This document shows, piece by piece, positions 1-64,000 of a stretch of 64,000 nt of DNA. The stretch lies in the sequence record MH221129.1, one strand, 5' to 3'. The notes under the pieces are model-generated. The model was not told the origin of the DNA. It worked only from the letters and a program-made list of their open reading frames with translations, and made no database searches. The translations under genes and the position numbers were made by a program. How positions within the stretch are numbered: position 1 is the stretch's first letter; the number at the start of each line of letters is the position of its first letter.

Positions 1-1706
1 TGTACCAGACCCTGACGGGCGTTGATGAGCGCATCTTTGGTATCCAGAGACTGGATCACTTTGTCAACTTCGTAGTCGCTTTCGTTGAACCACGGAGCAA
101 CCCAGTGACGACCCAGACCACGGATAGCCGGTTTATCCCACGGAGTGATCATGGACGCAGCTGCGTTCTTAACCGCTTCGGTGTAGGACAGAGTCTGAGT
201 GATGGCCAGCATTTCGTTACGGATGTTAACCGCAGAAACCAGGTCGTCCAGACGTTCGGTGTCATCATACTCAACACCAACCGGAGATTTGGTCATGATC
301 GGAGAACCGTACTGCAGTTTGTAGTTCTCTTGTTCCCAAATCGGGTCGAGCAGCAGGCCCTGAGTACGACGGTTCTCGTTGGTACGAGTACCATCGAAGC
401 GCCAGCCCAGCAGTTCGATTTTCAGGTTGTCGATGATAACTTTACCGGTACCGGTGGTGATATCAACAGAAGAACCAGCTGCATCGTAGATACCTTCGAT
501 ATCCAGACGCGCACCAGAGATGTCAACACGACCAGAGTTCTGACCGTTGGTGAACAGGCTCATGGAGATGTTCATGGTGTAACGAACGGTGTAATCGTTC
601 TGAGCCAGAGCGGCCAGTGCTGGGATTGCAGCACCTTTCCAGTCCAGGGACTTGGAGTTCAGAGAGAACACAGTACGACGGAACTGGAGCACCAGCTCGC
701 GGCCGTCACCTTCAGGAGGACGCTGGAAGGTAGCGAACTGCATGTCGCGTACGTTCAGTTTGATCAGCGCGCCATCTTTCGCATCTTCGGTCGGCTTACG
801 GACAGAAATCAGCAGGCTGCCCAGAGCGGCACCCGGCGCGATTTCGTCAGTTTCGTCGTAGCCTTCCTGCACGATGCCAGGGTGAGCAGACAGTTGGAAC
901 AGGTTCAGACGTTCTTCAGCGAAGGTCAGGTAGTTGGTCGGGTAAGAAGGCACACGACCCAGCTGAACCATTTCGTTTTCGATGATGTCTTCACCGATGA
1001 AGTATTTGCTGTTCTCGCCGGTTTCCATCACATACGGAACGATGCGGATTGCATCATCCTGCAGCACTTTGTGGTTGGACAGCGCGTTGTGCAGCGGCTG
1101 ACGGTTGTCAGTGACAACGTCTTTGGTCAGCAGCGCGTTCAGAATACCACGAGTTACAGTAGTAACTTTGGTACGAACGGTAATACCAACATCGTTGGTG
1201 TCAACGGTGATGGTTGGGAACAGGGTTTCGGCGAACTTGGATTGAGTTTCCAGTGCGCGCACGTTCAGAGTCCAGGTCAGACCCAGGTTTTTGTCCAGGT
1301 CTTTGTTGGTGTAGTATTCGGTTGCGACCAGCGGAGTTTTACCGTAGTCAGCAGCCAGAGTAGCTGCACCAGAAATAGCGATCGGCATGAAGCTGTCGTA
1401 TTTCGGGTTGTTGCTTTCAGTCGCAACGCGGGACATGAACTCTTCTTCGTGACCAGCAGCGCCGAGGATCATTGCCGAAGCAACCTGAGCAGCACGGCTC
1501 ATGGTTTTGCCAGGGAAGGCAGCTTCGTAGTGAGTCTGAGCGGCATCTTTCAGATTACTGAAAGCGGTGTTGTTTTTACGAACAGACTCGCCGGCAACAA
1601 CGGTTGCCCATACGTCGTTTGCGTGAGTACCAGCCTTGGTGGCGGCAACCAGCGCATTGCCCTGCTGGACCAAAGTCTCCAGGTTAGCGATTCGGGTATC
1701 TTTCAT
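1..1706 (-). CDS. Major capsid protein (phiKZ gp120 / SPN3US gp75-like), 5' part; runs off the left edge
   Basis: Missing from the ORF track because it is truncated. Hand translation from ATG 1706: MKDTRIANLETLVQQGNALVAATKAG...GKTPLVATE/YYTNKDLDKNLGLTWTLNV, open to base 1. ATE at residue 130 fits the AxE prohead-protease site. Strong codon bias, SD AAGGT, ATGA overlap with the upstream gene, and synteny with the DnaB helicase. Confidence 0.9.
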   Translation of the reverse strand, partial: MKDTRIANLETLVQQGNALVAATKAGTHANDVWATVVAGESVRKNNTAFSNLKDAAQTHYEAAFPGKTMSRAAQVASAMILGAAGHEEEFMSRVATESNNPKYDSFMPIAISGAATLAADYGKTPLVATEYYTNKDLDKNLGLTWTLNVRALETQSKFAETLFPTITVDTNDVGITVRTKVTTVTRGILNALLTKDVVTDNRQPLHNALSNHKVLQDDAIRIVPYVMETGENSKYFIGEDIIENEMVQLGRVPSYPTNYLTFAEERLNLFQLSAHPGIVQEGYDETDEIAPGAALGSLLISVRKPTEDAKDGALIKLNVRDMQFATFQRPPEGDGRELVLQFRRTVFSLNSKSLDWKGAAIPALAALAQNDYTVRYTMNISMSLFTNGQNSGRVDISGARLDIEGIYDAAGSSVDITTGTGKVIIDNLKIELLGWRFDGTRTNENRRTQGLLLDPIWEQENYKLQYGSPIMTKSPVGVEYDDTERLDDLVSAVNIRNEMLAITQTLSYTEAVKNAAASMITPWDKPAIRGLGRHWVAPWFNESDYEVDKVIQSLDTKDALINARQGLV

Positions 1707-2245
1707 TTCAAGTTTACCTTATTAAGTAAATGACATGCGTATAACTGCGTCAGCACTTCATGGGCAGCAAACTGCGTAGACGTGCTGAACGTATCATCCA
1801 CGACGCGAGTCTTGGTACGCATATATTTAAAAAGTTCTGCGCAGAACATCTTTTGTGCCGCGTGGTCCTCACTCAGGGTGAATCCCGGCTGGCCCGGTTT
1901 CGCTTCCGCGAATGATGCCACTATGACATCGCCCCGTTGCGAAAACACCCAACGTAGACGACCGTCGAATGATTCCCCATATAAATCACAGAGAGAATCC
2001 TTCGTACCACTCTCAACCAGGTTTAGCACCTGGTCATAATATTTAGCAGGAAGCACCGGCGGAGCCATAAACGCTTTGTAAACGGCAATCGGATTGCTTT
2101 CCGGCAGAATGATGGAACTAAATCCTTGTGAGCAGTCATATAACCAGTTGAAGAAGCTTGCCTGGAGTAATTCCAACTTTTTAACGCCAGCTGCTTTATC
2201 TATGTTAGATTGAACTTCCCACGGTGGACTAAAACGAATCTGCAT
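1703..2245 (-). CDS. Conserved protein upstream of the MCP (phiKZ gp119-like)
   Basis: ORF 1703..2314; ATG 2245 preferred (GGAG 9 nt upstream). Stop overlaps the MCP ATG. Assignment by synteny. Confidence 0.7.
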   Translation of the reverse strand: MQIRFSPPWEVQSNIDKAAGVKKLELLQASFFNWLYDCSQGFSSIILPESNPIAVYKAFMAPPVLPAKYYDQVLNLVESGTKDSLCDLYGESFDGRLRWVFSQRGDVIVASFAEAKPGQPGFTLSEDHAAQKMFCAELFKYMRTKTRVVDDTFSTSTQFAAHEVLTQLYACHLLNKVNLK

Positions 2246-2259
2246 TTTAAGGATGCTCC

Positions 2260-3825
2260 ATGAATAGTAAAATGATGTTGATAACAGCCTTGGCCGCTCT
2301 CTACACAGAGTCACTCATGACTGACCCTGGTAAGGATCATGAAGTCATAAGAAAAGTGCTGTTACAGATCAAGCTCCCTGAATACGCGGAAGACGGCGAG
2401 GAGCGCTTTGCCCTCATCGAAATCAAGGATATTATCACATCCATCATAGACGGCGGCATGGATTACGACCACTCAAGCGTTATGAAACGTTTGAAGCTGG
2501 CAACCACTCAGGTACGTCCTCTATACGATACGATTACCAAATTCCTTGAGGATGATATTCCTGAGGAAGAAGACAAACGTAGTGAGCATCTCAACCGACA
2601 GCTGTCCCAATACTATTTCCAGTTACGCCAATGTATTCAGAGCGTGGAACTGAAAAACAAAATGGGTCGTGCGTTCGGTGTATTGAACGGGACGGAAACG
2701 CGAGTTGACTTGAACACCGCGGTGCTCGAACTCAAAGATGCGCTTTCCACGTTCGGCGAACGCTCTCATAATAAGATTCCATCACTCGTTGGTGAACTGG
2801 TAACGGATAACCGTGCACCGTTTATCAAGGTGTTCGACTCAATTAATAAGAAAGCAGCTGGTAATGGTTTACAGACGGGCTGGAAAGCCATTAACCAAAT
2901 GCTGGGTTGTAACAAAGGGATTACCGAAGAACTGTGGTTAATGCCCGCCTTACCGTTCAACTGTAAATCGTTGTTTAGTTTGCTGCTCTCTTTGTCGATT
3001 CCTATTTTCAACACGCCTGAGAAAGTCATGGCGGACGTGAAGGGTACACTGCAACCGATTATTCTAGACTTGAGTTTGGAGAACGAACTCGACGTCAACC
3101 TGGCATACGGTTATCAAGCGTTATACGGTCACTTCGAAGGTAAGGTACCGAACATGGTACTGCCGGAGAACGCAACAGTCGAAGAGAAGATTCTTCACAC
3201 GACGTCCATGTCTGACTATCTGTGTGACAAGATTCGTGCGAACGGCTGGGAGTACATGTTCCAAAAGCACACCAACACCGATTTTAAAGTGCATTACATC
3301 AACGACCTGATTAACGACCTGCGTGTTCGCGGTTATCATGTCGTGGGTATTCGTGCCGACTATTTAGGCACCATTAGTAAAGCTGGGCACGGCAACGGGA
3401 TTGCTGGTAGTGACATCAAAGAAATTTATCGTATCGCTCGTAACATTCAAGTGGTACGTAACCACGGCTTCTTGATTGCTCCGCATCAGATTTCTCCTGA
3501 AGGGAAACGTCTGAAGGCGCTTGACCCAATCGGCTTCTGTAAGAACTTGCCGGGTCGTGGTTTGTACGACAGCTGTTCCAGCCTCGATAACGAAGCTGAC
3601 GGCGAAATGTATTTCAACAAACGTGTTGTCAATGGTCATAGCTTCTTAGAAGTTCAACGCGGCAAACACCGCACCATTATTGATACCAAAGAGTCTCATC
3701 ACTACACAGTGATACCTTTCCAGGATGTTGGCATCCTGCCTTGGGATTGTGATAAAGAAGAAACCGTAACTGCGTCGTCTATCAACTTCTTCACCGGCGG
3801 AATGGGTGATGATTTGTTTGCGTAA
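2260..3825 (+). CDS. dnaB: DnaB-like replicative helicase (phiKZ gp118-like)
   Basis: 521 aa. TGWKAINQMLG, Walker A-like ALPFNCKS, Walker B ADYLG, HQIS and arginine-finger RGKHR. SD AAGGA. Confidence 0.85.
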   Translation: MNSKMMLITALAALYTESLMTDPGKDHEVIRKVLLQIKLPEYAEDGEERFALIEIKDIITSIIDGGMDYDHSSVMKRLKLATTQVRPLYDTITKFLEDDIPEEEDKRSEHLNRQLSQYYFQLRQCIQSVELKNKMGRAFGVLNGTETRVDLNTAVLELKDALSTFGERSHNKIPSLVGELVTDNRAPFIKVFDSINKKAAGNGLQTGWKAINQMLGCNKGITEELWLMPALPFNCKSLFSLLLSLSIPIFNTPEKVMADVKGTLQPIILDLSLENELDVNLAYGYQALYGHFEGKVPNMVLPENATVEEKILHTTSMSDYLCDKIRANGWEYMFQKHTNTDFKVHYINDLINDLRVRGYHVVGIRADYLGTISKAGHGNGIAGSDIKEIYRIARNIQVVRNHGFLIAPHQISPEGKRLKALDPIGFCKNLPGRGLYDSCSSLDNEADGEMYFNKRVVNGHSFLEVQRGKHRTIIDTKESHHYTVIPFQDVGILPWDCDKEETVTASSINFFTGGMGDDLFA

Positions 3826-3956
3826 AATACGCCTGGGGAGCTAAGGCTCCCCTACGGGGAGTTTATGCGTGGTGCCGAGATCAAAAAAAATACATGGGCG
3901 CATTTATATGCATGGAAGTACCTGAGTGTTACAGCACTCAGGTACGATTATTCCTG

Positions 3957-4103
3957 TTATCTCTTGTTGAAAATGATATCACCTCCTAATCCTTTGATGC
4001 GACGAACAGTATTCTGCTTGGGGGCAGTCAACTGTTGTACACGTTGGTTGAATTGGATTCGCTTAACTTGGCTGTTAAGCAGGTGACTACGTAAGGCGTT
4101 CAT
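3957..4103 (-). CDS. Small basic hypothetical peptide (48 aa)
   Basis: ATG 4103 with GAGG upstream; MNALRSHLLNSQVKRIQFNQRVQQL... Confidence 0.4.
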   Translation of the reverse strand: MNALRSHLLNSQVKRIQFNQRVQQLTAPKQNTVRRIKGLGGDIIFNKR

Positions 4104-4130
4104 ATTGACCTCAGTGGTTAGTGTGGATAA

Positions 4131-4165
4131 GCTCTCTCCTTCGGGAGAGAGCACCTTTTTATTTT
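4131..4165 (+). terminator. Intrinsic terminator (helicase transcript)
   Basis: GCTCTCTCC-TTCG-GGAGAGAGC followed by ACCTTTTTATTTT. Confidence 0.8.
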
Positions 4166-4172
4166 CTTTGGG

Positions 4173-4211
4173 AAAATAAATAAGACTCCCTCCTACCCGA
4201 AGGTAAGAGGG
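4173..4211 (-). terminator. Intrinsic terminator of early island 1
   Basis: Minus strand CCCTCTTACC-TTCG-GGTAGGAGGG then TCTTATTTATTTT, just after the 4218 stop. Confidence 0.7.
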
Positions 4212-4217
4212 TTACTA

Positions 4218-5078
4218 TCACGGCTTATAATCAACCTTGTTGATTTTACCGCAACTGTTACAGCTAATGTTCAATTCGTAAGCATTGTTACGGAACATGC
4301 GCGGGACTTCTGATACTTGATGGTGGTCGCAGGACGAGCAAGTCCACTCAACAACTGGAGAATTTAACTTCGTTGTCTTCGGACCTTCTTCTTTCAGTAA
4401 GTCAACTATGGCGTGCAGTTTGCGGAGTTCCGCGTTAACTTGTTCTTCCCAGTCCGCATCCAGTCGCACGGTCAGCCAACGCTGAATTTTCTGACCACGG
4501 CCGTCTGGGTTCTCGTCTTCGTGAGACATTACAAACTTGAGATTAGCTCGACCCCACTGCACCACGTTCTCTATCTTAACACCGCCTACAGTGTCGCTGA
4601 TGGGCGTGTAATTAAACGTTGGGTACGTGAGGTAACATGCCTCGGCCATTGCAAAGACCGTATTGCCTTCGAACAGCGCCATCGCTTCGTCCCCGCGGGC
4701 GTCTTTCTGCGCCGCTTCTAAACGCCCACACTGGAATCCTTCAAGCGCTTGAATCTGTGTGGTCATCGCGTTGATGCCCTGGAGTATCGCAATACGCTTC
4801 TTGCTGTCGAGCACGGTTGCCATTACTTTACACAGAGCGCGCGATATCGCGCTGTACATCGAAGTGCAACGATCTTCATCGAGGAAGCGTTCTTGCTGTT
4901 CCAGATCGTAGGAAGACAGACCGTAGCTTTGTCCCTCAACCAGCACAACATACGTACGACGTTTCTCTTGGTCCATCTGGATAATAGAGGCGTCGGTAAG
5001 CTGGTCGGATGCCAATACAGAGTGACCCGTTAATAGTGGGAAGTTAACGCCTTTAATAAAGTCTTTAATGCTATACAT
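4218..5078 (-). CDS. Hypothetical protein with C-terminal zinc ribbon
   Basis: 286 aa; CSSC...CNSC at the C-terminus; SD TAAGGA. Confidence 0.75.
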   Translation of the reverse strand: MYSIKDFIKGVNFPLLTGHSVLASDQLTDASIIQMDQEKRRTYVVLVEGQSYGLSSYDLEQQERFLDEDRCTSMYSAISRALCKVMATVLDSKKRIAILQGINAMTTQIQALEGFQCGRLEAAQKDARGDEAMALFEGNTVFAMAEACYLTYPTFNYTPISDTVGGVKIENVVQWGRANLKFVMSHEDENPDGRGQKIQRWLTVRLDADWEEQVNAELRKLHAIVDLLKEEGPKTTKLNSPVVEWTCSSCDHHQVSEVPRMFRNNAYELNISCNSCGKINKVDYKP

Positions 5079-5080
5079 GA

Positions 5081-5497
5081 TTAGTCCTTAAGGGAGTTGA
5101 TAAAATCGTCCAGAGAAATATCACGGAAGGGGAAATATACACCTTCCAACGGGATGGTGATGCGCGCACTGATAGCCGCTTGCCAATCACGTACGCTGGC
5201 AGGGATATTAACAATGTCGAAATTTGGATGGTCTAACGGTGGGATAGCGTTGTATACGTAACCGTTGATGGTCTTGGACGGGAACGCGGTGCGAAACTTC
5301 GGTTCGTTGTAGAAGACTTCTTCTTTTTCCTCCTGGCCATCCCAGAAGTTATAGCCACCCTTGCCGTCAGGAATATAAACCGCTTTGTCGCGTGGCAGTG
5401 GCGTCCCTTTAGGAAGGGGTACGAATCGTGCGTACTGGTCAAGAACCATCCAGTCACTGTCGCTTTTCAGGTACTTCTGGAGCTTTTCGTTTATCAT
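5081..5497 (-). CDS. Hypothetical protein
   Basis: 138 aa, SD TAAGGA, tightly packed with neighbours. Confidence 0.7.
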   Translation of the reverse strand: MINEKLQKYLKSDSDWMVLDQYARFVPLPKGTPLPRDKAVYIPDGKGGYNFWDGQEEKEEVFYNEPKFRTAFPSKTINGYVYNAIPPLDHPNFDIVNIPASVRDWQAAISARITIPLEGVYFPFRDISLDDFINSLKD

Positions 5498-5514
5498 TGT
5501 AATAATCCTTAGGC

Positions 5515-5540
5515 AAAAAATAAAGCCACCCGAAGGTGGC
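5515..5540 (-). terminator. Intrinsic terminator within early island 1
   Basis: GCCACC-TTCG-GGTGGC-TTTATTTTTT. Confidence 0.8.
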
Positions 5541-5546
5541 GTTAAA

Positions 5547-5831
5547 TTATTTCTTCGCAGTGCGTGCGATAAGACCGCACATCACATTGCGATAGCGAGC
5601 GACTGATTTATCGGCTCGTGTTTCTTTCTTTAACGGCCAGACGTTACCGTCAAAGTCGGCGTTCATGCCTTTGATAACTTTCACAGATGAACCATCTACA
5701 AAGTCACCGCCGAGTACCAACTTACGGGGGCACAGTTCCTTCAAATCACGTTTGTTACCCAGCTCGTCAATAAAGAACCCAGTTGTACGCTCGTCTTTAT
5801 TCGGGTTCGAAAAGTGAATATCGGTTTGCAT
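5547..5831 (-). CDS. Hypothetical protein
   Basis: 94 aa, TAATG overlap with the upstream ORF. Confidence 0.65.
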   Translation of the reverse strand: MQTDIHFSNPNKDERTTGFFIDELGNKRDLKELCPRKLVLGGDFVDGSSVKVIKGMNADFDGNVWPLKKETRADKSVARYRNVMCGLIARTAKK

Positions 5832-6019
5832 TATTTTTTCCTCAGTTCACCACGGAATTTAGCCAGTTCTTCTTTCCAGTCAGGGACCGGAATAACTGAC
5901 TTCGGCCCAACGACAAGTGTACGTGCTCCGGTCTGCTTATCAATCTCAACAGATTCGTTCGCTTCTAACTCGCGAAGCACAACGCCTTTCTTGCCATCAT
6001 CACTGATAAGGATGCCCAT
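5831..6019 (-). CDS. Hypothetical protein
   Basis: 62 aa, translational-coupling overlaps on both sides. Confidence 0.6.
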   Translation of the reverse strand: MGILISDDGKKGVVLRELEANESVEIDKQTGARTLVVGPKSVIPVPDWKEELAKFRGELRKK

Positions 6020-6204
6020 TAGTAAGTCTCCTGTTGCATTGGGTAAACATTGCCCGTCGGAGAGACGAGCATCACTTGTGCGGTAACATGAATAATTTCA
6101 TCGTCGTCTTGACGATGACGTGTGCCGTTGGTCAGATTATCCCACTCGCGCTTAACACGCGGGTTGGTCAGGAATTCTGCGAAAACGTTATCAGAGAAAT
6201 CCAT
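6019..6204 (-). CDS. Hypothetical protein
   Basis: MDFSDNVFAEF..., 61 aa. ATG 6204 overlaps the TAA of the upstream small ORF. Confidence 0.6.
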   Translation of the reverse strand: MDFSDNVFAEFLTNPRVKREWDNLTNGTRHRQDDDEIIHVTAQVMLVSPTGNVYPMQQETY

Positions 6205-6347
6205 TAGCCGCGACCTGTGCACTGTGCTACGGAATTGCCGTTGTCAACGCATTTGTTGTAATCTTTGGTTACGGTGATGGACAGTACAGCGAAAGCAACA
6301 ACAGCGATGATTGCAATGATGGCGCGTTTATGATTACGAGTTAACAT
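6204..6347 (-). CDS. Small membrane protein (47 aa), absent from the ORF track
   Basis: Hand-translated MLTRNHKRAIIAIIAVVAFAVLSITVTKDYNKCVDNGNSVAQCTGRG. SD TAAGGAG, one TM helix and a Cys pair. Confidence 0.7.
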   Translation of the reverse strand: MLTRNHKRAIIAIIAVVAFAVLSITVTKDYNKCVDNGNSVAQCTGRG

Positions 6348-6386
6348 GGTAAAGCTCCTTAGGATAATGGTCGAATATGTTACAGA

Positions 6387-6821
6387 TTATTTATCAGTGT
6401 AGCGCGATTTAATAGATTTGAACTGATCGGCGATAAAATCTCGCGTCTCCTCGGAATAAAGCTTTTGAGTGTCTATACTGGACTGGAATCTTTCGATGTA
6501 TTCATCAACCATCCCATGAAGGGTAGGTGCGGTCAAAGGACGACCCGCCACTTCTTCGGAATAAAAGATTTGCATCCGCTTTTGATCTTTCTTTGCTGCC
6601 GCGAGTTGTTCTTCGGGCGTGGTCCGCGCGGACCAGTAGAACGCCCCTACACTTTCGATTTCCTCGAACGCTTTTTCACGGTACATCGCGACCGCATTTT
6701 TGAAACGTTCGATGTAGTTATCGTCTGTGAGGAACGTCGTTTCGGGTGTGTCACACAAGACCAAAATGATTTCTGGATTTTGACGAATAGATTCTTTTAC
6801 GTTGTCGGTGATAGTAATCAT
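6387..6821 (-). CDS. Hypothetical early protein
   Basis: 144 aa, SD TAAGGAG, first gene after the early promoter at 6881. Confidence 0.75.
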   Translation of the reverse strand: MITITDNVKESIRQNPEIILVLCDTPETTFLTDDNYIERFKNAVAMYREKAFEEIESVGAFYWSARTTPEEQLAAAKKDQKRMQIFYSEEVAGRPLTAPTLHGMVDEYIERFQSSIDTQKLYSEETRDFIADQFKSIKSRYTDK

Positions 6822-6871
6822 GGTAATACTCCTTAAGATAATAGTCGAATGAGTGAGAGTTGATGGTCAAC

Positions 6872-6899
6872 TCTCACCTAGGTAATATATATCTGAAAT
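6872..6899 (-). promoter_or_regulatory. Early (virion RNAP) promoter
   Basis: Minus strand ATTTCAGATATATATTACCTAGGTGAGA contains the phiKZ early consensus TATATTAC and is identical over 28 bp to 17038-17065. Confidence 0.75.
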
Positions 6900-6917
6900 A
6901 ATTTTTAATCGGGGTTT

Positions 6918-7322
6918 CTAAAAGGTTAGCAATCCGTACTTCTCGCGGTGGTATCCTAAGACTGATTGTGCGTGCGAGTAATACTCCACCAGGTCGAGAT
7001 GATTCCCCGTGGTACCGTCCCAGTCGTCGAACAGTTCATCGTGGAAGCCGATACACTTTAACGCCGGATACATCTGTTGGACTGCAGCTAACTGGTTGGC
7101 CCATTCTTGCCAAGTGTGATCACTAACCACGTTGTCGTTAAGGCGATAGTAGATGACCGAATGAATAATCATCTGGCGTCGTCTACGATGGATAAACTCC
7201 TGAATGCGTCGGGCATCAGTTACGGTACCGAGCAGAATACCCTCGTCAACTTCTGAGCTTGCGACGAAGTCGAACGGGGGGAACTTATGATTTGCCGGCT
7301 CTGCCACTTTTCTTTTCTTCAT
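6918..7322 (-). CDS. Stand-alone NAD-dependent DNA ligase domain Ia (Nlig-Ia)-like protein
   Basis: HSVIYYRLNDNVVSDHTWQEW aligns without gaps to E. coli LigA H18-L38 ([21 protein letters not shown]). No adenylation domain. Confidence 0.7.
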   Translation of the reverse strand: MKKRKVAEPANHKFPPFDFVASSEVDEGILLGTVTDARRIQEFIHRRRRQMIIHSVIYYRLNDNVVSDHTWQEWANQLAAVQQMYPALKCIGFHDELFDDWDGTTGNHLDLVEYYSHAQSVLGYHREKYGLLTF

Positions 7323-7431
7323 GCGAATAGCCTCCAGACGCTCTCAAACGCATTCTAAGCGCCTTTTGTAGTTTTACGTATCATTTATCGATTACAAGGA
7401 ATAAAACTGCTGTAAGCAGTCTAACTGCTTT

Positions 7432-7466
7432 AAAATAAAGATACCTGGCCTCACGAGGAGGCCAGG
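7432..7466 (-). terminator. Intrinsic terminator
   Basis: CCTGGCCTC-CTCGT-GAGGCCAGG then TATCTTTATTTT. Confidence 0.7.
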
Positions 7467-7472
7467 CGAGTA

Positions 7473-8270
7473 TTACATCAGATTCAGGCTTTCTGATACC
7501 GCGATTTCAGCATCACTGATACCGCTGGCAATAGACAACGTGAAACGACGGGTGCTGATAATCTCTACTGCTTCGGATGCTTTCAAAGAGAACTTATCAG
7601 CAATCGGCAGAATAGAGTTGTCGTTCAACGGGCCAAGAATCTGCGCCGGGAATGGCACGTATGAGTTAAAGGTGATGTATGGACCAACTTGCATCATCGG
7701 GAACACTTCGTTTACGTTGTTGGACATGCCTTCATCAGAAGACTGTACCGCATAACGCAGACATGCACGCATCGCGATGGTGTAGTCAGTATCGCGCGAC
7801 TCGCCGATCATAGCGAAACGGAACACGTTGAAGATGTGGTCTTCGTTTTCGAAGTGTTCAGGCAGGAAGCGCTGAACGTATTCCGGGTAAGTGGTAACAT
7901 CACCCGGTACGATATTAGCAGCGATTTTCTGTGCCAGGAAGTACGCATTCGCAAAGCCGTACTGTGCGCCAATCGCACCAGAAATCGGTGCAGTGGTCAG
8001 ACAGTGCAGGAACAGGAAGTAACCGAGGCCGCCTTTGTCTTCAATGGCAAAGTCTTTCTTGGCCTGGACACCGTCCTGAGTATAGATGACCGCCACCGTC
8101 TTATCCAGGGAGGATGCCATCACGAAGTCCAGTGACACGTTACCCGTATGCGGAAGCGTCTTCACGATACGGTCAAACAGGTTCACCGGTTTAGAGAAGT
8201 TCTCTTTTTCGTAAGCATCGATATCCAGGACAGTCTGGCCGGTCATGCGAAAGGTATGAATCGCTTTCAT
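7473..8270 (-). CDS. Hypothetical protein
   Basis: About 265 aa; ATG 8270 with AAGGA; biased codon usage. Confidence 0.75.
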   Translation of the reverse strand: MKAIHTFRMTGQTVLDIDAYEKENFSKPVNLFDRIVKTLPHTGNVSLDFVMASSLDKTVAVIYTQDGVQAKKDFAIEDKGGLGYFLFLHCLTTAPISGAIGAQYGFANAYFLAQKIAANIVPGDVTTYPEYVQRFLPEHFENEDHIFNVFRFAMIGESRDTDYTIAMRACLRYAVQSSDEGMSNNVNEVFPMMQVGPYITFNSYVPFPAQILGPLNDNSILPIADKFSLKASEAVEIISTRRFTLSIASGISDAEIAVSESLNLM

Positions 8271-8312
8271 TTGCAATAGTTCCTTAAGGTTTCTTCAGGT
8301 CATACTAGATGA

Positions 8313-9623
8313 CTATTCTGTAAATTTTTCGTCTTTCAACCACATGGTCAACTGGGACTGCGTGTTATAGCGTCCAGAAGCCATGGTCTGTCCATCAACG
8401 GCTGATTGGAATACTTCCCCAATCACTGTTCCGTAACGGGTGTAGACTCCATACTCATTCGCAAAAACGTATTTTACCGGCATACCCGGATAGATAAGTC
8501 CATGCGAAGAACGGTTCCAGGTCGTCTGCACTACTGTCCCCAACCCTTTCTCCAGTTCTGACCGTTGTGGTTTGTCGGTATCGCTGAAATGCTGATTAGG
8601 ATCGATGGGTGCGTTGACTACCCCGCCAGGATACGCCGCAGGGTTAGCCTGTGCGACGAATTTATCTGGAGTGGTCATACTGGTATCGCCTGGCGTAAAC
8701 GAGCTGCTACGACCGTCCAGGACGCGTACAGAGCCTACACGATAACCAGTACCTTTGTTCAGGGCATTCTGGTCACGGTTCTCCAAACTGTTAGTGTCGC
8801 CGCCACAAATCAAGTACAGCACGTTGCCAGCCAAATGGGCAGTACGGTCTAGGTGGGCAGCTTGTTCGCGGGGAAGGTTGTAAATAACCAACTTACGAAC
8901 GGTACTGGAGAACTTCTGTGAGTTCCACGGCTGGAACAGATACCAACGTTGCAGGTATTGGAAGATGCCTAATCCTTTGCTGTACACACCGTAGTGCTTC
9001 TGCAAATAATCGAACACCCCTAAGAAGTCCATCGAATCCGGTATCACGACATCGCGATAGGCTTGTTGTTCTTCCTCGTCGTACTCAACTCCTTTTAGTT
9101 GCCCTTCCCCTGCACTGCCTGTCGGTAACGTATCTGCCAGGATTGCCCGCGCAATAGTTAACCCGTCCGTCTCATGATAAATCCCACCAACCTGACGCAT
9201 TCGCAAGAACCACATCGATTCATCCATAAGCTCCAATGTCACCAGCGCAATCGACTTGTCGTTCGACTGGGACAGGAACATAGTGGGCGATTCGGCATCG
9301 TGGTCGCGGTTGTTTATCACGATTCCCCGGTAATTAAACACTCCTGCAATCTTTGTTCCCTGACGTAATAGCAGCTTCACTTTCAGGTCACCTTCTGCGC
9401 TTGAAGTTATCATGCGCATTTGGCTAAACGGTACTGCCAACGTTAGATGCGTAATCAGGCACATGTCCCGAACGAAATGCCCGGTGTGGATGATAGACAA
9501 CATCTTCAACACGGTAACCGGTGCATTACGCACCGTCAAGAATACACCGTAGTCGATAGCCGGTAACCCAGCCGCATTAGCGATATGGCTGTTCGCCATC
9601 TGTTGTAACCGACCGAACGACAT
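8313..9623 (-). CDS. Virion tail/baseplate protein (SPN3US gp64 / phiKZ gp101 position)
   Basis: 436 aa, last gene of a late operon; assignment by synteny. Confidence 0.6.
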   Translation of the reverse strand: MSFGRLQQMANSHIANAAGLPAIDYGVFLTVRNAPVTVLKMLSIIHTGHFVRDMCLITHLTLAVPFSQMRMITSSAEGDLKVKLLLRQGTKIAGVFNYRGIVINNRDHDAESPTMFLSQSNDKSIALVTLELMDESMWFLRMRQVGGIYHETDGLTIARAILADTLPTGSAGEGQLKGVEYDEEEQQAYRDVVIPDSMDFLGVFDYLQKHYGVYSKGLGIFQYLQRWYLFQPWNSQKFSSTVRKLVIYNLPREQAAHLDRTAHLAGNVLYLICGGDTNSLENRDQNALNKGTGYRVGSVRVLDGRSSSFTPGDTSMTTPDKFVAQANPAAYPGGVVNAPIDPNQHFSDTDKPQRSELEKGLGTVVQTTWNRSSHGLIYPGMPVKYVFANEYGVYTRYGTVIGEVFQSAVDGQTMASGRYNTQSQLTMWLKDEKFTE

Positions 9624-10159
9624 CAGCGACCCCCTCGTAACCGATAAGCGTATTCAATACGTTTCATAATCGTGTCGTTAAATCTGTGCTGCTGTGTTTC
9701 TAAGCGCACTTGACCGAATAATGACTGTAACGCCACGCCCATGGTAATCTCTGGCTTTTTGAAGTAGCCGTAACGGTTTGCAACCGGAAACAGCTTCGAA
9801 GCCAGTACGTTAAATTGGCGTAGCCCCTCAATAGGCACCTGTCGTTCAATCAGCTGCGGTGTTTCGAGATACTTCAGCCAATCAGCAAGGTGTTCCATAA
9901 TCCACCCGTAAACCTTAATCCCGTCATGCGGGTCGTTCACGTCTAAGGCACCCCCCGTCGCCAAATACTCGGCAGCATCAGAGGGGTGCAGGTAGATAGG
10001 TTTCATGTTCAACAGAAGCGCGTTCCGTTTCTTAGGATCTTCGGGCAAGAAAAGACCATACTCTTCCCGAGCGTATTGAGTGATGGTTGCATACTCCGGT
10101 ACCCGGAAGAAAACCCACCCTTTAAACAGCATAAATGCTGCACTGTGCTTCCGTGACAT
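9623..10159 (-). CDS. Conserved hypothetical protein (late operon)
   Basis: 178 aa, coupled to its neighbours. Confidence 0.7.
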   Translation of the reverse strand: MSRKHSAAFMLFKGWVFFRVPEYATITQYAREEYGLFLPEDPKKRNALLLNMKPIYLHPSDAAEYLATGGALDVNDPHDGIKVYGWIMEHLADWLKYLETPQLIERQVPIEGLRQFNVLASKLFPVANRYGYFKKPEITMGVALQSLFGQVRLETQQHRFNDTIMKRIEYAYRLRGGR

Positions 10160-10162
10160 GCA

Positions 10163-11518
10163 TTACCTCGCGTATTTCAACAGGACGTAAACGAATGGGA
10201 CGTAGTAAAACTGACTGTCTTTTGGCAGGGCCAATACTAGCTCCGCCAACTTCGCCGCAGTTTCACTCGGCACCGGTTGTTTACGCAAATAAAGCCACAG
10301 GCAGTGTTCCAATACACTTGCATAGCTGCCGCTGTAGAACGACTCGCTCAACAGATACGGCTTATACGTCAGCGGTGCAAACGCGACCATGGACTCTCCC
10401 GCATTCCCCTGATAGTTCTCTATCATCTGCGGCTCGAATGCGGTGAAGTTTGGCCATTCAGCTTCCCACTGGCTGATTTGATAAACCTGCGATGGGAAGA
10501 ACCGAGTAACAGTGAACTGAGACCAAGCAATCGTGTTGCGTGTCTGCATCGTGCGGAACGAACGTGTGTTCAGCGGTGAGTTATCTTTCTCAACGTACGG
10601 CAACAACTCTGGTTGCTGGTTAAGAATGACACCGAAGACCGTTTCGATATCCTGCACCGGTTTTGGTGGGTGCGGGTAAATACGAATGTCTTTACCAACT
10701 GTGCGTAGACCGATTGCTTTCACGAACATTGCCAGGAACACGTCGTAATAACCGCCCGCCTTTAACCCTTCCAGTTTCCAGTCACGCGGATACGCCAGTG
10801 TTTCCAGTGACGTGTCGTAGAACCGCTTCACGTACGTGTTCTCGATATCCTTGATACGGTCACCGAGTTGCAGAAACGCCCGGTACTCTTTGGGCGTCAG
10901 TAAAGTATCGCCACCTGTCCAAGCCCGTTCACGTACGTAGTACAGTTCACGTACAGTACACGTCCGAATCACCTCAGCCATCGCTGGGGTAACTTCGTAA
11001 AGCATCGTGTAACGAATCGCGTACGTCGCAACTTTGTTGTTGGACATCCTCGTCACGCTGGTGACATTGAATAAGCCAAAGCGATTATCACCGATGCTGG
11101 TAACAAAGAAGTTGCCTTCGTTTGGTGCGATGGACGACACAAGTGTCGCGACACCGGTGATTTCAAAGGTTTTGTTATCGTCAGCCTGTGTACGATCCAG
11201 CGGGGTGGTTACGCGCAGCAGCAGCCCAATGATTTTCTGGAACTGCTGCGTAGGGGCATCGATTTGGGTATCGAACATCGTTTTCGGGTCATTACGACCC
11301 AGCAACGAGTTGAAGAAATCGACCGGCCAATCGGAACCGTCGTTGTACTGGAGCAGATACTGTTTTGGGATACGGTCAAAGTCCGTCACCGTAGTCCGAC
11401 TCGGAACAGTCACCAAGTTCGTGGACTCTTTCACGCCGTCCTGCGCTTGATTCAGAACGGGTACTTCCTGTTCGATAGGTACGAACTTGGTATTACCCGA
11501 CTTCTTCGCCTGGAGCAT
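10163..11518 (-). CDS. Virion structural protein (SPN3US gp62 position)
   Basis: ORF 10163..11539; ATG 11518 preferred (AGAGGG SD). Synteny. Confidence 0.6.
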   Translation of the reverse strand: MLQAKKSGNTKFVPIEQEVPVLNQAQDGVKESTNLVTVPSRTTVTDFDRIPKQYLLQYNDGSDWPVDFFNSLLGRNDPKTMFDTQIDAPTQQFQKIIGLLLRVTTPLDRTQADDNKTFEITGVATLVSSIAPNEGNFFVTSIGDNRFGLFNVTSVTRMSNNKVATYAIRYTMLYEVTPAMAEVIRTCTVRELYYVRERAWTGGDTLLTPKEYRAFLQLGDRIKDIENTYVKRFYDTSLETLAYPRDWKLEGLKAGGYYDVFLAMFVKAIGLRTVGKDIRIYPHPPKPVQDIETVFGVILNQQPELLPYVEKDNSPLNTRSFRTMQTRNTIAWSQFTVTRFFPSQVYQISQWEAEWPNFTAFEPQMIENYQGNAGESMVAFAPLTYKPYLLSESFYSGSYASVLEHCLWLYLRKQPVPSETAAKLAELVLALPKDSQFYYVPFVYVLLKYAR

Positions 11519-13007
11519 TATCAGTCCCTCTAATAGCAATGATACTGCTGTTAAAGACAGTCAGCAGAATACGTTTATCTGGGTTCGGAATGAGCTTATC
11601 GATATCGTCAATAACGCTTGGTGGCAGTACCGGAAGATCCCACCACCAATCTGGACAAGCCCATTTCGGGAACAGCCACTCGATGAGCACTTTCGCGGCT
11701 TTCGGATACAGGTTCAGCGGGAACAAATCAAGCCCACGCCAATCCGCGATAGCTGACTCCGTTAAGAAGTACGCCTTGTTCACTTTCACATCACGGTTGC
11801 GCAGTGAAAAGACACCGTCTTCCCAATGGTAGAAGCGCGGCTCAATAATCTGGCCTTCTTCAAACAGCTCCATTCTGATGATGCCCGTTTGCCCGGTAGG
11901 GTCAATAGTGCGACAGTGTTCAATGTACGGAATCAACTCCGGGTTCCACACGTACGGCAAATCAGTGACGTTGCAGATTTCGGGATTGGACATGTTCTCT
12001 TCACCGAAACCGACATCGGTACCGAATACCGTCACCAACTTATCTTTCAGTGGTGAATGCGTACGTTCGAACTGCTCATACGGGCACAGCAAGTACGGCA
12101 AGCGGATGAAGCGGTGAGATTCGTTAATCCACCATGTCCCATCCAGATTAGCCTGCTGTTGATGGCGGGCTACGTCTTCTTCGTTACTGACCCACGGTGG
12201 GTCAATTTGCGGCCACCAAACGTCAGGTAACGGCGTCTGGTTAATGATGTACGGATACGAGACCACAATCTCTTCTGGACGTTGATACGAGAAACGTACC
12301 ACGAACGTCGCTTCGTAGTGGTTCTCGTCTTTGTCCCATGTTGGGGAAACCACATCATAAACCGTCTCCACACGAGTAGGTGAATAACGTACGGCTAAGG
12401 TGTTTTGTCCGCCGGCCACGTTTCCGGTGGTAAACACCTCTGGCGCAAAATGGGCTTTTAGATAGTCTTTGAAATCGTCGTACTTAGGAACGCGCGTTCC
12501 CGCTGCAATGTAGCACTCGTTGAGCAACTTCAGTGCAGGTTTTGGAATAAGGTAATACGCTTCCGATTCTGTCATGGTCGAATAACGACCCATGTCTACT
12601 AAAGAATCTAAGCGGTTTGTCCAACGCAACAATTCGTCGCGTGACGGCCCGACACGACGGAACGTGACGGTGACATTATACATAACGCGGACAGGAGCAG
12701 CGCGTACTTGATCGTCGGTATTGTGGAAGAATGGCAACTCGGCAGCCAAACCAACCTGACGATTGATTCGTGCCATCTCATCGCGTTCTTCTTCCACTTC
12801 AACGTAGACACGGTTCGGGGCAGCATAATCCACGGGGGTCTCATCCCCGAGCGTAGAGCCGGGTTGGTGTGCCGTGTTAAAGCTGTCCATGTACACAACA
12901 GCAGCCCGGTCAATACCAGACTCGTTCAGTACGCGTTCTACGACGCCGTCGACCACAGCCTTGCGCATGGTCTTGTCCAACGATGGAATTTCGAAATACT
13001 GTTGCAT
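11493..13007 (-). CDS. Virion structural protein (SPN3US gp61 position)
   Basis: 504 aa, SD GAGGG, TATG late-promoter candidate upstream. Confidence 0.6.
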   Translation of the reverse strand: MQQYFEIPSLDKTMRKAVVDGVVERVLNESGIDRAAVVYMDSFNTAHQPGSTLGDETPVDYAAPNRVYVEVEEERDEMARINRQVGLAAELPFFHNTDDQVRAAPVRVMYNVTVTFRRVGPSRDELLRWTNRLDSLVDMGRYSTMTESEAYYLIPKPALKLLNECYIAAGTRVPKYDDFKDYLKAHFAPEVFTTGNVAGGQNTLAVRYSPTRVETVYDVVSPTWDKDENHYEATFVVRFSYQRPEEIVVSYPYIINQTPLPDVWWPQIDPPWVSNEEDVARHQQQANLDGTWWINESHRFIRLPYLLCPYEQFERTHSPLKDKLVTVFGTDVGFGEENMSNPEICNVTDLPYVWNPELIPYIEHCRTIDPTGQTGIIRMELFEEGQIIEPRFYHWEDGVFSLRNRDVKVNKAYFLTESAIADWRGLDLFPLNLYPKAAKVLIEWLFPKWACPDWWWDLPVLPPSVIDDIDKLIPNPDKRILLTVFNSSIIAIRGTDNAPGEEVG

Positions 13008-13027
13008 TAGCTGTCCCTCGTTGTAGT

Positions 13028-13031
13028 CATA
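13028..13031 (-). promoter_or_regulatory. Candidate late promoter TATG (similar at 35335-35338 -, 38937-38940 -, 58789-58792 +)
   Basis: The phiKZ nvRNAP late consensus TATG lies 15-30 nt upstream of four structural gene starts. The motif is short, so chance occurrence is possible. Confidence 0.4.
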
Positions 13032-13048
13032 TCACTGGCCTAAAACGC

Positions 13049-13077
13049 AAAAAAAAAAGAAGGGGACCGAAGTCCCC
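13049..13077 (-). terminator. Intrinsic terminator closing early island 2
   Basis: GGGGAC-TTCG-GTCCCC then TTCTTTTTTTTTT. Confidence 0.85.
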
Positions 13078-13082
13078 ACACG

Positions 13083-13673
13083 TTAACGTGCTTTCCCTCT
13101 GAAGGAAGCACGCAGCTGGCCCATCGTGTAATAAGGGCTAGGCTTGAACGACATCATGGTGTGGCCATTAATGAGAATGACCTCATCAGGGCTGATGCCG
13201 TATTCACCAAAATACTTTTCAATCCATTCGACAACCGGGGTGTTACCTGCGGCGGGTTTACGTTGTTTAAACGGCACCACGCTCTCAGGTGGCCGGCGTA
13301 TAAACGCCAACACTTGTTCCTTTTCCAGAATCCGGTTTTCTACTTCACCGATAGGAATTGGCCGCGTACCGTCCGGACGGTATGATTCACCCAGACGAAT
13401 ATCACCCATGCGCAATTTAGAGCCATTGGCGATCAGTGTGTCGCCAGTTGTTGTTTTACCATCCGGCAACGTTAGCACGACATCTTCGGCTTTAACATCG
13501 CATGAACCCAAACGTTTCGTTAGCCAGTTTACCACTAACGTACGCGGGGGTGCGGGAATACTCCACAGATCGCTATAGGATGCTCGACCAATATCGGCCG
13601 ATAGCAATTTAATATTCACGCGTTCAATCTTCAATACCGCCGCTTCTAAGCGGGGTGCACGTTCACTAATCAT
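13083..13673 (-). CDS. Hypothetical protein with possible internal duplication
   Basis: 196 aa, SD TAAGGAG. Confidence 0.75.
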   Translation of the reverse strand: MISERAPRLEAAVLKIERVNIKLLSADIGRASYSDLWSIPAPPRTLVVNWLTKRLGSCDVKAEDVVLTLPDGKTTTGDTLIANGSKLRMGDIRLGESYRPDGTRPIPIGEVENRILEKEQVLAFIRRPPESVVPFKQRKPAAGNTPVVEWIEKYFGEYGISPDEVILINGHTMMSFKPSPYYTMGQLRASFRGKAR

Positions 13674-13701
13674 CTTAATACTCCTTAAGAAAACAACACT
13701 G

Positions 13702-14031
13702 TTAAATGTAAGCCATCCACTCCCGACGCCAGCGCGGATACTCTATCCCAGCCAGCCCGTGTTTATCACGCCAAACGGTCAGACGTTGAGCAACCCCAAC
13801 GAGGATGTCCGAAGGGTTCTTCCCACCGACAGAGGTAAGCAAAGAAGCACACTGTTCAGGGTCATCGACGAAATGGTAATGTGGTTCTTTGTGACCGAAG
13901 ATTAAATAGAAACCGTCGCCACAACCCAACACGTCCGTTAACTCCATCGGACAGCTGGTGATTTCACGGGCCACTTTACGTGCATCTTCGGTGATGTTGA
14001 AACGGTGTACAGTTTTTGCATTCTTGCTCAT
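13702..14031 (-). CDS. Hypothetical protein
   Basis: 109 aa, ATGA coupling. Confidence 0.65.
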   Translation of the reverse strand: MSKNAKTVHRFNITEDARKVAREITSCPMELTDVLGCGDGFYLIFGHKEPHYHFVDDPEQCASLLTSVGGKNPSDILVGVAQRLTVWRDKHGLAGIEYPRWRREWMAYI

Positions 14032-14582
14032 TCGTTTACACTCTTCGGAAATAAAGGTAAGTCTTCTGTCCGCAGATAATGGTCACCTAGTGCCAAAACT
14101 GCTTTCTGTAAATTAACCAAATCATTGCCCATTTCTGCGGCAAAGTTTTCTGGCTCGTAGCCGATGGCTTCTTTGATGTTGAAGTAACGTGTCGGTGACC
14201 AAGTACCCCACATCATAACTGTGGCATCTGTCGGCCAGTTGTAATCCAGGTAATGGCCAATCCCGTCCCATAAACCGTCATTCCGTCGGATGGCTCTCCA
14301 CCCACTGCCGTGAATAACACACCACTGGAACGTGAAGTCTTTCACGTTTATGCAGTATATACGTTCGATGCAATGGTCTTCTTTCAGTTGAACAAAGTAA
14401 CGATAACCCTCTTCCTCCGTCCACTTCTCGAATTGCTTCACACCGAAATCAATACCTTCACCTTCGACGTTTAATGACCAATAGGGCATGTCGCTAATGT
14501 CTTCCAGCGTTTTGAGAACGTGCTCATGTTTGGTAGCATATAGTCCGGGGGCGGGGTTCTTTACAATGAGTTCTGTAGTCAT
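14028..14582 (-). CDS. Hypothetical protein
   Basis: 184 aa, ATGA coupling to DHFR. Confidence 0.7.
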   Translation of the reverse strand: MTTELIVKNPAPGLYATKHEHVLKTLEDISDMPYWSLNVEGEGIDFGVKQFEKWTEEEGYRYFVQLKEDHCIERIYCINVKDFTFQWCVIHGSGWRAIRRNDGLWDGIGHYLDYNWPTDATVMMWGTWSPTRYFNIKEAIGYEPENFAAEMGNDLVNLQKAVLALGDHYLRTEDLPLFPKSVNE

Positions 14583-15184
14583 TCAGTTACCTCGGCTTTT
14601 ATCACTTTAGCAACGCCCCAGCGAACGCTACCAGCCAGTTCACCGTTGTTAACACGGTTCCAGATTTGATAGTGCCAGTCGTGGGTGTTCTTTTCATTGT
14701 CTTTCAAATGGCGGGTACGGTAATCCATCCGCCAGACGTCCCGGTCAATCTCCGGGAAGTATGCATCGGCATCAGCCACCATCAATTCAATGCGTGATAA
14801 ATAGATAGTATCTGCATAGTCGATAGTTTGATGGTAAATTTCCGCCCCGCCGATAATGAAGACTTCTGGAGGAAAGCCGCCAGCATCTACCAGTGTCCGC
14901 GCGGAACTAAGCGCGGTTGGCAATGATGGTGCCGCCACCACGCCGTTGTTCTCTGGAAGTTTCACCGATAATACAGCTTTGGGATCACGACTCACCACGA
15001 TACATTTACGATTCGGCAGTGGGCTGCAGCCTAGCGATTCCCAGGTCCTGCGTCCCATGATAACTATCTTCCCTGTCGTCAGCGCTTTAAAGTTGGCTAG
15101 GTCTGCTGGAAGACGCCATGGGAGTTTGTTCCCTTTGCCGATTGCGCCGTTAAGGTCACATGCCGCGATAATTGACAGTTTCAT
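14579..15184 (-). CDS. folA: Dihydrofolate reductase
   Basis: IIAAC..NGAIG.GNKLPW.LPADL..FK..T.G..VIMGRRTWES..PLPNR..IVVSR, FIIGGAEIY, DAYFP. Confidence 0.97.
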   Translation of the reverse strand: MKLSIIAACDLNGAIGKGNKLPWRLPADLANFKALTTGKIVIMGRRTWESLGCSPLPNRKCIVVSRDPKAVLSVKLPENNGVVAAPSLPTALSSARTLVDAGGFPPEVFIIGGAEIYHQTIDYADTIYLSRIELMVADADAYFPEIDRDVWRMDYRTRHLKDNEKNTHDWHYQIWNRVNNGELAGSVRWGVAKVIKAEVTE

Positions 15185-15561
15185 TTAATTCCCTTCTCTT
15201 TAATTCGTGCAATCTCTTTCATGGTTTCACGCAAGTAACGGCATAGCTTCTGCCTGTCCAGCGTAATCGTCAGTGGTTCTTCACCGATAAACATCAGTGA
15301 CACCGTTCGTGGTTCGGCTTCGAGCAGGAGTGAATCCATCCGCCAGGAAGAGATTTTGCCTTGGCCGAACACGGGTTGACGTAAACGCATGGTGATAGGA
15401 CCGAGGTACTCACGGTCACCAAGCTGCAGCAGTGCGCCCGCGATGTCTTCTTCCACCACAGCGAGCGTATGTTCAGCACCGGTGGCGGTTTTAATACGTA
15501 GAATCGGTTGCACAGAAACAGCCGCTTCCATTTTAAACTGGAACTTTAATTCTTCAGGCAT
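15181..15561 (-). CDS. Hypothetical protein
   Basis: ATG 15561 preferred (GGAGAGGG SD); about 126 aa. Confidence 0.7.
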   Translation of the reverse strand: MPEELKFQFKMEAAVSVQPILRIKTATGAEHTLAVVEEDIAGALLQLGDREYLGPITMRLRQPVFGQGKISSWRMDSLLLEAEPRTVSLMFIGEEPLTITLDRQKLCRYLRETMKEIARIKEKGIK

Positions 15562-15571
15562 AACCCTCTCC

Positions 15572-15602
15572 AAAAAATATAGGTAGCCCGGAGGCTACCT
15601 AT
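15572..15602 (-). terminator. Intrinsic terminator within early island 2
   Basis: ATAGGTAGCC-TCCG-GGCTACCTAT then ATTTTTT. Confidence 0.8.
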
Positions 15603-15607
15603 TTGTT

Positions 15608-16177
15608 TCAATTCACCATGCGCTTGCCAGGAACGCGGTCAGTCGGCATTACCCAGTTAGGTGCATTCAGATTCACCACATCGCCCGCAGGGTTGTTCTC
15701 TGCGATAAACATAAGGTCTTCACGCACTAACGTCTGACGTATCCACAAATAGGATTTCAGTTCACCAACCGCACCTGGGTCAACTACCACCTTCGATTGG
15801 AACCCTTCGATTTCCACCGGTAGGCGTTCATTCTTTCGACGGGCGAAGTGCTCCACTTTGGTATAATCGTGGCTACAAACCTTACTCATCGGTTCCAGTC
15901 CTGCATCAAGCAGATACTTCCACAACCCTTCCAACTCTGGGTGGTTGTTCTTGTTAAATTCTTCGTTGATGTAGAACTCGCAATTACCGTAGACCAGCGA
16001 CTTCTTCTTAGCCACGTGTTTGTCAGCACAAAGGACGAATACCGCCAAGCCCATCATAACCGGACGCGGCACCGCCACCATGTCGGTAGAGGTGATGAGT
16101 GTACTGATAGGTGCCCACAGCGGAGAGGATGCCTGGCACTTTACTTCTTTAACATTCAGCAGGTTGATACGTTTCAC
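15608..16177 (-). CDS. Hypothetical protein
   Basis: 189 aa, GTG start, SD TAAGGAG. Confidence 0.75.
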   Translation of the reverse strand: MKRINLLNVKEVKCQASSPLWAPISTLITSTDMVAVPRPVMMGLAVFVLCADKHVAKKKSLVYGNCEFYINEEFNKNNHPELEGLWKYLLDAGLEPMSKVCSHDYTKVEHFARRKNERLPVEIEGFQSKVVVDPGAVGELKSYLWIRQTLVREDLMFIAENNPAGDVVNLNAPNWVMPTDRVPGKRMVN

Positions 16178-16234
16178 GATAATACTCCTTAAGATTAATG
16201 GTCGACTACATACAGTTTCGGGCGAATGTAATAT

Positions 16235-16990
16235 TTACGCTGCTGGTTCTTCCGCGGGTTTCAGTTCAACGGGCTTCATCAGAGAATTCGCACACTCGAA
16301 GATGGCATCCAGGAAACCACGGTACGGTTTCATGGCTTCGCGTTGGGCGCTCTGACGTTCTTCTTCGACAGCGTCTGCTTGTGCCTGAATCTCTTCGGCA
16401 GTCAGCTCCGGATGTTCTGTCATGCTTTCTGCCAGAGTCATCACTTTCGGCTGCGCATTCAGAATCGGAATGCGACGAATAACCTTGGTGATATTCCCGA
16501 GCTTAATCCCACCCAGCATGGTTTCGAACAGCGTACCGAAATCTTGCAGTGGGTCTTCACTGACTTCCAGTACCGCTGGGGTTGCTACCAGTCCTATTGC
16601 AATGACCAGTTCAACGGCGGTGTCGGTGACATGTGCTGCGAACGGGGTACCTTCCATTTGCAGGTAGTTGTTGCCGTTGTAAGTCACTGGGGTGAATTTG
16701 ATTTCTTCCCCTTTCTTCAGGCGAAGTGTGTCGACTGCGGCTTTGTACTGAACTTCGTACAGCTCTGGCTTAACACCGTCAACGTTGTCCAGCGTAAAGA
16801 ACAGGTCACCCACCGCCATGCGGCGTGGGAGTTTGCGTTTGTTGATTTCACGCAGCCAAACCTGTAAGCCAGTGAATTGGATTGGGGACAGGATGACTTT
16901 AAAGCCGTTGGTTGCTTGCAGGATAGCACCATCGTCTTCGCTACGTTCGATAGAGCCATTAGCCAGGGTGAGCAGATTGATAGTTTTCAT
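16235..16990 (-). CDS. Hypothetical early protein
   Basis: ATG 16990 (AAGGA SD), biased codons, first gene after the early promoter at 17047. Confidence 0.8.
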   Translation of the reverse strand: MKTINLLTLANGSIERSEDDGAILQATNGFKVILSPIQFTGLQVWLREINKRKLPRRMAVGDLFFTLDNVDGVKPELYEVQYKAAVDTLRLKKGEEIKFTPVTYNGNNYLQMEGTPFAAHVTDTAVELVIAIGLVATPAVLEVSEDPLQDFGTLFETMLGGIKLGNITKVIRRIPILNAQPKVMTLAESMTEHPELTAEEIQAQADAVEEERQSAQREAMKPYRGFLDAIFECANSLMKPVELKPAEEPAA

Positions 16991-17037
16991 TTTCAATATT
17001 CCTTAAGTGATAGTCGGTTAAAAGATTACCAATGCAA

Positions 17038-17065
17038 TCTCACCTAGGTAATATATATCTGAAAT
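17038..17065 (-). promoter_or_regulatory. Early (virion RNAP) promoter
   Basis: 28-bp exact copy of 6872-6899 containing TATATTAC. Confidence 0.75.
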
Positions 17066-17082
17066 CTTTTCTAATCCGAGAC

Positions 17083-17122
17083 AAAAAAAGAAAGGGTAAA
17101 TCCCCCACCGAAGTGGGGGATT
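17083..17122 (-). terminator. Intrinsic terminator of the head-protein operon
   Basis: AATCCCCCAC-TTCG-GTGGGGGATT then TACCCTTTCTTTTTTT. Confidence 0.85.
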
Positions 17123-17133
17123 CGCCAGCCTAA

Positions 17134-18399
17134 TTACTTAGACTTTTCGTACGCACCGATACCAGCGCTGATGTAGCCGTTAACGCCAGCGATCAGGTTT
17201 TTCTGGCCAGTTGCAACGCAACGTTCGGTCCAGGAGATGTACTGGTTCGCAACAGTGATTGCACGACGTGCAACACGGACGTTGGAAGTCAGTTCAGCGT
17301 TGTCGTCGATCTTCACGCCGTCGATACGTTTCAGCAGTTTCTCAATAGCCTGCTCGTAACGCTCTTGAGCCTGGTTATTTTTGTGGTATGCTTTCACGTT
17401 CTCTTCGACTGCTTTACCCAGCTGGTTGAAGAACGCAACCAGGGAAGACAGAGTCTGAGTAGACGGAGTAGAAACAGACTGCTCTACGCTACCTTCGGCG
17501 TCGATAACAGTGAAGGAAGCTTCCAGGTCATCCCCGTTCACTTTCACTTCAGCTTTACCGATCTGGTTGCCCAGCAGCTGTACTTCGCCCGCTTTGCCTG
17601 CAGTTGCTTTGTTAACTGCTGCTGCAAAGCCAGAGCCCAGTTTGCCACCTTCAACAGCGCCAACCATGGTGGTAGCGGCTGCAACAACTGCATCCTGCTC
17701 ACCGTAGATGCTGCCGATAGAAGACAGAACGCCTTTCAGGGCATTGGTGTCATCACCGACGAATTTACCACCAGTGGTCAGGTTCTTAATGAACCCACCG
17801 CTAACGGTGTCTTTCTTCTGCTTGCCCAGGCCACGCAGAGCAGCGTCATATTTCTTAGCACGCGCCTGAATGGATTTACCCTGGTTGCTGAACTTCAGCC
17901 AACGGTCTTTAACCTTACGGCCTTGTTCTTTCAGCCAGTCGTAGATACGCTGCAGGAACGCTTTGATGTCGTCCCACAGAGATTCACGAGCAACCTGACG
18001 ACGGTTACGAGCGCCGTAGGATTCACGAGCAACGCTTACGCGGTGTTCGAAAGCCCAACGCTTACGGATAGACTCTTGCGCGACGTCCAGCTGCTCTGCA
18101 GCTTCGTCAGGCATGTCTTCTTCCGCTTCCATCGGTTCTTCGCCTTCCACCGGCTCACCTTCGCCCGCAGCAGCAGCTTCAGCTGCGTCTACAGAGTCCA
18201 GCTGTGCATCGGTTTCGTCGCCGTCTTCAGCCATTACGTCCGCTTCCGCGTCCATCTGATCGATAGGCTTGGTGTCGTGCTCGATGTCGGCCAGAGTACC
18301 TTCTACGGACTCTGCCGGCAGCTCGATACCGTCCGGCACGATAGTACCTGCGCCTTCGACTGATTCGCGAGCGATTTTACGTTGTGCAAAGTTTGCCAT
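17134..18399 (-). CDS. High-copy internal head (ejection) protein, SPN3US gp54 / phiKZ gp93 family
   Basis: ATG 18399 (MANFAQRKIARES). Acidic propeptide with AQE/ARE sites followed by SLWDDIKAFLQRIYDW. Paralog of 18477..19754. Confidence 0.8.
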   Translation of the reverse strand: MANFAQRKIARESVEGAGTIVPDGIELPAESVEGTLADIEHDTKPIDQMDAEADVMAEDGDETDAQLDSVDAAEAAAAGEGEPVEGEEPMEAEEDMPDEAAEQLDVAQESIRKRWAFEHRVSVARESYGARNRRQVARESLWDDIKAFLQRIYDWLKEQGRKVKDRWLKFSNQGKSIQARAKKYDAALRGLGKQKKDTVSGGFIKNLTTGGKFVGDDTNALKGVLSSIGSIYGEQDAVVAAATTMVGAVEGGKLGSGFAAAVNKATAGKAGEVQLLGNQIGKAEVKVNGDDLEASFTVIDAEGSVEQSVSTPSTQTLSSLVAFFNQLGKAVEENVKAYHKNNQAQERYEQAIEKLLKRIDGVKIDDNAELTSNVRVARRAITVANQYISWTERCVATGQKNLIAGVNGYISAGIGAYEKSK

Positions 18400-18415
18400 C
18401 TTTTTAGATCCTCTA

Positions 18416-18436
18416 GGCGGTACGCCGTGTACCGCC
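18416..18436. other. GC-rich stem-loop between the two head-protein paralogs
   Basis: GGCGGTAC-N5-GTACCGCC with no U-tract; abuts the SD of the 18399 gene. Confidence 0.6.
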
Positions 18437-18476
18437 ATTAATGATTTGTCAACCGACGTTTAGTGCGTAAAGCGGA

Positions 18477-19754
18477 TTAAGCTTTAGACTTTTCGTAAGC
18501 GCCAATACCAGCACCGATGTAGCCATTCAGGCCGCTGATAACGGTGTTACCAACGTAGGTTACAGCACGGTTCAGAGTCTGGTAGTTGCGGACAGCCTGG
18601 TCAGCAGCGGAACGTGCGTTACGCAGACCTTCCCACTCGCCTTCGTTGTTAGACTTGTCCAGTGCAGCTGCGGCTTTCTCTGCAGCTTGCTCCAGTTTCT
18701 CAACTTCGCTGTCGTAGCTACGGAAGTCTTGCAGGACTTTCTCGAAGCCTTTACCAACAGTGTCCAGACCGGATGCAGCAGACGCCAGCGCGGCGATTGC
18801 CGGAGTAGCGATTTCTTTCTCTTCGGAGCTGTCGCCCGTAGACAGGAACGCTACTGCAGTGAAGTCCTGGCCGCCGGCCAGAGTTTTGCTACCGGTTTGG
18901 ATGTAGGCGTTGCCCGGCAGAGCCAGAACTTTCTGACCGCCTTCGCCGTCTTCGAACTGCGGCAGGTTACGCATTTTGGAAGCAGCAGTACCGAACAGAG
19001 TAACAGCAACAGCGCCTTTGGCAGCAGTCGCGGTACCTTCTGCGGTTTTGGTGATCGCTACAGCAGAGTCAGCTGCCTGAGTAGACAGTGCACCGATAGC
19101 CGCTTTCGCTTTACCGCCGGTCAGCTCTTTCGCGATGGCGATAGAGTTAGCTACATCGAACTTGCCTTCGATAGACAGTTTGCTGATGAAGCCGCCGGAG
19201 ATGTTTTCTTTCTTCTGCTTGCCGAGCTTACGGATCGCTTCCTGGTAGGCTTTCGCACGTTTCTGTGCAGATTTACCTACGTTGAAGTATTTCAGTTTCA
19301 GCTCTTTCGCTTTCGCCAGGACCGCTTTACACAGTTCAACGAAACGTTTGTACAGATCTTTCAGGGTTTCTTTCCAGCCTTCCTGCGCAGCTTTGGTCAT
19401 ACCGCGGCCACGGCGATAGGATTCGCGCGCCAGTTTGGTGCGGTCGATACCCCAACGCTTACGGATGCTTTCCTGAGCGACTTCGGCGTGAGCGATGGCT
19501 TCTTCAGACATCTCTTCGCCGTTTTCGATTTTCTCGTCAGCAGAGTCGATCGCAGCTTCGGTACGCTCGGTGTCAGCAGCCAGGGTTTCCTGGTCGCCGT
19601 CGAGCTGATCCAGTTGGCCGTCGATAGAAGCGACTTCTGCCAGCTGAACGTCGATGTTCTCTTCTGCCGGCTCAACGTTGCTGATACCGTCGATTACATC
19701 GCCGGTTGCCTCAGCGGACTCACGAGCGATTTTACGTTGTGCAAAATTTGCCAT
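18477..19754 (-). CDS. High-copy internal head (ejection) protein, SPN3US gp53 / phiKZ gp93 family
   Basis: 425 aa; AQE at residue 125 followed by GWKETLKDLYKRF; acidic propeptide. Confidence 0.85.
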   Translation of the reverse strand: MANFAQRKIARESAEATGDVIDGISNVEPAEENIDVQLAEVASIDGQLDQLDGDQETLAADTERTEAAIDSADEKIENGEEMSEEAIAHAEVAQESIRKRWGIDRTKLARESYRRGRGMTKAAQEGWKETLKDLYKRFVELCKAVLAKAKELKLKYFNVGKSAQKRAKAYQEAIRKLGKQKKENISGGFISKLSIEGKFDVANSIAIAKELTGGKAKAAIGALSTQAADSAVAITKTAEGTATAAKGAVAVTLFGTAASKMRNLPQFEDGEGGQKVLALPGNAYIQTGSKTLAGGQDFTAVAFLSTGDSSEEKEIATPAIAALASAASGLDTVGKGFEKVLQDFRSYDSEVEKLEQAAEKAAAALDKSNNEGEWEGLRNARSAADQAVRNYQTLNRAVTYVGNTVISGLNGYIGAGIGAYEKSKA

Positions 19755-19809
19755 TTCGTTTGGTTCCTTTGGTTATAACCCAATTACACGCCCCTGGATA
19801 GGGGCCCCC

Positions 19810-20367
19810 TTAGGGACGTGCGATTTTTAAAAACACTGCTAACGACGAGATCATATCGGATAATCCGTTTGGACGCGTCATCCAACGTGCCAGCAGTTCG
19901 TGGTCTGCATAAGATAATAGACGGGTGTCCGCCTGATAAGTCTGATGCGCTTTACCCATAGAACGCACGGAACCGCTACGGCCGAATGCCGCTGCCAGTA
20001 AACGTGAGCCCAGGGAGCCGGTCTGCTCTACCTGCTTGGTAGAATGGACATCGTTCATGTACGATACCAACAGCACTGACCACTGACCGGTTGACACAGT
20101 ACGGCGCTTACCGTCCAGCAAGAAAGCCGCAGTTTCGTTATAGAACGTATTAAACGTAAAGCCGACCTGCGGATATTCGTCATATAATACCTGCTGGACA
20201 GACTCTGCGGACATCAAACGAAAGTACGGCAGTACCACTGCGGCAGCAGCCAACGTCTCATGAATCAAGTCGTCGTCGTGTACGAGCACGGGGTTTTGGG
20301 CTAATTTCGCCATGTAGTTTTTGATTAACTTCTCGGCGAGGTTGAAATTGGGGTCATTCTCAAACAT
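19810..20367 (-). CDS. Head protein (SPN3US gp52 position)
   Basis: 185 aa, SD AGGAG, synteny. Confidence 0.6.
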   Translation of the reverse strand: MFENDPNFNLAEKLIKNYMAKLAQNPVLVHDDDLIHETLAAAAVVLPYFRLMSAESVQQVLYDEYPQVGFTFNTFYNETAAFLLDGKRRTVSTGQWSVLLVSYMNDVHSTKQVEQTGSLGSRLLAAAFGRSGSVRSMGKAHQTYQADTRLLSYADHELLARWMTRPNGLSDMISSLAVFLKIARP

Positions 20368-20391
20368 GACGTTCTCCTGATTATACGGCCC

Positions 20392-21324
20392 TTAGGCCAG
20401 GCCGTATTTTTTCTCCAGACGTTCACGCTTGTACTTGAGTTCCATCAAACGCTTCTCATGCGCTTCGATGAGTTTCTCAATGTGCACGTCCCCTTCACCG
20501 GCAGCCTGTTGTTTCTTGTACAGCAGAATACGCAGCTCAGTAGCTTTCGCGGCTTCCACGCACTCGTCGTACCGATCCATTTGCCACTCAGCAATATTCA
20601 GACGTACGCGATAGATGATGGACAGCGGGAATGGAACCGAGGACATGCCTAACGGGTCAGTCGTGCTCGAACCGAACTGCTGAACCAAATCGTTATACGT
20701 GTCTTCGTCAAACACCGCTTCTGGAATCTCAGCGTAGTCTGCTTTCAGCTTGGCAATAGGCGTTGCCAGGACGCGCACCGCAATACAGAAGGACGTCTTA
20801 CGAGTTTGCAGATACTGAAGGTCTTTCGGACCGATTCCCTTCACTGCAATGTTAGAGCCCGGTATGGCGGCAATTTCTTCGGCCGTGATGTAGTTAATCA
20901 GGGTGCCAGCGTAACCGACGAAGAACTCGATCATATCCAGCATCTGCAACACGGTCTGTTTGTTGAACGTGAGAGAAGACGTCACCAGAGTTTTTCCGAT
21001 GTCGCGGTCGATACACTGTTCAAGGAACGGACGCAGCGCCTGTACGTTCTGCATAGTCGCTACGACGTACTCCAGCATAGATGGTTCACGCAGCCCCTTG
21101 ACGTCCAGTCCGGACCCACGAAGATACTTGACCATCTCAGTAGACAGCTCGGCAACCGGTTTCGCTTTGAACGGTTTGCCTTGCACGCTGCCTACCAATT
21201 CCTGGAGGTTCGTGAACTGTGGCTCTAACGCAGCAATGGAATCGCAGTTAGATGACAGTTGGTTTTTAAGATTGGTGGCTTCGAAGCTCGGAAGCAACAT
21301 CGCCAACATATTTGGAATCGGCAT
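20392..21324 (-). CDS. Head protein (SPN3US gp51 / phiKZ gp90 position)
   Basis: 310 aa, C-terminal coiled coil, synteny. Confidence 0.6.
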   Translation of the reverse strand: MPIPNMLAMLLPSFEATNLKNQLSSNCDSIAALEPQFTNLQELVGSVQGKPFKAKPVAELSTEMVKYLRGSGLDVKGLREPSMLEYVVATMQNVQALRPFLEQCIDRDIGKTLVTSSLTFNKQTVLQMLDMIEFFVGYAGTLINYITAEEIAAIPGSNIAVKGIGPKDLQYLQTRKTSFCIAVRVLATPIAKLKADYAEIPEAVFDEDTYNDLVQQFGSSTTDPLGMSSVPFPLSIIYRVRLNIAEWQMDRYDECVEAAKATELRILLYKKQQAAGEGDVHIEKLIEAHEKRLMELKYKRERLEKKYGLA

Positions 21325-21335
21325 TCTTTTACCCC

Positions 21336-22454
21336 TTACAGTACCGGTTGCGCGCCAGAGCGATAGGCTTCGATGATTTTGTTCACATCAGCGCTACCGG
21401 ACTTCGACTTGCTAAAGTCAGATTTATCGAGTTCTTGCGAGCCATTCTGACCACGGGTGTAAATGGTGACGCGGTTCCAGGTCTGGTCTACCACTACGTA
21501 GTAAACGGTCAGGGTATCTTTGAACACACGTTGACGAATGTTGAAATCGTCAAAATCACCACCCAGTTGTGCGGTCAGGCCATCAATGGTTTCCTGAGAA
21601 ACAATCATGATGGAAGAGGCGTTGTTGATGGACGGAGACAGACTCAACAGGCCAGACAGCCAGTTGCCGTTTTTCTTCTCCATCATCTTACGGTAATAGC
21701 CAGACTTGTCGCGGAAACGATTCTTACGATATTCTTCGATAAGGTCGTTACACAGCGCGATGTCTTTTGCGTAACCGAGCATCCCCACTTTCGCGCGGAG
21801 GACACGTTCCCAGAAAGTCTTGGTCTGGTCACTGAACGCAATAAGCGTTTCCATCTGTTCGGTCGGCACGGAACTTACGTCGAGCTTCAGACGCATCGGC
21901 AGCTCAACTTTGTTCCCGTCGCGTTCGAACACAACAGAGAATTGTTTACCGGTGGACAGCCCTTCTTGTTCTTGCAGGAACTTCAGGGTGTTGTTCGGCA
22001 GGACCGCATTCGCGGAGGATTCGTGTGCCACTTTATTGTCAGCTTTCTGGCGACGAGATTCCCCAACCGCGATACCGATTTTATCGTATGACGGCAAGCC
22101 AAAGCGGGAGGATTCGCCGATTGCGAACTTCGCTAAGCGTGCGCCGCTACGGGCCGCGTTATCCAGCGTGTTACGACGGGTGCTAACCTGATCGAGCGTG
22201 CCCAGGATATCAACCTCTGGTACACCCACCAGTAAAGAGATGGCGGTTAGCTGGTTACCGGCGAGCAGGACTTGGAGTTTCTCCAGAATGCCTGGCAGGT
22301 AATCAACGCCCAACAGGCTTTGTTCAACCAGCGTCGTGTGCTCGTTGTACAGCACAGAGTTGAATTCTTCCACCGATTCCGCACGCTGACGAAGCAGCAT
22401 GGGAAACTTAGAAAGAAAGGAGACGAGCGATGTCTCAAAAGTTTTTTCTGCCAT
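21336..22454 (-). CDS. Head protein (SPN3US gp50 / phiKZ gp89 position)
   Basis: 372 aa, AHE/S candidate protease site, synteny. Confidence 0.6.
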   Translation of the reverse strand: MAEKTFETSLVSFLSKFPMLLRQRAESVEEFNSVLYNEHTTLVEQSLLGVDYLPGILEKLQVLLAGNQLTAISLLVGVPEVDILGTLDQVSTRRNTLDNAARSGARLAKFAIGESSRFGLPSYDKIGIAVGESRRQKADNKVAHESSANAVLPNNTLKFLQEQEGLSTGKQFSVVFERDGNKVELPMRLKLDVSSVPTEQMETLIAFSDQTKTFWERVLRAKVGMLGYAKDIALCNDLIEEYRKNRFRDKSGYYRKMMEKKNGNWLSGLLSLSPSINNASSIMIVSQETIDGLTAQLGGDFDDFNIRQRVFKDTLTVYYVVVDQTWNRVTIYTRGQNGSQELDKSDFSKSKSGSADVNKIIEAYRSGAQPVL

Positions 22455-22463
22455 TTTTAACTA

Positions 22464-22475
22464 AACTCCGGAGTT
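22464..22475. promoter_or_regulatory. Palindrome AACTCCGGAGTT supplying the SD for both divergent genes
   Basis: Perfect 12-bp palindrome in a 22-nt gap between opposite ATGs; GGAG on both strands. Confidence 0.6.
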
Positions 22476-22476
22476 A

Positions 22477-23742
22477 ATGATGAGTAACGAGACCGATAAG
22501 AACGATCCGGGGTATGACCCGAACACCGACTACGATAATTCGTATCAGAACCCGAACAATATCGATGCCGTGCCATCAGTCGCCGACTATTACGACCGTC
22601 GTTTGTCTGACGCGAAACCCACCACGGCGTATAATGCTAATGATGAGTTAACCGGATGGAACGACCGTATCCGCCTTACGTTAGGTTTGGGTCTGGCTGC
22701 GCAGCGTGTGACCAACCCCTACATGGGGTTCAACCATATGATGGCGTCGAACCCGACGCCGGTTAACCGTGAATACGGTGGCATCACCTTAGTTACCCGT
22801 CCCGACTTCAACTTGTGTTTTGACAACATCGCCAACTCACGTAAGATGTCGAACATGGCCTCCCAGCCTAAATCCTCACTTGACTACTCTATTTTGGCGG
22901 CACTGGACCCGGACTTCGAGTTGGGGTTCTCGGACTCACCGATGTATAAAGGTCGTCGAAGAAACCGGCTGGGCACACCATTCCTGAAAGACATCATGTT
23001 TGACAATCTACAGGCTTTCATACCATTGCTCAGTACACAAATGATGAGCCTCTCTGGGATGCCTGACCAGTCCGTCGACAACTGGATGTCAAACGAAGGG
23101 TTGATGCGTGAACAGTGGGGGATGGTTGACTCAACGCACGAAATCAATAACCAGTACAGCATGAGCATGTCGCTGAACAACCCGTACGGCAACCCGATTA
23201 TGCGCATGATGGGTGTATGGTTAGAATACATGTCCGGTGTTAAAATGGGCAAGTTCAAACCCAAGATGCGAAACTCTATTCAGCGTCGCATCGATTACCA
23301 ATCACGCATGTACGGTTTCAAGTACGACGCCTTAGGCAACATCACCCGTTTCTGGACAGCCTGCGTGGCATGGCCAATGAACGATAACGCTGGTCAGATG
23401 GCGAACGTTGACAACTCGAAACCGCAGATGAGCGACGACACCACCATTAACCTGAACTGGCAATGTATCGGGGCACGTTTCGACGACCCGCTGTACATGG
23501 AGATGTTTAACCTGACGGTGGCGATGTTTAACCCGGATATGGCTCCTCAACCTGGGACGGTGTCTTCCGGTAACTTTGTACCGGTGGCTGCTGACCAATT
23601 GGTGCCGATTCCGCCGCAGTTGTTACCGCTGTTTAACTACTACGGTTATCCACACATCGACTCCTTGCGTCGTAAATTGACGTGGTACGTCTATCAGGCG
23701 GACTACCAACACATTCTGAAGAGAGCGGGCTTACTTTCATGA
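22477..23742 (+). CDS. Tail-tube-fold baseplate protein (phiKZ gp88 / SPN3US gp49 position)
   Basis: 421 aa (start may be 22480). Synteny with the wedge gene; the pattern resembles T4 gp19/gp54 (inference). Confidence 0.55.
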   Translation: MMSNETDKNDPGYDPNTDYDNSYQNPNNIDAVPSVADYYDRRLSDAKPTTAYNANDELTGWNDRIRLTLGLGLAAQRVTNPYMGFNHMMASNPTPVNREYGGITLVTRPDFNLCFDNIANSRKMSNMASQPKSSLDYSILAALDPDFELGFSDSPMYKGRRRNRLGTPFLKDIMFDNLQAFIPLLSTQMMSLSGMPDQSVDNWMSNEGLMREQWGMVDSTHEINNQYSMSMSLNNPYGNPIMRMMGVWLEYMSGVKMGKFKPKMRNSIQRRIDYQSRMYGFKYDALGNITRFWTACVAWPMNDNAGQMANVDNSKPQMSDDTTINLNWQCIGARFDDPLYMEMFNLTVAMFNPDMAPQPGTVSSGNFVPVAADQLVPIPPQLLPLFNYYGYPHIDSLRRKLTWYVYQADYQHILKRAGLLS

Positions 23743-26699
23743 CAACGAAAACTTACGATGCTTTAGCGAACGACCTGTTGCTGCTGGCGCATAACCCGTC
23801 AGCGATGCAGTCGCTGATGCTTAACCAGTTGCAGGACGTTGCTGATGCCGACGGTCAAATCCTGCTGCGCGACCCAACCGACCCCGTCGTTTACATGAAC
23901 GAAGTGGGTATCACCATGGGCCACACCATCATTCAGGGAGACCGGGAAACGATTCCAAAGATGTTTCCATCAATGGCGCAGACGTACGACGACTTGTTCC
24001 GTCACATGTCTGACGTGGATTACGTCGATGTGTTTGCACAGCCGTCAACGGCGGAGCTGCTGTTGTTAATTGACGTTGACTCGTTAATGTCCAAAGCGAT
24101 GCCTCTGAACGTTGCCGGGATTCGTAAAGTCGTCATTCCGCGTGATACTATCTTTACCGTATCAGGTTATACCTTTGCGATTCAGTATCCGATTGAGATT
24201 CGTGTGCTGCCGTATGGCACGACTGACAACCCAGCATTCCAGGTACTCTGGATTACCGAGAATCAGTCACCGGTTGCCCCGGTATCCACAAACGCGCTGG
24301 ATTGGGAACTGACCAGTGCGCCGACGACGACATCACAGCTGTTGGCTATCCGCATCCCTACGATGCAGTATGCCGTAAAAGACGAAACCGATACGCTGAT
24401 GGGTCAGAACACGTTTGTAATGACACGCGCGTTCACGAACAAGTTCTTCTACGTTCGTGTCTGGAACAAACCCACCAACTCCAGCACCTGGACGGAAATC
24501 ATTCACACGCACAGTCGTGACGTGTATGACCCGAACACCCCAACCGCGCTGATTCAGGTAGCGAACCAAACTATTCGTTGCACCATCCCGTCAATCTACA
24601 TGGCGAAGAATTTGGTGAGCGGTGAGATTCGCATGGATGTTTACACGACCCTGGGTGCTTTAAACCTTGACGTGTCGGCATTCCCATCTGACGAATACAC
24701 GTTCTCGCTGCGTGACCTTAACGGTGAGTACGACGCCAACTACGTCAACCCCATCAAATCGTTCTCGATTAAAATGTTGGTTGCTGAAGAAGGCAGTTAT
24801 GCGACAGGTGGTCGTGGGGCACTGACGTTCGATGACCTGCGTGAACGTGTAGTGAATAACGCGGTAGGTGCTCGCAAGCTCCCGGTCACCGAAAAGCAAA
24901 TGGAAGCCACGGTGAGTGACTACGGTCTGACGTTATCAAAACCTAACGATTATGTTACCGGCCGTACGTACTTCCTTACTGCACCGATGCTCGATTCGAC
25001 CATTCCTCGTGTCAGTTCACCCATCGGAACTATTACCGCCCCGCTGTATTTCAGTTGGGACGAGCTGGTTGGTCTGCCTACCGTGAAAGTAAACGGTAAT
25101 CGTCTGACGATTCAACCAGATACGCTGTATCGCTTCACAGACACCAGTCTGCAAGTTGATGCAGAGATGACGGCGTTAGCAAAAACGATGCGTAAAGAGG
25201 ACCTGGTGAACGCTGGGAATACATCACGCTATCTGTTCACGCCATTCCACTACGTAGTGGACATCAACAACAAATCATGCGACGTACGTATCTATCAGCT
25301 TGACAAGCCAACGCTGAATTCGAAACGTTTCGTCACCACTAACGTTACCACTGAGCTAAGTGTGGTCACGGCTGACTACGAGATTTTGAAAACCGCCGAA
25401 GGTTACGTTCTTCGCACGGTAACAAAATCTGAGCCACCGTATCAGGCGCTGAGCGATGACCAAGTGTTTGCACAGATATCCTTTACGCCGCGTAACTCGG
25501 ATGGGAAACTGGCTTACATCAACGGTACGTTGGTTGGGATGCAAGGTTCTGAGCGTGTCTGGGAGTTCCTGCTGGCCACCAACCTGGATGTGGACCGCAA
25601 CGATGAGCTGGTGATTAACAACACGCGTATTACCACAGACGTGGATGTTGACACACCGGTACCACTGCTGACGGACTACAACGTGTTCTACGGCTGCTCA
25701 GGCTACTACCCTGGTAACTACGAGCGGGCGGAGATGGACACAATGATTGTGCCGCCAACCCGTGACTCCATCGGTATCACTCACGAGATTTTCAAAATCG
25801 AACTGGGTAAAGCGATGACGTACTACTGGCGTACTGCACGTGCTGTGACTGACACCATCAACTACGAGTATTATCAGGAAGATGTGTTGGCGGTCTGGGA
25901 GCAGGATGTTATCAAGACAAAAGCGGATGGAATAACGCCGGAATATACGTACGATCCGAACGCCACACCACCGTTACAGATTACGTACCTGCACCGTAAA
26001 GGTGATCCGAAGATTAACGAGGAAACGGGTGAGCAAGAGATTGCCCACGAGAAAGGTTCTCAAGTCTTGGATGACTACGGTCAACCGTCCATCGCTAAAC
26101 CTCGCTCCATTAAGTTCCGTAGCGAGATGGCGGTGTTCGATGCCCGTTATAAGTTTGCGAACACGAAAGCGGTGAAAGAGTACCTGGACAGCGTGATTGC
26201 AAACATTGTCAACTACGTCACGGTGACGTTGCCAATACTGAAACCGTTGTTACTGGAACTGACCAAAGGGTATTTCGTTCCGATTACCACGATGGGGTAT
26301 ATCGATGCGCGTACCGAGGACGGTGTTGTTACGCCGTTACCGGCCGAGAACCAGTTCACTGTGAAGTATTATCTCACTGCCGCCAACCGTTCGAACTCCG
26401 ACTTGCTGACGCAGATTCGTAAGAAGACTTCACAAGTCATCAACACGTATCTGGCTGCTAACCTGACCATCTCTGCGACTGAAATCGGTAACGCCTTGCG
26501 TGAAGCGCTAAGCGATGCTGTAATTGGTGTCGAGTTGGACAACATGGGGCCGAACAAAGACCTGCGTCTGTTTACGGTAGTCTCCGAAGCATCACGCGCC
26601 ACTATTGGGAAGAAACTCGACATCGAGGCCAATGGTGAAATCGGGCTGAAAGATGACATCGTTGTGTCGTACAACCGTCACGATACAGACAAAGAATAA
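23739..26699 (+). CDS. Baseplate wedge protein, T4 gp6-like (phiKZ gp87 / SPN3US gp48)
   Basis: ATG 23739 in an ATGA overlap; about 986 aa. GGRGALTFDDLRERV resembles the gp6/baseplate-J GGxDxES..lR motif. Confidence 0.7.
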   Translation: MTTKTYDALANDLLLLAHNPSAMQSLMLNQLQDVADADGQILLRDPTDPVVYMNEVGITMGHTIIQGDRETIPKMFPSMAQTYDDLFRHMSDVDYVDVFAQPSTAELLLLIDVDSLMSKAMPLNVAGIRKVVIPRDTIFTVSGYTFAIQYPIEIRVLPYGTTDNPAFQVLWITENQSPVAPVSTNALDWELTSAPTTTSQLLAIRIPTMQYAVKDETDTLMGQNTFVMTRAFTNKFFYVRVWNKPTNSSTWTEIIHTHSRDVYDPNTPTALIQVANQTIRCTIPSIYMAKNLVSGEIRMDVYTTLGALNLDVSAFPSDEYTFSLRDLNGEYDANYVNPIKSFSIKMLVAEEGSYATGGRGALTFDDLRERVVNNAVGARKLPVTEKQMEATVSDYGLTLSKPNDYVTGRTYFLTAPMLDSTIPRVSSPIGTITAPLYFSWDELVGLPTVKVNGNRLTIQPDTLYRFTDTSLQVDAEMTALAKTMRKEDLVNAGNTSRYLFTPFHYVVDINNKSCDVRIYQLDKPTLNSKRFVTTNVTTELSVVTADYEILKTAEGYVLRTVTKSEPPYQALSDDQVFAQISFTPRNSDGKLAYINGTLVGMQGSERVWEFLLATNLDVDRNDELVINNTRITTDVDVDTPVPLLTDYNVFYGCSGYYPGNYERAEMDTMIVPPTRDSIGITHEIFKIELGKAMTYYWRTARAVTDTINYEYYQEDVLAVWEQDVIKTKADGITPEYTYDPNATPPLQITYLHRKGDPKINEETGEQEIAHEKGSQVLDDYGQPSIAKPRSIKFRSEMAVFDARYKFANTKAVKEYLDSVIANIVNYVTVTLPILKPLLLELTKGYFVPITTMGYIDARTEDGVVTPLPAENQFTVKYYLTAANRSNSDLLTQIRKKTSQVINTYLAANLTISATEIGNALREALSDAVIGVELDNMGPNKDLRLFTVVSEASRATIGKKLDIEANGEIGLKDDIVVSYNRHDTDKE

Positions 26700-26745
26700 A
26701 AAAGCACTACCCACTCCTTTTCGGGAGTGGGTAGCCTTTTATTTT
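26697..26745. terminator. Bidirectional terminator between convergent genes
   Basis: A-tract, CTACCCACTCC-TTTTCG-GGAGTGGGTAG, then T-tract. Confidence 0.85.
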
Positions 26746-28468
26746 AATCGCCGGTGCTGATGTTATTGCCTTTCACCAACGGGTTACGCTTCGCTAAGTT
26801 CAGGATAGTCTGGAGCGTTGCCGCGCCCTGACAGATGCGACGCACGATACCGAGATTCTTACGCAGGATTGCAAAGAAGTCGGCGTCATCCTGGCCTTTG
26901 TAGAAGACCATCGATAGTTCACGCCCGCCTGTTTTCAGGCCGTTGCCACGTTCCAGTTCCTTCATGATAACTTCGCTAATCAAGGTCACGTATTTCGCGT
27001 TGTCCTTGACGGTTTGTTCGAAGTCTTTCACTTTGGTGATAGTTTGCTGAACAGCTTTATCCAGGTCACTGTAGCGATTGAGTTGTGTGATTGCGGTATT
27101 GTCGATGAACCCTTGTTTACCAAGAGTAACCACCACCGCTAACAGCTCACGTTCGTCACCGATTGAAACCACGCCCGCCTGACGGAGCTGCTCTAAGCAT
27201 TCACGTCCTAAGAACGCGGATGCTTGCGCGTTAACAATCACTTTGCCCGGCATGAATTCCACACCGTCGTCGTGACCCACGAGTCCACGAGCCATACCTT
27301 CCGGCATTACCACCGACGGACAGGTGTCCGCACCAAAGCCGCGTTTCGTCACATCCGACACCATGTAGTTCATTGAGGTGTTCAGATTAGCGAGAGCCTG
27401 GCCAAAGATAGCCGCACTGTCGTGTGCCACTTTGTTTACCAGTGTGCCGTTGTGCTCAGTACGTGGCTGTCCGTTTTCATTCATGCCTGCTGCCACTTTC
27501 GGGTCAGACATTTCAGCGAACGCTTTCTGCAATGAGCCAAAGTACCCAACGAGTTCACTTGCCGCATTCGACAACTGTTTGTAGTTCAACTCGTTCGGAA
27601 TACGCACACCCGCTTCGCGGACCTTTTTCGGTAAACCTGCGTGGGCTTTCGCGGCAGTCTGCGCTGGGTAAACACCGTACGTTACGTTGTTCTGTAGCAG
27701 AGTATCGAGGATGTCGTGAATCACGTTCTGCTGCGATTGACGTTTCTTCGGATAGTTCTTAAACAGCTCAATGAACGGCGAACGTTTCAGCATGGAGCTG
27801 AGGTCGTTCAGGTATTCTTCGGCGTGCATGTTGGTCAGCACATCGTCTGCCAGCGTCACAGCAATGTTCAGGTTTTCCAGGTCACGACCTTTCAAACCCT
27901 TTGCAGCTTCCATGTACGCATCTTTAACAGCGGTCGTTTTCAGCTGGCCGAGAACGGTGTTTTCGTCGGTGCTGAAGCTTTCGACTTTCTCGTTCACTTT
28001 TTCCAGATACGCTTCACCGTCTGGCTGCGCGTTACCAGCAAAGCCGCTGCCGTTGTTGATAATCCATCCCACGATTTTCACAATCGCCGTCATGATCAGA
28101 ACAACCAGACCGACTTTACCTGCATTTGCCCAAGACTCTAACGCGACGACCGTTTCTTTCTGGTGCGTCTTTGTGTAGTTCGAGGTCAGGATACTGCGAA
28201 CGGCTTGTGGAATGGTGCCAGGACGAGAAGACTCCACCGCAACTGCCACGTCACGAGACAGGCCATCACGACGAACTTCTTCCAGAATCGCTTCCAGCTG
28301 GAGAACCAGACGGGAGCCGTAAATCAGATCGGCTTCGTTGCGCTGCATGTAGAGGTTGAGCTGGTTGACAGAATCAATACGCTCAGCCATACGAGAACGC
28401 AGGACTTCACCAATCTCCCCCAAACGCCATTTGGGGTGGGAGGCGTTACCTGTCATTTCCATGCTCAT
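26744..28468 (-). CDS. Head protein (SPN3US gp47 / phiKZ gp86 position)
   Basis: 574 aa; VALE/SW site followed by the hydrophobic helix GLVVLIMTAIVKIVGWII. Confidence 0.65.
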   Translation of the reverse strand: MSMEMTGNASHPKWRLGEIGEVLRSRMAERIDSVNQLNLYMQRNEADLIYGSRLVLQLEAILEEVRRDGLSRDVAVAVESSRPGTIPQAVRSILTSNYTKTHQKETVVALESWANAGKVGLVVLIMTAIVKIVGWIINNGSGFAGNAQPDGEAYLEKVNEKVESFSTDENTVLGQLKTTAVKDAYMEAAKGLKGRDLENLNIAVTLADDVLTNMHAEEYLNDLSSMLKRSPFIELFKNYPKKRQSQQNVIHDILDTLLQNNVTYGVYPAQTAAKAHAGLPKKVREAGVRIPNELNYKQLSNAASELVGYFGSLQKAFAEMSDPKVAAGMNENGQPRTEHNGTLVNKVAHDSAAIFGQALANLNTSMNYMVSDVTKRGFGADTCPSVVMPEGMARGLVGHDDGVEFMPGKVIVNAQASAFLGRECLEQLRQAGVVSIGDERELLAVVVTLGKQGFIDNTAITQLNRYSDLDKAVQQTITKVKDFEQTVKDNAKYVTLISEVIMKELERGNGLKTGGRELSMVFYKGQDDADFFAILRKNLGIVRRICQGAATLQTILNLAKRNPLVKGNNISTGD

Positions 28469-28908
28469 GAAATTTGCCCTTTCACTTCCGCCATGTAGAA
28501 TCCGAAGGTTTCCATAAAGCGTTCAATCCACAGACCTACTGTTTCCCAGACGTCTTCGCCCAGGGCCTGGTCAAAGATTTCACGCACGGAGAAACTCTGC
28601 ATTGCACGTGCCCCACCGTAGACGTTGCTGTAACGGTTGACGTACAGGCCCACGGTCATGTCTTCGATAACCCCGAGGTCGATACAGTACAACTCGTTCA
28701 CATCAGAAACGATGTTGCGCATAATCGGGCGCAGGAACAGCTGTGAGGCTTCGTTAGCACCACGGGCACCGTTATCAGGCAGGTTAGCGTTAAACGCCAG
28801 AGAGAAGGCCACGAGGCCGGTCAGGGCACGTTGTGCGTGAATACCCTTTCCTTCGTTGGTACGTTTGAAATCCAGTACCAGATTATTCAAGGAGACTTTG
28901 TGCGTCAT
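28465..28908 (-). CDS. Head-associated protein (SPN3US gp46 position)
   Basis: 147 aa, ATGA coupling. Confidence 0.6.
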   Translation of the reverse strand: MTHKVSLNNLVLDFKRTNEGKGIHAQRALTGLVAFSLAFNANLPDNGARGANEASQLFLRPIMRNIVSDVNELYCIDLGVIEDMTVGLYVNRYSNVYGGARAMQSFSVREIFDQALGEDVWETVGLWIERFMETFGFYMAEVKGQIS

Positions 28909-28923
28909 CTTAATTACCCTTTA

Positions 28924-29352
28924 TTAAGCAACGGTAAGACCGGCTTCTTTGATGTGGTTGTGGATCGTGTCGAAGTAGACTTCTTCGTAGTCCGTCACGC
29001 CACGGGTGTAATATTCGGGGGAACCTTCGTAAGCTTGCTGCCATGGCTCAGAACAGTTACCAGAATTAATTCGATAAAGGTGTAAACTGTCCTGCATGGA
29101 AACATTGTTCCAGTAACCGTTGGATTTCAGCAATAGCTCGTTACCGCGCTGCTGTACACGCACGGAGGCGATGGGCTGACCCGGCGCAGTCGAGCGATTA
29201 GTTCGGCAGGCGTATTCGATGCCAGCTTTAACTGCTTCCGTGCGGGTTGCATATGCCTCGAGGGTTGGTGTGTCGGTCCCAATACGGTCGCCGTATAAAT
29301 CACGGTCAACCTGACTGGCCGACAGCACCTTCCAATGATACGGTAACATCAT
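28924..29352 (-). CDS. Hypothetical protein
   Basis: 142 aa filling the gap between head genes; weak SD. Confidence 0.55.
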   Translation of the reverse strand: MMLPYHWKVLSASQVDRDLYGDRIGTDTPTLEAYATRTEAVKAGIEYACRTNRSTAPGQPIASVRVQQRGNELLLKSNGYWNNVSMQDSLHLYRINSGNCSEPWQQAYEGSPEYYTRGVTDYEEVYFDTIHNHIKEAGLTVA

Positions 29353-29390
29353 CCACAGTGTCTGTGGTGCTTCCGTCGAAGATTCCCCTG

Positions 29391-30737
29391 CTACTTTACT
29401 GAGGAGAGTTTAGCAGAGGCAACACGCAGGTCGTTAGACATGTAACGCTCCAGCGCGCGCTGATAATCAACCCCGGCACGTTCACGGCGACCTGACGGTG
29501 TCAACGTCTTCATGATAAAGCTGTACAGATTGTCTTTATCTTTGACAGTCAGCAGCAACTTATCAATAGAAGCGATACCGGCCAGAATGCGTTTGCGATG
29601 CTCGTTAGCTGCTTTGGTGTTCTGGTCTTTCAGGGTAGTGAGTTCTTCCACCAGATTACGGCGAATAGTCTCAAAACGTTCCTGCGGTGGATCGTAGATA
29701 GTGCCTTTCGGGTCATTAATAATCAGACCGAATGCAATCGAGATGCTGGTAAAGAAAATCCCGATTGGGTTGGTCGCTGCGACAATCAACAGGGACACAT
29801 CGAGCATTTCGAGCATCAGGTGTGCACCGTAGTTCATGTACGAACGGTTACGGAACAGATAGAACTGTGACGTTTCCATTTTGTACAGTGCAGAGGCCAG
29901 ATACGGAGCAGCGCCGAAACGTGCAGCAAAGTCATCAGCAGCGCGTTCCCAGGTACGGTTAGCAAAACCTTCTGAGCCCGTCACGAAAGGACGCTCCAGC
30001 AGAACCTGGGTAACCAGGTGCATATAGAGGTTTTCTTTCTTGGTCTCTTTACAGACAGTTTCCGGCTGGTTGATCTTGGTGTTCAGCATACGCTCAACAT
30101 CTTTTACTACCTTCAGGCGCAGTGCCGGATCTTCGGTTTCCATCATGCGGTTTGCAGCCGCATCAGCAATCAGGTTCGTTACCACCGTGCGCATCAGTGT
30201 GCGGAAGTAGTAATACACGTGGCCCACTTCGTGCAGGACGACAGACGCGAGTTCTAAGTCGGACATGTCTAAAGATGTCAGAAGCTTCGGTGTCAGGTAA
30301 AGTGGGGACGGCACTTTACTGAGGTCACCGGTAATCTTCGCATTCTTGTCATCGAACTCGCCGTTCAGCTCATTCTCTTTAATGAACTTGCTGTAGACGT
30401 CGAGGTCTTTGTTACCCTGATAGAAGGTGCGTTGCAAGTTAGAGACGATTGGGTTGTTGGCATCCAGTTTCGGCGGCTCAACGCCTGCAAACACCACATC
30501 CGCCACACCGAGTTCAGACCCGTTACGGAACAGGATGGTGATACCGATTGTATCCAGGACCCAGGCAGCCACACCAGAACTATCATAGCCAGCAGGAGAG
30601 AAATCACCCGCTTCGCGGAATTTACCGATGACCGCAGCTAAGGCGGCCAGTTTCTTTTTATCTTGGAATCCGATGGATTCCCTGGCCACGACTTTCGCCT
30701 CGGCCACACTACGAATGTGCTTTTGCCAGTGTCCCAT
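29391..30737 (-). CDS. Head protein with zincin-like metallopeptidase motif (SPN3US gp45 / phiKZ gp84 position)
   Basis: VLHEVGH (HExxH), ERAADDFA, a hydrophobic segment and an N-terminal ARE/S site. Confidence 0.7.
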   Translation of the reverse strand: MGHWQKHIRSVAEAKVVARESIGFQDKKKLAALAAVIGKFREAGDFSPAGYDSSGVAAWVLDTIGITILFRNGSELGVADVVFAGVEPPKLDANNPIVSNLQRTFYQGNKDLDVYSKFIKENELNGEFDDKNAKITGDLSKVPSPLYLTPKLLTSLDMSDLELASVVLHEVGHVYYYFRTLMRTVVTNLIADAAANRMMETEDPALRLKVVKDVERMLNTKINQPETVCKETKKENLYMHLVTQVLLERPFVTGSEGFANRTWERAADDFAARFGAAPYLASALYKMETSQFYLFRNRSYMNYGAHLMLEMLDVSLLIVAATNPIGIFFTSISIAFGLIINDPKGTIYDPPQERFETIRRNLVEELTTLKDQNTKAANEHRKRILAGIASIDKLLLTVKDKDNLYSFIMKTLTPSGRRERAGVDYQRALERYMSNDLRVASAKLSSVK

Positions 30738-30808
30738 TTAGACGTTCCTTTTAGAAAATTACACTACCCGCAAATCAGTATAGCAGCCACCAGATTTGAG
30801 AGTGAACC

Positions 30809-32593
30809 ATGGAAATCAATACTTATTTTGCACCTGACGATGTCATCGCAAAAGAGTGCAAGCACGTCGCTTACGCAACGGACGAAGAGAAGGAAAATGA
30901 TTTTGTCCTCATCAAAGAGGTCATCCATACTAAGGACGGCAGGCTTATTCCACGCATCATCATGCGTGAAAACTTAAAGCGTCCGGTATACGTTACCCGT
31001 CCTGAATTCCAGAACCATCAAGAGAAAAAAGAGTTCGAGGAAAAGGGTAAATGTCAGGAGTTGTTCACGACCGATGTGGCGATGGCGAAGACGTTACAAA
31101 TGGGATTGGGGGCGCGTTTCCCCGACCCGAAAAAGAATCTTCGTCGTGTCTGTACCAGCCCGTATGCGTATTGGGCTGACCTACCGATAACTTCCTGGAT
31201 TAAAGAAAAGTATCTGTCTAAGTATCCAAACTCCATCACACCAAATCGTCTTTGCGTATACGACGTTGAGACCAACGAAATGGACGGAACGAAAGAACCG
31301 TGGATCATCTCTTTTATCCTGGATGATGAGATTCATTTCTTTGGTGCCAAGAATTACATGGACAGGATCGGTAAAAATGCTGAAGAGATCATTGTCAAGA
31401 AAGCACAAGAGTTGCTCAGCAAAATTGCGTTCGATGAAAAGAACAAAAAGACTGGTGAGAAAGAGACGAAGATTAAGGACATTATCAAAGACTACAAAAT
31501 CTTCACTTATACTTGCGCTACAGCCGGTCAATGTATTGTTCGAATGTTCGAAGAAATCCATCCCCGTCTGCCTGACCTGTTAGTCGCCTGGAACCACCAC
31601 TTCGACTTGTCCAAGATGCTCGAGACTTTACAGAAGGAAGGCATTGACCCCCTGGGTGTCTTTAACCATCCTGACGTACCAGAAAAATATCGTCGTCTGT
31701 GGTTCAAAGAAGATGAAGCAAACAAAAAGACGGAGTCCAAGAAGCTTACCAAAGCACCGTCGCAACAGTGGCACGTGTTGTACTGCACAGCGTCGTTCTA
31801 TTGCGTGGATGCCATGGTGCTGTTTCGTTCGTTGCGTGTGCACGAAGGTCAGCGCCCGTCCTACAAGTTATCAGCCATTCTGTATTCTGAACTCGGGTTA
31901 CAAAAACTCGATATACCAGGACTGCCGTATGAAGATAACCTGCAATGGCACATAAAAGCACAGCGTGACTATCCAGCGGAATATGCCGTCTACAACATCA
32001 TGGATAACCTGTTAATTGTGTTGTTAGACCAGAAGACGAATGACCTCTCTTCAGCAATCTCGATTCTGGCCGGTTTCTCGATGTACGATATCTTCCCGTC
32101 GCTACCGAAACGAATCTGTGTTGCCTTTACGTATTACCTGTATGCTCAGGGTTACGTCATTGGCTGCGTTGGTTCGGCAATGCGTAACGACTACGACGAA
32201 GAGGTTATCGGCACAGATGGTTGGATTGTTACGTTAACGGCGTGTATGAACGCTGAGAACGGGCTGAGTAACATTCTGGAAGAGATAGGGGAGTTCTATT
32301 CTGCGTTCCGTGGACAAACTGCGGATGCGGACTTGACCCAGGCTTATCCGTCAGCCACGAACATGATGAACCAATCGCGTGAAACCACACTGATTGAACT
32401 GCTTTCCATCAATGGCGTGACTGAAGAGATACGTCGTCGTACTGGGGTGAACTTAACCGCTGGGCGTGTAAACGCAATGGAGATTGCAACGGACTTCTTC
32501 CGTCTGCCGGATAAAGATACGGTACTCAGCGCATTCTTAACTCGTCAGGGTGAAGCAGTTACTGACCCAATCGAATACATTAACGGTTTCTAA
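30809..32593 (+). CDS. Split family-B DNA polymerase, exonuclease/N-terminal subunit (phiKZ gp82-like)
   Basis: Exo I YDVET, Exo II AWNHHFD, Exo III YNIMD, and Pol motif A DADLTQAYPS near the C-terminus. Confidence 0.85.
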   Translation: MEINTYFAPDDVIAKECKHVAYATDEEKENDFVLIKEVIHTKDGRLIPRIIMRENLKRPVYVTRPEFQNHQEKKEFEEKGKCQELFTTDVAMAKTLQMGLGARFPDPKKNLRRVCTSPYAYWADLPITSWIKEKYLSKYPNSITPNRLCVYDVETNEMDGTKEPWIISFILDDEIHFFGAKNYMDRIGKNAEEIIVKKAQELLSKIAFDEKNKKTGEKETKIKDIIKDYKIFTYTCATAGQCIVRMFEEIHPRLPDLLVAWNHHFDLSKMLETLQKEGIDPLGVFNHPDVPEKYRRLWFKEDEANKKTESKKLTKAPSQQWHVLYCTASFYCVDAMVLFRSLRVHEGQRPSYKLSAILYSELGLQKLDIPGLPYEDNLQWHIKAQRDYPAEYAVYNIMDNLLIVLLDQKTNDLSSAISILAGFSMYDIFPSLPKRICVAFTYYLYAQGYVIGCVGSAMRNDYDEEVIGTDGWIVTLTACMNAENGLSNILEEIGEFYSAFRGQTADADLTQAYPSATNMMNQSRETTLIELLSINGVTEEIRRRTGVNLTAGRVNAMEIATDFFRLPDKDTVLSAFLTRQGEAVTDPIEYINGF

Positions 32594-32644
32594 GAAAAAA
32601 AAGAAAGTCCTCTCTACCCTAGGGTAGAGAGGTGCTTTTATTTA
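32594..32644. terminator. Bidirectional terminator
   Basis: A-tract, CCTCTCTACC-CTAG-GGTAGAGAGG, then TGCTTTTATTT. Confidence 0.8.
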
Positions 32645-33142
32645 ACCGCCAAATGCGTGCATGATAAGCGATTTCAAATCAGGGTCAGCCACACGGCTTG
32701 CCAGACGGTTTACGTCGTTGGTCTGACTGAAGTTCGCTTTGTTGGTAGAACGTGCATAACGTACCAGCATGTTAATGAAGATAACGAATGCTTCGCGTTC
32801 ATCACGATTCGGGAAGTTTTCAGACATGCGCTGATTAACTGACGGGGCGTAGAAGATACCGTTACGGTACTTCGTTGCCGCGGCAACAAACGCATAGAAA
32901 CCATCCAGGAATGCCTGGCCACGCAGTTTAAACAGCGTACGGAAAGACTGGTGCAGTTTGTTGTACGCGTCTTTCTCGGATTGTGTGCCGGATGCTTTAG
33001 ACGGGCCAGCACCGTTGCCTGCTTCGTCAAGCATGGTGGTAATCAGTTTAACCTGAAACTGATCGTCGTTGCTGTAAGCCGCATCAACACGTTGTACACC
33101 ATCGGCGCGTTGGTCGAGGGTTTCAATGTCTTTTTTGGTCAT
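32642..33142 (-). CDS. Conserved hypothetical protein
   Basis: 166 aa, SD TAAGGA. Confidence 0.7.
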   Translation of the reverse strand: MTKKDIETLDQRADGVQRVDAAYSNDDQFQVKLITTMLDEAGNGAGPSKASGTQSEKDAYNKLHQSFRTLFKLRGQAFLDGFYAFVAAATKYRNGIFYAPSVNQRMSENFPNRDEREAFVIFINMLVRYARSTNKANFSQTNDVNRLASRVADPDLKSLIMHAFGG

Positions 33143-33155
33143 GGGGAAACAATCC

Positions 33156-34457
33156 TTAGGTAATGTGGAATTTAGGGAGGAACTCTTTCACCACCGTCTC
33201 ACGGCCGTGCATCGCACCCATTGCGGTGGTCATGACGTTGGAGAAGCCGGAAGAGATATCCGCAGCGATTGCACGTGGTTCTTCTGCTTTGTGAGCTGAA
33301 GCGCAGGCCGCACAACAGTCTACGTGACCCTGCTGACATAAGATGGGTCGACGCAAGCGAACCACTTTACCGAACTGGGTCTTCAGGTAGTCGTCCGTAA
33401 GCTGTGTGACTTTCCCGTTAACCATCGCGTTCATGCCAACGTAACGTTTATAGTTGTGTTGGTTAATCACCAGGGCATGGGTCAGTTTGGTTCCGCAGTC
33501 ACCCGGTACGATTTTGTGGTTCTGGAAAATCATCTGGATGATACGTACCTGTTCGCCACCCTTCGCTGTTTCGGCACCACGCATGAAGGACCCTTCACGG
33601 GTATCGTTGAATTTCTCTACCAGGTTACGCATCCCGGTTTCGTCAACTTCCATCAAGCTGGTTGGAATCAGTGTAAAGTCGGCACCTTCTTTGAAGGCGG
33701 TCTGGATGCCGTACATCAACATCAGCTTACGACGGCGCATACGTGCTTTCGCAGAATTATAGAACTCCACGGACTGGTCACCGCTTAACCACTCTTTATC
33801 AAGGTCATCCAGAGCTTTCTCAATCATTACAATGACAGCGGGGTTATCCAGTTCGTCTTTATGCTTGAGCAGCAACGCATCGCGCACCTTATACGCATCA
33901 GGATGCGTTGTAAGGCTCCGAATGGTGCCTGTAGGTGCAATCCCCCTGGTAAGAGGTGCAAGCTCGTGTAGACCGCCTACGAAGCGTCCTATCATGCTAG
34001 GGCGAATTGCCGTTGCATTCTCAGGCTCATCTTCTTCGTAGTCCAGACAGCGGTCATACATCTCTTCACTGTACGCCATCGGGTCACGGGACTCCGCCAA
34101 ATACGGCATACGTGTCTCGAATGCGTAATAGATGACAATCCAGTTGAATATGTACCGCCCCACAGTCGTAGGGATAGGACCATTCAGTCCTGGGTACATA
34201 TCGGGTCGCAACTCGAATTGTTCTTCCGGAATGAACAACTCTTCATCTTTTTTCGCTCCGACAATCGGTTCCCATGAGCCGACGCCGTCTTTCACGGCGT
34301 AGTAGTGCGCGAGCCCGTCAATATAATTCAGATCAAATTCTTCAGGCGGCTCACCCTTCTCGTTAAAGATGGCCAAGTTGAATACCGCGATACGCCACAC
34401 CAGGCGACGCCAGGCTTCGGCCTTACACGCGGCAACAAGGTATTCAATCTTGTTCAT
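33156..34457 (-). CDS. Virion RNA polymerase beta' middle subunit (phiKZ gp80 / SPN3US gp42)
   Basis: ATG 34457 preferred. REGSFMRGAETAKGG (bridge-helix region), DCGT, RRPILC, CCAAC zinc site. Confidence 0.85.
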   Translation of the reverse strand: MNKIEYLVAACKAEAWRRLVWRIAVFNLAIFNEKGEPPEEFDLNYIDGLAHYYAVKDGVGSWEPIVGAKKDEELFIPEEQFELRPDMYPGLNGPIPTTVGRYIFNWIVIYYAFETRMPYLAESRDPMAYSEEMYDRCLDYEEDEPENATAIRPSMIGRFVGGLHELAPLTRGIAPTGTIRSLTTHPDAYKVRDALLLKHKDELDNPAVIVMIEKALDDLDKEWLSGDQSVEFYNSAKARMRRRKLMLMYGIQTAFKEGADFTLIPTSLMEVDETGMRNLVEKFNDTREGSFMRGAETAKGGEQVRIIQMIFQNHKIVPGDCGTKLTHALVINQHNYKRYVGMNAMVNGKVTQLTDDYLKTQFGKVVRLRRPILCQQGHVDCCAACASAHKAEEPRAIAADISSGFSNVMTTAMGAMHGRETVVKEFLPKFHIT

Positions 34458-35307
34458 AATCTTCCTCTTCCTGCTCATCGTCCATGCCGTAGATGGCTTT
34501 CAGAGCACCCATGGCACGACGCAGCAAATCTCCCGCAGGTAAGTTCTCTGCGTTCAACAGGGCAAAGTTCTTTGCCAAATCATCGTAAGCTTCATCGAAC
34601 GTTTCGTTAGGGATAATAGAAAGTCCTACGCTGTACATGATAAGCAAGTCTTCTTCACTGATGTCATCAGCCGCATAATCGAAGGATTGCTGCACAACCG
34701 TCAGATCAGGTTCGGGTGGTAAGTTTAAGAACACGAACGCGGACGGGTTCTCAGGGAATGCGCGAAGGTACGCGACCACACGCCCCTGACGCAAGTAATC
34801 GTTACCGGCATTCTGCGCTTCTAAAGCGGAAGCCGATAAGAAGTTCTGCATCACCGTCATCACGCGGGGACTGACCACCGTAATCAAATCTTCAAAGTGC
34901 AAGTTGTCGTCGCCGTAGACGTAACGACACATGTTTTCCAGAATGTACTCTGGCGTTTCACCAGAAAGCACGATACCGTAGAGGGTATCGGTGTCTTCGA
35001 ACTCCTCGAATTTCTCTAATAAACCGTGGAGGATTCGAACGGTCTCTTTGGGTTTCTTGAAAACTATCTGCGGGTTCAAACCAACCCCAAGGCGGTTACC
35101 TAACGCAACAGCCACTTTTACAATAATGCCTTCAAGACGAACAGTTTCCTCTGTCGGTTCAGACAGCGGATTAAAATAGACGTCAGACAATGCGACATCG
35201 TAACCGTAGTCCATACCGAGCGAGACTAAGTCAAGCATGGGCGCTGCACGGTCTTCATGACGATTGACCGTTAAGACGGCCGCATAGTCGGTATAAATGT
35301 CAATCAT
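34444..35307 (-). CDS. Virion protein (phiKZ gp79 position)
   Basis: 287 aa, acidic tail, synteny. Confidence 0.6.
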   Translation of the reverse strand: MIDIYTDYAAVLTVNRHEDRAAPMLDLVSLGMDYGYDVALSDVYFNPLSEPTEETVRLEGIIVKVAVALGNRLGVGLNPQIVFKKPKETVRILHGLLEKFEEFEDTDTLYGIVLSGETPEYILENMCRYVYGDDNLHFEDLITVVSPRVMTVMQNFLSASALEAQNAGNDYLRQGRVVAYLRAFPENPSAFVFLNLPPEPDLTVVQQSFDYAADDISEEDLLIMYSVGLSIIPNETFDEAYDDLAKNFALLNAENLPAGDLLRRAMGALKAIYGMDDEQEEEDYEQD

Positions 35308-35345
35308 GGCTCTCTTCCACTATGGAATGGGTATCATACCAAGGC

Positions 35346-35378
35346 AAAAAAAGAAGAAAGAGCAGGGCCGAAGCCCTG
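35346..35378 (-). terminator. Intrinsic terminator
   Basis: CAGGGC-TTCG-GCCCTG then CTCTTTCTTCTTTTTTT. Confidence 0.75.
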
Positions 35379-35381
35379 TCT

Positions 35382-35873
35382 TTATTTAGCGTGCTGTCCC
35401 GTCATTTCTTTCTCCAAGTTTTCCAGCGCGCGGTCACCTTGGATATCCTCTCCAGCTTTCTTGATAATCGCGTTGCGACGACGGATGTTGTCGAGCATCA
35501 TGAGTATCTGCCAGCGTGGACGATCGAGGAACTCGTCAATCGTTATTCGGTAATGCTCGCCAACCTGCTCGCGCAAGTACGTGGCATACCAGATATCGTA
35601 CAGACTACCAAAGATAGGGTTCTCAAATTCTGAGACCCCCACTTGGTTGTAACCGGTGTCCAACCCCAACGTACGGTCGTACGCCCCCATCAACTCGTCG
35701 TGAGCTTCTTGATACGTGATAGGTCGGACACTGCGCTGCTTGAACAGTGAGGTGGTATCCATCTTGAGCGTAGTAATGATTTGCTCGGACGGGACTTCTT
35801 CCTGGTCTAGCCAATATCGGCGTATTGATCCAGCAAGAATTTCTGAATCTCGGACACCACTCGAGAGAGCACG
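35382..35873 (-). CDS. Downstream (-1 frame) segment of a putative tail-assembly chaperone (gpT-like)
   Basis: The frame is open from 35957 through the end of the upstream gene. Its internal ATG 35762 has no SD. YRITIDEFLDRPRWQILMML resembles gpT/E'-type segments. Confidence 0.6.
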   Translation of the reverse strand, partial: RALSSGVRDSEILAGSIRRYWLDQEEVPSEQIITTLKMDTTSLFKQRSVRPITYQEAHDELMGAYDRTLGLDTGYNQVGVSEFENPIFGSLYDIWYATYLREQVGEHYRITIDEFLDRPRWQILMMLDNIRRRNAIIKKAGEDIQGDRALENLEKEMTGQHAK

Positions 35874-37870
35874 AAAAAAACCCTGTCCGGACTGATGGTA
35901 ACAATACCGCGATACATACCTTCTTTCTCGCCGTGTTGTTTCCCGCACTGTGGACAACGTTTACCCATGTAACCGAAGACTGCCAGGCGAGTACGTTCGA
36001 TGTATTCAGCGATGGCGTTTTCGAACTGCCCGACATACAGACGATCGGATGACAGTTCTTCGAGCATTTCGATAATCTTCTGCTCGTTAGTCTCTGTGAC
36101 CGGAATCGGCTGGGTTTCACCGTTCACGTCGCGGTACTCAACGACAGTAATCGATTTCACCATGTGGGCATAGCGGGTCAGGCGACGGGACTCTGCCGTT
36201 AAGCGCATGTGGTTCTCACGCTCACGTTCAGTGCCAAACTCCGCAAGGGCAGCAGTGGTAGAGGCGTTAACATCTTCAATCCAGCGTTCGGTGGAGTCGA
36301 AGAAACGACCCAGAGATGCACGACCGAATTCCACTTTAACCTGATTGTAATCAAAGATAGCTGCCGGGTCGATAGGATGAGACTTCACGTACTCTTCCTG
36401 CTCAGCCATGGTGATCATCGGACGTTCTGTACCACGCTGACGTGCCCACAGTTGTTTCTGCAGGTCCGTGAACAGACCCGTACCGAAACGAATACAGCGC
36501 GCGATGTTCAGTTTCACGGCTTCTTCGGAAGTACAGTCTTTCTCACCGCACAGCAACGTCCACGGAATCCCTGCCGGGAACTTGGCTTGTAATGGGCCAA
36601 GGATAATCAACCAGTAGTCAGCCAGGTCGACTTTCTCCAACAGCACAGTGCGCAGGTCATTACCTTCACAGTCAATGGTCGCTTCGGTAACGAACTGCAG
36701 CGCGAACTCAACCATGTGACGCATGTAAACGCCCGAGGATGAAGACAGCATCAGACCGTAAGTCTGCATCCCGATGGTCGCAGTTTCCAGCGTCAAACGC
36801 ATATCGAAGTCGCAAAGGTCACGTTCGTGCGGAGCGCGGAAGCCGACGTAGATACCCGTTGCTGGTAACCAGACCGAGTTAGGGATACCTGACTTACGAA
36901 CACGGCGCAGAGCAGCAATCGCACCAGTGTGCATGTTATCACGCGGTGAGATAGCGCCTGCAGGAGAACCACCGTCCCCGAGATCAACGCGCTGCTCCCA
37001 GGCAGTATCATCACGTTCCAGGGCACCTGAGAACGACGGCGTACCGTCTTGCAGACGCGGTGGCGTCATGTTCAGGGCACGGTAGATGCGCTCGTAGCGG
37101 TCTTTCTCTTCTTGAGAAGAGAATAACGGGCGACCATCTTTCGGTGAACGCTTGATGCTACGCAGAAAACTTTGCAGTTCTTCGGCAATCAGGTTCGGGT
37201 CTTGTGATAAACCCAGGAGCGTTGACGTCTGCAGCAGGATGGCGTTCGGATCGTCATTATCCAGTGCCGACGTTTCAGCCAGATGTTGCTTATCGCCGAA
37301 ATTAATCTGGCGCTCCACAGTTTGCTCTGGAACTTTCGGTGCAGCATCTTCGTGGTCGGCAGCTTTACGGGCAACAGGCTCTGGAGCGGTCGTTTGTTCC
37401 TGGCGTGGCACTTCTGCGTGAAGATGCGGATGTTCCATGCTCGGACCAGGCGAAGCAACCGTTACGTTCTCCGGGGCAGGTTGCGCGGGTGGTTGCTGCA
37501 CGACCGGTGCGGGTGAGTCATCGACCACGGTACCGCGGGTGACTTCCTCAACATGGGCATGTGCGGCGTACTCAACCTTTTCCGCGGTAGGAAGTGGTTC
37601 ATCGTCATACGTCGGACGTTGCAGTGGGACTTCCGGTTCTTCGGCGCGAAGCAGTTGTGGCGAGTAGTGTTCTGCGTACAAACTCTCCGCGCGGGCAAAA
37701 GAAATACCGGGATTGGATTTCTTAATCAACAACACCGCCGCTTCGCTATCCATTGTTTCGATTTGCGAGCGTGGTGGGATAACCAGCTCTTGCGCATCTT
37801 GCGATGGCGTCGGCTGATTTGGGTTGGGGCGTCGAGCATTGCTCGGGCGCTGATCCTGGATATCAGACAT
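35807..37870 (-). CDS. Zn-binding protein, putative tail/baseplate-hub assembly chaperone (phiKZ gp77 position; T4 gp26/gp51-like)
   Basis: 687 aa. Pro/Glu-rich disordered N-terminus, LCGEKDC and RCPQC motifs, ends ...DRVFF. Confidence 0.55.
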   Translation of the reverse strand: MSDIQDQRPSNARRPNPNQPTPSQDAQELVIPPRSQIETMDSEAAVLLIKKSNPGISFARAESLYAEHYSPQLLRAEEPEVPLQRPTYDDEPLPTAEKVEYAAHAHVEEVTRGTVVDDSPAPVVQQPPAQPAPENVTVASPGPSMEHPHLHAEVPRQEQTTAPEPVARKAADHEDAAPKVPEQTVERQINFGDKQHLAETSALDNDDPNAILLQTSTLLGLSQDPNLIAEELQSFLRSIKRSPKDGRPLFSSQEEKDRYERIYRALNMTPPRLQDGTPSFSGALERDDTAWEQRVDLGDGGSPAGAISPRDNMHTGAIAALRRVRKSGIPNSVWLPATGIYVGFRAPHERDLCDFDMRLTLETATIGMQTYGLMLSSSSGVYMRHMVEFALQFVTEATIDCEGNDLRTVLLEKVDLADYWLIILGPLQAKFPAGIPWTLLCGEKDCTSEEAVKLNIARCIRFGTGLFTDLQKQLWARQRGTERPMITMAEQEEYVKSHPIDPAAIFDYNQVKVEFGRASLGRFFDSTERWIEDVNASTTAALAEFGTERERENHMRLTAESRRLTRYAHMVKSITVVEYRDVNGETQPIPVTETNEQKIIEMLEELSSDRLYVGQFENAIAEYIERTRLAVFGYMGKRCPQCGKQHGEKEGMYRGIVTISPDRVFFVLSRVVSEIQKFLLDQYADIG
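35873..35883 (-). promoter_or_regulatory. -1 ribosomal frameshift slippery site GGG-UUUUUUU-C (U UUU UUC)
   Basis: 0-frame codons AGG GTT TTT TTC; the -1 frame continues CGT GCT CTC and stays open to 35382. Confidence 0.65.
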
Positions 37871-38480
37871 TGGCAGTTTCCTCTACTTCCAGCTTGACGT
37901 CGTTGTGGTCGATGGGTGCCGGCTGCATTTCTTTCGCTTGGTCGGCAATCGCATCAGCTAACAGAGCTTTCGCCTGTTCCATGGTCTGACCTTTATTCAA
38001 CGCCTGCTTAATGAACTTCACTTCTGCGTTATAACGCGAGAAGATTTCGATGCTGGTATAATGCACGTCCATCGCCAGGGCCAGACTGTCCTGTTCGATA
38101 GCGCCCATTGCAATCTGGTCAAGAACGACCTGATCTTTAATGTCTTTCCATGGTTTGCTGTGGTCGTCCAGCACCGCTAACACCGGGGTAGCGATTGCAT
38201 CCATATCGACAACCAGCTTATTATACTTCGGAGTGGCGTCAGCCCCCATGCCAATCAGGGCGGCTTTAGCGCGTTCTAACGACTCCAGGGAGAACTGCTT
38301 CAGTTCTTCGTGCGTGATGGATTCAACCACTTCACGCTCAGCGTCCACGCGACCGGCCAGGAAACTGCCGGACTCGACGAAGACGTCCTGACGTTTCAGC
38401 AGGTTTTTCATGGTCGCGACAACAGACTCACGAGCCAGTTTACGTGGGTTATAAGCGGGTTTCTTTTTGCGACGACTCAT
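37863..38480 (-). CDS. Conserved hypothetical protein
   Basis: 205 aa, basic N-terminus MSRRKKKP, SD AAGGA. Confidence 0.7.
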   Translation of the reverse strand: MSRRKKKPAYNPRKLARESVVATMKNLLKRQDVFVESGSFLAGRVDAEREVVESITHEELKQFSLESLERAKAALIGMGADATPKYNKLVVDMDAIATPVLAVLDDHSKPWKDIKDQVVLDQIAMGAIEQDSLALAMDVHYTSIEIFSRYNAEVKFIKQALNKGQTMEQAKALLADAIADQAKEMQPAPIDHNDVKLEVEETANV

Positions 38481-38537
38481 CGTAATATTCCTTTTGAATA
38501 GGGGTTGGGTGTATACACAATATACACCCCTGACGTA

Positions 38538-38921
38538 TTAACTTGCGTCGTGTGGGACGGTCACCCACTCGTGCCATTTCTCCGAGTACAAACGGTAGGC
38601 CATTTTCGGGTTCTGGTCGACGCTGCCTGCCGGGTTATCGTTCCACAACGTGTACGAATACAGCTCGTACGACGAAGTACCACGTATACTCGAAGTGCGG
38701 GTCACGTAATACGTGACGCCGCGTTGCAGGATGTGAAGGCCACCGTAATGTTCGGTGACCATGTAGTAGTGAAACGCCTGGTTAATCGTGGCGTCGGTGC
38801 ACAGCGCTTTAGCGACGTCTTCTACGCCGGGATATGCCTTTAGAATGTTTTCGAGAAAACTTGCTAAGGTCAGCCCGACATAGGGCGGCGTTGGCGCGGC
38901 TGGAAGCGGCGGAGTGAGCAT
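38538..38921 (-). CDS. Hypothetical (likely virion) protein
   Basis: 127 aa, SD TAAGGA with TATG upstream; the start lies inside the helicase 3' end. Confidence 0.6.
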   Translation of the reverse strand: MLTPPLPAAPTPPYVGLTLASFLENILKAYPGVEDVAKALCTDATINQAFHYYMVTEHYGGLHILQRGVTYYVTRTSSIRGTSSYELYSYTLWNDNPAGSVDQNPKMAYRLYSEKWHEWVTVPHDAS

Positions 38922-40515
38922 GTGATTTCCTTACAACATAAGGGGAAGTGGCAATCCGGAAAGACAGCACGACATCCCGTAATGATTTCTGGCGTGCATT
39001 CAGGTAGTTGCAATGCTTCGGTACGTTATACGCATGGAACAGCCATACGGTCGGGTCTATTTCACCCCAATCGTTGTGCAGAATCTTACGTGGACGACCG
39101 GCCATCTGTTCGTTCAGTTGCTGGTCTTCGACAGGGGTGCTGATGTACATGTGTACCAGCCCCGGCTTATCGACAGCAGTCCCCGCTTTCCCTGGTGTGG
39201 AGATAGAGAAGTCTGCCAAGATAAAGTCGTCATACGAATCCCCTGCATTATACTTCGCCACCATTAACGGGTGGAATTTAGGGTCGCGTGACAGTTTATC
39301 TTTCACATACTCGGTAAAGAACTCGCACATCGCCACCGTAGCAAAGAGTATCAGGCATTTCTGACCAGCCTGATAGTTCTTCAGGAACGTTTTCTCGATG
39401 ATGTCCCAAATCATATCCCCGTACGTGATGTGAAGGTTCTCTTTAATGAGTTTCCCTTCGAAGAGTTTGTGGTTGTACGGCGTCATCTTCGACGCCCACC
39501 ATGCAAACTTCTTATCATCCAGTCGGTAATACAACGCTTTGACATCCACCACCGGAATAATCGGAATACTGATACGATAGTCCGGAGGGAAACGTTCTTG
39601 ATAGCGCTCAGCAATGAATGCCTTGCTGCTGCCTGGTTTCAACGTCGCAGACATTTCGATCGATGCCGGCGGGTTTAACATAATCCCTGCCATGTACACC
39701 AGATGGAAATGTTCGTGCACTTCATCCATTGCTACCAGACCCACACCCAAGACATCATAAAAGGTGTCCAGGTCGACCGGGTTGGTTGCAGCAGTATTAA
39801 TGTACTCTTTCAGGAAACGCTGGAGTGTAACTGTAGGTAGGATAATGACTTTTATTCCTCTACGGTCTAGCTCCCCAGACTGACCCATCTCCAGTGCCTC
39901 GTAGACAGCCTGTACGCCCGTACAAACCAATACTTCGTCACGGAGGATACGTAGTCCCGTTTCATCGTCGCACACGTCAAAAATCCATTTAGGCACGTAG
40001 GATGGGCGGTGGATTAATGCTGTGCGGGTTCCGCGGCGTACCATCGACTTCATACACGACTTGGTCTTACCACGGCCGGTCTGAATAGCAAAAATGGTCT
40101 GCGGGCGGTCGGGGTCAGAAGCAGCTTCTACCACTTCGTTCTGATAAAAGAAACGTGACTCCGGATTGGTTTCCACCATCGAAAAACCGTAATTGTCAAA
40201 CGTGCACTGATACGGCTTTTGACGTTCTGGGCGATGTTCCAGAATCCGGTATTGGAAACCGTACTCGATGCCGGCACGCTGGATTATCGCGCGAACGCGA
40301 TCGGCCCACATCTTGTGGAAAATGAACGTGCGTAATGACGGGATATGTGCGTAGTACGGATCACCACGTTCCGTCGTAATGCGGCCATGCTGCTTACCCA
40401 TCTTGGGAGCGTGCATATTCTCCTCGGCCCACGCGAGGATGGCTTTTTCAGCCTGGCGGATAGGGACTTCAATCCGTACCCCCATACTCGTGTAGGTCAT
40501 GTGAATGTCTATCAT
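38809..40515 (-). CDS. SF2 (UvsW-like) helicase (phiKZ gp75-like)
   Basis: Walker A QTGRGKT, DEVH, SAT, Q..GRPR. Confidence 0.9.
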   Translation of the reverse strand: MIDIHMTYTSMGVRIEVPIRQAEKAILAWAEENMHAPKMGKQHGRITTERGDPYYAHIPSLRTFIFHKMWADRVRAIIQRAGIEYGFQYRILEHRPERQKPYQCTFDNYGFSMVETNPESRFFYQNEVVEAASDPDRPQTIFAIQTGRGKTKSCMKSMVRRGTRTALIHRPSYVPKWIFDVCDDETGLRILRDEVLVCTGVQAVYEALEMGQSGELDRRGIKVIILPTVTLQRFLKEYINTAATNPVDLDTFYDVLGVGLVAMDEVHEHFHLVYMAGIMLNPPASIEMSATLKPGSSKAFIAERYQERFPPDYRISIPIIPVVDVKALYYRLDDKKFAWWASKMTPYNHKLFEGKLIKENLHITYGDMIWDIIEKTFLKNYQAGQKCLILFATVAMCEFFTEYVKDKLSRDPKFHPLMVAKYNAGDSYDDFILADFSISTPGKAGTAVDKPGLVHMYISTPVEDQQLNEQMAGRPRKILHNDWGEIDPTVWLFHAYNVPKHCNYLNARQKSLRDVVLSFRIATSPYVVRKSHAHSAASSRANAALCRADLSKFSRKHSKGISRRRRRR

Positions 40516-40529
40516 GCTGCCCCTCTTAC

Positions 40530-40556
40530 AAAAAAAGAGGGGCGCGTGGCCCCTCT
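40530..40556 (-). terminator. Intrinsic terminator after nvRNAP beta'-C, overlapping an anti-SD
   Basis: AGAGGGGC-CACGC-GCCCCTCT then TTTTTT. Confidence 0.8.
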
Positions 40557-40559
40557 GTT

Positions 40560-42665
40560 TTATACTGTTATCTTCACTGTTGCCATTAAGTCATCGTACA
40601 ACGAAGCAGGAATCTCACGCTCGGTATAGAAGCCGACGCGATCGATATTGTTCTGCTGGCCTTCGAACAACAACATCGGTAACGCTGAACGAACACTGAT
40701 GAGTGTATTGTGGTCAACAAACCGTTTCCCGGTGGCCTTGGTAGCTTCTTCACTGTCGAAGCCAACCGCTGGGAACGGATTGGTTGGTGACTCCACACGG
40801 GAGATAGCCAACATGATTGCAATGTGCGTCATCGGGATGCCGCTCAGCTTGCGTTGGATGTATTTGAACGTATCCATCAGTGCATAAGTACACTGTTTCT
40901 CCGTCGCACCACCCATTTCTACCAACGTTACTGGTTTAATACGCCCCTGTTTCTTATTCATCTTCACAGTGGATGCCGTGTTGATGATTTCCACAATGTC
41001 TTCGTTCTTGTCTGCGGCGATGGAACGGATTTTGGTTTCCAGTCCTGCCACAAAGTCAGCCATCGACTCAGAACGGTTCGTGTAGATAAGAATCGGGTGT
41101 TTCGGATTCCACGCCTTCAATGGAATGTGTACCAGTTTCTTCACGCTGCGAATCGCATCGCGTTGCTTCAGGAAGTAATGCAGGAACGGTTTGGAGAAGT
41201 TCCCGCATACGCCCATGCGCACGTCAATACAATCTTCAGCGAGCAGTGACCCATTTGCATCGTAACGCTGGAAGGCCAAGTCGGTAATTTCCGGTAAAGC
41301 CGTTTCATCGATAGCGTCGAGATCTTCATGATACGCAATCTGGCTGAGTTCCGAATACACTTTATCGGTAACAACGAGTTCGTATTCTGGCCAAGTACCA
41401 CGTTGTGGTTTCGGTAACAAGCACAACCCTTTGAGAGAATTGTGTTTGTACTCGGTCATATACTCACGCATTCCCGGTGTCAGGATAAGGTTCAGCAGAT
41501 AACGCAGGAAGTCAAGGTGCTTCGTGGACAAAATCCCTTGAGTACCTTTCTCGGAGATAGATGTGGATGCCAGGTGACCCGGTGACGTACCTTCGGAGAG
41601 GTTATAAATCAAGTCTCCCATACAGGTCGCACAGATGGACTGGTTCGCCATCTCATTACAGGTCATTGCACTACGGAAGACGATCGGTTTCCCAACCAAA
41701 TCCGCATACCCATCTTTCTCAAAACGCAGCCATGGGCCGTTGTTGCCTTCCAGGCGATAACGCATCCCCACCATCGCCTTATACGCACGCTCGTCGAGCT
41801 TGGTATCTTTAAAGGTGTAATGGTGGGCGTGCGTAGTACCGCAGTCCTCGTACGTGAAGTACATCAACACGTTAGCAGCTAACTGCAGCTTACGTGACGC
41901 GTACTCTGCTTCGGCAATCTTATCTGTGTTATACAGATGCGAACGCGAAGTAGCACCGGACTCTTTCAGGCGACTGATGACAGAATGCATCCCAGTAAAG
42001 AAGCCTTCCCACACCTGGTTGGTGTAGACGCGGGAGTCAATCTCTGAGGTTTTCCCACGTACGAAGGCTTGCAGCACCTGGTTCATCTTAATGGTTCCGT
42101 CCAGTACGGACATGACCACCGGATTATACTTCAGTGCTGGGTCTTTAAAGATGGCTTCGATCAGCTGATATGCATCTTCAACCTTATCACGTCCTTCTTC
42201 ATCATAACCGGTCGGATATTCTTTCTCCCACTGGCGAATGATTTCAAAGTTCGGATGGTCGTAGATTTCCATCATCGTGTCATAGTCGATTGTCGTGCAG
42301 TATGCCAGCAAGTTTTTCACTGTCATGTTGAACGCATCGGCGTAGACATGTTGACTCAGGATATAGCGCGTTTCTGCCAGGTCAACCCCGGCTTTACGGG
42401 CCAGCACCGCAGCTTCGGACATAAAGTCCAGATGGAGGTCGTCTGTGGCCACCTGATTCGGACGATAAGCCATCGTGGATGGCGTCGGTACCTGTGGATA
42501 CAGACGCGAGACCCCCCAATATGGCCAACTGAGCTTGATGTGTCGCGACGACATCTCAATAGATTTGCCATCGTCAAACGTGACGTAATAACGACCACGC
42601 AGTTTCCACACCTCATCAGATGTGAGCGTGCGCAAATCGCGCACGTGGACAGAACGACCCGCCAT
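40560..42665 (-). CDS. Non-virion RNAP beta' C-terminal subunit (phiKZ gp74-like)
   Basis: EYASRKLQ, DCGT, RSAMTC..ICATC, GHLASTSISEKGTQGILSTKH (trigger loop). Confidence 0.9.
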   Translation of the reverse strand: MAGRSVHVRDLRTLTSDEVWKLRGRYYVTFDDGKSIEMSSRHIKLSWPYWGVSRLYPQVPTPSTMAYRPNQVATDDLHLDFMSEAAVLARKAGVDLAETRYILSQHVYADAFNMTVKNLLAYCTTIDYDTMMEIYDHPNFEIIRQWEKEYPTGYDEEGRDKVEDAYQLIEAIFKDPALKYNPVVMSVLDGTIKMNQVLQAFVRGKTSEIDSRVYTNQVWEGFFTGMHSVISRLKESGATSRSHLYNTDKIAEAEYASRKLQLAANVLMYFTYEDCGTTHAHHYTFKDTKLDERAYKAMVGMRYRLEGNNGPWLRFEKDGYADLVGKPIVFRSAMTCNEMANQSICATCMGDLIYNLSEGTSPGHLASTSISEKGTQGILSTKHLDFLRYLLNLILTPGMREYMTEYKHNSLKGLCLLPKPQRGTWPEYELVVTDKVYSELSQIAYHEDLDAIDETALPEITDLAFQRYDANGSLLAEDCIDVRMGVCGNFSKPFLHYFLKQRDAIRSVKKLVHIPLKAWNPKHPILIYTNRSESMADFVAGLETKIRSIAADKNEDIVEIINTASTVKMNKKQGRIKPVTLVEMGGATEKQCTYALMDTFKYIQRKLSGIPMTHIAIMLAISRVESPTNPFPAVGFDSEEATKATGKRFVDHNTLISVRSALPMLLFEGQQNNIDRVGFYTEREIPASLYDDLMATVKITV

Positions 42666-44902
42666 TATTTCTTCTCCCTAATTGGACGTACTAACTGGAA
42701 CCCTTCACAAATGTGGATGTTACGAATCATCCTGTCGATTTGTGAATCCCCCAACGGCATCTTCTTGCGATCGATTAGCACACCCGGATTGGTAGGTGTT
42801 TTGGAATTGAACATTCCAGTGACGATTGCGCGATGCACGGCTGGGTTGTTGGCACGGTCATGCGTTTCCGGGAAGTTACCCGGACCGAAACCGTCCGTCA
42901 GTCGCTGCTCTGACGGCCCGCCCCATTTCAGGGATTTGAGGTTGATAGGATAAGAGCCACGCCCTTGGTTGGATGCATCAATGGAACCCAGGAAGTTCGT
43001 ATACATGGACGAGATACTGGAGAACTCACGGCCGGTTTTATCCAGACGCAACGTTTCCACACTCCCCACGTAGAACTGGTTCTTGGTCCACTCTTTCTCA
43101 CCCTGATAGTTTGTGATCAGCAGCTTGGATTTACGCGGTGCATATTCTCCTAAACGCTGGCAGATTTCCACCTGGGTGTCGTCCAGTTCGTGCGGCAGCC
43201 AGATACGGATAGTGAAGTCGTAGATCTCTTTGAAGAGTTCTCGCTTCGCTTCTACCGTGTTGTGGCTGGCGTTCAAATAGAACGTCCACTTCGGGTTGTA
43301 CCTGTCGATATAGTCCATCAGGATGGACCACGCTTCCTCTATCTGACCTGCAGCCAAAATCGGTTGCAGACGCATCTTCAACTGTTCCGATGCCGCAGAC
43401 CAATACATGTGGAACAGTGCAGCGTAAGTGGAGCGACGAATTACAGCGTTCATGGAGCGAATAACATGCACCCGTTCACCGAATTCGTTAATCGGCATTT
43501 CGTGGTCTGGGCGAACTGCACCCACAATACCCTTTGTACCAGAGCGGTCGGTAATTTTCGAAGACACGGTGACAGGGATTGGATAGCGTACCACGATGCG
43601 AATGGTATAACTGCCAATTGGGTCCCAGAGCCCACGTTGTACCGGTTGCGCCAGTTTGTTTAACACGTTCTTATCTGCAGAACGGTTGTACTCACCTTTG
43701 CGCATGGCTTCTTCGTATTCTCGACCAATCTCTTCACGAAACTCACTATAGACTTCGTAAGTTTCTGAGGAGAACGCTTTGTCCAGGATCTCAAACGCTT
43801 TCGGTGACCAGACAATGTTCTTGTCTTTGGACATTGCGAAATAGAAACGCACCACGTCATTGTAGAAACGTTTTAGTGCATTAGCGTAGTGATCTAACTC
43901 GCGTTTGTTCTCTTCGGTACATGCAATGTTGTTGGTACCGCGATCGCATTTGGTTTCATCACGCCACACCTGAATATCTACCACACGAGAACCCGTTAAG
44001 TCCAGCTTCTCAATGTCGTTTGCCAGGTTTGCTTTGTAATGTTCCGGGTCAGCGTCCACATATTCGCAGCGATCGAAATGCGGCGAAGCGTGTTGCGTTT
44101 CCCCCACATGTGAATCGATGGCTGCCCACAACTTATCGAAACGTCGTGCCGCCAGCACCAACCCATCATCACGAACGGCTTTACCCACTCCCGGCATGTA
44201 CTGCGGACGACGGGTGCCATCAAGTTGCGTTGTCCCGTAGATATCCAGCAAATACTCATCGTCACGCAGAGTGAAGTCGATGATGCGAATACCACTGGCG
44301 TGCATGGATGCCGCTGCAGTTTCAGAGAGAGTGTAAGAATCCTCAATGATGTCCGGATGCGACATCGTAACTGTTGGCAAGCTCACACCATCCACAAACT
44401 CGCCGTCCAGCTGAGCAGGCAATGTGGTAAGCATTTCATCTTTCTCTAACTGCTGCGTCTGTCCACGAAGCAACGCCTGCAATTTACCTGTCGGAGATTT
44501 ACGCGACGAGAAGATGTTGTCATGCGAGGTGTAATAGTTAATGTCAATTACATCAATCATGACTTTGCGCTGATTGGTTAGTTCCGTGCGCTTAAAGAAA
44601 ATCACATGCTGACGCGGATCGTGGTCACCCTCACGACCATACCGCGCAAATACTGCTGCCCGAGTAACACCTTCTTTCGTCGTATAACTACATACCGTAC
44701 CGCTATCCTCAACTATGTCGTTAAAACAATAGTCATGGTAGTTCACATCCGCACCAGTAAAATGTGCGGACGGTTGTGGCTCATCAAGCGGCACCGCCGA
44801 CTTCATATGTCCACCTACCATCGAGGCACGTGCCCCAGATACTCCAGTGATGTTCGTCTCACGGTCAGCAACACTTGACATGAGTTCGACTGGTGTTTTC
44901 AT
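42665..44902 (-). CDS. Non-virion RNAP beta C-terminal subunit (phiKZ gp71/73-like)
   Basis: RASMVGGHMKSAVP, KITDRSGTKG (K..R.G.KG), LRLDK. Uninterrupted. Confidence 0.9.
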   Translation of the reverse strand: MKTPVELMSSVADRETNITGVSGARASMVGGHMKSAVPLDEPQPSAHFTGADVNYHDYCFNDIVEDSGTVCSYTTKEGVTRAAVFARYGREGDHDPRQHVIFFKRTELTNQRKVMIDVIDINYYTSHDNIFSSRKSPTGKLQALLRGQTQQLEKDEMLTTLPAQLDGEFVDGVSLPTVTMSHPDIIEDSYTLSETAAASMHASGIRIIDFTLRDDEYLLDIYGTTQLDGTRRPQYMPGVGKAVRDDGLVLAARRFDKLWAAIDSHVGETQHASPHFDRCEYVDADPEHYKANLANDIEKLDLTGSRVVDIQVWRDETKCDRGTNNIACTEENKRELDHYANALKRFYNDVVRFYFAMSKDKNIVWSPKAFEILDKAFSSETYEVYSEFREEIGREYEEAMRKGEYNRSADKNVLNKLAQPVQRGLWDPIGSYTIRIVVRYPIPVTVSSKITDRSGTKGIVGAVRPDHEMPINEFGERVHVIRSMNAVIRRSTYAALFHMYWSAASEQLKMRLQPILAAGQIEEAWSILMDYIDRYNPKWTFYLNASHNTVEAKRELFKEIYDFTIRIWLPHELDDTQVEICQRLGEYAPRKSKLLITNYQGEKEWTKNQFYVGSVETLRLDKTGREFSSISSMYTNFLGSIDASNQGRGSYPINLKSLKWGGPSEQRLTDGFGPGNFPETHDRANNPAVHRAIVTGMFNSKTPTNPGVLIDRKKMPLGDSQIDRMIRNIHICEGFQLVRPIREKK

Positions 44903-44933
44903 TCGTAAATGCTCCTTTTGGTTACCTCGGTAA

Positions 44934-44947
44934 GATAATATCTATCT
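44934..44947 (-). promoter_or_regulatory. Early promoter variant upstream of nvRNAP beta-C
   Basis: Minus strand AGATAGATATTATC. Confidence 0.6.
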
Positions 44948-44968
44948 GTTTTATTTTAAGGAGAGATC

Positions 44969-45292
44969 ATGCTCGATAGCTTCACTACCCTCGCCGAAGT
45001 AATACCTTCGCCTGATTCGACCAAGTATAAGGTGTTGCACGACTATGCAGACTTTTTGCGCAAACACCCTGAAACAACAGAAGAGGTCGTTGACCCGCGT
45101 TATGCCTGGCCAGAGACCCACAGCTTCTACGCCTATTGTCGATTAAAAGAATACGACGATATGATCATTTTCCCGATGATGCTGATGAACGGAATCATGA
45201 CCCCGCTCGACTTCACGCCAGACATCCAAACATTACTGGTGCCAAGCGTTTCAGTTGTCAGCAATATCCTGTCAACGATTGTAGATGCTTGA
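44969..45292 (+). CDS. LysM/T4 gp53-P2 gpX-like small baseplate protein
   Basis: 107 aa; MMLMNGIMTPLDFTPDIQTLLVP resembles the gpX/gp53 pattern; SD AAGGAG. Confidence 0.55.
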   Translation: MLDSFTTLAEVIPSPDSTKYKVLHDYADFLRKHPETTEEVVDPRYAWPETHSFYAYCRLKEYDDMIIFPMMLMNGIMTPLDFTPDIQTLLVPSVSVVSNILSTIVDA

Positions 45293-45293
45293 G

Positions 45294-45323
45294 AAAAAAA
45301 GAAGGGACGCCCAGTCCCTTCTT
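45294..45323 (-). terminator. Intrinsic terminator (probably bidirectional)
   Basis: AAGAAGGGAC-N5-GTCCCTTCTT then TTTTT. Confidence 0.75.
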
Positions 45324-45329
45324 CCTTCC

Positions 45330-46697
45330 TTAGAGCCGTGCAGACCCGAATGGTAAGTTGGTGAAGTTATCACCACCGCCACCGAGAACATTGCTCGACC
45401 CGCCTAACCCACCGCTACCACCTAGCAGATTGTTGCTCCCGCCCAGCTGGTTATCAGTTCCCCCGAGGATGTTACTGGAACTTCCCAGCAAACCACCACC
45501 CAGTTCGTTTTGTTTCTTCTCTACCGCATTACCACGAATCGCTTCTGCCAGAGACAGCTCATTGATGCTGTTCTTCGGCATTTGGCCATTGTTTTCACGC
45601 AGTGTACGTTGGAGCGCAGGCGGCAATGCATCAAAGTTATTCGATGCAGTTTGCTGCTGTGCTTTCTTCGCACGGAAGAAGTTTACCGGATCGTCGAGAT
45701 CGACTTCCTGCTTCGGTGCACTTTCCGATGCCAAACGTTGCGTCAACGCATTGTTGCCCGTTGGGGTACGTCCGATACGGAAGTCAGAAGCGGTGGTATC
45801 CGTTGCAGAATCGTTGCGTGGACCCGTGTTGTACGGCAGCGTTTGAATCACGTTGTCATACACCGCCATGTTATCCAGCTGACCAATCCACTCTTCTTCC
45901 AGTGGACGCAGTGGGGTATAGTCGCGTAAACCGCGCACCACCAGGTTATAGTTGGTCACGTATTGTGCCCAACCGCGTGCCAGTGAGCCAAAGTACGGAC
46001 GTGGGTCGTTAGAACCCACCACGCTCGGATACCAACCGAATACCGCTGTCAGCAGGTTAAATAGAATTACCTTATCCTGCTTACGCTGGAGTTTCGCGCC
46101 GAAGAACGTTGCAGTACCGTCGAGAGATTCTTCTTCAAACATGTGCTTGTAATTAGCCACACGGATGAACTTCGTTCCATCGATGGCCATATCGCTGGAG
46201 ATGAAGATGCTGGTAATCTTCGTCTTTCTGTCTTCCTGCAACAGACCGTACACGTAGTTCTTCACTGCGTTCCAGCTCTGCACCAATTTCTTGTCCATGG
46301 TTGGATCTTTGATATCGGCACAGACCACGTCGCTAAGGAACTTCTTGTACGCCGCCAGACGGATAGTCTTCCCTTCCGCTGCTGTTTCCAGAATGGCATC
46401 GATTAACTCGAAGCTTTTCAGGAACAGGTTAGCGTTGATAGACTTCTTGAGGAAACGAATAGTACCCGATTCCCCTGCCAGCACCGATTCACACAACGGA
46501 TGGAAAGCATGACATTCGCTGCCATCCTCGTCTTCCATCCCGTTCTTAATCATGGTGGCAGTAGGAAGCGCCAGGCGGCGCTTCACTTTATTGTAGGTGA
46601 ACATGGCCGGGACGTTTCCGTCTTGTACCAGCAAGTCACCGTCGAACCCGTAGCCCAGCGAGGTCAGGAACGAGCGATAGAACTCATTAATCTTCAT
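45330..46697 (-). CDS. Nucleus-associated core protein (phiKZ gp70-like)
   Basis: 455 aa between PicA and nvRNAP beta-C; C-terminal LGG repeats. Confidence 0.65.
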   Translation of the reverse strand: MKINEFYRSFLTSLGYGFDGDLLVQDGNVPAMFTYNKVKRRLALPTATMIKNGMEDEDGSECHAFHPLCESVLAGESGTIRFLKKSINANLFLKSFELIDAILETAAEGKTIRLAAYKKFLSDVVCADIKDPTMDKKLVQSWNAVKNYVYGLLQEDRKTKITSIFISSDMAIDGTKFIRVANYKHMFEEESLDGTATFFGAKLQRKQDKVILFNLLTAVFGWYPSVVGSNDPRPYFGSLARGWAQYVTNYNLVVRGLRDYTPLRPLEEEWIGQLDNMAVYDNVIQTLPYNTGPRNDSATDTTASDFRIGRTPTGNNALTQRLASESAPKQEVDLDDPVNFFRAKKAQQQTASNNFDALPPALQRTLRENNGQMPKNSINELSLAEAIRGNAVEKKQNELGGGLLGSSSNILGGTDNQLGGSNNLLGGSGGLGGSSNVLGGGGDNFTNLPFGSARL

Positions 46698-46709
46698 GGT
46701 TAATAATCC

Positions 46710-48437
46710 TTAATCTAATAGACCTTTGCCGAGGCTACCGCCACCGAGACCGCCTAAACCACCCATCCCGTTATCAGACGGAGTGTCCAGACCGCCCAGT
46801 AAACCACTACCCAGTCCACCTGTGCTCGTTGGCACGTTAGACAGAATACGGTTACGGCCGTTTCTTTTCTCGTAGCTATTATAGCCTTCTTCAACGGCGG
46901 TCAGCAGCGTTGCGGTGTTCTGCGCCAGCTCACCCACGTACAGGAGATCGGTGGTGTTACCGGTATGCAGACGGAACTGCATGAACGAGGCGTAGGTGTA
47001 ATATTCTAATGGCTCGTCGTCGACACGGATTTCCACACGGATAACCGTACCCAGCAGGGCTTTAACCAGCATGTGACAACGAATATGGTTGTGCTTCGTT
47101 ACCTGAATCATTGCTTCGCTTAGATTCTGATAGAAGCGGCGACCTAACGCCTGCGGTAATTGACCATGAGTCAGACTACCGATGGACTCAGGCAGAATCT
47201 GCAGCGTAGGTTCGTTCATGATATCCACATTACGGTTATCGTAAACGAAGCTCACTTCACCCAGCAGGTTACGGGACATAATCGAACCCAGCATCATCGC
47301 CAGGTCGTACGACACCAGTGAACCTTGAGTAGAGAAGCCGTTCTTACCAATCCAGTGGTCAGTTTGTGAGGTCAGGCCCATACCCAGGCCACGGCGTGCT
47401 GCCATGGACAGAGAATCGGAGATGCACTCTGTCAGACGCAGTGGGTTGGAGATTGCGTCGCGCAGATCACGAAGACGGAAAGTAGCTTTGCTGGTTGTTT
47501 TCCAGCCACCGGAAACATCCGACATGTTATTCTGCAATGCCTGGCGCATCGACGAGATCAGTTCGTGGTTGCTGAAGTTACGAATAACGCCACGCTGTTT
47601 CAGTTCGGATTCGACCCCAATGGAGTTGTTGCCCGCAAAGAAACTTTCCACGCTACCCAGCTCAGTGTCAATACCGGAGCTGGCCAGATATGCATTACTG
47701 ATTGCCGATACATAGTTTTCCGGACGGGTTAACTGCGACACCATTAGTTGTGGGGAAGAGTTAGAGGTGGCGGACAGAATTGAATCTTTCGTCGGCACGT
47801 ACTTCTCACCGGTGTTCAATTCAATACGTTTTACCATGTCAGCCGCTTTCGCGATCGAAATGATGTCCACCGCACTTTCTACCTGACCTTCAACTGACAA
47901 TGCTTTCGACAGCACGTAGTTGTCCAGCAAGCGATACGAGTTAGGGTTCAGTGTACGTCCACCAAACGCATCATGCTCGTACGTTGCCTGCATCCCGTAA
48001 ATGTCGTTAATGTACAGCACCATATCGTCCGGTAACATCCCGCTCAAGCTCTGCTCTGCCTGACTGGTGTAACCGGAGATAATGTATTGCGTTTCCTGCG
48101 TACGGGTCGTATTACCAGCCAGTGGCTTAGCAATCAATACCGCAACAAAGTTAAAGATACCGGTGTCGCGGGATTCGTACGCAAACTGAACCGGGTTCGC
48201 GTCATCGTCCGATACGTTAATGAACGGACGTTCGAACCCATTCTGGCCACCGTCGAAACCGACGATGCCTGATAATGCTTGTTGATACTGCGGTGTAGAC
48301 ACCGCTTTTTCCCCGCCCAGTTCAACCGCTGCTGCCAGGTCATCCAGAGCACCAGTCGAAGCATTGAAACCAATACGACGACGAACTTGCTCAGGAACAT
48401 CATAGACCGGGTACATTTGTAGATTTACGAGTTGCAT
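46710..48437 (-). CDS. picA: Nuclear import factor PicA/Imp1 (phiKZ gp69-like)
   Basis: 575 aa directly downstream of the gp68-like subunit in the chimallivirus core block. Assignment rests on synteny and size. Confidence 0.7.
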   Translation of the reverse strand: MQLVNLQMYPVYDVPEQVRRRIGFNASTGALDDLAAAVELGGEKAVSTPQYQQALSGIVGFDGGQNGFERPFINVSDDDANPVQFAYESRDTGIFNFVAVLIAKPLAGNTTRTQETQYIISGYTSQAEQSLSGMLPDDMVLYINDIYGMQATYEHDAFGGRTLNPNSYRLLDNYVLSKALSVEGQVESAVDIISIAKAADMVKRIELNTGEKYVPTKDSILSATSNSSPQLMVSQLTRPENYVSAISNAYLASSGIDTELGSVESFFAGNNSIGVESELKQRGVIRNFSNHELISSMRQALQNNMSDVSGGWKTTSKATFRLRDLRDAISNPLRLTECISDSLSMAARRGLGMGLTSQTDHWIGKNGFSTQGSLVSYDLAMMLGSIMSRNLLGEVSFVYDNRNVDIMNEPTLQILPESIGSLTHGQLPQALGRRFYQNLSEAMIQVTKHNHIRCHMLVKALLGTVIRVEIRVDDEPLEYYTYASFMQFRLHTGNTTDLLYVGELAQNTATLLTAVEEGYNSYEKRNGRNRILSNVPTSTGGLGSGLLGGLDTPSDNGMGGLGGLGGGSLGKGLLD

Positions 48438-48448
48438 TTAAATACTCC

Positions 48449-50083
48449 TTAAGAATTAAACCATTCAACTTCTTCTAACTTGCGACGTGCGTTGATTACC
48501 ATGAACTCAGCCAGGGTATTGTGCAGCGACAAGCGAGGGATATAGCGTGCGTCTTCCGTCTCACACTTGAGCAGCTCAGCTGCTTCCGGTGTAGCCCTGA
48601 GATGGAAGAGGTAGGGGTTAATGTGATCTTTGTGCAGAATGTTTAACGACTCCCGTGGTGTTGACTGCGGTTCTAAGTTCCGCGGGTTACGATACTCCTG
48701 AAGATAATATCTATCCAAATCTGTTTTGAGTTCAGGTCGGATAGGATCTGCTGCATACCCGCTTGACAGCTCAGACCACTGCATATCGCAACTCAGCAGT
48801 TGCGCAATGTCATGCATCCCGTAGTTGAGATAGGTTGCCTGCGCCAACGCCATGCCGTGCAGGAATGCTTCCGGACCACATTCCGTGTACGTCTTATAAT
48901 GCGCGCTGCGGTGTAACGCCAGCGCCACTAACCATTCGTGCAGTACGTTGATTGGCCCTTGGTGTGTTGTCAACATTGAATCGATGAGAATCTTCACGTC
49001 GGCCGGAGCAGCGTTTGGTAAGTTCATCGTCTTCAGGAAACGGCGATAGTCCAGGAACGACACTTCGGTACGCACAAACTCTTTCATTGGTGCAGAGCTG
49101 CGAGCCTGTACCAAGTCCATGGAGTTAATCTTACCCTTCTCACCGTTAAACACCACGCTTTCAGGATGGAGTTTCAACAACACCGGCTGGTTGGAGATCT
49201 TGTTGGCAAAGCCTGTTTCAATCTCCTGTTTGACCAGGAAATACATCCCCGTCACCACGTTGTTGTTGGACATCGCTTCTTTCGGTAATTCACCGCCGAC
49301 GTCACGCACCGCCAATAAACGGATGATGGTATACGCTTTGATATACTCTTCCATCATGTCCGTGCCGTAACCACGCATGGCTGCCAGTACCGACAAGCTG
49401 GTATTGTTCATTCCTTTATTAGACTGCTCTTTGTCCACCTTCTCCATCACGCTCTGCAAGAACCCTTCCAGTTTCAGGATACCCGGTAAAGACATGACTT
49501 CGGTTTCATGGAGCAGCTCCAGGCAATAGGTGAGATCGTCAACCATTTTGCGCTGGGTTTCAATGGGCAGATTCTTACCGATAGGGAATACACCCATGGT
49601 CAAGAACACGGGAATATATGGCTTCACAGCCAACGCCAGTATCAATAGCTCGTAATAGTCCGGGCGAATATAAGTCATCGCTTCCGGATAATTGCTGTTC
49701 ATGTCGTCATGTGTGTCTTCCATGTTCTGGGGAATCCACAGCTTATCGATAGGATACAGCTTACGATAGACATCCGCTTTATGGAATTTAGCGATAGTCT
49801 TAACGATTTTCGGCATGTGCTCACGCTGCGTCTCTTTCGATTCGTTTGCCAGCTCGTCAAGCATCAGGTAGGCCATGAACAGCTCATCTTGTTCGTCAGG
49901 TGTCATGTAATCCCACACCCGCTGAAGTTCCATGAACAAGATACCATCGCGTGGACAACGTTTACCGTTTACTTCAATAAACTCGGGCACGTTATTGTCT
50001 TTACGATAACGCAGGCCAATAAAAGCGACTTCCTGACCGTGATGTTCAATTACCATCCGATCCTTTAGTTTGGTGATTTTCAT
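48449..50083 (-). CDS. Non-virion RNAP fifth (sigma-like) subunit (phiKZ gp68-like)
   Basis: ATG 50083 preferred (GGAG SD), about 544 aa. Synteny between ChmC and PicA. Confidence 0.75.
   Translation of the reverse strand: MKITKLKDRMVIEHHGQEVAFIGLRYRKDNNVPEFIEVNGKRCPRDGILFMELQRVWDYMTPDEQDELFMAYLMLDELANESKETQREHMPKIVKTIAKFHKADVYRKLYPIDKLWIPQNMEDTHDDMNSNYPEAMTYIRPDYYELLILALAVKPYIPVFLTMGVFPIGKNLPIETQRKMVDDLTYCLELLHETEVMSLPGILKLEGFLQSVMEKVDKEQSNKGMNNTSLSVLAAMRGYGTDMMEEYIKAYTIIRLLAVRDVGGELPKEAMSNNNVVTGMYFLVKQEIETGFANKISNQPVLLKLHPESVVFNGEKGKINSMDLVQARSSAPMKEFVRTEVSFLDYRRFLKTMNLPNAAPADVKILIDSMLTTHQGPINVLHEWLVALALHRSAHYKTYTECGPEAFLHGMALAQATYLNYGMHDIAQLLSCDMQWSELSSGYAADPIRPELKTDLDRYYLQEYRNPRNLEPQSTPRESLNILHKDHINPYLFHLRATPEAAELLKCETEDARYIPRLSLHNTLAEFMVINARRKLEEVEWFNS
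48703..48716 (-). promoter_or_regulatory. Intragenic early-promoter copy upstream of picA
   Basis: GGATAGATATTATC, identical to 50119-50132, about 265 nt upstream of picA. Confidence 0.5.
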
Positions 50084-50118
50084 TATATTTGAACTCCGCG
50101 AATAGTCGATTGCCCTAT

Positions 50119-50132
50119 GATAATATCTATCC
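50119..50132 (-). promoter_or_regulatory. Early promoter variant upstream of the gp68-like gene
   Basis: Minus strand GGATAGATATTATC. Confidence 0.6.
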
Positions 50133-50177
50133 AAGATAGCTTACAGTGCAAGTTGCCCCACAACGCATAACCGTTTA

Positions 50178-50211
50178 ACGCCCAAGGTCTCCCTTGGGCG
50201 TATTTTTATTT
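50178..50211 (+). terminator. Terminator-like hairpin with its T-tract on the + strand
   Basis: ACGCCCAAGG-TCTC-CCTTGGGCGT then ATTTTTATTT. Confidence 0.55.
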
Positions 50212-50217
50212 GTCTTT

Positions 50218-50871
50218 TTAGATGAAGCTATCAAAGTCGTCGTTGGTAGATGGTGGTGCCGATTGCTGCTGACCGCCCTGGTAACCGTTACCGCCGCTGC
50301 GGTTACCGCCGCCATAACCACCTTTGCCGTAATTGCCGCCGCCAGTGTTGTTGAATTCACGCGCTTTATACTTCTCTTCGAGGTTCTTCAGGAACAGCTC
50401 AAAGTTATTGATAAAGGCACGAGCACAACGTTCAGACAGTTCGAGGTCAGAAACTTGCTGACCATCACGGAAGATACGGAAGCCTTTCGGGTAAGAGAAG
50501 TAGAACTTCTTCTGGCGTGCGCCAACGCCTTGAATTTCACCTGCAATTGCCATGAAAGGAACAAGGTTGTCTTCACGACCAACAATCACACTCACCGGCG
50601 GCTTGTTGCCGTTTTCGTTGCTGAACTTCACCATGCTCTTTTCATTTTTGCGCAGGCAGTCTTGCAGCGCTTCAATGATAGTGCGGCACACAGTGATCGG
50701 TGCGGAGAAATACAGACCTTCGCCTTTGCCGAAAGAGTAGCTAAACTTCATGGACTCAACATCACCGTTAAAGTCATTCGGTTCAATATTGAGTTTACGA
50801 GTGCGGTTTTGCTGATCCGGTTCGGTTTGCGGATAAAGCCATTTGTCTTTGAAAATTTCTTGGTTAATCAT
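50218..50871 (-). CDS. chmC: Nucleus-associated nucleic-acid-binding protein ChmC (phiKZ gp67-like)
   Basis: 217 aa; folded N-terminal domain, G/N/Q-rich tail and acidic-aromatic tip; lies immediately upstream of the gp68-like gene. Confidence 0.7.
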   Translation of the reverse strand: MINQEIFKDKWLYPQTEPDQQNRTRKLNIEPNDFNGDVESMKFSYSFGKGEGLYFSAPITVCRTIIEALQDCLRKNEKSMVKFSNENGNKPPVSVIVGREDNLVPFMAIAGEIQGVGARQKKFYFSYPKGFRIFRDGQQVSDLELSERCARAFINNFELFLKNLEEKYKAREFNNTGGGNYGKGGYGGGNRSGGNGYQGGQQQSAPPSTNDDFDSFI

Positions 50872-50938
50872 TGTTTAGTCCTTTTCGGAAAAGCAGTCTA
50901 GTGGTTCACACATGATGTTCCACTAACGTAAATTTTAG

Positions 50939-51775
50939 CTATTTGATAAGCCGACGGAGCAGGTCAATAACAAAAGGCTCATTCACCAGTCGCAGACAGT
51001 TGTAGATACGGTCCATGGTGGTATCCTGACGCCAGTTGTATTTCTCTGCAGTTTTCAAAACCACACCTCTGACCTTGCGATCTAATGGGGAGAACATAAT
51101 CCCATCACCGAACAAGGTTAAGAATGCTTTGTTAAACGGAATCTGTTTCGGTTTACCATTCAGCTTGGTGTACCACTCAAGATGAGTTTTCACCTTACCG
51201 GTATGGGACTCTAACAGGCCCAGTAGCGGGAACTCTTTGCGTGCTAACAAGTCAGCAGGCATGTGGGTCAATAACAGTGTCTCGCGGTTGCCTTCCGGGA
51301 AGACGTCGAATTTCCGATAGCCCTCGGGATGCTTCTCATCGAACATTTTCAACGTGTCGTGTTCCAGAGCATTGTAATGCAACTGGTTCGGCGTCATGTT
51401 TTCCTGCCCGCCTGCGATGTTTTTGAAGGATGCTTCCGGGAACACTTTATTTGCACTTTTGTAAGTACAAATGTACGGAACGCATAACACCGAAGGGGCT
51501 ACCGCTCTCGCGGTAGCCGTAAGATTATTTATATCTTCTTCAATCGATGTCAGCATTACGTCTGGTGTTAACCGTTCTCTATTCTCTTCAAACGCATAGA
51601 AGGCGTTACGGAACAACGTCCGGAGATTCAGGAAGATTTCCTGATAGGCATGGATGGGGAGTTCCCCTTTCCAATCGGCGTATTCGCCGGTATGCAACAA
51701 CCCTTCGAACGCCAGCGAACTGGCGATAGACACTGAATAGAACCCGTATGTGCGATCAACACTAATTGGATTCAT
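50939..51775 (-). CDS. Conserved core protein (phiKZ gp66-like), possibly PIN/5'-nuclease fold
   Basis: 278 aa; FLNLRTLFRN and LLTHMPADLL; ATGA coupling to SbcD. Confidence 0.55.
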   Translation of the reverse strand: MNPISVDRTYGFYSVSIASSLAFEGLLHTGEYADWKGELPIHAYQEIFLNLRTLFRNAFYAFEENRERLTPDVMLTSIEEDINNLTATARAVAPSVLCVPYICTYKSANKVFPEASFKNIAGGQENMTPNQLHYNALEHDTLKMFDEKHPEGYRKFDVFPEGNRETLLLTHMPADLLARKEFPLLGLLESHTGKVKTHLEWYTKLNGKPKQIPFNKAFLTLFGDGIMFSPLDRKVRGVVLKTAEKYNWRQDTTMDRIYNCLRLVNEPFVIDLLRRLIK

Positions 51776-52923
51776 GCAACGTTCCTAAGTATTGTAGTGA
51801 CAACATCAGGGTCGTACTTAACTGATGTCAATTCTTCAAGAATTAGACGCTCGATATTCTCAGGCGTCGGCATTTCGAACACTGGGGCATCGTCCGAAAA
51901 ACTCTTCACTAACAACTCTTCCTCTTCCGAGGAGCGAACACGTTCACCGGAAATGTGAAACGTGTACTCTTTCTTCCACCGATTGACATGTTCTGCCAAA
52001 GGGGAGCCTGCGTAATACTCGACTTCAAACCGTCCAATACTGGACGAGACATGTTCGTCGATGTATTTCAGTGCGGACAGACATGCAGCTAACTGCGCAT
52101 CGTAGTCCTCTTGTGCCTTCACCTTACGCTGAGGGCACGCACGTTGGTTAACCAAGAAGTAGTCTCGGCAAACCGTATCGGTGAAATCGACAATGGCTAC
52201 ACCTTTGTCTTCCTCTTCACCTTGTGACAGTCGTTCAGGACTGCCAACAACTCTTATCTTGTCGTATTCTTTCTTGCGGTGATCGTGACCTATGCAAATA
52301 AGGTGCTTGACCCTCGGCAACCAGAAACTCTCGTTAAAGGAACGAGGTGACTCGATTGGGAGTTGAAAATGGAAACAGCCGTGCATGAAGATGAAGTCCA
52401 GTTGCTCCAATCCACGCGTTGCCATTAACTCTGCCATTTCTGCTTCGGTAGCAACGGCATTAATTTCATTTCCGCCACCGGCTTTATACTCGTCCTGCAC
52501 CCACCCAACAGTCGCATCAAGGGCTTGATCGTAAAAGATCCCAATCCCTGGCAAGTACAAGCAGTCAGCACCAACGCTAAGGTTTAGTGACTCGACCGTT
52601 TTCGACTGACCGTGGTCATGGGAAGGTGTCCCTTCAACGATGCGAACTGGGGTATTTGTGTCTTTCGACCAATGGAGCAGCCAAGTCAGGAAGCCAACAG
52701 CCTCCTGTGAATCGTCTTGGCGGAGATGTCGGGAATCGTCAAATAAATCCCCTGCTATATAAAAGGCATCGAGCGTATTTTCGCAGCTAATCAGAATTTC
52801 TTTCAGTACATCCACGATGTGCCATGTCGGCACACGCTTGTGGAGCAGGTGAATGTCATTCGTGACCAAGATACGTTTTACGCCCGCTGGCTTTCGTGGC
52901 GGCTTAGTAATCTTCTCCATCAC
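51772..52923 (-). CDS. sbcD: SbcD/Mre11-like metallophosphoesterase nuclease
   Basis: NDIH, AGDLFD, GTPSHD, MHG, GHDH. Confidence 0.9.
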   Translation of the reverse strand: MMEKITKPPRKPAGVKRILVTNDIHLLHKRVPTWHIVDVLKEILISCENTLDAFYIAGDLFDDSRHLRQDDSQEAVGFLTWLLHWSKDTNTPVRIVEGTPSHDHGQSKTVESLNLSVGADCLYLPGIGIFYDQALDATVGWVQDEYKAGGGNEINAVATEAEMAELMATRGLEQLDFIFMHGCFHFQLPIESPRSFNESFWLPRVKHLICIGHDHRKKEYDKIRVVGSPERLSQGEEEDKGVAIVDFTDTVCRDYFLVNQRACPQRKVKAQEDYDAQLAACLSALKYIDEHVSSSIGRFEVEYYAGSPLAEHVNRWKKEYTFHISGERVRSSEEEELLVKSFSDDAPVFEMPTPENIERLILEELTSVKYDPDVVTTILRNVA

Positions 52924-53578
52924 CGATCCCTACGGTAGGTTGTGGGGTAGGGTTCTGTTGGACTTCTGCTTTCTTTGCATTGCCCGATGCTTTCCCGCCG
53001 GTGATACGATCAACGTATTCTACCAGACCCTCTGGGTATTCCAGCTGGCCACCCACTTTGTAACGACGGAAAATCCAGTTCAGGAGATCGATAATGTACT
53101 TAGCACGAACCGAGTTTTCCGCGAGACTCATGTTCTCGATCCCGGTCAGTGTGTAGTCAATCATCTGGTACATCTGCTTCTCGCCGACAGTAGGGATGAT
53201 CTCGGCTTGCAAACGGATGTTTTCGGTTTCATCGCTTAACGACGGTTCGTTGGGTACCGTCACTAACGAGCGGCCGGTATTCAGTAGCGCTGGGATAGTG
53301 AACAGTAACGTGGTGTTGTCCATATCGTCCACAATTTGCAGTGGTACGAAAGCACTACCCACGTAATCAGTCCAGGCTTCATCGTTAAATGTGTCATCCA
53401 GCATACCGGTCAGCAACGGCAGACCTTGTCGACGGAACTGGGCTTCGGTAAATGTAGAGCAAACAAACTGCCCTTCAACCAAATCCTGCTCGATGGCTGT
53501 GAGCTTTTCGTACTCAAAGCGCATCTTATCATCCATTTGACTTAACGGAACGCCGTTAAACGTTTTTTCCTGGGTCAT
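52904..53578 (-). CDS. Conserved hypothetical protein (phiKZ gp64 position)
   Basis: 224 aa, TAATG coupling. Confidence 0.65.
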   Translation of the reverse strand: MTQEKTFNGVPLSQMDDKMRFEYEKLTAIEQDLVEGQFVCSTFTEAQFRRQGLPLLTGMLDDTFNDEAWTDYVGSAFVPLQIVDDMDNTTLLFTIPALLNTGRSLVTVPNEPSLSDETENIRLQAEIIPTVGEKQMYQMIDYTLTGIENMSLAENSVRAKYIIDLLNWIFRRYKVGGQLEYPEGLVEYVDRITGGKASGNAKKAEVQQNPTPQPTVGIGDGEDY

Positions 53579-53964
53579 TACTCATCCTCAATTACAGACG
53601 ATTCAGTATCCACATATCGTTCCGCATCGTACCATTCTCCGTCCACAACATCCTGAACACGAACAGATATATAGATGCGGTAACGCACATCCGAATCCGG
53701 TAAGTATTGCCAGCTGGTTTCAACTTCCACCGCAACTGGGAACACATTACCGTACAGTTTCTCTAAATCAGTTTTGATTTGAGCTACCATTCCATCCGGG
53801 TCTTGTGCGTACACGGCCTGGGTATACGCCAGAGATTTAATGTTGCCCTGATAGACAACCGACTGGCTATAGCCCGCTTCGGTATAATGGTTCATCAGTT
53901 CACGCACTTTCTCTGGTGGTGTACGCGCCCAACCGCGTGTTGATAACGTGCCTACAGCAATCAT
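53578..53964 (-). CDS. T4 gp25-like baseplate/sheath-initiator protein (phiKZ gp62 position)
   Basis: 128 aa; IKTDLEKLYGNVFP..VEV..YRIYISV pattern; synteny. Confidence 0.55.
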   Translation of the reverse strand: MIAVGTLSTRGWARTPPEKVRELMNHYTEAGYSQSVVYQGNIKSLAYTQAVYAQDPDGMVAQIKTDLEKLYGNVFPVAVEVETSWQYLPDSDVRYRIYISVRVQDVVDGEWYDAERYVDTESSVIEDE

Positions 53965-53966
53965 GT

Positions 53967-54392
53967 TTATCCCCTATCAAATTCAATGACGGAAATGTAA
54001 TATTTACCGGGTTTATAGTCGGCGTATTTCACCGTTGCCACCTGATGGTAAACCTTTACACCCGCGTAAGTAAGCCAATGATATTTGATATTCAGACCAC
54101 GTCTGGCGAGATACTCCTCGTCAAAACGCCACGCTTGTTCAGCTGGTACGCTTAATTGTACCAGTAGCTCGCTCTCGTCGATTTCGAGATACGCGCCATA
54201 GTCACCAATCACCACACGATTCCACCGCTCACAAAGCAGCACACCGTTGATAGTGGCCTGTCTAGGGCGATCGAAACCATTGAGTGCCTGGCGATAAACT
54301 GATAAAGCTTCTTCACGGACCTTTTTCGGTAGCGGTCTATACTTGTAACGCTCTGCCAATCGGTCAATATACGTCAGAACGGAACTGTCCAT
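53967..54392 (-). CDS. Conserved phage hypothetical protein
   Basis: 141 aa; RVVIGDYGAYLE...KVYHQVATVKYADYKPGKYYIS; SD AGGAG. Confidence 0.7.
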   Translation of the reverse strand: MDSSVLTYIDRLAERYKYRPLPKKVREEALSVYRQALNGFDRPRQATINGVLLCERWNRVVIGDYGAYLEIDESELLVQLSVPAEQAWRFDEEYLARRGLNIKYHWLTYAGVKVYHQVATVKYADYKPGKYYISVIEFDRG

Positions 54393-54409
54393 TTCCTGCT
54401 CCTGTGAAG

Positions 54410-54442
54410 AAAAAAAGATGGGGCCGAAGCCCCAGTCTTTTT
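54410..54442 (-). terminator. Intrinsic terminator
   Basis: TGGGGC-TTCG-GCCCCA then TCTTTTTTT. Confidence 0.8.
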
Positions 54443-55034
54443 AGCACGTAGCGCCGAGTTCTGAACAGGGATCACCATCTTCCCAGTCGAACGCGGACAT
54501 ACGTGCCCAGTTCAATTGAATATCTACTTTGTCAATACGACTCAGTCTGACAGCACGATCTTCATTGGTAGCCCATTGCCAAATCTTATCTTCGTCATAC
54601 TTGGTCGAAATGCCAGAGGTCGCTTCGCGGAAGTTATCATCGGTACGCATGTACGCATTACCTTTGAAGATATCCAGCTGCGAGAAACCATTCTCATAAC
54701 CACTTGCCATACCTTCGTTATACAGCTTACGATATTCCGGCATTGCAACGAGGAACGGTTGTAAAGCTGGGTTCGCGAATTGGAACTCACCCAGGTCTTC
54801 AATCTGTCGCACCATCTCAACCGCATCGTTATAACGCAGTTTACGAGCAGTGCTAAAGGTTTCGCGGAAACGCTCCAGTGACAGTAGTTCTTGACAATGT
54901 TCTTTAACACGCCCGACGAGATCGGGTGCCAGCGCGTCTAACGAAAAGTTATCTTTAAACAATTCGAATACGCCGCTACCTTCACCTTGTCTCGTCCAGA
55001 CCGTGCTGCCCTGTGACCACATGCCATCGATCAT
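54441..55034 (-). CDS. Chimallivirus core protein (phiKZ gp59-like)
   Basis: 197 aa, SD AGGAG, C-terminal GDPCS, follows beta'-N. Confidence 0.6.
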   Translation of the reverse strand: MIDGMWSQGSTVWTRQGEGSGVFELFKDNFSLDALAPDLVGRVKEHCQELLSLERFRETFSTARKLRYNDAVEMVRQIEDLGEFQFANPALQPFLVAMPEYRKLYNEGMASGYENGFSQLDIFKGNAYMRTDDNFREATSGISTKYDEDKIWQWATNEDRAVRLSRIDKVDIQLNWARMSAFDWEDGDPCSELGATC

Positions 55035-55043
55035 CTATTACTC

Positions 55044-56663
55044 CTATACCCTAACTGGCGTTCTCACCGAGTCTAACGGGATGCCCTCTTCTTCATCTTC
55101 GCTGGTTTCTTCTCCAGCTTCAATCAGGAACTGGTTCTGCATACTGATTAGCTCATTATGTAAAACCATGCCGTGTTCTACACGGTCAACATCGGTGGAT
55201 GACATAAAGCCATTATCCGGACGATATTGGAGGGCCAAATCCATCTCGGTTTGGTCAATTGGTCGACGTACCTGGAATTGGTCGCCGTCGAAGTCACCGT
55301 TTGCCATCTTGATAACACGGTCGGAGATACGCAGTGAGCATTGGTTCACATCGGTAACAACTTCATCGATGTACAACGTCTGCACCGACAGCTGTACCAG
55401 CGTCGGGTTACGTAACGGTTCAACCATGATACCTAGGCCGCCAGGTGTCTCGGCGATCAGTTCCTTAAAGAGTTCATCTACCAGCGGGTCATACTGCATT
55501 GCTGCTTTCGCCACAATACGTTCACACTGACGTGCGGAATAACCACGGTCAAGCAGTTTACTCTCGAGGTCTACGGACATCAAACCAACCATCCAACGCC
55601 ACGGCGCTTTGAGTTTCCAAGCATCGTGCGGTTCAGAGATTGGGGAGATGGTTGCACGACCACCGAACGGGATGTGGGTAGAACCCACTTTCGCACGATA
55701 GTCACCCGGTTTACCTTCCATGGATTCGCGACGGAAGTCCACGTAGAAGTACGCCAGTTGACGGTTCGCCTTAATTGCACGACTTGTCAGGAATCTGGCT
55801 TCTACCGGTTTACGCCGCGTATACAGCAGCGCAATGTTTTTCACCGCATCGATTGCCCCGGTGAATACCGGGTCGACCATCACACCACGACGCCCTTCTT
55901 CAGTCACAATCAACTTCGAAGAAATCAATGGAAGATGTTTCGGGAAGAACGCACGACTTTGTGTTTCGAACAAACGCTTCCACTGCAACCGCAGACGCTC
56001 GCCCTCATCGGCGTTATGGCGATTCGGTGCATATATCTCTTTCCATGCTTCTGGCGATGTCAGAATTTGGAAGATTGTTTTGTGGTGATCTACCAGATTG
56101 CGAATCCCGCGCACATACTGGTGTTCTTCCAGAATGCGTTTTACCGCGTGGGCACGTTTACCATCCGGCTCATCACAACGATAGTACGGGTCAATCATCC
56201 ACATCATTAAATCTGGACCACGTTCTATCGTGACTTTGTTGCGATCGAATTTCTTCAGTTTACCGTTGAAGAAAGCATTGAACAGTGCCCAGAATCGCGG
56301 GTTAACAAAATTACCCATTTCATCCGGTGCACGCAACCAAACATCCGATTCGATACGATGCTCAGTTACCACATATCCACACGTAGGACACTTGCGACCT
56401 AGGTTGTAGCGATGTGCGATCGGTGCCTTACAGTCCAGACTACACACTGGTGCGGAGTTAAGCTCCTCATCAATGATGCGGTTCTGTACCATACGGTCAA
56501 TCAGTTCTGCAGTTTCGATTGCATCCCCGTTCTTGGCGACGTCGTTAATAATGGTTGGCGGCTGTATCCCTTTGGCTGCTGCCTCTATTTGTAAATCCGC
56601 CAGGTACAAGTCCTGGTTTGCCAACTGGCCGGATACGCCGTAATATAAAGGTACCTTTTTCAC
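55044..56663 (-). CDS. Non-virion RNAP beta' N-terminal (catalytic) subunit (phiKZ gp55/56.1-like)
   Basis: Zinc finger CSLDC..CPTC, RNPTL, catalytic NGDFDGD; GTG start. Confidence 0.92.
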   Translation of the reverse strand: MKKVPLYYGVSGQLANQDLYLADLQIEAAAKGIQPPTIINDVAKNGDAIETAELIDRMVQNRIIDEELNSAPVCSLDCKAPIAHRYNLGRKCPTCGYVVTEHRIESDVWLRAPDEMGNFVNPRFWALFNAFFNGKLKKFDRNKVTIERGPDLMMWMIDPYYRCDEPDGKRAHAVKRILEEHQYVRGIRNLVDHHKTIFQILTSPEAWKEIYAPNRHNADEGERLRLQWKRLFETQSRAFFPKHLPLISSKLIVTEEGRRGVMVDPVFTGAIDAVKNIALLYTRRKPVEARFLTSRAIKANRQLAYFYVDFRRESMEGKPGDYRAKVGSTHIPFGGRATISPISEPHDAWKLKAPWRWMVGLMSVDLESKLLDRGYSARQCERIVAKAAMQYDPLVDELFKELIAETPGGLGIMVEPLRNPTLVQLSVQTLYIDEVVTDVNQCSLRISDRVIKMANGDFDGDQFQVRRPIDQTEMDLALQYRPDNGFMSSTDVDRVEHGMVLHNELISMQNQFLIEAGEETSEDEEEGIPLDSVRTPVRV

Positions 56664-56678
56664 TCTGTCAACCTCAAC

Positions 56679-56718
56679 AAAAAAAGAGGGAAGGACAGAG
56701 GCGTTAGCCCCTGTCCTT
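56679..56718 (-). terminator. Intrinsic terminator after chimallin
   Basis: AAGGACAGGGGC-TAAC-GCCTCTGTCCTT then CCCTCTTTTTTT. Confidence 0.75.
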
Positions 56719-56744
56719 AACCTAATTACTTAACTGCAAACCTG

Positions 56745-58607
56745 TTACAGTTTGAAGCTGCCCAGAGTAACGCCCAGATCGTAGTCGCTACCGCTCGCAG
56801 ACAGGCCAGTACCAGACAGAGTGAAGTCTTCCCCACCGTTGTTGAAGAACAGGGAAGTCGCCATCGTGTTGTAGGCGTTCACACCGGTCATAGACCAGGT
56901 GCAGTGCTTACGTACGAAGTCCAGCAGGCATTTCGCGAACACCGGGTTAATCGCCATATCCAGAGATTCACCAGTAGTGGTAGGACCTTTGGAAGCGAAC
57001 AGAGAGGCGGCCAGCTTCAGCATGTAGATACGCTGAGCACGGTTGCCAAACTCACGGTGAGAGTAGGACTGTGCGTTCAGGTAGGTGTACACATCGTTCG
57101 CGTTGTCGCCGAGTTTGGTTACAACGGAGATGAGGTCCATATCCTGGAAGCTACGTTTCTGTGCAGTACCGGTGTAAACACCAGACACAGTTGGTACCGC
57201 AGCTTTAACGACGTGACGGCACTGGATAGTACCATTGTAATCGTTACCCAGCGCTTGTTTCAGCGCGGCAGCGAATTCCGCCGTGAAGCTGGTCTCTGCA
57301 ACAACTTCGCCCTGGCCGTTACGCGGGGACATACCGTTCAGGATTGCGAGCAGCTGTTTCAGAGAGTTGTCGTTACCGACTGCGATTTCAGACAGCATAG
57401 TAGACAGACCACCCAGGCCGTTACCGGCGCGATGGCTAACCACCAGTGCTGCTTCACGCGGTGCGAACATATCCAGGCAACCTTCGATAGCTTCTTTGCT
57501 ACCGTCGATTTTGGACACGTCAGGACGCGCATCAGCACCCCAGGACAGGTATTCTGCCACACGGGAGAACTTACGGTCAGACTTGTTCAGACGTTTCATG
57601 AACAGGTCACGCCAGCCGCCGATAGCCGCGATTTCCGCGAAGGAAGCCAGCATCATCAGCTGACGTTCGAACGGTGCCAGAGAACCTTCCGCCTGAGAGT
57701 CGACCAGGCTTACCACGATTTCAGCCTGCAGCTGTTTCAGGTCGTAGACGCCGTTGTTAACTGGCTTCTGACCGGTAAAGCGCATGTTGATGAAACCGGT
57801 ACCGTGAACACGCGGGTACAGTTGAATCTGGCTGTTATCCAGCAGAGTCGGAGTAGCCGCATCGGCGTTGGTCGGAGTGTGTTCCAGGGTGATAGCAAAG
57901 TCAGCACGTTGTGCGTGACCGTTACCGTCGATTACAGCACCTTCTTCCAGCGGCATCACAGATGCATTGAAGCGATCGGATTTACGCAGACGCATTTCGC
58001 CCAGGTAACCAGAGATACGGCCGAAGATGCCGAGCATCATCTGACCCATCAGCTGACGTGCCCAGGTTTCGTTCAGCTCTTTGCCCAGATCCGGCACAGA
58101 GTTGATGGACATGTAGTTTGCGTTCGGCAGGTTGTGAGTTGCCATGATGTTAGCCTGAATCACTTTCAGGGTTTCATCGTTGAACAGCTCAGTGATGGTG
58201 TAGTAATCTTCCTGCGCGCCGTTAGACACTTCTTTCAGGCGCAGAGACTGGCCACGTTCGAAGAAGATGATACCGTACAGCCAATGGCCTTTGTATTCAC
58301 CAGCAACGTATGCCGCAGAACCCATCTCGCCACCTACGCCGGTAGCGGTGCCCCAACGGAAACGGTTGAGGTATTCGTTGTTCTTACGCATTTCGTCCAG
58401 CAGACTGACGAAGTGAGTTGCGTAAGAGTTAATGTTACGCCAGCCGAAAGAGCTGTCGAAGGAACCTACGTTGGTAACACCGGCGACGTTTTGAGCAGGT
58501 GCAACAGTTTCGTTACCCAGTCCGCCCAGACCAGCTGCAGGCTGCTGAGTAGTAGTAGTAGTCTGCTGAGAAGCGCCGTTGTTGTTATCGTTCACAACTT
58601 TAACCAT
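56745..58607 (-). CDS. chmA: Chimallin, major phage nuclear shell protein (phiKZ gp54-like)
   Basis: 620 aa with low-complexity N-terminal arm and extreme codon bias; directly upstream of beta'-N; two early promoters upstream and a terminator downstream. Confidence 0.85.
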   Translation of the reverse strand: MVKVVNDNNNGASQQTTTTTQQPAAGLGGLGNETVAPAQNVAGVTNVGSFDSSFGWRNINSYATHFVSLLDEMRKNNEYLNRFRWGTATGVGGEMGSAAYVAGEYKGHWLYGIIFFERGQSLRLKEVSNGAQEDYYTITELFNDETLKVIQANIMATHNLPNANYMSINSVPDLGKELNETWARQLMGQMMLGIFGRISGYLGEMRLRKSDRFNASVMPLEEGAVIDGNGHAQRADFAITLEHTPTNADAATPTLLDNSQIQLYPRVHGTGFINMRFTGQKPVNNGVYDLKQLQAEIVVSLVDSQAEGSLAPFERQLMMLASFAEIAAIGGWRDLFMKRLNKSDRKFSRVAEYLSWGADARPDVSKIDGSKEAIEGCLDMFAPREAALVVSHRAGNGLGGLSTMLSEIAVGNDNSLKQLLAILNGMSPRNGQGEVVAETSFTAEFAAALKQALGNDYNGTIQCRHVVKAAVPTVSGVYTGTAQKRSFQDMDLISVVTKLGDNANDVYTYLNAQSYSHREFGNRAQRIYMLKLAASLFASKGPTTTGESLDMAINPVFAKCLLDFVRKHCTWSMTGVNAYNTMATSLFFNNGGEDFTLSGTGLSASGSDYDLGVTLGSFKL

Positions 58608-58655
58608 GGTTAATAATCCTTAATAGTGAATACAATCGTAGTAGAAGTTCACGGT

Positions 58656-58760
58656 GATAATATCTAACTGAGAATTTATGGAATGCAGGTAAGCCGTCGC
58701 TCACAGCACAGACATAATCCAGAGAGATAACCGGAACCGTCACATAGATAATATCAATCT
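58656..58760 (-). promoter_or_regulatory. Tandem early promoters for chmA (58656-58669 and 58747-58760)
   Basis: Minus strand AGTTAGATATTATC and AGATTGATATTATC. Confidence 0.6.
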
Positions 58761-58812
58761 GTAAATTTTTTGACTGTGACTGACTTCCTATGTGGAATCT
58801 AAGGAGTCTGCC

Positions 58813-59877
58813 ATGTTCAGCCAAGCCGAGTTAAACCAAGTGGCCATAAAGGGTCACAACACGGACCCTTCCGCTATAACATTAGCGGCTCACGTAAAAA
58901 ACAACAGCCAGCGTATACGCAACTACTTCGAACAGCTAAATCGCAGTGCTGGTAATGGCCATTTGTTGCAACAGGTGCTGTCTGCCACCGGCTATGCCGC
59001 TGACCCGGATTACAGCGATATCGAATGGGCTTGCCGTCGCAAGCTTGTCCAAATCGGTAACGCTCTACGCCTGACGTCTGTTGGTGAGTACGGTCAAATC
59101 TTTAATGGTAAGTTTATCCAGGGCCAAGATGAAGTAATATCACTTGTTGCCCGCCCAGTAAATCCAGACCTGTCGTTCCGCGACTACACCCCCGCCCGTT
59201 ACCTCTACCACGAGTATACTAACCTCAACTGGAAGATGGGTGATGGACGGCCCCGAGGTGTGTCGGTGATCGAAATCAACCTGGTCGCCTTGCTTTGGCA
59301 ATACGTCAAAGGTCAGCAACACTATAGTCGCGGAAATGAACCTATTGCCACGCCCGTGTATCTGCAGCGACATGTGATTTCTCGTATGTTGCCCAGTTAC
59401 ATGGATATCGCCTTTCTGAACATTCATAGGGCGATTGCGTTTGGTAAAGAAGTAGAGCCGGACGAGTCCTTGCGGGTTATACCGACGCCCCCCCTTCAAG
59501 AACTGGCCTTGAAGAACGCGCGGGCTATCAACAAGAAACTGTTGGCAGCAAACCCAATACCTGGACAAGTCCTGAACAACGTTCCGCTGTTCTTCCAATA
59601 TCCCAACGAAGAAGGCCATACGGCCATTGAACTGATTCTTTTCAGAGAACCAGGTCAGACCCTTCAAAACACCTGGCACCAGAACATGGTGAACTGGTAC
59701 TGGGCGTTGTACTGTTTCCAGTACGACGGAGGACACATGGAGAAATACAAGAAAACCCTGCTCGTTGACTTAGCGCGCTATGAGGACTCTAAGGTACTCA
59801 CCCGGCTTTCTAAGTCGTTCTACAACTACGTGCAGCGCGATCTGATTAAACCCATGTACGAAGCGTTGGAAATTTGA
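58813..59877 (+). CDS. Conserved virion protein (phiKZ gp52 / SPN3US gp21 position)
   Basis: ATG 58813 with AAGGAG; about 354 aa; divergent from chmA. Confidence 0.65.
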   Translation: MFSQAELNQVAIKGHNTDPSAITLAAHVKNNSQRIRNYFEQLNRSAGNGHLLQQVLSATGYAADPDYSDIEWACRRKLVQIGNALRLTSVGEYGQIFNGKFIQGQDEVISLVARPVNPDLSFRDYTPARYLYHEYTNLNWKMGDGRPRGVSVIEINLVALLWQYVKGQQHYSRGNEPIATPVYLQRHVISRMLPSYMDIAFLNIHRAIAFGKEVEPDESLRVIPTPPLQELALKNARAINKKLLAANPIPGQVLNNVPLFFQYPNEEGHTAIELILFREPGQTLQNTWHQNMVNWYWALYCFQYDGGHMEKYKKTLLVDLARYEDSKVLTRLSKSFYNYVQRDLIKPMYEALEI

Positions 59878-59926
59878 GAATTACTCTCTCCTGTCGAACA
59901 CCCTTTCGAGTATTCATACTATATAC

Positions 59927-59968
59927 AAAAACTACACACTTCGGTGTGTAGTTCTTTTTTTATTTTTT
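59927..59968. terminator. Bidirectional terminator
   Basis: AACTACACAC-TTCG-GTGTGTAGTT with a long T-tract on + and an A-tract before it. Confidence 0.85.
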
Positions 59969-60631
59969 GTCTGGGTGGTTGTTAAGGTATTGCAACGCGC
60001 ACGCCACTGCAGCAGGATCGGTTGTCTGGATGGCTGTAAACTCAATCTCCAGCCCCACACCCAACGACTTCTTTTTCTTGCCGCACTGGTAATAGGCAAT
60101 GCCTAATTGCTTGCACACAGAGGCAACATTCGTCTCAGTAAAACGAACCACGTGTGTATTGCTACCCGGATCGATAATCACAAAGTCTACGTCAATCGTT
60201 GCGTTCGGTGACCAGACCTCTGGACCACGATGGCCATCACGGACAACTGCTGCATCACCAACCCATGGTAGCTTTCGCAGATATTCGACCAATGCCACTT
60301 CACGAGACTTGTGTGACATGGCCCATTCGATATTCTCCGACTGAACCTCTTCAACGCACTTATAGTGCCAGTTCATTTCAGTAAGTAGCTGTTTGGCCAG
60401 AGGTGAGGTCGGGTGAACAGCGACTAATAATTGAGTGCCTTTACCATTCGGTTGTGTGACCGATTGTGCCAGTGGTGTGCGGAAGTTGCGAATAGCTTCG
60501 CCATAACCACTTTGAGCAAAGGCTTTCTCTACACGTTTGCTTACCTGCTCAGCGAGTTCGCCACGGCTGGCGGTAAGGTAAATCAATTCGGCTGTTGACA
60601 TCGACAGCTTCAAATCATGTTCATCACTCAT
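59960..60631 (-). CDS. Hypothetical protein
   Basis: 223 aa, ATGA coupling. Confidence 0.7.
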   Translation of the reverse strand: MSDEHDLKLSMSTAELIYLTASRGELAEQVSKRVEKAFAQSGYGEAIRNFRTPLAQSVTQPNGKGTQLLVAVHPTSPLAKQLLTEMNWHYKCVEEVQSENIEWAMSHKSREVALVEYLRKLPWVGDAAVVRDGHRGPEVWSPNATIDVDFVIIDPGSNTHVVRFTETNVASVCKQLGIAYYQCGKKKKSLGVGLEIEFTAIQTTDPAAVACALQYLNNHPDKK

Positions 60632-60825
60632 TTTCGTGTTTCCGTGAAATCACTCATGTACGGCTTGCCCCAAACATCCACTTTACGCTTCCGTTTAGGG
60701 TCGTGAGCCGTCACGTGAATTGTTTCACCGGCGCTATGCAGTGTAATATCCACACAGCCCCGGTCTTCGAGATCGCGGCGAATGTCTGCAAGCATTTCAG
60801 TAGACTTTGCGCTATTGCGATACAT
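60628..60825 (-). CDS. Small hypothetical protein
   Basis: 65 aa, SD GAAGGG. Confidence 0.6.
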   Translation of the reverse strand: MYRNSAKSTEMLADIRRDLEDRGCVDITLHSAGETIHVTAHDPKRKRKVDVWGKPYMSDFTETRK

Positions 60826-61084
60826 ACCCTTCCACCCAGACGTTCATGGAGCCTACCGCAGCAACCCATCCGTCAATGACGTTATCGTGCACTTTATTAA
60901 TCGACACGACAGGCTTCATTGTTTTCCAGCGTTCATCACGTGGCGATACTGAGCCTTCTGTCGACGCTATTGTTTGAAACTGCGTTGGCAACGACAGCAC
61001 ATGTTGTCGTACCAGATTAGGCTGACTGCGCAACCAGAGTTTCCGCCAACCCCAACTATTTACTTTACGCTTTCGTATCGACAT
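60812..61084 (-). CDS. Small basic hypothetical protein
   Basis: 90 aa, SD AAGGA. Confidence 0.55.
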   Translation of the reverse strand: MSIRKRKVNSWGWRKLWLRSQPNLVRQHVLSLPTQFQTIASTEGSVSPRDERWKTMKPVVSINKVHDNVIDGWVAAVGSMNVWVEGYVSQ

Positions 61085-61206
61085 GATGATCTTCCTTTAA
61101 ATAAGATAACCAGAAATTGAGTATCCTTCGTGGCAGAAACGGAACGTTCTTAATCTCAAAAGTGATTGAGGGTAGCGCTTTCTGCTCCAACGGGCAAACG
61201 CGTTTC

Positions 61207-63492
61207 TTAATCCTCCGCTTCTTCCCCATCTTCATCTTCCTCTTCTGCGTCACGATCGGCTTTCTTGATGTAAGTACCGTCACCGATTTCTTTGGCCACA
61301 TCTTCTAAACCTTCACCGTAGTAGTCAGACAGCAAACGTGTTCTGTTTTTGTCCATCATAAACACACCCAGGCATTCCAGGATGTGATAGTACGGTTCTA
61401 CAGTAGAAAATGCACTACGACGTACGTCGGCTGCATCAATCAATTCAGGTGGAATACCAAAGTTCTCAACCAAGAACTCGGGGAGAATCAAGGTACGATA
61501 GCAACGATAGTTGTGTTCTTCGAACCACTTGGTTGCAGTATTTTTAATCATTGGGTCTTTAATGGACTCCAACCATTCTTTTACTGCGGTTTTGTTTTCC
61601 AGGTTAACTGGAAGTTTTACCGCATCGTACGGTGGCTCATCCAGGTACCCGTATTTCGGTCCAAAGATGCTGTTGTACATGCGATGGTAATGATAACTCT
61701 TTTCATCATCGTCCGCGTATGCACTGCGGTCTTTGATGTTGGTGGTTTTCAGATAACCTGCTTTACCGCCACGGATAGAATCCACCACGGTGTGCTCAAT
61801 GGCTGCGACTTTCTCCAGTAACGGCAGAATCTGAATTTTATCACCGCGTGCCACAATCTCACAGAGTTCTTTAATGGTGCGTTTGAACTCTTTCATGATT
61901 ACCGGCGGGATATTCGATGTACGCAGAGATACCCCTTTTACTTCCAGTTCTGGGTCAGACTTAAGTTGTCCCTCCTGGCCGGTGATGATGGAGAAGTAGT
62001 GTTTCGCTTTGGTCGTCAGCGCAAACGAGTCAAACTTAAACTCGTTCTTCATGGCATACAGGAACAGACGTTCTTTCGCTACGCCGATGTTAGCCGACAT
62101 ACTGGCCATCAAATGACGCAGGTGCTGCGTTGCAATATAAATCATCGCATCGGAAACACGCGTCGCTTCCACACCGTAGTGCTGGCCGGTGTACCACTGT
62201 GCCCACCATTGTGCCGTCATCATCGTGGAGTCTGTATCGGACACCACACCCACACGACGCACCACATCAGGCATACGCGCAATGTTAATTGGCAAGTTCT
62301 TGGTGGTTAAGATGTTACGAATCAGGCACGAATACTTACCAATGGTTTTCTGCAGATAGACCGCAGAGCGAATCAGCTCTTTGTATTTGTCTTGCAGTTC
62401 CCACGGTTCAGCTTTGTTGGTTTTCTCGTCTTTGAGTTTGACATCAGAGAAAGATTTTCCGAGGGGGACGATATCAGTACGGAACTGTGAAATGATGATT
62501 TGCATATCGCCATCGATAGTGCGCTCAGCTGAGTCCCAATCGGTGATTTCATCTTCCATCTCCTCAGCAATCAATGCACGAACGAATTCGCGCATAAACG
62601 CATCGTTGTATTTCGCCAGATGGTAGAAGTCGCCCATGTACACGAATGCTGCGCGTACCAGGTCACTACAGTTGCCCACGTAATGGCGAACAAAGTTCAG
62701 ACCCTCTTCATTACGGAAGTAGAAGTCTGCAGAGTATTCGATAACTTCCATTACTTCGTCGACTGTTGGATAATGCAGGTTATACATTTCCATGCAACGT
62801 TTGAATTCGTGGAAGTCAGTAAGTGTACCAATCGACAAGAGATGATCGATAACACGTGATGGGGTATCGTAATGACGATTACCACCCAACAGACGTTCGT
62901 TACCTGCGTTACCGAACGACGTAGCCGTACGACAGGTAGACGTCAGTACGGAGTGTGAAGACTGGTTAAAGATTACGGTGTATGGGGAAGAGAAGGCCCC
63001 AGACATACCGTTGTTCAAAGTCTTAACGGCGTTCTGTTCGTTCTTTTTGTTAATACGTAAGACTTCATTCCCTGCCGCACCGGCGGCATACATTTCTTTC
63101 TTAACCACAGCACGCTTTCGCACGTTCTCTGCAGTGAATTCTGCAAGCTTAGAACGCTTAACGTGTTCTGGTAAATAGAAGGTCAGCGATGGCGCGGAGA
63201 TGATCTGCTTATCAATCACCGTACGGAACAGTTTATCCACGGTGGTGTACTTCTCTTCGCGATCGCCGGTCTTCTGGTTGCGCACCCACATCTTACACAC
63301 GGGGAAATCGTGTGTTAACTCGCCACCCGGAGCAAACATTTCTTCGACTTGTTGTCGACAGAACTCCAAAGAATATTTTTGAGCGGTAACGGTATGAATG
63401 TAGAGTGCCAGTTGTTCGTAGTATCCATCAATGATGTCAATATCGCGATGGTACTCGTCTTGATCCAGACGAAATGGTGAGTTGTAATCCAC
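61207..63492 (-). CDS. Split family-B DNA polymerase, polymerase subunit (phiKZ gp50 / SPN3US gp18-like)
   Basis: GTG 63492 (AAGGGG SD; the ORF-track start 63612 lies inside the upstream gene, beyond its terminator). Motif B QNAVKTLNNGMSG, motif C SDTDS, acidic tail. Confidence 0.9.
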   Translation of the reverse strand: MDYNSPFRLDQDEYHRDIDIIDGYYEQLALYIHTVTAQKYSLEFCRQQVEEMFAPGGELTHDFPVCKMWVRNQKTGDREEKYTTVDKLFRTVIDKQIISAPSLTFYLPEHVKRSKLAEFTAENVRKRAVVKKEMYAAGAAGNEVLRINKKNEQNAVKTLNNGMSGAFSSPYTVIFNQSSHSVLTSTCRTATSFGNAGNERLLGGNRHYDTPSRVIDHLLSIGTLTDFHEFKRCMEMYNLHYPTVDEVMEVIEYSADFYFRNEEGLNFVRHYVGNCSDLVRAAFVYMGDFYHLAKYNDAFMREFVRALIAEEMEDEITDWDSAERTIDGDMQIIISQFRTDIVPLGKSFSDVKLKDEKTNKAEPWELQDKYKELIRSAVYLQKTIGKYSCLIRNILTTKNLPINIARMPDVVRRVGVVSDTDSTMMTAQWWAQWYTGQHYGVEATRVSDAMIYIATQHLRHLMASMSANIGVAKERLFLYAMKNEFKFDSFALTTKAKHYFSIITGQEGQLKSDPELEVKGVSLRTSNIPPVIMKEFKRTIKELCEIVARGDKIQILPLLEKVAAIEHTVVDSIRGGKAGYLKTTNIKDRSAYADDDEKSYHYHRMYNSIFGPKYGYLDEPPYDAVKLPVNLENKTAVKEWLESIKDPMIKNTATKWFEEHNYRCYRTLILPEFLVENFGIPPELIDAADVRRSAFSTVEPYYHILECLGVFMMDKNRTRLLSDYYGEGLEDVAKEIGDGTYIKKADRDAEEEDEDGEEAED

Positions 63493-63540
63493 GACTGGCC
63501 CCTTGGTTAGTCCTCTGCTATAAGACTTCCCGGAAACGTG

Positions 63541-63568
63541 AAAAAAGAAACCCACTCCGAAGAGTGGG
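63541..63568 (-). terminator. Intrinsic terminator
   Basis: CCCACTC-TTCG-GAGTGGG then TTTCTTTTTT. Confidence 0.8.
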
Positions 63569-63574
63569 GATTTC

Positions 63575-63985
63575 TTAACCGGCCACGTTGTCGATGATTT
63601 CAAAATCGACATCGTTAAAGCCCTTGGAGGCCAGTGCCAGTTTCAATTCATCGATTTCTTGCTTGTTATCGAGTGTAACTGTGAATCTAACAGAGACGCT
63701 CTCGATAATCTGCACGTTACGAATCCACGCATCTGCAGCAACCTTCGGCTTGCCGTCGGTACCTTTGAAGATGAGGTACGTGTATTTGTTCACGTTGTCT
63801 TCAGGTTGTGACACAAGCGAAGAGTAAATGTTCTTCTGCTCGGCCATGATGTCCTGATAACTTTTGGCCATCTCGTAGCCAGCGCCTGTGGCTAACACGA
63901 TAACACGCGTTTCTTGTCCTTTCAGCGGGGTGTCGTAAACGATGTTTACTTTCTGTCCCGCAACCAGGGTACGTACATCAAACAT
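63575..63985 (-). CDS. Conserved protein (phiKZ gp49 position)
   Basis: 136 aa, SD GGAGGAGG. Confidence 0.7.
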   Translation of the reverse strand: MFDVRTLVAGQKVNIVYDTPLKGQETRVIVLATGAGYEMAKSYQDIMAEQKNIYSSLVSQPEDNVNKYTYLIFKGTDGKPKVAADAWIRNVQIIESVSVRFTVTLDNKQEIDELKLALASKGFNDVDFEIIDNVAG

Positions 63986-64000
63986 TATTCCTCCTCCGGA

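What the first reader, a model, noticed from the sequence alone, without database searches (positions are those of the whole stretch)
6918..7322. Stand-alone NAD+-ligase Ia (NMN-binding) domain
Seen: an ungapped match to E. coli LigA residues 18-38 retaining H18, Y22, aromatic 23, D32 and aromatic 35 (D36 is Q here). The protein is 134 aa with no adenylation domain. Knowledge: domain Ia binds the NMN moiety of NAD+, and solo Nlig-Ia domains have been noted in phage NAD-conflict contexts. Inference: it may be an NAD/ADPR-signal sensor or sponge against Thoeris/Sir2/TIR-type defence, or a dominant-negative modulator of host LigA.
Basis: partly seen in the sequence, partly recalled or inferred. 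Interest (0 to 1): 0.65.

Follow-up and report, generated by a model that had tools for sequence, protein, structure and literature searches.

The report
Stand-alone ligase NAD-binding domain in phage
A Salmonella jumbo phage carries a small gene that is only the NAD+-recognising front piece of a bacterial DNA ligase with no ligase attached; this kind of phage protein was described in 2022, its function is still untested, and it is wrongly labelled 'DNA ligase' in the databases.

Summary
Window 6918-7322 (-) is a real 134-aa gene with a good ribosome-binding site. It matches Pfam PF22745 (Nlig-Ia) end to end (E 7e-27). Its AlphaFold model (pLDDT 90.5) superposes on domain Ia of solved LigA structures.

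The window is Salmonella phage SPAsTU/STsAS (Seoulvirus, Chimalliviridae). The gene is annotated there as 'putative DNA ligase', which is wrong: the 250-kb genome holds no ligase catalytic, OB, Zn, HhH or BRCT module.

The class is already published. Iyer et al. 2022 (PMC9503650) found solo Nlig-Ia proteins in 81 phages and proposed an NAD+ sensor or shield.

New here:
- All 80 metagenomic relatives I fetched are solo proteins of 91-149 aa.
- None of 40 phage records that carry the gene has any DNA ligase.
- Outside the jumbo phages, the gene usually lies in the replication/dNTP module (RNase H, clamp loader, RNR, gp32, DNA polymerase).
- The close relative SPN3US lacks the gene, so it is accessory.

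I read it as an NMN/NAD+-binding accessory protein tied to the phage's dependence on host LigA. The sensor/shield idea is the main rival. No binding test could be run. This is a known kind with unknown function, of modest interest.

The parts
6918..7322 (-). CDS of the 134-aa stand-alone Nlig-Ia protein (stop codon included); GenBank AXF51090.1, annotated 'putative DNA ligase'
   Evidence: ORF list and translation; Pfam PF22745 E 7.4e-27; PHROG 6466; 100% identical to SPAsTU and STsAS
7011..7211 (-). Residues 38-104: the domain-Ia-like helical core that superposes on LigA residues about 2-61
   Evidence: AF2 model pLDDT 90.5. Foldseek top ~20 hits are all LigA, about 50 aa, rmsd about 1 A, prob 0.99. 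VIA-align: 3jsl_A Z 6.5 and 4glx_A Z 5.4, ranks 1 and 2 of 48,161 chains
7107..7163 (-). Codons of the predicted NMN pocket: H54, Y58, Y59, D68, W71, Q72 (= LigA H18, Y22, H23, D32, Y35, D36)
   Evidence: hhalign register. Among 75 unique family members Y58, Y59 and D68 are invariant, H54 is 74/75, position 71 is always aromatic, and Q72 is Q in 64, S in 5, D in 4
7005..7022 (-). Family-specific W-D-G-T-T-G motif (residues 101-106). It falls about where LigA has its D-S-P-T-Q segment
   Evidence: Invariant or near-invariant in alignments A1 and in the 75-member set; the structural alignment reaches model residue 102-104 = LigA 60-61
7173..7190 (-). Arg-rich stretch H-R-R-R-R-Q (residues 45-50) on the first long helix; conserved in the solo family, not in LigA
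   Evidence: R48 invariant, R47 72/75, Q50 73/75; LigA has T-E-L-R-T-T at the aligned positions
7212..7322 (-). N-terminal extension (residues 1-37) with an H-x-[FL]-P-[PA]-F-x-F motif. It is seen in the nine closest homologues (two named jumbo phages of Erwinia and Salmonella, the rest unnamed metagenomic) and is modelled with high confidence
   Evidence: Alignment A1/A2; pLDDT 91-96 for residues 11-40; the shorter relatives P0010-P0016 of 90-116 aa lack this motif, and the metagenomic relatives have a median length of 109 aa
7331..7335 (-). Shine-Dalgarno GGAGG, 8 nt upstream of the ATG
   Evidence: Read directly from the sequence
7433..7467 (-). Intrinsic-terminator-like hairpin (10 bp, 7 GC) with a U-rich tail. 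It ends the upstream gene's transcript, so the Nlig-Ia gene probably has its own promoter in 7323-7403
   Evidence: Terminator scan; RNA fold of the 78-nt stretch 7395-7472, which holds this hairpin and the second one at 7404-7422: -30.5 kcal/mol, z -4.9
6852..6878 (-). Perfect 12-bp hairpin 40 nt after the stop codon, without a U tail; possibly a terminator or an RNA-stability element
   Evidence: RNA fold -19.9 kcal/mol, z -5.0, 0 of 200 shuffles as stable

Best explanation
Shown: the gene encodes a small all-helical protein. Its core is homologous to domain Ia, the module that grips the nicotinamide-mononucleotide (NMN) half of NAD+ in bacterial NAD+-dependent DNA ligase (LigA). It has no nucleotidyltransferase, OB, Zn-finger, HhH or BRCT part, and the phage has none elsewhere, so it cannot ligate DNA. 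The stacking and acidic pocket residues are under strong purifying selection across the phage-only family.

Inferred, strongly: it binds NAD+ or NMN through that pocket. The family-specific Arg-rich helix and the WDG(S/T)TG loop probably complete the binding site or form a docking surface.

Inferred, weakly (about 0.4): its role is tied to the phage's dependence on the host's LigA. The family occurs only in phages that bring their own replisome but no DNA ligase, and in most lineages the gene lies inside the replication/dNTP module. I therefore propose that it acts as a trans-acting Ia. It would either present NAD+ to LigA's adenylation domain or capture the NMN product, which can reverse LigA adenylation. 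Either way, phage Okazaki nicks would keep being sealed when NAD+ is scarce, for example after NADase-type defences fire.

It is an accessory gene, not an essential one: the close relative SPN3US lacks it.
For: Identity:
- Pfam Nlig-Ia E 7.4e-27.
- The model ranks LigA first in two independent fold searches.
- hhalign register to E. coli LigA.
- TIGR00575 hits only this ORF in the phage.

Pocket conservation: Y58, Y59 and D68 are invariant, H54 is 74/75, and position 71 is always aromatic in 75 unique members. E. faecalis LigA also has Y-Y at positions 22/23, so H23Y is natural variation. Nicotinamide stacks on a tyrosine pair in LigA (PMC7470946).

Solo state: all 80 IMG/VR relatives are ORFs of 91-149 aa.

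Ligase-less carriers: I found no PF01653 or PF01068 in any of these.
- SPAsTU.
- Five unrelated GenBank phages.
- Three Erwinia jumbo phages.
- 30 IMG/VR records, ten of them at least 90% complete.
This agrees with 80 of 81 in PMC9503650.

Replication context:
- phiEco32, Arthrobacter Cassia, Clostridium phiCTP1, Rhodococcus RGL3 and Erwinia Phobos.
- The most recurrent IMG/VR neighbours are clamp loader, T4 RNase H/FEN, RNR, gp32, PhoH and MazG-like.
- 20 of 37 sequence groups have at least one such neighbour within 6 kb.

Accessory status: SPN3US has a 243-bp gap at the syntenic slot.
Against: - There are no binding or activity data for any family member.
- In this phage the neighbours are all of unknown function, and the gene lies between virion genes and a helicase, so the replication context is borrowed from other lineages.
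- SPN3US is also ligase-less and manages without the gene.
- LigA's own tethered Ia should outcompete a free one, and LigA already has a low Km for NAD+ (from my own knowledge).
- Position D36, essential in LigA, is Q in 85% of the family.
- The exclusion from ligase-encoding phages was not tested against a matched background, and the lineages are not all independent.
Confidence: 0.4

Rival explanations
1. NAD+ sensor or shield against NAD+-depleting defence (the published proposal of Iyer et al. 2022). The solo domain binds NAD+ and either reports its fall to another phage protein or protects a pool of it from host NADase effectors, with no involvement of LigA.
For: - Proposed in PMC9503650 section 3.5.1.
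- The pocket residues are conserved.
- The gene is accessory and patchily distributed, and in this phage it is a separate transcription unit flanked by hairpins, as is usual for conflict genes.
- LigA-derived NAD+ biosensors show that this kind of module can report NAD+ (PDB 8jyd title).
Against: - A solo protein of 91-149 aa has no output domain, and no conserved partner gene was found. The 144-aa neighbour is unique to SPAsTU/STsAS, and neighbours differ between lineages.
- Shielding a millimolar metabolite one-to-one with a protein is stoichiometrically implausible.
- This reading does not explain why the gene is absent from phages with their own ligase, including ATP-dependent ones, nor why it sits in replication modules.
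- SPAsTU has no other NAD-rebuilding genes.
Confidence: 0.3
2. Dominant-negative inhibitor of host LigA. The free Ia mimic occupies the Ia docking site on LigA's adenylation domain and blocks adenylation, which shuts down host replication and repair.
For: It is homologous to the very domain that closes over the LigA active site. Its extra conserved surfaces (the Arg-rich helix, the WDG(S/T)TG loop and the N-terminal extension) could give tighter docking than the native Ia.
Against: All carrier phages I tested lack any DNA ligase and have replisomes that make Okazaki fragments (RNase H, clamp loader and primase/helicase neighbours), so they need LigA active. The strict conservation of the nicotinamide-contact residues would not be needed for a simple plug.
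Confidence: 0.1
3. Reader of another nicotinamide-bearing ligand, for example the 5' NAD cap of RNA. The pocket would hold the nicotinamide nucleotide and the Arg-rich helix the nucleic-acid backbone.
For: An invariant basic run (R47, R48, with R/Q/K around them) lies on the same helix as the pocket and has no counterpart in LigA. Apart from that, this is speculation.
Against: No RNA-related neighbours recur. No nucleic-acid-binding fold was detected. The arginines could equally bind the NAD+ pyrophosphate.
Confidence: 0.05
4. Sponge for ADPR-derived immune signals (gcADPR, His-ADPR and similar), in the manner of Tad1/Tad2.
For: It is a small, abundant-type phage protein related to an NAD-binding module.
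Against: The conserved residues are those that contact the nicotinamide riboside moiety, which these signals have lost. It shows no sequence or fold similarity to known sponges. Its replication-module context is not typical of anti-Thoeris genes.
Confidence: 0.04
5. A true DNA ligase, or one subunit of a split NAD+ ligase as in phage T5 (the GenBank annotation is 'putative DNA ligase').
For: Database labels.
Against: The protein is only 134 aa. No PF01653, PF01068, PF09414 or any non-Ia part of TIGR00575 occurs anywhere in the 250-kb genome.
Confidence: 0.01

Closest known systems
Solo Nlig-Ia proteins of phages (Pfam PF22745, PHROG 6466; Iyer, Burroughs, Anantharaman and Aravind 2022, e.g. 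ECBP2_0056, phiEco32 gp62)
   Same: Full-length match to the family model. It is a stand-alone small protein with the NMN-contact residues conserved, and the phage has no ligase catalytic module.
   Different: It belongs to the jumbo-phage branch (Seoulvirus and Machinavirus of Chimalliviridae hosts Salmonella and Erwinia). This branch has an extra structured N-terminal extension of about 37 aa. Here the gene lies between virion genes and a helicase, not in a dNTP/replication module.
Domain Ia of bacterial NAD+-dependent DNA ligase LigA (E. coli 2OWO/5TT5/4GLX, E. faecalis 1TAE, S. aureus 3JSL)
   Same: The helical hairpin fold superposes (rmsd 1-2 A over 50-58 residues). The counterparts of H18, Y22, D32 and P50 are the same residues, and Y35 is aromatic W.
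   Different: It is not fused to any catalytic domain. D36 is Q. There is a 9-residue longer loop before a WDG(S/T)TG motif that replaces DSPTQ. It also has an Arg-rich first helix and added N- and C-terminal elements, and sequence identity is only 14-24%.
Two-subunit (split) NAD+ ligase of phage T5 and relatives
   Same: A ligase-derived piece encoded as a separate phage gene.
   Different: In T5-type ligases both halves exist and together make a complete enzyme. Here no second half exists in the genome.
Phage counter-measures to NAD+-depleting immunity (the NARP1/NARP2 NAD+ rebuilding pathways; the Tad1/Tad2 signal sponges)
   Same: A possible shared purpose: keeping NAD+-dependent processes running during infection. 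This is my inference from general knowledge of these systems.
   Different: There is no enzyme domain and no similarity to those proteins. SPAsTU lacks NAPRTase/NAMPT and Nudix genes, and the pocket is specific for the nicotinamide side of the molecule.

Membership tests
Pfam PF22745 Nlig-Ia / solo phage Nlig-Ia class (Iyer et al. 2022) | Significant, full-length match to the family profile | tested here: met
   E 7.4e-27, 94.3 bits against a cut-off of 27, profile 2-91 of 92; PHROG 6466 E 7.4e-27
Pfam PF22745 Nlig-Ia / solo phage Nlig-Ia class (Iyer et al. 2022) | Helical fold superposable on LigA domain Ia | tested here: met
   AF2 pLDDT 90.5. LigA chains fill the top of the Foldseek list and take ranks 1-2 of 48,161 in VIA-align, Z 6.5 and 5.4. 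The scores are modest because the domain is small
Pfam PF22745 Nlig-Ia / solo phage Nlig-Ia class (Iyer et al. 2022) | Conservation of the NMN-contact residues (LigA Y22, H23, D32, Y35, D36) | tested here: met
   Y58, Y59 (Y also in E. faecalis LigA), D68 and W71 are kept. D36 is Q, which is the family norm (64 of 75)
Pfam PF22745 Nlig-Ia / solo phage Nlig-Ia class (Iyer et al. 2022) | Stand-alone protein in a phage that lacks NAD+- and ATP-dependent ligase catalytic modules | tested here: met
   The protein is 134 aa with no other domain. PF01653, PF01068 and PF09414 are absent from the whole record, and TIGR00575 hits only this ORF
Pfam PF22745 Nlig-Ia / solo phage Nlig-Ia class (Iyer et al. 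2022) | Actual binding of NAD+ or NMN | not testable with these tools
   No ligand-docking or binding tool was available, and no experimental report is in the held library
NAD+-dependent DNA ligase (LigA), the GenBank label | Nucleotidyltransferase domain with the KxDG active-site lysine | tested here: not met
   No PF01653 match in the protein or in the 250-kb genome
NAD+-dependent DNA ligase (LigA), the GenBank label | OB fold, Zn finger, HhH and BRCT DNA-binding modules | tested here: not met
   The full-length LigA model TIGR00575 matches only its positions 5-45
Split two-subunit NAD+ ligase (T5 type) | A second gene that supplies the catalytic remainder of the ligase | tested here: not met
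   None in the genome
Protein that binds host LigA (trans-acting Ia or inhibitor) | Predicted or measured complex with the LigA adenylation domain | not tested

The most novel reading that the evidence does not exclude
The solo Ia is a trans-acting cofactor-handling subunit for the host's essential LigA. It would load NAD+ onto LigA's adenylation domain, or strip the inhibitory NMN product from it. Phages without a ligase of their own, including a nucleus-forming jumbo phage, could then keep sealing Okazaki nicks when NAD+ collapses. That would be a counter-defence that works by protecting one NAD+-consuming host enzyme, not by rebuilding NAD+ or sponging signals.
Probability: 0.2. Interest if true: 0.7.

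Novelty: new member of a known kind. Interest (0 to 1): 0.3.

Why it matters
NAD+ depletion is one of the commonest ways bacteria abort phage infection. The known phage answers are NAD+ rebuilding pathways and signal sponges. A phage-only family found in hundreds of genomes, which keeps just the nicotinamide-recognising piece of the one essential NAD+-consuming replication enzyme, is a good candidate for a third kind of answer, or for a new way of using a host enzyme. No member has been studied at the bench.

Two things are useful from this window in particular:
- The record label should be corrected. The gene is not a DNA ligase, and neither are dozens of relatives labelled that way.
- Two testable regularities constrain the function: strict absence from ligase-encoding phages, and residence in replication modules.

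As a finding it is not new. The class and its Pfam family already exist.

Tried and rejected
- **Complex prediction.** There is no verdict on LigA binding.
- **Single-sequence PDB search.** It gave only noise: macrolide phosphotransferase and Fic proteins at E 0.65-1.4. The family profile was needed to reach LigA.
- **RxLR effector hits.** The family profile's best PDB hits by E-value were Phytophthora RxLR effector repeats (7e-5), through a short D..W..W..L...YP-like helical motif repeated four times. I reject this as motif-level or chance similarity.
- **Neighbours in the window.** Pfam gave nothing for nine flanking ORFs, and PHROGs gave only 'unknown function' families.
- **A two-gene module with the 144-aa downstream ORF.** Rejected, because that ORF occurs only in SPAsTU and STsAS.
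- **Own-genome search.** No genome is held for the window. I reached the record through locus handles instead.
- **First ORF finder.** My motif-based finder was too strict and I replaced it with an HMM search.
- **Cellular genomes.** The scan with alignment A1 failed for lack of a conserved stretch. The narrower A2 scan found one 'Marinovum MAG' contig, which turned out to be phage DNA. This says little about cellular absence, because the search patterns were narrow.
- **Paper supplements.** None are held for PMC9503650, so I could not check whether this phage is among the paper's 81.

Full report
**What is there**

Window 6918-7322 on the minus strand is an open reading frame of 134 codons. 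A GGAGG ribosome-binding site lies 8 nt before its ATG.

The upstream gene (7473-8276) is followed by a strong terminator-like hairpin with a U-rich tail at 7433-7467, and by a second hairpin at 7404-7422. A perfect 12-bp hairpin follows the stop codon at 6852-6878 (z -5.0). The gene therefore looks like a separate transcription unit.

The window is 100% identical to Salmonella phages SPAsTU (250.7 kb) and STsAS. These are unclassified Seoulvirus, family Chimalliviridae, the nucleus-forming jumbo phages. In SPAsTU the gene is annotated 'putative DNA ligase' (AXF51090.1).

**Checking the observation**

- The protein matches Pfam PF22745, 'Nlig-Ia, DNA ligase-like N-terminal NAD+-binding domain', over the whole profile. 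E is 7.4e-27, residues 40-127 against profile positions 2-91 of 92. It also matches PHROG 6466.
- The same Pfam model scores genuine LigA proteins above its cut-off in 8 of the control genomes. So the family link to ligase domain Ia does not rest on the phage proteins alone.
- A profile of 16 family members aligns without gaps to E. coli LigA residues 8-54 (hhalign). I checked the LigA numbering by translating ligA of MG1655.
- The family profile also finds more than twenty LigA entries in the PDB. They are weak individually (E 0.005-1), all in the same register, and all at the ligase N-terminus.
- E. faecalis LigA itself has Y-Y at positions 22/23. The only real departure from the LigA pocket is therefore D36 to Q.

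**Structure**

AlphaFold2 on the 16-sequence alignment gave a confident model: mean pLDDT 90.5, pTM 0.85, with helices at 23-31, 37-59, 68-84, 95-98 and 112-128.

- In Foldseek against the PDB, 19 of the top 20 listed hits are NAD+-dependent ligases (1TA8, 4LH7, 1TAE, 5TT5, 1DGS and others). About 50 residues align at about 1 A rmsd with probability 0.99. The E-values are only about 0.4 because the aligned piece is short.
- An independent all-against-representatives search ranked S. aureus LigA (Z 6.5, model 38-102 on chain 2-60) and E. coli LigA (Z 5.4, model 39-104 on chain 3-61) first and second of 48,161 chains.

Residues 38-104 are thus a domain-Ia fold. Residues 1-37 and 105-134 are additions with no recognised counterpart.

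**Not a ligase**

The whole 250,739-bp SPAsTU record has none of the following:
- an NAD+-ligase adenylation domain (PF01653);
- an ATP-dependent ligase domain (PF01068);
- an Rnl2-type RNA ligase domain (PF09414).

The full-length LigA model TIGR00575 hits the genome once, at this ORF, with model positions 5-45 only. The database label is therefore wrong, and a T5-style split ligase is excluded.

**What is already known**

A full-text search found one paper that names this: Iyer, Burroughs, Anantharaman and Aravind, Viruses 2022 (PMC9503650). They report the following:
- The Nlig-Ia domain exists as a solo protein in 81 phages, for example ECBP2_0056.
- With one exception, these phages have no ligase catalytic module.
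- The ligand-binding residues are conserved.
- They propose a role as an NAD+ sensor or shield against host NADase effectors.

I found no experimental work. The class is therefore known, and this protein is a further member of it.

**Family survey done here**

- tblastn found the gene in 200 GenBank phage records: 88 Escherichia (the listed ones are about 75-80 kb phiEco32-like phages; phiEco32 itself is a Kuravirus), 60 Arthrobacter, 15 Erwinia (mostly jumbo), 15 Clostridium, 8 Rhodococcus and 3 Salmonella. Many are mislabelled 'DNA ligase'.
- IMG/VR holds at least 260 viral contigs with a relative. In all 80 loci I fetched, the gene is a stand-alone ORF of 91-149 aa, median 109.
- Conservation over 75 unique sequences:

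| Position | Conservation |
|---|---|
| R48, Y58, Y59, D68, A75, L78, G106, L109 | invariant |
| H54, S55, W74, Q82, F98 | 74 of 75 |
| 71 | always aromatic (71 W, 4 F) |
| 72 | Q in 64, S in 5, D in 4 |

- Two conserved features have no counterpart in LigA. One is an Arg-rich stretch (R-R-R-R-Q) on the first long helix. The other is a W-D-G-(S/T)-T-G loop, which falls about where LigA has D-S-P-T-Q.
- A narrow scan of 185,579 prokaryotic species genomes found one hit, a 'Marinovum MAG' contig. Its neighbouring genes are 91-100% identical to those of viral contigs, so it is phage DNA.

**Ligase-less carriers**

No PF01653 or PF01068 was found in any carrier record I tested:
- five unrelated GenBank carriers: phiEco32, Arthrobacter Cassia, Clostridium phiCTP1, Rhodococcus RGL3 and Erwinia Phobos;
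- three Erwinia jumbo phages;
- 30 IMG/VR records, ten of them at least 90% complete.

This reproduces the published exclusion on independent data.

**Context**

In this phage the flanking ORFs have no Pfam match and fall only in PHROGs of unknown function. The gene lies between virion structural genes and a helicase. The same slot is kept in Erwinia phages pEa_SNUABM_29, _4 and _43.

SPN3US, the type Seoulvirus, has only a 243-bp gap there. It is also ligase-less. The gene is therefore accessory.

In other lineages the picture is consistent:

| Phage | Position of the gene |
|---|---|
| phiEco32 | between thymidylate synthase and PhoH, near the DNA polymerase |
| Arthrobacter Cassia | two genes after DNA polymerase I |
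| Clostridium phiCTP1 | between Pol III beta and Pol III alpha |
| Rhodococcus RGL3 | between DNA polymerase I and dCMP deaminase |
| Erwinia Phobos | between thymidylate kinase and thymidylate synthase |

I also clustered all neighbours within 6 kb in the 80 IMG/VR loci, without prior assumptions. The loci fall into 37 groups at 80% identity. The most recurrent neighbour families were:
- clamp-loader gp44 and gp62;
- T4 RNase H / 5'-3' exonuclease;
- ribonucleotide reductase, both subunits;
- PhoH;
- gp32 single-strand-binding protein;
- a MazG-like pyrophosphohydrolase;
- a PD-(D/E)XK nuclease;
- SegE;
- DUF6433.

Twenty of the 37 groups have at least one replication or nucleotide-metabolism neighbour. 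This is a lower bound, because I annotated only the recurrent clusters.

SPAsTU itself shows no NAD-conflict setting. It has no NAPRTase/NAMPT and no Nudix. It has one sub-threshold Macro-like ORF about 135 kb away.

**How it most likely works**

Shown: it is a stand-alone, non-catalytic homologue of the NMN-binding domain of LigA, with the pocket under strong selection.

Inferred with good support: it binds NAD+ or NMN through that pocket. In LigA the nicotinamide stacks on the tyrosine pair (PMC7470946). That the five Ia residues are essential is from my knowledge of Sriskanda and Shuman 2002, which is cited.

Inferred weakly: its role. Two regularities point to a link with host LigA and away from a general NAD+ sensor. 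The gene is strictly absent from phages with any ligase, including ATP-dependent ones. It also sits inside replication modules next to the enzymes that create the nicks.

I therefore favour a trans-acting Ia, at about 0.4. It would either present NAD+ to LigA's adenylation domain or capture the NMN product, which can reverse adenylation. Either would help ligase-less phages when NAD+ is low.

Against this reading:
- LigA's own tethered Ia should win over a free one.
- SPN3US does without the gene.
- D36 is replaced.
- I could not run the complex prediction.

The published sensor/shield idea remains a serious rival (about 0.3). An inhibitor of LigA (about 0.1) fits poorly with ligase-less carriers. 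A sponge for ADPR-derived signals is unlikely, because the conserved pocket is the nicotinamide one.

**Verdict**

The domain call is right, the functional guesses are only partly supported, and the class is already described. It is a new member of a known kind, with a jumbo-phage-specific N-terminal extension. Interest is modest (0.3). The value lies in the unanswered function and in the two constraints added here.

**Earlier scan notes**

Notes returned by the findings search concerned other phages (dead or split NAD-ligase homologues). They only prompted the split-ligase check, which was negative here.

Noticed in passing
window 6387-6821 (-): The 144-aa ORF immediately downstream of the Nlig-Ia gene is found by tblastn only in SPAsTU and STsAS among 50,697 phage records. 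It has only a weak PHROG 8484 match (E 7e-10) and no Pfam match. It is a lineage-specific orphan inserted at the same variable slot.
   Followed up: partly
window 5547-5831 (-): This 94-aa ORF has no counterpart at the syntenic position in SPN3US. It matches only the C-terminal half (positions 110-187 of 187) of PHROG 26593, so it may be a truncated or split gene.
   Followed up: no
MH221129.1 204656-204940 (-), outside the window: A 166-aa ORF has a sub-threshold Macro-domain match (PF01661, E 1.3e-4, 19.8 bits against a cut-off of 22). It is the only other hint of an NAD/ADP-ribose-related gene in this phage.
   Followed up: no
window 4000-10000 compared with L009 (SPN3US), L010, L011 and L012: The stretch between the helicase and the virion structural genes is a variable region in Seoulvirus and Machinavirus phages. 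Small genes come and go here (three are absent from SPN3US), while the flanking genes keep about 75% DNA identity.
   Followed up: partly
L093 (NZGN01000038.1, 'MAG: Marinovum sp.', 113 kb): This contig, binned as a bacterial MAG, carries a solo Nlig-Ia gene. Its neighbours are 91-100% identical to those of IMG/VR viral contigs L062, L066 and L075. It is very probably a phage genome mis-binned into the MAG.
   Followed up: partly
alignment A1 against PDB 9rdc_A / 9ria_G: The family profile hits four tandem repeats of the Phytophthora RxLR effector PITG_16705 (E 7e-5) through a D..W..W..L...YP helical motif. I take this as motif-level coincidence, but it scored better than any LigA chain.
   Followed up: no
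GenBank phage records listed: Many solo Nlig-Ia genes of 90-130 aa are annotated 'DNA ligase' or 'NAD-dependent DNA ligase' (phiEco32, SU10, many Arthrobacter and Rhodococcus phages). In STsAS the ORF is not annotated at all. This is a systematic mis-annotation.
   Followed up: partly
IMG/VR loci L053, L057, L026, L039, L086 and others: A DUF6433 protein of about 147 aa recurs within about 1 kb of the solo Nlig-Ia gene in 7 of the 37 sequence groups, together with T4-type RNase H. I did not test whether DUF6433 is linked to Nlig-Ia itself or is merely syntenic.
   Followed up: no

What the first reader, a model, noticed from the sequence alone, without database searches (positions are those of the whole stretch)
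35382..37870. Putative -1 programmed frameshift: a hidden G/GT-type tail-assembly chaperone pair in a jumbo phage
Seen: the 687-aa ORF reads AGG GTT TTT TTC at codons 663-666, a U-UUU-UUC heptamer within GGG-T7-C (35873-35883). The next ORF is in the -1 frame, already open across this site and open to 35382, and its first ATG (35762) has no SD. Tandem slippage gives an 829-aa fusion (...DRVFF-RALSSGVRDSE...). A weak hairpin TCTCG-N9-CGAGA follows. Knowledge: lambda G/GT and P2 E/E' chaperones use -1 slippage, at a T-run in P2, and T4 gp26/gp51-type chaperones carry CxxC motifs like the LCGEKDC/RCPQC here. Inference: this is the chimallivirus equivalent, sitting far from the tail genes and so easily annotated as two unrelated hypotheticals. 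I do not know of it being described for phiKZ-like phages.
Basis: partly seen in the sequence, partly recalled or inferred. Interest (0 to 1): 0.85.

Follow-up and report, generated by a model that had tools for sequence, protein, structure and literature searches.

The report
Conserved -1 frameshift in jumbo-phage core gene
A run of seven T's near the end of a 687-codon gene of this SPN3US-like giant Salmonella phage is very probably a programmed -1 ribosomal frameshift site, kept in every related nucleus-forming jumbo phage examined, that makes a second, longer form of an early non-structural protein; it is not a tail-assembly chaperone pair.

Summary
The 687-aa ORF (37870-35807, minus strand) reads AGG GTT TTT TTC at codons 663-666. 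This gives an in-phase U_UUU_UUC heptamer at 35879-35873. The -1 frame is open across it and runs 163 codons to 35382. The ATG at 35762 has no Shine-Dalgarno.

Comparative evidence strongly supports a real recoding site:
- All 22 phages examined, from nine-plus genera including phiKZ, PhiPA3 and a Bacillus jumbo phage, keep a T5-T8 run at the same Phe-Phe position.
- All have a -1 ORF that runs 122-159 codons past the stop.
- The window's ATG is a Leu codon in most relatives, and five phages have no start codon at all.
- The 44-nt "intergenic" spacer evolves like coding sequence in the -1 frame.
- Synonymous change is halved in the overlap.
- This is the only sense T-run of six or more in 44.8 kb of coding sequence here.

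The gene is the phiKZ gp77 homologue. It sits among RNA polymerase, helicase and DNA polymerase genes. A homologue is a non-structural protein detected 15 min after infection. It matches no tail-chaperone or T4 gp26/gp51 family. Its function remains unknown. No paper or genome record I could reach describes this frameshift.

The parts
35807..37870 (-). 0-frame ORF, 687 aa. It is the homologue of phiKZ gp77 / PhiPA3 gp074 / SPN3US YP_009153333 (phrog_8054). The N-terminal ~250 aa are variable and predicted disordered. The conserved core runs from about residue 270 to 687 and holds four invariant Cys (441, 446, 639, 642).
35873..35879 (-). Slippery heptamer T_TTT_TTC (U_UUU_UUC) in the X_XXY_YYZ phase. 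The P-site codon is 665 (TTT) and the A-site codon is 666 (TTC). It lies inside GGG-T7-C at 35883-35873.
   Evidence: Invariant in 15 distinct sequences of the SPN3US-like clade. In-phase U-run variants occur in all 22 phages.
35382..35873 (-). -1 frame coding segment read after the shift: 163 codons plus TAA. It consists of a ~50-aa variable or disordered linker followed by a conserved ~100-aa helical domain (phrog_7580 / phrog_12109).
35807..35872 (-). Dual-coding overlap of 66 nt. The 0-frame encodes a 21-aa tail plus stop, while the -1 frame encodes the start of the linker.
   Evidence: Nucleotide diversity is 0.22 against 0.40 upstream. The synonymous-difference rate is 0.218 against a mean of 0.451; none of 382 other windows is as low.
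35763..35806 (-). The 44 nt annotated as intergenic. It evolves as coding sequence in the -1 frame.
   Evidence: Codon-position diversity is 0.36/0.23/0.61, like the downstream ORF (0.32/0.17/0.56), and there are no indels in 15 sequences.
35760..35762 (-). Annotated ATG start of the 126-aa ORF. It is most likely an internal Met/Leu codon.
   Evidence: No SD. The codon is ATG in 3, TTG in 1 and CTN in 11 of 15 clade sequences.
35848..35866 (-). It is not supported as a stimulator.
35363..35378 (-). Terminator-like GC hairpin followed by a T-rich tail, directly after the -1 ORF stop. It probably marks the end of the transcription unit.
37863..38480 (-). Upstream neighbour of 205 aa, the phiKZ gp78 homologue (phrog_8045). 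It overlaps the start of the big ORF by 8 nt. It is context, not part of the recoding signal.

Best explanation
This is a programmed -1 ribosomal frameshift in the phiKZ-gp77-family gene.

Shown:
- An in-phase U_UUU_UUC heptamer sits 21 codons before the 0-frame stop.
- The -1 frame is open across it.
- The site, the overlap and the -1 protein are conserved across the phiKZ-like jumbo phage lineage.

Inferred:
- With tRNA-Phe on codon 665 (UUU, P site) and codon 666 (UUC, A site), a fraction of ribosomes slip back one base, and both tRNAs re-pair with UUU.
- Those ribosomes then read 163 further codons in the -1 frame. The product is a ~829-aa isoform that replaces the 21-aa C-terminal helix of the 687-aa form with a flexible linker and a ~100-aa helical domain.
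- Ribosomes that do not slip stop at UAG 35809-35807. Two isoforms sharing 666 residues would thus be made at a fixed ratio from one mRNA.
- The separately annotated 126-aa gene is therefore not, or not mainly, an independent gene.

The protein is an early, non-structural, Zn-binding-type core protein of unknown function in the replication/transcription gene block. It is not a tail-assembly chaperone. The extension probably works as an adaptor that couples part of the protein pool to a partner. That last step is inference only.
For: Conservation of the site:
- All 22 phages checked keep a T5-T8 run at the conserved Phe-Phe position, in phase. They include Seoulvirus, Erskinevirus, Machinavirus, Wellingtonvirus, Derbicusvirus, Phikzvirus, Miltoncavirus, Moabitevirus, Noxifervirus, Chiangmaivirus, Agricanvirus, a Vibrio phage and a Bacillus phage.
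- The heptamers are T_TTT_TTC in 10 phages, T_TTT_TTT in 7, T_TTT_TTA in 1 and G_TTT_TTY in 3. One phage has only the U_UU.U tetramer.
- The run goes against codon bias. In RSL2, 0 of 18 other Phe codons are TTT, yet the site reads GTT TTT TTT; PhiPA3 has 2 of 21. In the window, 24 of 25 Phe-Phe pairs start with TTC.

The -1 frame as coding sequence:
- In every phage the -1 frame opens 12-195 nt before the site and continues 122-159 codons past the 0-frame stop. Its translation aligns family-wide.
- The start codon is not conserved. Five phages have no ATG/GTG/TTG before the conserved domain. Only the Vibrio phage, which has the degenerate site, has ATG plus an AGGAG SD. Annotators' start positions scatter widely.
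- The 44-nt spacer shows -1-frame codon periodicity and no indels.
- The synonymous rate in the overlap is 0.218 against 0.451 +/- 0.038; 0 of 382 windows are as low.
- The -1 domain is never found as an in-frame C-terminal domain. All 75 representative homologues are small ORFs or spurious hits.

Literature:
- In E. coli, H_HH.U_UU.Y heptamers are in the most efficient class, and U_UU.Y is the second-best tetramer (PMC4066793).
Against: - There is no direct evidence of the long protein. I found no proteomic, ribosome-profiling or immunoblot data.
- No significant 3' stimulatory RNA structure was found in any of the 22 phages (z is near 0 in most and no lower than -1.8). There is also no Rfam match. 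Efficiency may therefore be low.
- The Phe-Phe motif is itself conserved at protein level. Part of the T-richness and its phase is thus inherited rather than independently selected.
- A T7 run could also support RNA polymerase slippage.
- Three close relatives, including this window, do have an ATG in the -1 ORF, so some independent initiation cannot be excluded.
Confidence: 0.75

Rival explanations
1. Transcriptional slippage. The phage (or host) RNA polymerase stutters on the T-run and adds one U to a fraction of transcripts. Ribosomes then reach the -1 ORF by standard decoding. The products would be the same but the mechanism different.
For: - The signal is a pure homopolymer (T7 here, T8 in RSL2 and Simmy50).
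- No RNA stimulator was found.
- UUUUUUU is under-represented in all three frames of E. coli genes, which has been ascribed partly to transcriptional slippage (PMC4066793).
- The slippage properties of the phage-encoded multisubunit RNA polymerases are unknown.
Against: - Several lineages keep only T5 or T6 (Noxifer, the Vibrio phage, PhiPA3, FLC9). From general knowledge, this is shorter than the runs of about nine that known bacterial RNA polymerase slippage sites use.
- All of these lineages nonetheless retain an in-phase U_UU.Y tetramer or heptamer, which is what ribosomal slippage needs.
- The +1 frame, which loss of one U would reach, is short and not conserved.
Confidence: 0.14
2. There are two independent genes. 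The downstream ORF is translated on its own from ATG 35762, from a non-canonical start, or by termination-reinitiation after the UAG. The T-run would then be just the codons of a conserved Phe-Phe motif.
For: - All 22 fetched database records annotate two separate genes; none carries a joined CDS.
- The window, SPN3US and pEa29 have an ATG 44 nt after the stop.
- The PHROG profile of the small protein starts at that ATG.
- The Vibrio phage has ATG with a good SD.
Against: - The ATG has no SD, whereas 45 of 47 genes in the window do.
- That codon encodes Leu in 11 of 15 clade sequences.
- Five phages have no canonical start before the conserved domain.
- Coding periodicity and amino-acid conservation in the -1 frame extend upstream of the ATG, through the spacer and into the overlap up to the heptamer.
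- TTT-TTY is used against strong TTC bias.
Confidence: 0.06
3. One reading: the pair is the chimallivirus equivalent of the lambda G/GT or P2 E/E' tail-assembly chaperone, or a T4 gp51-type baseplate hub assembly factor, relocated away from the tail genes.
For: [quoted passage not shown]
- The protein is not reported in SPN3US virion mass spectrometry (PMC10052503, PMC5694885).
- The upstream neighbour appears to be SPN3US gp38, by my inferred numbering. gp38 is a low-abundance virion protein tentatively assigned to the tail.
- A few public records name homologues 'baseplate hub (assembly) protein' or 'Baseplate protein'.
- T4 gp26 and gp51 carry similar Cys pairs, and hhalign gives a collinear but non-significant alignment.
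Against: - The size is wrong (687 aa).
- The gene lies in the RNA polymerase / helicase / DNA polymerase block.
- There is no hit to any tail-chaperone family, to PF12322 or to phrog_150.
- hhalign probability is 1.4-1.5%.
- Foldseek returns no tail or baseplate structure, though the model is poor.
- The Churi homologue is detected early, at 15 min, and is classed as non-structural.
Confidence: 0.05

Closest known systems
Lambda gpG/gpGT (and P2 E/E') tail-assembly chaperone frameshift
   Same: [quoted passage not shown] The short and long forms share the N-terminal body. The long form gains an extra domain at a fixed low ratio. The -1 ORF has no start of its own. P2 uses a T-run, according to the finding and to my own knowledge. 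The lambda mechanism is described in PMC5009743.
   Different: Here the upstream product is 687 aa rather than about 140 aa. The gene is not next to tail tube or tape measure genes. There is no sequence-family match. A homologue is expressed early. The function is unknown.
Phage T7 gene 10A/10B
   Same: Both are -1 frameshifts on a U-rich site ending UUU_UUC; the review PMC5009743 gives G_GU for the X_XX part. Both add a C-terminal extension to a minority of molecules. Neither has a simple adjacent hairpin.
   Different: T7 10A/10B is the major capsid protein, a late structural protein. Here the protein is non-structural and early, and the extension is about three times longer.
IS3/IS1-family OrfA-OrfB transposase frameshift
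   Same: Both produce a trans-frame fusion whose second ORF lacks its own start. U_UU.U_UU.C is among the heptamers these elements use (PMC4066793).
   Different: Most IS sites are A_AAA_AAG with a pseudoknot or hairpin, and the fusion is a transposase. No such structure or enzyme signature is present here.
Bacterial dnaX tau/gamma frameshift
   Same: Both are -1 frameshifts in a gene of the replication neighbourhood, and both set the ratio of two isoforms (my own knowledge).
   Different: In dnaX the shift truncates the protein almost at once, and it uses A_AAA_AAG with an upstream SD-like element and a strong hairpin. Here the shift extends the protein by 163 residues, and no stimulators were detected.
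T4 gp26 / gp51 (Pfam PF12322 T4_baseplate, phrog_150)
   Same: Both have two separated Cys pairs, including a CPxCGKxH-like motif near the C-terminus. Some database records give homologues the same name.
   Different: There is no HMM match. Profile-profile probability is 1.4-1.5%. The sizes differ (208-249 aa against 687 aa), as does the genomic context.

Membership tests
-1 programmed ribosomal frameshift site (tandem slippage) | X_XXY_YYZ heptamer in the 0-frame phase | tested here: met
   The site is T_TTT_TTC at 35879-35873, codons 664(3rd base)-666.
-1 programmed ribosomal frameshift site (tandem slippage) | The -1 ORF is open across the site and gives a substantial extension | tested here: met
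   There are 163 codons after the site in the window, and 122-159 codons past the stop in all 22 phages.
-1 programmed ribosomal frameshift site (tandem slippage) | The shift site and the overlap are conserved in orthologues | tested here: met
   The heptamer is invariant in 15 clade sequences. An in-phase U-run is present in 22 of 22 phages across nine-plus genera, against codon bias.
-1 programmed ribosomal frameshift site (tandem slippage) | The downstream frame carries a coding signature upstream of any start codon, and no start is conserved | tested here: met
   The spacer shows -1-frame periodicity. ATG is replaced by CTN in 11 of 15 sequences. Five phages have no start.
-1 programmed ribosomal frameshift site (tandem slippage) | Synonymous variation is suppressed in the overlap | tested here: met
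   The rate is 0.218 against 0.451 +/- 0.038, and 0 of 382 windows are as low.
-1 programmed ribosomal frameshift site (tandem slippage) | A 3' stimulatory hairpin or pseudoknot, or a 5' SD-like element | tested here: not met
   Folding energy is not significant in any of the 22 phages (most z near 0, lowest -1.8). RNAalifold shows no covariation. There is no Rfam hit. This feature is usual but not obligatory.
-1 programmed ribosomal frameshift site (tandem slippage) | The trans-frame protein is detected | not testable with these tools
   I found no proteomic or profiling data for the junction.
Tail-assembly chaperone G/GT (lambda) or E/E' (P2) | The gene pair lies between the tail tube / major tail gene and the tape measure gene | tested here: not met
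   The neighbours are RNA polymerase subunits, a helicase and a DNA polymerase. The SPN3US tape measure is gp239, far away (PMC10052503).
Tail-assembly chaperone G/GT (lambda) or E/E' (P2) | The upstream product is small (about 100-150 aa) | tested here: not met
   It is 687 aa here, and 476-721 aa in relatives.
Tail-assembly chaperone G/GT (lambda) or E/E' (P2) | A match to a known tail-chaperone protein family | tested here: not met
   There is no Pfam, NCBIfam or annotated PHROG hit for either part, nor for 11 + 18 relatives. Foldseek found none either, though the models are poor.
Tail-assembly chaperone G/GT (lambda) or E/E' (P2) | A -1 frameshift near the 3' end gives a C-terminally extended form | tested here: met
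   See the frameshift rows above.
Tail-assembly chaperone G/GT (lambda) or E/E' (P2) | Late expression together with tail genes | tested here: not met
   The Churi homologue of phiKZ gp077 is detected at 15 min after infection among non-structural proteins (PMC11849849). This is literature evidence on a relative, not on this phage.
T4_baseplate (PF12322; T4 gp26 / gp51) | A match to the family HMM | tested here: not met
   T4 gp26 and gp51 hit PF12322 and phrog_150 strongly. The window protein and 10 relatives do not, even at E <= 1 for Pfam and E <= 0.01 for PHROGs.
T4_baseplate (PF12322; T4 gp26 / gp51) | Profile-profile or structural similarity | tested here: inconclusive
   hhalign of 22 against 24 sequences gives probability 1.4-1.5% and P 0.03-0.04, collinear over about 200 columns; the reversed control gives P 0.45. 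The AF2 model is too poor (pLDDT 51) for a fold test.

The most novel reading that the evidence does not exclude
The frameshift is an ancient, obligatory feature of the whole phiKZ-like lineage, from Pseudomonas, Ralstonia, Burkholderia, Vibrio and enterobacterial nucleus-forming phages to a Bacillus jumbo phage. The two parts are never fused in frame in any lineage. This suggests that the ratio of a short and a long isoform of this early, non-structural, Cys4 core protein is itself essential. The -1 domain may act as an adaptor that tethers a set fraction of the protein to a partner in the replication/transcription compartment. This would be a previously unrecognised layer of gene expression control in nucleus-forming phages, and it would call for re-annotating about 200 genomes.
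Probability: 0.35. Interest if true: 0.75.

Novelty: new member of a known kind. Interest (0 to 1): 0.62.

Why it matters
Programmed -1 frameshifting is well known in phages for tail chaperones, some capsid proteins and IS elements. I found no description of one in a core non-structural gene of the nucleus-forming jumbo phages. None of the 22 genome records I fetched annotates it. The downstream ORF is given arbitrary, often truncated starts. In phiKZ-type records only the last 81 of about 165 codons are annotated.

Recognising the site has three consequences:
- It defines a new protein of about 92 kDa in SPN3US-like phages, about 76 kDa in phiKZ by codon count.
- It corrects the annotation of a gene pair present in 198 phage records.
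- It flags the gp77 family as a protein whose two isoforms deserve functional study in a group of phages now heavily studied for their nucleus-like compartment and for therapy.

The site also works, apparently, without an obvious RNA stimulator. That gives it some interest for the recoding field.

Tried and rejected
- **Sequence-family searches.** Pfam, NCBIfam, PHROGs and PDB sequence searches of both parts, and of alignments of relatives, gave no informative hit.
- **Structure prediction.** The big-protein model is poor (pLDDT 51). The -1 part is confident only for a helical segment at about residues 90-140.
- **Foldseek.** Against the PDB it gave nothing. Against BFVD it gave only family members.
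- **T4 gp26/gp51.** I fetched them from NC_000866, an accession shown by the papers. Only the Cys motif aligns, and the hhalign score is not significant. The upstream gp78-like protein and the -1 domain show nothing against T4_baseplate.
- **RNA stimulators.** RNAalifold, per-phage folding with shuffles, and Rfam found no supported structure.
- **In-frame fusions.** A profile search of 1.84 billion representatives found none. P0061 looked like one, but it changes frame about 30 codons before the T-run, so it is probably an assembly indel.
- **Literature.** Searches for phiKZ gp77, jumbo-phage or Chimalliviridae frameshifting found nothing relevant. Several 'gp77' hits were unrelated proteins of other phages.
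- **Second alignment-based protein search.** It added no distant members.
- **Joined product.** I did not build or fold the joined two-frame product.
Full report
**What the window is.** The region is 100% identical to Salmonella phages STsAS and SPAsTU. These are Seoulvirus members, that is, SPN3US-like jumbo phages related to phiKZ. All genes discussed here are on the minus strand. The local order is:
- two RNA-polymerase-subunit genes, annotated beta and beta' (44902-40560)
- helicase (40515-38809)
- a 205-aa gene (38480-37863)
- the 687-aa ORF (37870-35807)
- the annotated 126-aa ORF (35762-35382)
- a 287-aa gene
- another RNA polymerase beta-like subunit
- a divergent DNA polymerase

Notes in the PhiPA3 record identify the 687-aa ORF family as phiKZ gp077 / PhiPA3 gp074 / 201phi2-1 gp136 / EL gp47. 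They identify the upstream gene as phiKZ gp078, and the downstream ORF as PhiPA3 gp073 / 201phi2-1 gp135.

**Checking the observation.**
- Codons 663-666 are AGG GTT TTT TTC. This places T_TTT_TTC at 35879-35873 in the canonical X_XXY_YYZ phase.
- The 0-frame stops 21 codons later, at TAG 35809-35807.
- The -1 frame is open from 35957 through the site to TAA 35384-35382, which is 163 codons after the shift.
- The first ATG in that frame, at 35762, lacks any SD-like motif. 45 of 47 annotated starts in the window have one.
- A terminator-like hairpin follows the -1 ORF directly.
- The proposed 5-bp hairpin exists but is not distinguishable from chance.

The T-run is exceptional for this genome. 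In 44.8 kb of annotated coding sequence it is the only sense T-run of six or more and the only homopolymeric in-frame heptamer. Phe is encoded by TTC 412 times and by TTT 173 times. Of 25 Phe-Phe pairs, 24 start with TTC, and the single TTT-TTC pair is this site.

**Comparative test.** tblastn finds the big protein in 198 phage records. I fetched 21 loci before knowing what their junctions looked like and analysed them with scripts.

Every one has a T5-T8 run at the same conserved Phe-Phe position near the end of the big ORF. Every one also has a -1 ORF that opens shortly before the run and continues 122-159 codons beyond the 0-frame stop. The heptamers are:

| Heptamer | Phages |
|---|---|
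| T_TTT_TTC | the SPN3US / Erskinevirus / Machinavirus / Wellingtonvirus / Derbicusvirus clade |
| T_TTT_TTT | phiKZ-type KTN4, Moabite, SA002, RSL2, LPKP23, PCH45, Simmy50 |
| T_TTT_TTA | Bacillus phage AgentSmith |
| G_TTT_TTY | PhiPA3, FLC9, Noxifer |
| CTT_TTT (only the U_UU.U tetramer) | Vibrio phage pVp-JHP1101 |

The residue before Phe-Phe varies (V, L, T, G, A), yet its codon ends in T in 18 of 22 phages. The site also uses TTT against strong TTC bias. In RSL2, 0 of 18 other Phe codons are TTT. The figures are 2 of 21 in PhiPA3, 2 of 13 in FLC9 and 2 of 14 in PCH45.

**The downstream ORF has no conserved start.** At the position of the window's ATG, 15 distinct sequences of the SPN3US-like clade have ATG three times, TTG once and CTN (Leu) eleven times. 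Five of the 22 phages have no ATG, GTG or TTG anywhere between the shift site and the conserved domain: ChrisDB, EarlPhillipIV, KTN4/phiKZ, AgentSmith and Simmy50. Only the Vibrio phage, the one with the degenerate slippery site, has an ATG preceded by AGGAG. Annotators have accordingly chosen starts from 31 nt before to 165 nt after the upstream stop. In KTN4 they annotate only the last 81 codons.

**Coding signatures.** In the 15-sequence clade alignment the heptamer is invariant.
- The 44-nt 'intergenic' spacer has no indels. Its diversity at -1-frame codon positions is 0.36/0.23/0.61. This matches the downstream ORF (0.32/0.17/0.56).
- Overall diversity in the 66-nt overlap falls to 0.22, from 0.40 upstream.
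- A synonymous-site analysis of the last ~410 codons gives a synonymous-difference rate of 0.218 in the overlap. The mean over 382 other 22-codon windows is 0.451 (sd 0.038, minimum 0.335). None is as low.
- The -1 translations align across the whole family. They show a variable linker followed by a conserved domain of about 100 aa.
- A profile search of 1.84 billion representative proteins finds 75 homologues of that domain. Apart from a few long, multi-stretch hits that look spurious, all are small stand-alone ORFs with ragged N-termini. None is the in-frame C-terminus of a large protein. The one apparent exception, P0061, changes frame about 30 codons before the T-run and is probably an assembly indel.

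**Mechanism.** The best reading is tandem -1 slippage of the two tRNA-Phe on U_UUU_UUC. About 21 further codons are read in the 0-frame by non-shifting ribosomes, and 163 codons by shifting ones. In E. coli, H_HH.U_UU.Y heptamers belong to the most efficient class. U_UU.Y is the second-best tetramer, and U_UU.U_UU.C is used by IS elements (PMC4066793). This also covers the G_UUU_UUY and CUU_UUU variants.

I found no supported stimulatory RNA. Folding of the 70 nt downstream is not significantly better than shuffles in any of the 22 phages; most z-scores are near 0 and the lowest is -1.8. There is no covariation and no Rfam hit.

The synonymous rate is also lowered just upstream of the site (0.29). 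RNAalifold pairs CGGACA, immediately 5' of the run, with UGUCCG 27 nt downstream. This remains unexplained.

RNA polymerase slippage on the homopolymer is the main mechanistic rival. It is disfavoured by lineages with only T5-T6, but it cannot be excluded without transcript data.

**Function.** Neither part matches any Pfam, NCBIfam, annotated PHROG or PDB sequence.
- *Big protein.* It has a variable N-terminal region of about 250 aa that is predicted to be disordered. Its conserved core has four invariant cysteines in two pairs about 195 residues apart.
- *Structure models.* The AlphaFold models are poor for the big protein (mean pLDDT 51). The -1 part is mixed at 63.5, with a confident helical segment at about residues 90-140 and a low-confidence first 50 residues.
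- *Foldseek.* It finds nothing in the PDB, and only family members in BFVD. One of those is auto-named 'Baseplate protein'.
- *T4 comparison.* Some records call homologues 'baseplate hub (assembly) protein'. I therefore compared the family with T4 gp26 and gp51, which are PF12322 / phrog_150. Only the CPxCGKxH-type motif aligns with single sequences. Family-to-family hhalign gives 1.4-1.5% probability (P 0.03-0.04, reversed control 0.45). This is inconclusive and not evidence of homology.
- *Literature.* SPN3US virion mass spectrometry does not report this protein. It does report gp38, which I infer from locus-tag arithmetic to be the upstream 205-aa gene, as a low-abundance protein tentatively assigned to the tail (PMC10052503, PMC5694885). 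The Churi homologue of phiKZ gp077 is listed among non-structural proteins detected 15 min after infection (PMC11849849).

Together with the genomic neighbourhood, this argues against a lambda G/GT-type tail chaperone. I therefore describe it as working like G/GT or T7 10A/10B, with two isoforms at a fixed ratio and the long one carrying an extra domain. I do not file it as a member of either family.

**Novelty.** I found no paper on a frameshift in phiKZ gp77 or in any Chimalliviridae core gene. The held part of the large recoding review does not mention phiKZ or jumbo phages. None of the 22 fetched records carries a joined CDS. The library lacks many subscription journals, so prior description cannot be excluded. 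I rate it a new member of a known kind.

Noticed in passing
window 38538-38921 (-): A 127-aa ORF with an AAGGA SD 7 nt before its ATG overlaps the 3' end of the helicase gene by 113 nt. It is annotated in SPN3US, Asesino, Machina and Wellington but is missing from the SPAsTU record.
   Followed up: partly
L012 (Vibrio phage pVp-JHP1101) about 3014-3508: This is the only phage whose slippery site is reduced to a U_UU.U tetramer (CTT_TTT). It is also the only one whose downstream ORF has an ATG with an AGGAG SD. It may be a lineage that switched to independent initiation.
   Followed up: partly
window about 35880-35950 (-), just 5' of the heptamer: Synonymous variation is also reduced in the 22 codons upstream of the shift site (0.29 against a mean of 0.45). 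CGGACA, next to the T-run, can pair with UGUCCG 27 nt downstream, but without covariation. The meaning is unknown.
   Followed up: partly
protein P0061 (metagenome ORF, 312 aa): It follows the big protein's 0-frame to about residue 632. It then continues in the -1 frame from about 30 codons before the T-run and so skips the second Cys pair. It is either an assembly indel or a natural variant.
   Followed up: partly
SPFM-series Salmonella phage records (proteins P0022-P0025, P0034, P0037, P0042, P0047, P0121): These near-identical SPN3US-like genomes carry fragmented or odd ORFs at this locus. This probably reflects sequencing or assembly errors rather than biology.
   Followed up: no
homologues in public records (H58, H80, H81; P0120; BFVD A0A8S5P0M5): Third-party names for the family are inconsistent: 'putative baseplate hub assembly protein', 'baseplate hub', 'Baseplate protein', and 'DNA-directed RNA polymerase subunit F' for a JGI fragment. 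None is backed by a family match that I could reproduce.
   Followed up: partly
window 35362-35379, both strands: One GC-rich hairpin is followed by T-rich tracts on both strands, so it scores as terminator-like in both directions. It lies between the -1 ORF and the next gene.
   Followed up: no

Follow-up and report, generated by a model that had tools for sequence, protein, structure and literature searches.

The window analysed here, a stretch of 64,000 nucleotides, comes from Salmonella phage SPAsTU, an SPN3US-like Seoulvirus and nucleus-forming jumbo phage, and encodes chimallin (ChmA). Two neighbouring minus-strand genes frame the element of interest: that for the nvRNAP beta′-C subunit (701 aa; 40560..42665, with its UAA stop codon at 40562-40560) and, downstream, that for an SF2 (DExH) helicase (568 aa; 38809..40515, with its AUG start codon at 40515-40513). 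The beta′-C open reading frame matches PHROG 3015, RNA polymerase beta subunit (E 5e-237), and is the homologue of phiKZ gp74 (29% identity, E 1e-44). The helicase matches PHROG 16, DNA helicase (E 6e-57), and carries invariant Walker A (TGxGK), DEVHEH, SAT, and QxxGRxR motifs; it is the phiKZ gp75 homologue by position, and tblastn also matches it to phiKZ-like Pseudomonas phages. The order beta/beta′/helicase in SPAsTU is that of gp71-73/gp74/gp75 in phiKZ. A Pfam search recognised neither gene product, and the labels of both genes, which agree with those of the initial annotation, rest instead on PHROGs and on the conserved motifs.

Across 40562-40513, the minus-strand RNA reads stop codon, AAC, segment A, a 5-nt loop, segment B, six U residues, GUA, segment C, AGC, and AUG, exactly the layout first described. 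Segment A, AGAGGGGC (40556-40549), is the 5′ arm of the putative terminator and begins at the fourth nucleotide past the beta′ stop codon, in agreement with the earlier placement. The terminator loop CACGC (40548-40544) separates it from segment B, GCCCCUCU (40543-40536), which begins 16 nt beyond the stop codon and is common to both predicted helices, serving as terminator 3′ arm and as anti-Shine–Dalgarno (anti-SD) strand. The six U residues at 40535-40530 (seven with the last base of B) form the terminator tail in one fold and the loop of the B:C hairpin in the other. Segment C, again AGAGGGGC (40526-40519), lies 3′ of the U-run, starting 9 nt after B ends, and consists of the helicase SD GAGG, 6 nt before the AUG, plus GGC; from sequence reasoning, this GGC is dispensable for, and unable to join, pairing with the 16S anti-SD. 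That A and C are identical, that each is perfectly complementary to B, and that C holds the helicase SD can be read directly in the RNA, and the three-segment arrangement is thereby confirmed as real.

The A:B stem comprises 8 bp, six of them G-C, closed by the 5-nt loop, with a folding energy of −14.8 to −15.4 kcal/mol. Intrinsic terminators possess a G+C-rich stem of 5–14 bp, a loop of 3–8 nt, and a U-run immediately 3′ of the stem (here seven consecutive U residues); all of these sequence features are present, and A:B is probably a terminator, as had been proposed. The second proposal, that B:C hides the SD, is likewise favoured by the computed energies. The two cores are near-equal (A:B −15.4 versus B:C −15.2 kcal/mol), while among the extended folds B:C is the lower (−20.1 versus −18.3 kcal/mol), corresponding to a computed 85% of B:C at equilibrium. 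In its 101-nt context, B:C is the minimum free energy (MFE) fold. The extended B:C hairpin (40548-40513) takes in the 3′ bases of the terminator loop and is predicted to enclose the SD together with two bases of the start codon, U and G, in a stable helix. B:C would thus be an energetically competitive alternative fold that buries the SD and, once extended, the AUG. Across 12 lineages, the difference between the folds (B:C minus A:B) ranges from −7.2 to +4.9 kcal/mol and lies within 2.5 kcal/mol in 9 of the 12 distinct lineages. In phages of the Wellington type, the balance tips towards A:B by 3.5–4.9 kcal/mol, and masking would therefore be weak.

The arrangement exceeds chance. Three of the four occurrences of GAGGGGC in the window lie at this element, and in 214 kb of the genome the motif is found 9 times, against around 25 expected from composition; on this under-representation, a genome-wide binding motif is rejected. 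With the same spacings, a 7-mer triple (a word, its reverse complement, and the word again) turned up somewhere in the window in 4 of 60 Markov resamples; the resampling covered 7-mers only, and the 8-mer triple should be rarer still. Comparison of each 3′ arm with the next 56 nt at the 56 terminator-like hairpins within the 214 kb gave a longest perfect complement of 9 nt here and of no more than 6 nt at all others, with 5–6 nt complements at 16 of the 56. The element is unique in this set, which rules out a recurrent genome-wide design. An Rfam covariance-model search returned no family, the best match scoring 20.9 bits (E 0.42) against a gathering score of 50, so the element is not a cis-regulatory RNA or riboswitch known to Rfam.

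Conservation was examined in 12 lineages from six phage genera, with the segments anchored by script because MAFFT placed sequences with 4-nt loops out of register. The A core GAGGGGC and the B core GCCCCUC are each identical at 7 of 7 positions throughout. In C, GAGGGG is invariant (6 of 7), and the seventh base is C in nine lineages, U in two, and A in one; the U retains a G-U pair, whereas the A breaks the pair. Twenty of the 21 core bases are hence frozen over six genera, and the duplication of A in C, whose divergence in relatives would have counted against the initial proposal, is kept in all 12 lineages with only this seventh base varying, in three. The terminator loop is variable (CGUGC, CUUGC, CAUGU, CUGC, AUCU, AGAU, ACCC, and UCCG in relatives), identity over the flanking 150 nt falls to 0.59–0.63, and third-codon identity in the helicase falls to 0.24–0.36, these positions being saturated. 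At five syntenic control terminators in the same six genomes, the hairpins are kept and the stem sequence has changed in all five; the SDs 3′ of three of them (T35378, T54434, and T63568) differ between genera. Every relative with a helicase identity of at least 55% carries the same three segments. Relatives of intermediate divergence were sought in IMG/VR, GenBank phages, and JGI metagenomes, and in the next tier, at 31%–33% helicase identity, the terminator differs and the C repeat is missing. In Vibrio phage pVa-21 and one metagenomic relative, a terminator is present at this position and the SD is ordinary and non-complementary. No compensatory change occurs among the 12 lineages. Pairing is possible in all of them through invariance of the stems, and it is from this invariance, not from covariation, that pairing is inferred. 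The pattern supports selection on the three-way complementarity of A, B, and C.

Nucleus formation has been demonstrated for SPN3US and Asesino, with transcription kept apart from translation (PMC13282480), and the EPI vesicle is the site of early transcription (PMC12571901). In the related phage 201phi2-1, 132 termination sites have been mapped, and polymerases of this family stop at hairpin terminators in vivo (PMC11512511). RBS-masking hairpins on read-through transcripts are known from T4 I-TevI and segB and from mobE of Aeromonas phage Aeh1 (PMC2988022). Four of the RNA-labelled runs that contain part of the SPN3US locus were aligned to positions 1–6000 of that locus, and nothing mapped. 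By inspection, the B-C interval lacks the TATG-type and TTATAG-type motifs that are conserved after other terminators; a sigma-70 promoter scan was set aside as uninformative, because the phage uses its own polymerases.

The favoured reading, which is given an even chance of being correct, is that of a leaky intrinsic terminator after beta′-C whose 3′ arm B doubles as an anti-SD and limits helicase translation from read-through mRNA. The phage polymerase would transcribe A, the loop, B, and the U-run, whereupon A:B would form and a fraction of transcripts would end, keeping A:B as a protective 3′ hairpin. This termination decision would be independent of both C and ribosomes. Since no promoter-like motif is seen between B and C, the helicase is presumably made from read-through transcripts. 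In these, B could pair with either A or C; the computed cores are isoenergetic, and the extended B:C fold, covering the AUG too, is predicted to be slightly favoured in most lineages. As the transcription compartments are free of ribosomes, the mRNA would meet ribosomes only after export and near folding equilibrium, with the helicase RBS mostly masked and helicase translation held low. Segment A would serve as an internal competitor, lowering the net energy needed to open the RBS from around 20 to around 2 kcal/mol, and because A competes for B, the balance between A:B and B:C would set the level of helicase translation. With C fixed as an SD, B obliged to match C, and A obliged to match B, no segment would have been free to change across the six genera. 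Against this model stand the lack of any compensatory change, the weak masking expected in Wellington-type phages, and the fact that more distant relatives (phiKZ, pVa-21, and the metagenomic relative) manage without the device; in addition, ribosomal protein S1 and standby binding of the 30S subunit at the U-rich loop could defeat the hairpin in vivo. A tentative and rather doubtful extension is a post-export mRNA switch peculiar to nucleus-forming phages, with negative coupling, in which each ribosome finishing beta′-C melts A:B, B passes to C, and the helicase RBS locks. Were this true, helicase output would drop as translation of the RNAP subunit climbs, and the terminator hairpin would at once end the transcript, act as a decoy, and sense how many ribosomes arrive from upstream.

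A possible but less favoured account holds that an ordinary terminator lies beside an ordinary strong SD, B:C being without effect in vivo and the conservation having another cause. Many terminators here combine a G-rich 5′ arm with a C/U-rich 3′ arm, so that their 3′ arms are often partly complementary to purine-rich SDs, as the 16 hairpins with 5–6 nt complements attest; Wellington and CR5, moreover, have an AGAGGGG...CCCCUCU stem at another terminator with no C repeat, and both the missing covariation and the absence of the arrangement from distant relatives suit this account. It leaves unexplained, however, why this stem and SD alone are frozen over six genera while the controls drift and neutral sites are saturated, why the GGC of C is conserved, and why the 9-nt complement is so clear an outlier. 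Strict invariance without compensatory change is also typical of protein-recognised sites, and GAGGGGC and GCCCCUC might be recognition sites of a sequence-specific factor, for example a processing nuclease or a phage protein that binds RNA or DNA, such that sequence rather than structure is conserved. ChmC-type phage mRNA-binding proteins are present in this phage family (PMC13282480). The motif is nevertheless unused elsewhere, being scarcer in the genome than composition predicts, and there is neither an Rfam family match nor an identified candidate factor, which makes this explanation an unlikely one. A leader mini-ORF is very unlikely. Here, formation of B:C would free A, which would then act as SD to a loop start codon, and translation of a 10–14 codon ORF through B and C would melt the mask, end at the helicase AUG, and activate the helicase. 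A GUG, UUG, or AUG does lie 4 nt after the GAGG of A in pEa_SNUABM_29, SPN3US, Erskinevirus, ChrisDB, and one further relative; the stop codon overlaps or adjoins the helicase AUG in three of these five carriers, and in SPN3US, whose spacer is 3 nt longer, the frame is kept. Such an ORF is, however, absent from the window phage (which has ACG), Wellington, CR5, and two further relatives; the position of its stop varies, its 4-nt spacing is short, and loop positions 2–3 resemble neutral drift.

The initial annotation had itself proposed an attenuator, in which a ribosome that finishes beta′ at its stop codon covers A, blocks A:B, and permits read-through, so that beta′ translation is coupled to transcription and translation of the helicase. 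By footprint geometry, a ribosome whose A site holds UAA covers around 9–10 nt past the stop, and as A begins at the fourth nucleotide, this footprint would melt most of A:B. All five control terminators, however, also begin within a few nucleotides of a stop codon, and this proximity therefore comes with the compactness of the genome and is not special to the element. Segment C, lying past the U-run, is absent when the polymerase decides whether to terminate and plays no role in that choice; B:C hence cannot be an antiterminator. The mechanism further needs a ribosome directly behind the polymerase, against which stand the ChmA gene in the window, the nucleus in SPN3US and Asesino (PMC13282480), and early transcription in the EPI vesicle (PMC12571901). 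With transcription in compartments without ribosomes, any ribosome effect on A could be only post-transcriptional, on exported read-through mRNA. Coupling of RNAP-subunit translation to read-through is accordingly not upheld, and the attenuator is considered very unlikely. Nucleus-forming jumbo phages cannot use co-transcriptional, ribosome-dependent operon controls. For the setting of protein ratios within polycistronic mRNAs after export, the element is a compact candidate, shared by the whole clade and placed where the genes of the phage's own RNA polymerase adjoin that of a core helicase. It also illustrates how a strand common to two pairings can hold the sequence of a terminator constant across long evolutionary distance, and even if the pairing were without effect, the strict invariance would still call for another explanation. 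The element is small enough for full dissection by reporters and compensatory mutants.

Among known systems, a stable SD-burying helix of the kind predicted here occurs on upstream-initiated, poorly translated transcripts of the T4-like I-TevI, I-TevII, I-TevIII, segB, and Aeh1 mobE (PMC2988022). In the T4 switch, a late promoter inside the helix yields a shorter, translatable mRNA, whereas inspection of the B-C interval here showed no promoter-like motif, which speaks against an early/late RBS switch of the T4 type. Unlike in the T4 hairpins, the strand that would mask the SD belongs to a terminator, as its 3′ arm, and an upstream copy, A, competes for it. The trp and his leader-peptide attenuators share with this element three to four segments whose pairings exclude one another, a terminator among them, and a ribosome near one segment. 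Their shared strand, however, is the terminator 5′ arm, whose alternative partner lies upstream, pairs first, and so keeps the terminator from acting; in SPAsTU, the shared strand is the 3′ arm and its partner C lies 9 nt past B, beyond the U-run, so that no antiterminator precedes the terminator and a trp-type attenuator is rejected. These attenuators also require coupled transcription and translation, against which the literature on compartmentalisation argues here. In coupling of the MS2 coat/replicase type, a downstream RBS is closed by local or long-range pairing, and its state depends on ribosomes of the upstream cistron. The SPAsTU element is alike in that the RBS of the downstream gene would be closed by pairing dependent on upstream ribosomes, but in classical coupling the masking strand is within the upstream ORF and upstream translation opens the RBS, whereas B is outside the upstream ORF; 16 nt past the stop, B is beyond the reach of a ribosome that melts A, and the predicted sign is thus that of negative coupling. 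Dual-acting riboswitch platforms combine termination and RBS masking in one RNA element, as this element may; unlike them, it has no aptamer or ligand domain (none by Rfam) and is intergenic rather than in a 5′ leader. At the phiKZ gp74-gp75 junction, the same two genes stand in the same order, but the ORFs there share 17 nt, and both terminator and repeat are missing. In the SPN3US-like clade, the terminator/anti-SD element has taken the place of this overlap.

The window matches positions 62001–126000 of MH221129.1 (Salmonella phage SPAsTU) at 100% identity, STsAS also matches it at 100%, and SPN3US-type Seoulvirus phages match it at 82%–85%. STsAS (MH221128.1) and SPAsTU (MH221129.1) are 100% identical across the 3.9 kb tested, with record sizes of 197 kb and 251 kb, and probably represent one phage, or two almost identical ones, in assemblies differing in completeness. 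Every relevant gene at the focal locus lies on the minus strand: an RNA polymerase (RNAP) β-like gene (42665–44902), a β′-like gene encoding 701 aa (40560–42665), and a helicase gene encoding 568 aa (38809–40515). The label nvRNAP β′-C holds for the 701-aa protein, since it matches PHROG 3015 (E 5e-237) and phiKZ gp74 (29% identity, E 1e-44) and the β/β′/helicase order follows phiKZ gp71-73/gp74/gp75. The helicase matches PHROG 16 and is assigned to the SF2 DExH group because its Walker A, DEVHEH, SAT, and QxxGRxR motifs are all invariant.

Between the two genes, the minus strand agrees base for base with the layout in the initial annotation. The β′ stop UAA (40562–40560) is followed by AAC, segment A (AGAGGGGC, 40556–40549), the loop CACGC, segment B (GCCCCUCU, 40543–40536), six further U, GUA, segment C (AGAGGGGC, 40526–40519), AGC, and the helicase AUG (40515–40513). 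The arrangement is confirmed as non-random; a triple of a 7-mer, its reverse complement, and the 7-mer again at the focal spacings arose anywhere in the window in 4 of 60 resamples. GAGGGGC is found four times in the 64-kb window and is under-represented, with nine copies on both strands of 214 kb of the SPAsTU genome (the window plus the further genome parts L045, L046, and L047) where base composition predicts about 25; three of the nine lie at the focal element.

The proposed A:B and B:C folds proved near-equal in energy and genuinely competitive, the core helices being −15.4 and −15.2 kcal/mol, respectively. Extension brings A:B to −18.3 kcal/mol through A–U pairs with the U-run and B:C to −20.1 kcal/mol by adding the last terminator-loop bases, two A before C, GC after C, and UG of the start codon. 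Of the two, B:C has the minimum free energy and about 85% of the ensemble, and this thermodynamically preferred fold is predicted to mask the Shine–Dalgarno sequence (SD) and AUG together. Across lineages the energy difference (B:C minus A:B) ranges from −7.2 to +4.9 kcal/mol, mostly within 2.5, and only the Wellington type among those compared clearly prefers A:B.

A scan for hairpins followed by a U-run, covering the same 214 kb (85% of the genome), returned 56, each scored by the longest stretch of the following 56 nt that is perfectly complementary to part of its 3′ arm. This complement was below 5 nt in 39 hairpins, 5 nt in 14, 6 nt in two, and 9 nt at the focal element alone; the three-segment device is thus a one-off at the β′/helicase junction and not a general SPAsTU design. 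The runner-up terminator/SD complement (6 nt versus 9 nt) lies outside the window at L045:42982–42999 (minus strand; SPAsTU record 54982–54999), where GGAGACC-UUCG-GGUCUCC precedes an AGGAGA SD and an AUG.

The junction was gathered from 12 distinct lineages: Seoulvirus (SPAsTU, pEa_SNUABM_29, SPN3US), Erskinevirus (Asesino, Stratton, EaH2), Machinavirus (ChrisDB, Huxley, pEa_SNUABM_8, and locus L013), Wellingtonvirus (Wellington and loci L014 and L017), Derbicusvirus (CR5, Derbicus), and an uncultivated group with 73% helicase identity. Divergence of the A and C duplication is confined to the seventh base of C: every lineage has the same GAGGGGC in A, GCCCCUC in B, and GAGGGG in C, the seventh position of segment C being C in nine lineages, U in two (retaining a G–U pair), and A in one. 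The loop and the spacers from stop to A, U-run to C, and C to AUG vary, 150-nt flanks fall to about 0.6 identity, and helicase third-codon identity drops to saturation (0.24–0.36). Among five syntenic control terminators compared across six genomes, all five kept the hairpin with a changed stem sequence, and the SDs downstream of three vary between genera; in these phages, then, neither a terminator role alone nor an SD role alone freezes its sequence. The 16S anti-SD also offers nothing for the GGC of C to pair with. A joint constraint is the simplest explanation, with C kept as SD, B matched to C, and A matched to B. Indirectly, this speaks well for selection on B:C pairing, falling short of proof because invariance yields no compensatory changes, none being present in the A/B/C stems of the 12 lineages.

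In Wellington (L028:12314–12359) and CR5 (L029:10735–10779), another terminator, syntenic with window 54434–54419, has acquired an AGAGGGG...CCCCUCU stem by convergence, lacks a downstream repeat, and has ordinary GGAG or GAGG SDs. The Derbicus helicase (L019:2489–2503) is annotated from a GUG within segment C (GUGAGGGGC). CR5 and all other relatives use an AUG 12 nt further downstream, and the annotated start is probably wrong.

In about half of the lineages (pEa_SNUABM_29, SPN3US, Erskinevirus, ChrisDB, and L014; junctions L003, L002, L005, L012, and L014 set against window 40544–40548), a GUG, UUG, or AUG sits in the terminator loop 4 nt past GAGG of A, opening a 10–14-codon ORF through B and C. 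Its stop overlaps the helicase AUG in pEa_SNUABM_29 (AUGA), lies 1 nt ahead of it in Erskinevirus, and falls 4 nt inside the helicase ORF in SPN3US. In the window phage an ACG stands where the start codon would be, and the putative mini-ORF is therefore treated as a lead only. Elsewhere, a TATG-centred motif (GGTATGATACCC, ~35330–35345, minus strand), kept in all six genera directly past the terminator at 35378–35363 and upstream of an operon with a virion-RNAP subunit gene, looks like a phiKZ-type late promoter. Past the terminator at 63568–63551 and upstream of the DNA polymerase gene, GTCTTATAGC (~63515–63530, minus strand) is a possible promoter of the early or middle class; it is conserved in Seoulvirus, Erskinevirus, and Machinavirus, is a TTATAG variant in Wellington, and is missing from CR5. 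The annotated SPAsTU DNA polymerase start (63612) falls within the preceding gene, on the far side of the terminator and ~42 codons 5′ of the start in SPN3US, and is therefore probably misannotated.

The initial annotation read the element as an attenuator coupling β′ translation to read-through; its structural part is supported, but its regulatory logic is not, and a post-transcriptional one is needed instead. B:C can be ruled out as an antiterminator because C lies downstream of the U-run and is still untranscribed at the termination decision. A ribosome on A would suppress termination only when close behind the polymerase. The window encodes a chimallin orthologue (ChmA; 56745–58607, minus strand; 620 aa, annotated 'hypothetical protein') that is 78% identical to SPN3US YP_009153316, itself named ChmA (PMC10643120); SPN3US and Asesino are named in a recent review among phages for which a nucleus parting transcription from translation has been shown experimentally (PMC13282480), and early transcription by the virion polymerase occurs in the EPI vesicle (PMC12571901). 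Ribosomes are therefore expected to be kept from nascent phage RNA. Nor is the nearness of A to the stop special, given that all five control terminators also start a few nucleotides from a stop codon. A sequence-specific factor recognising the repeated motif is improbable, GAGGGGC having no use elsewhere in the SPAsTU genome, and an Rfam search of the focal element gave no match. The genes from ChmA to the element correspond by position, as SPN3US orthologues, to the phiKZ gp54–gp75 block, direct comparison having covered only ChmA and the gp74 homologue; homologues of phiPA3 gp61 (ChmC), gp63, and gp64 lie, by position, at 50218–50871, 46710–48437, and 45330–46697.

Most likely, the element would combine a leaky terminator with a B:C throttle on read-through helicase mRNA. 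Some transcripts would stop at the U-run with A:B as their 3′ hairpin, and polymerases of a related phage do use hairpin terminators in vivo (PMC11512511). By inspection, the B–C interval contains no promoter-like motif, the TATG and TTATAG conserved past other terminators being absent there, and the helicase thus appears to rely on read-through. Exported read-through mRNA would equilibrate between A:B, with the ribosome-binding site (RBS) open, and the favoured B:C, with RBS and AUG closed; this preference would throttle helicase translation, with A as a built-in competitor setting its level. More speculatively, coupling could be negative. The footprint of a terminating ribosome extends ~9–10 nt past the stop, and one terminating on β′ might melt A:B and hand B to C, so that β′ translation would close the helicase RBS.

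phiKZ shares the gene order with SPAsTU but has a 17-nt gp74/gp75 overlap in place of a terminator, while in Vibrio phage pVa-21 and a metagenomic relative (helicase identity 31% and 33%, respectively) the β′ gene is followed by a terminator with a different stem and by an ordinary, non-complementary SD; the three-segment form is therefore an innovation of the SPN3US-like clade. Relative to a trp-type attenuator its geometry is reversed, the alternative partner C coming after the U-run. The nearest precedent is the T4 homing-endonuclease genes, in which hairpins mask the RBS on read-through transcripts (PMC2988022), although there relief comes from an internal late promoter, of which none was found at the focal element. 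The A/B/C element is thus a variation on known types of RNA control, its regulatory logic recast as post-transcriptional.
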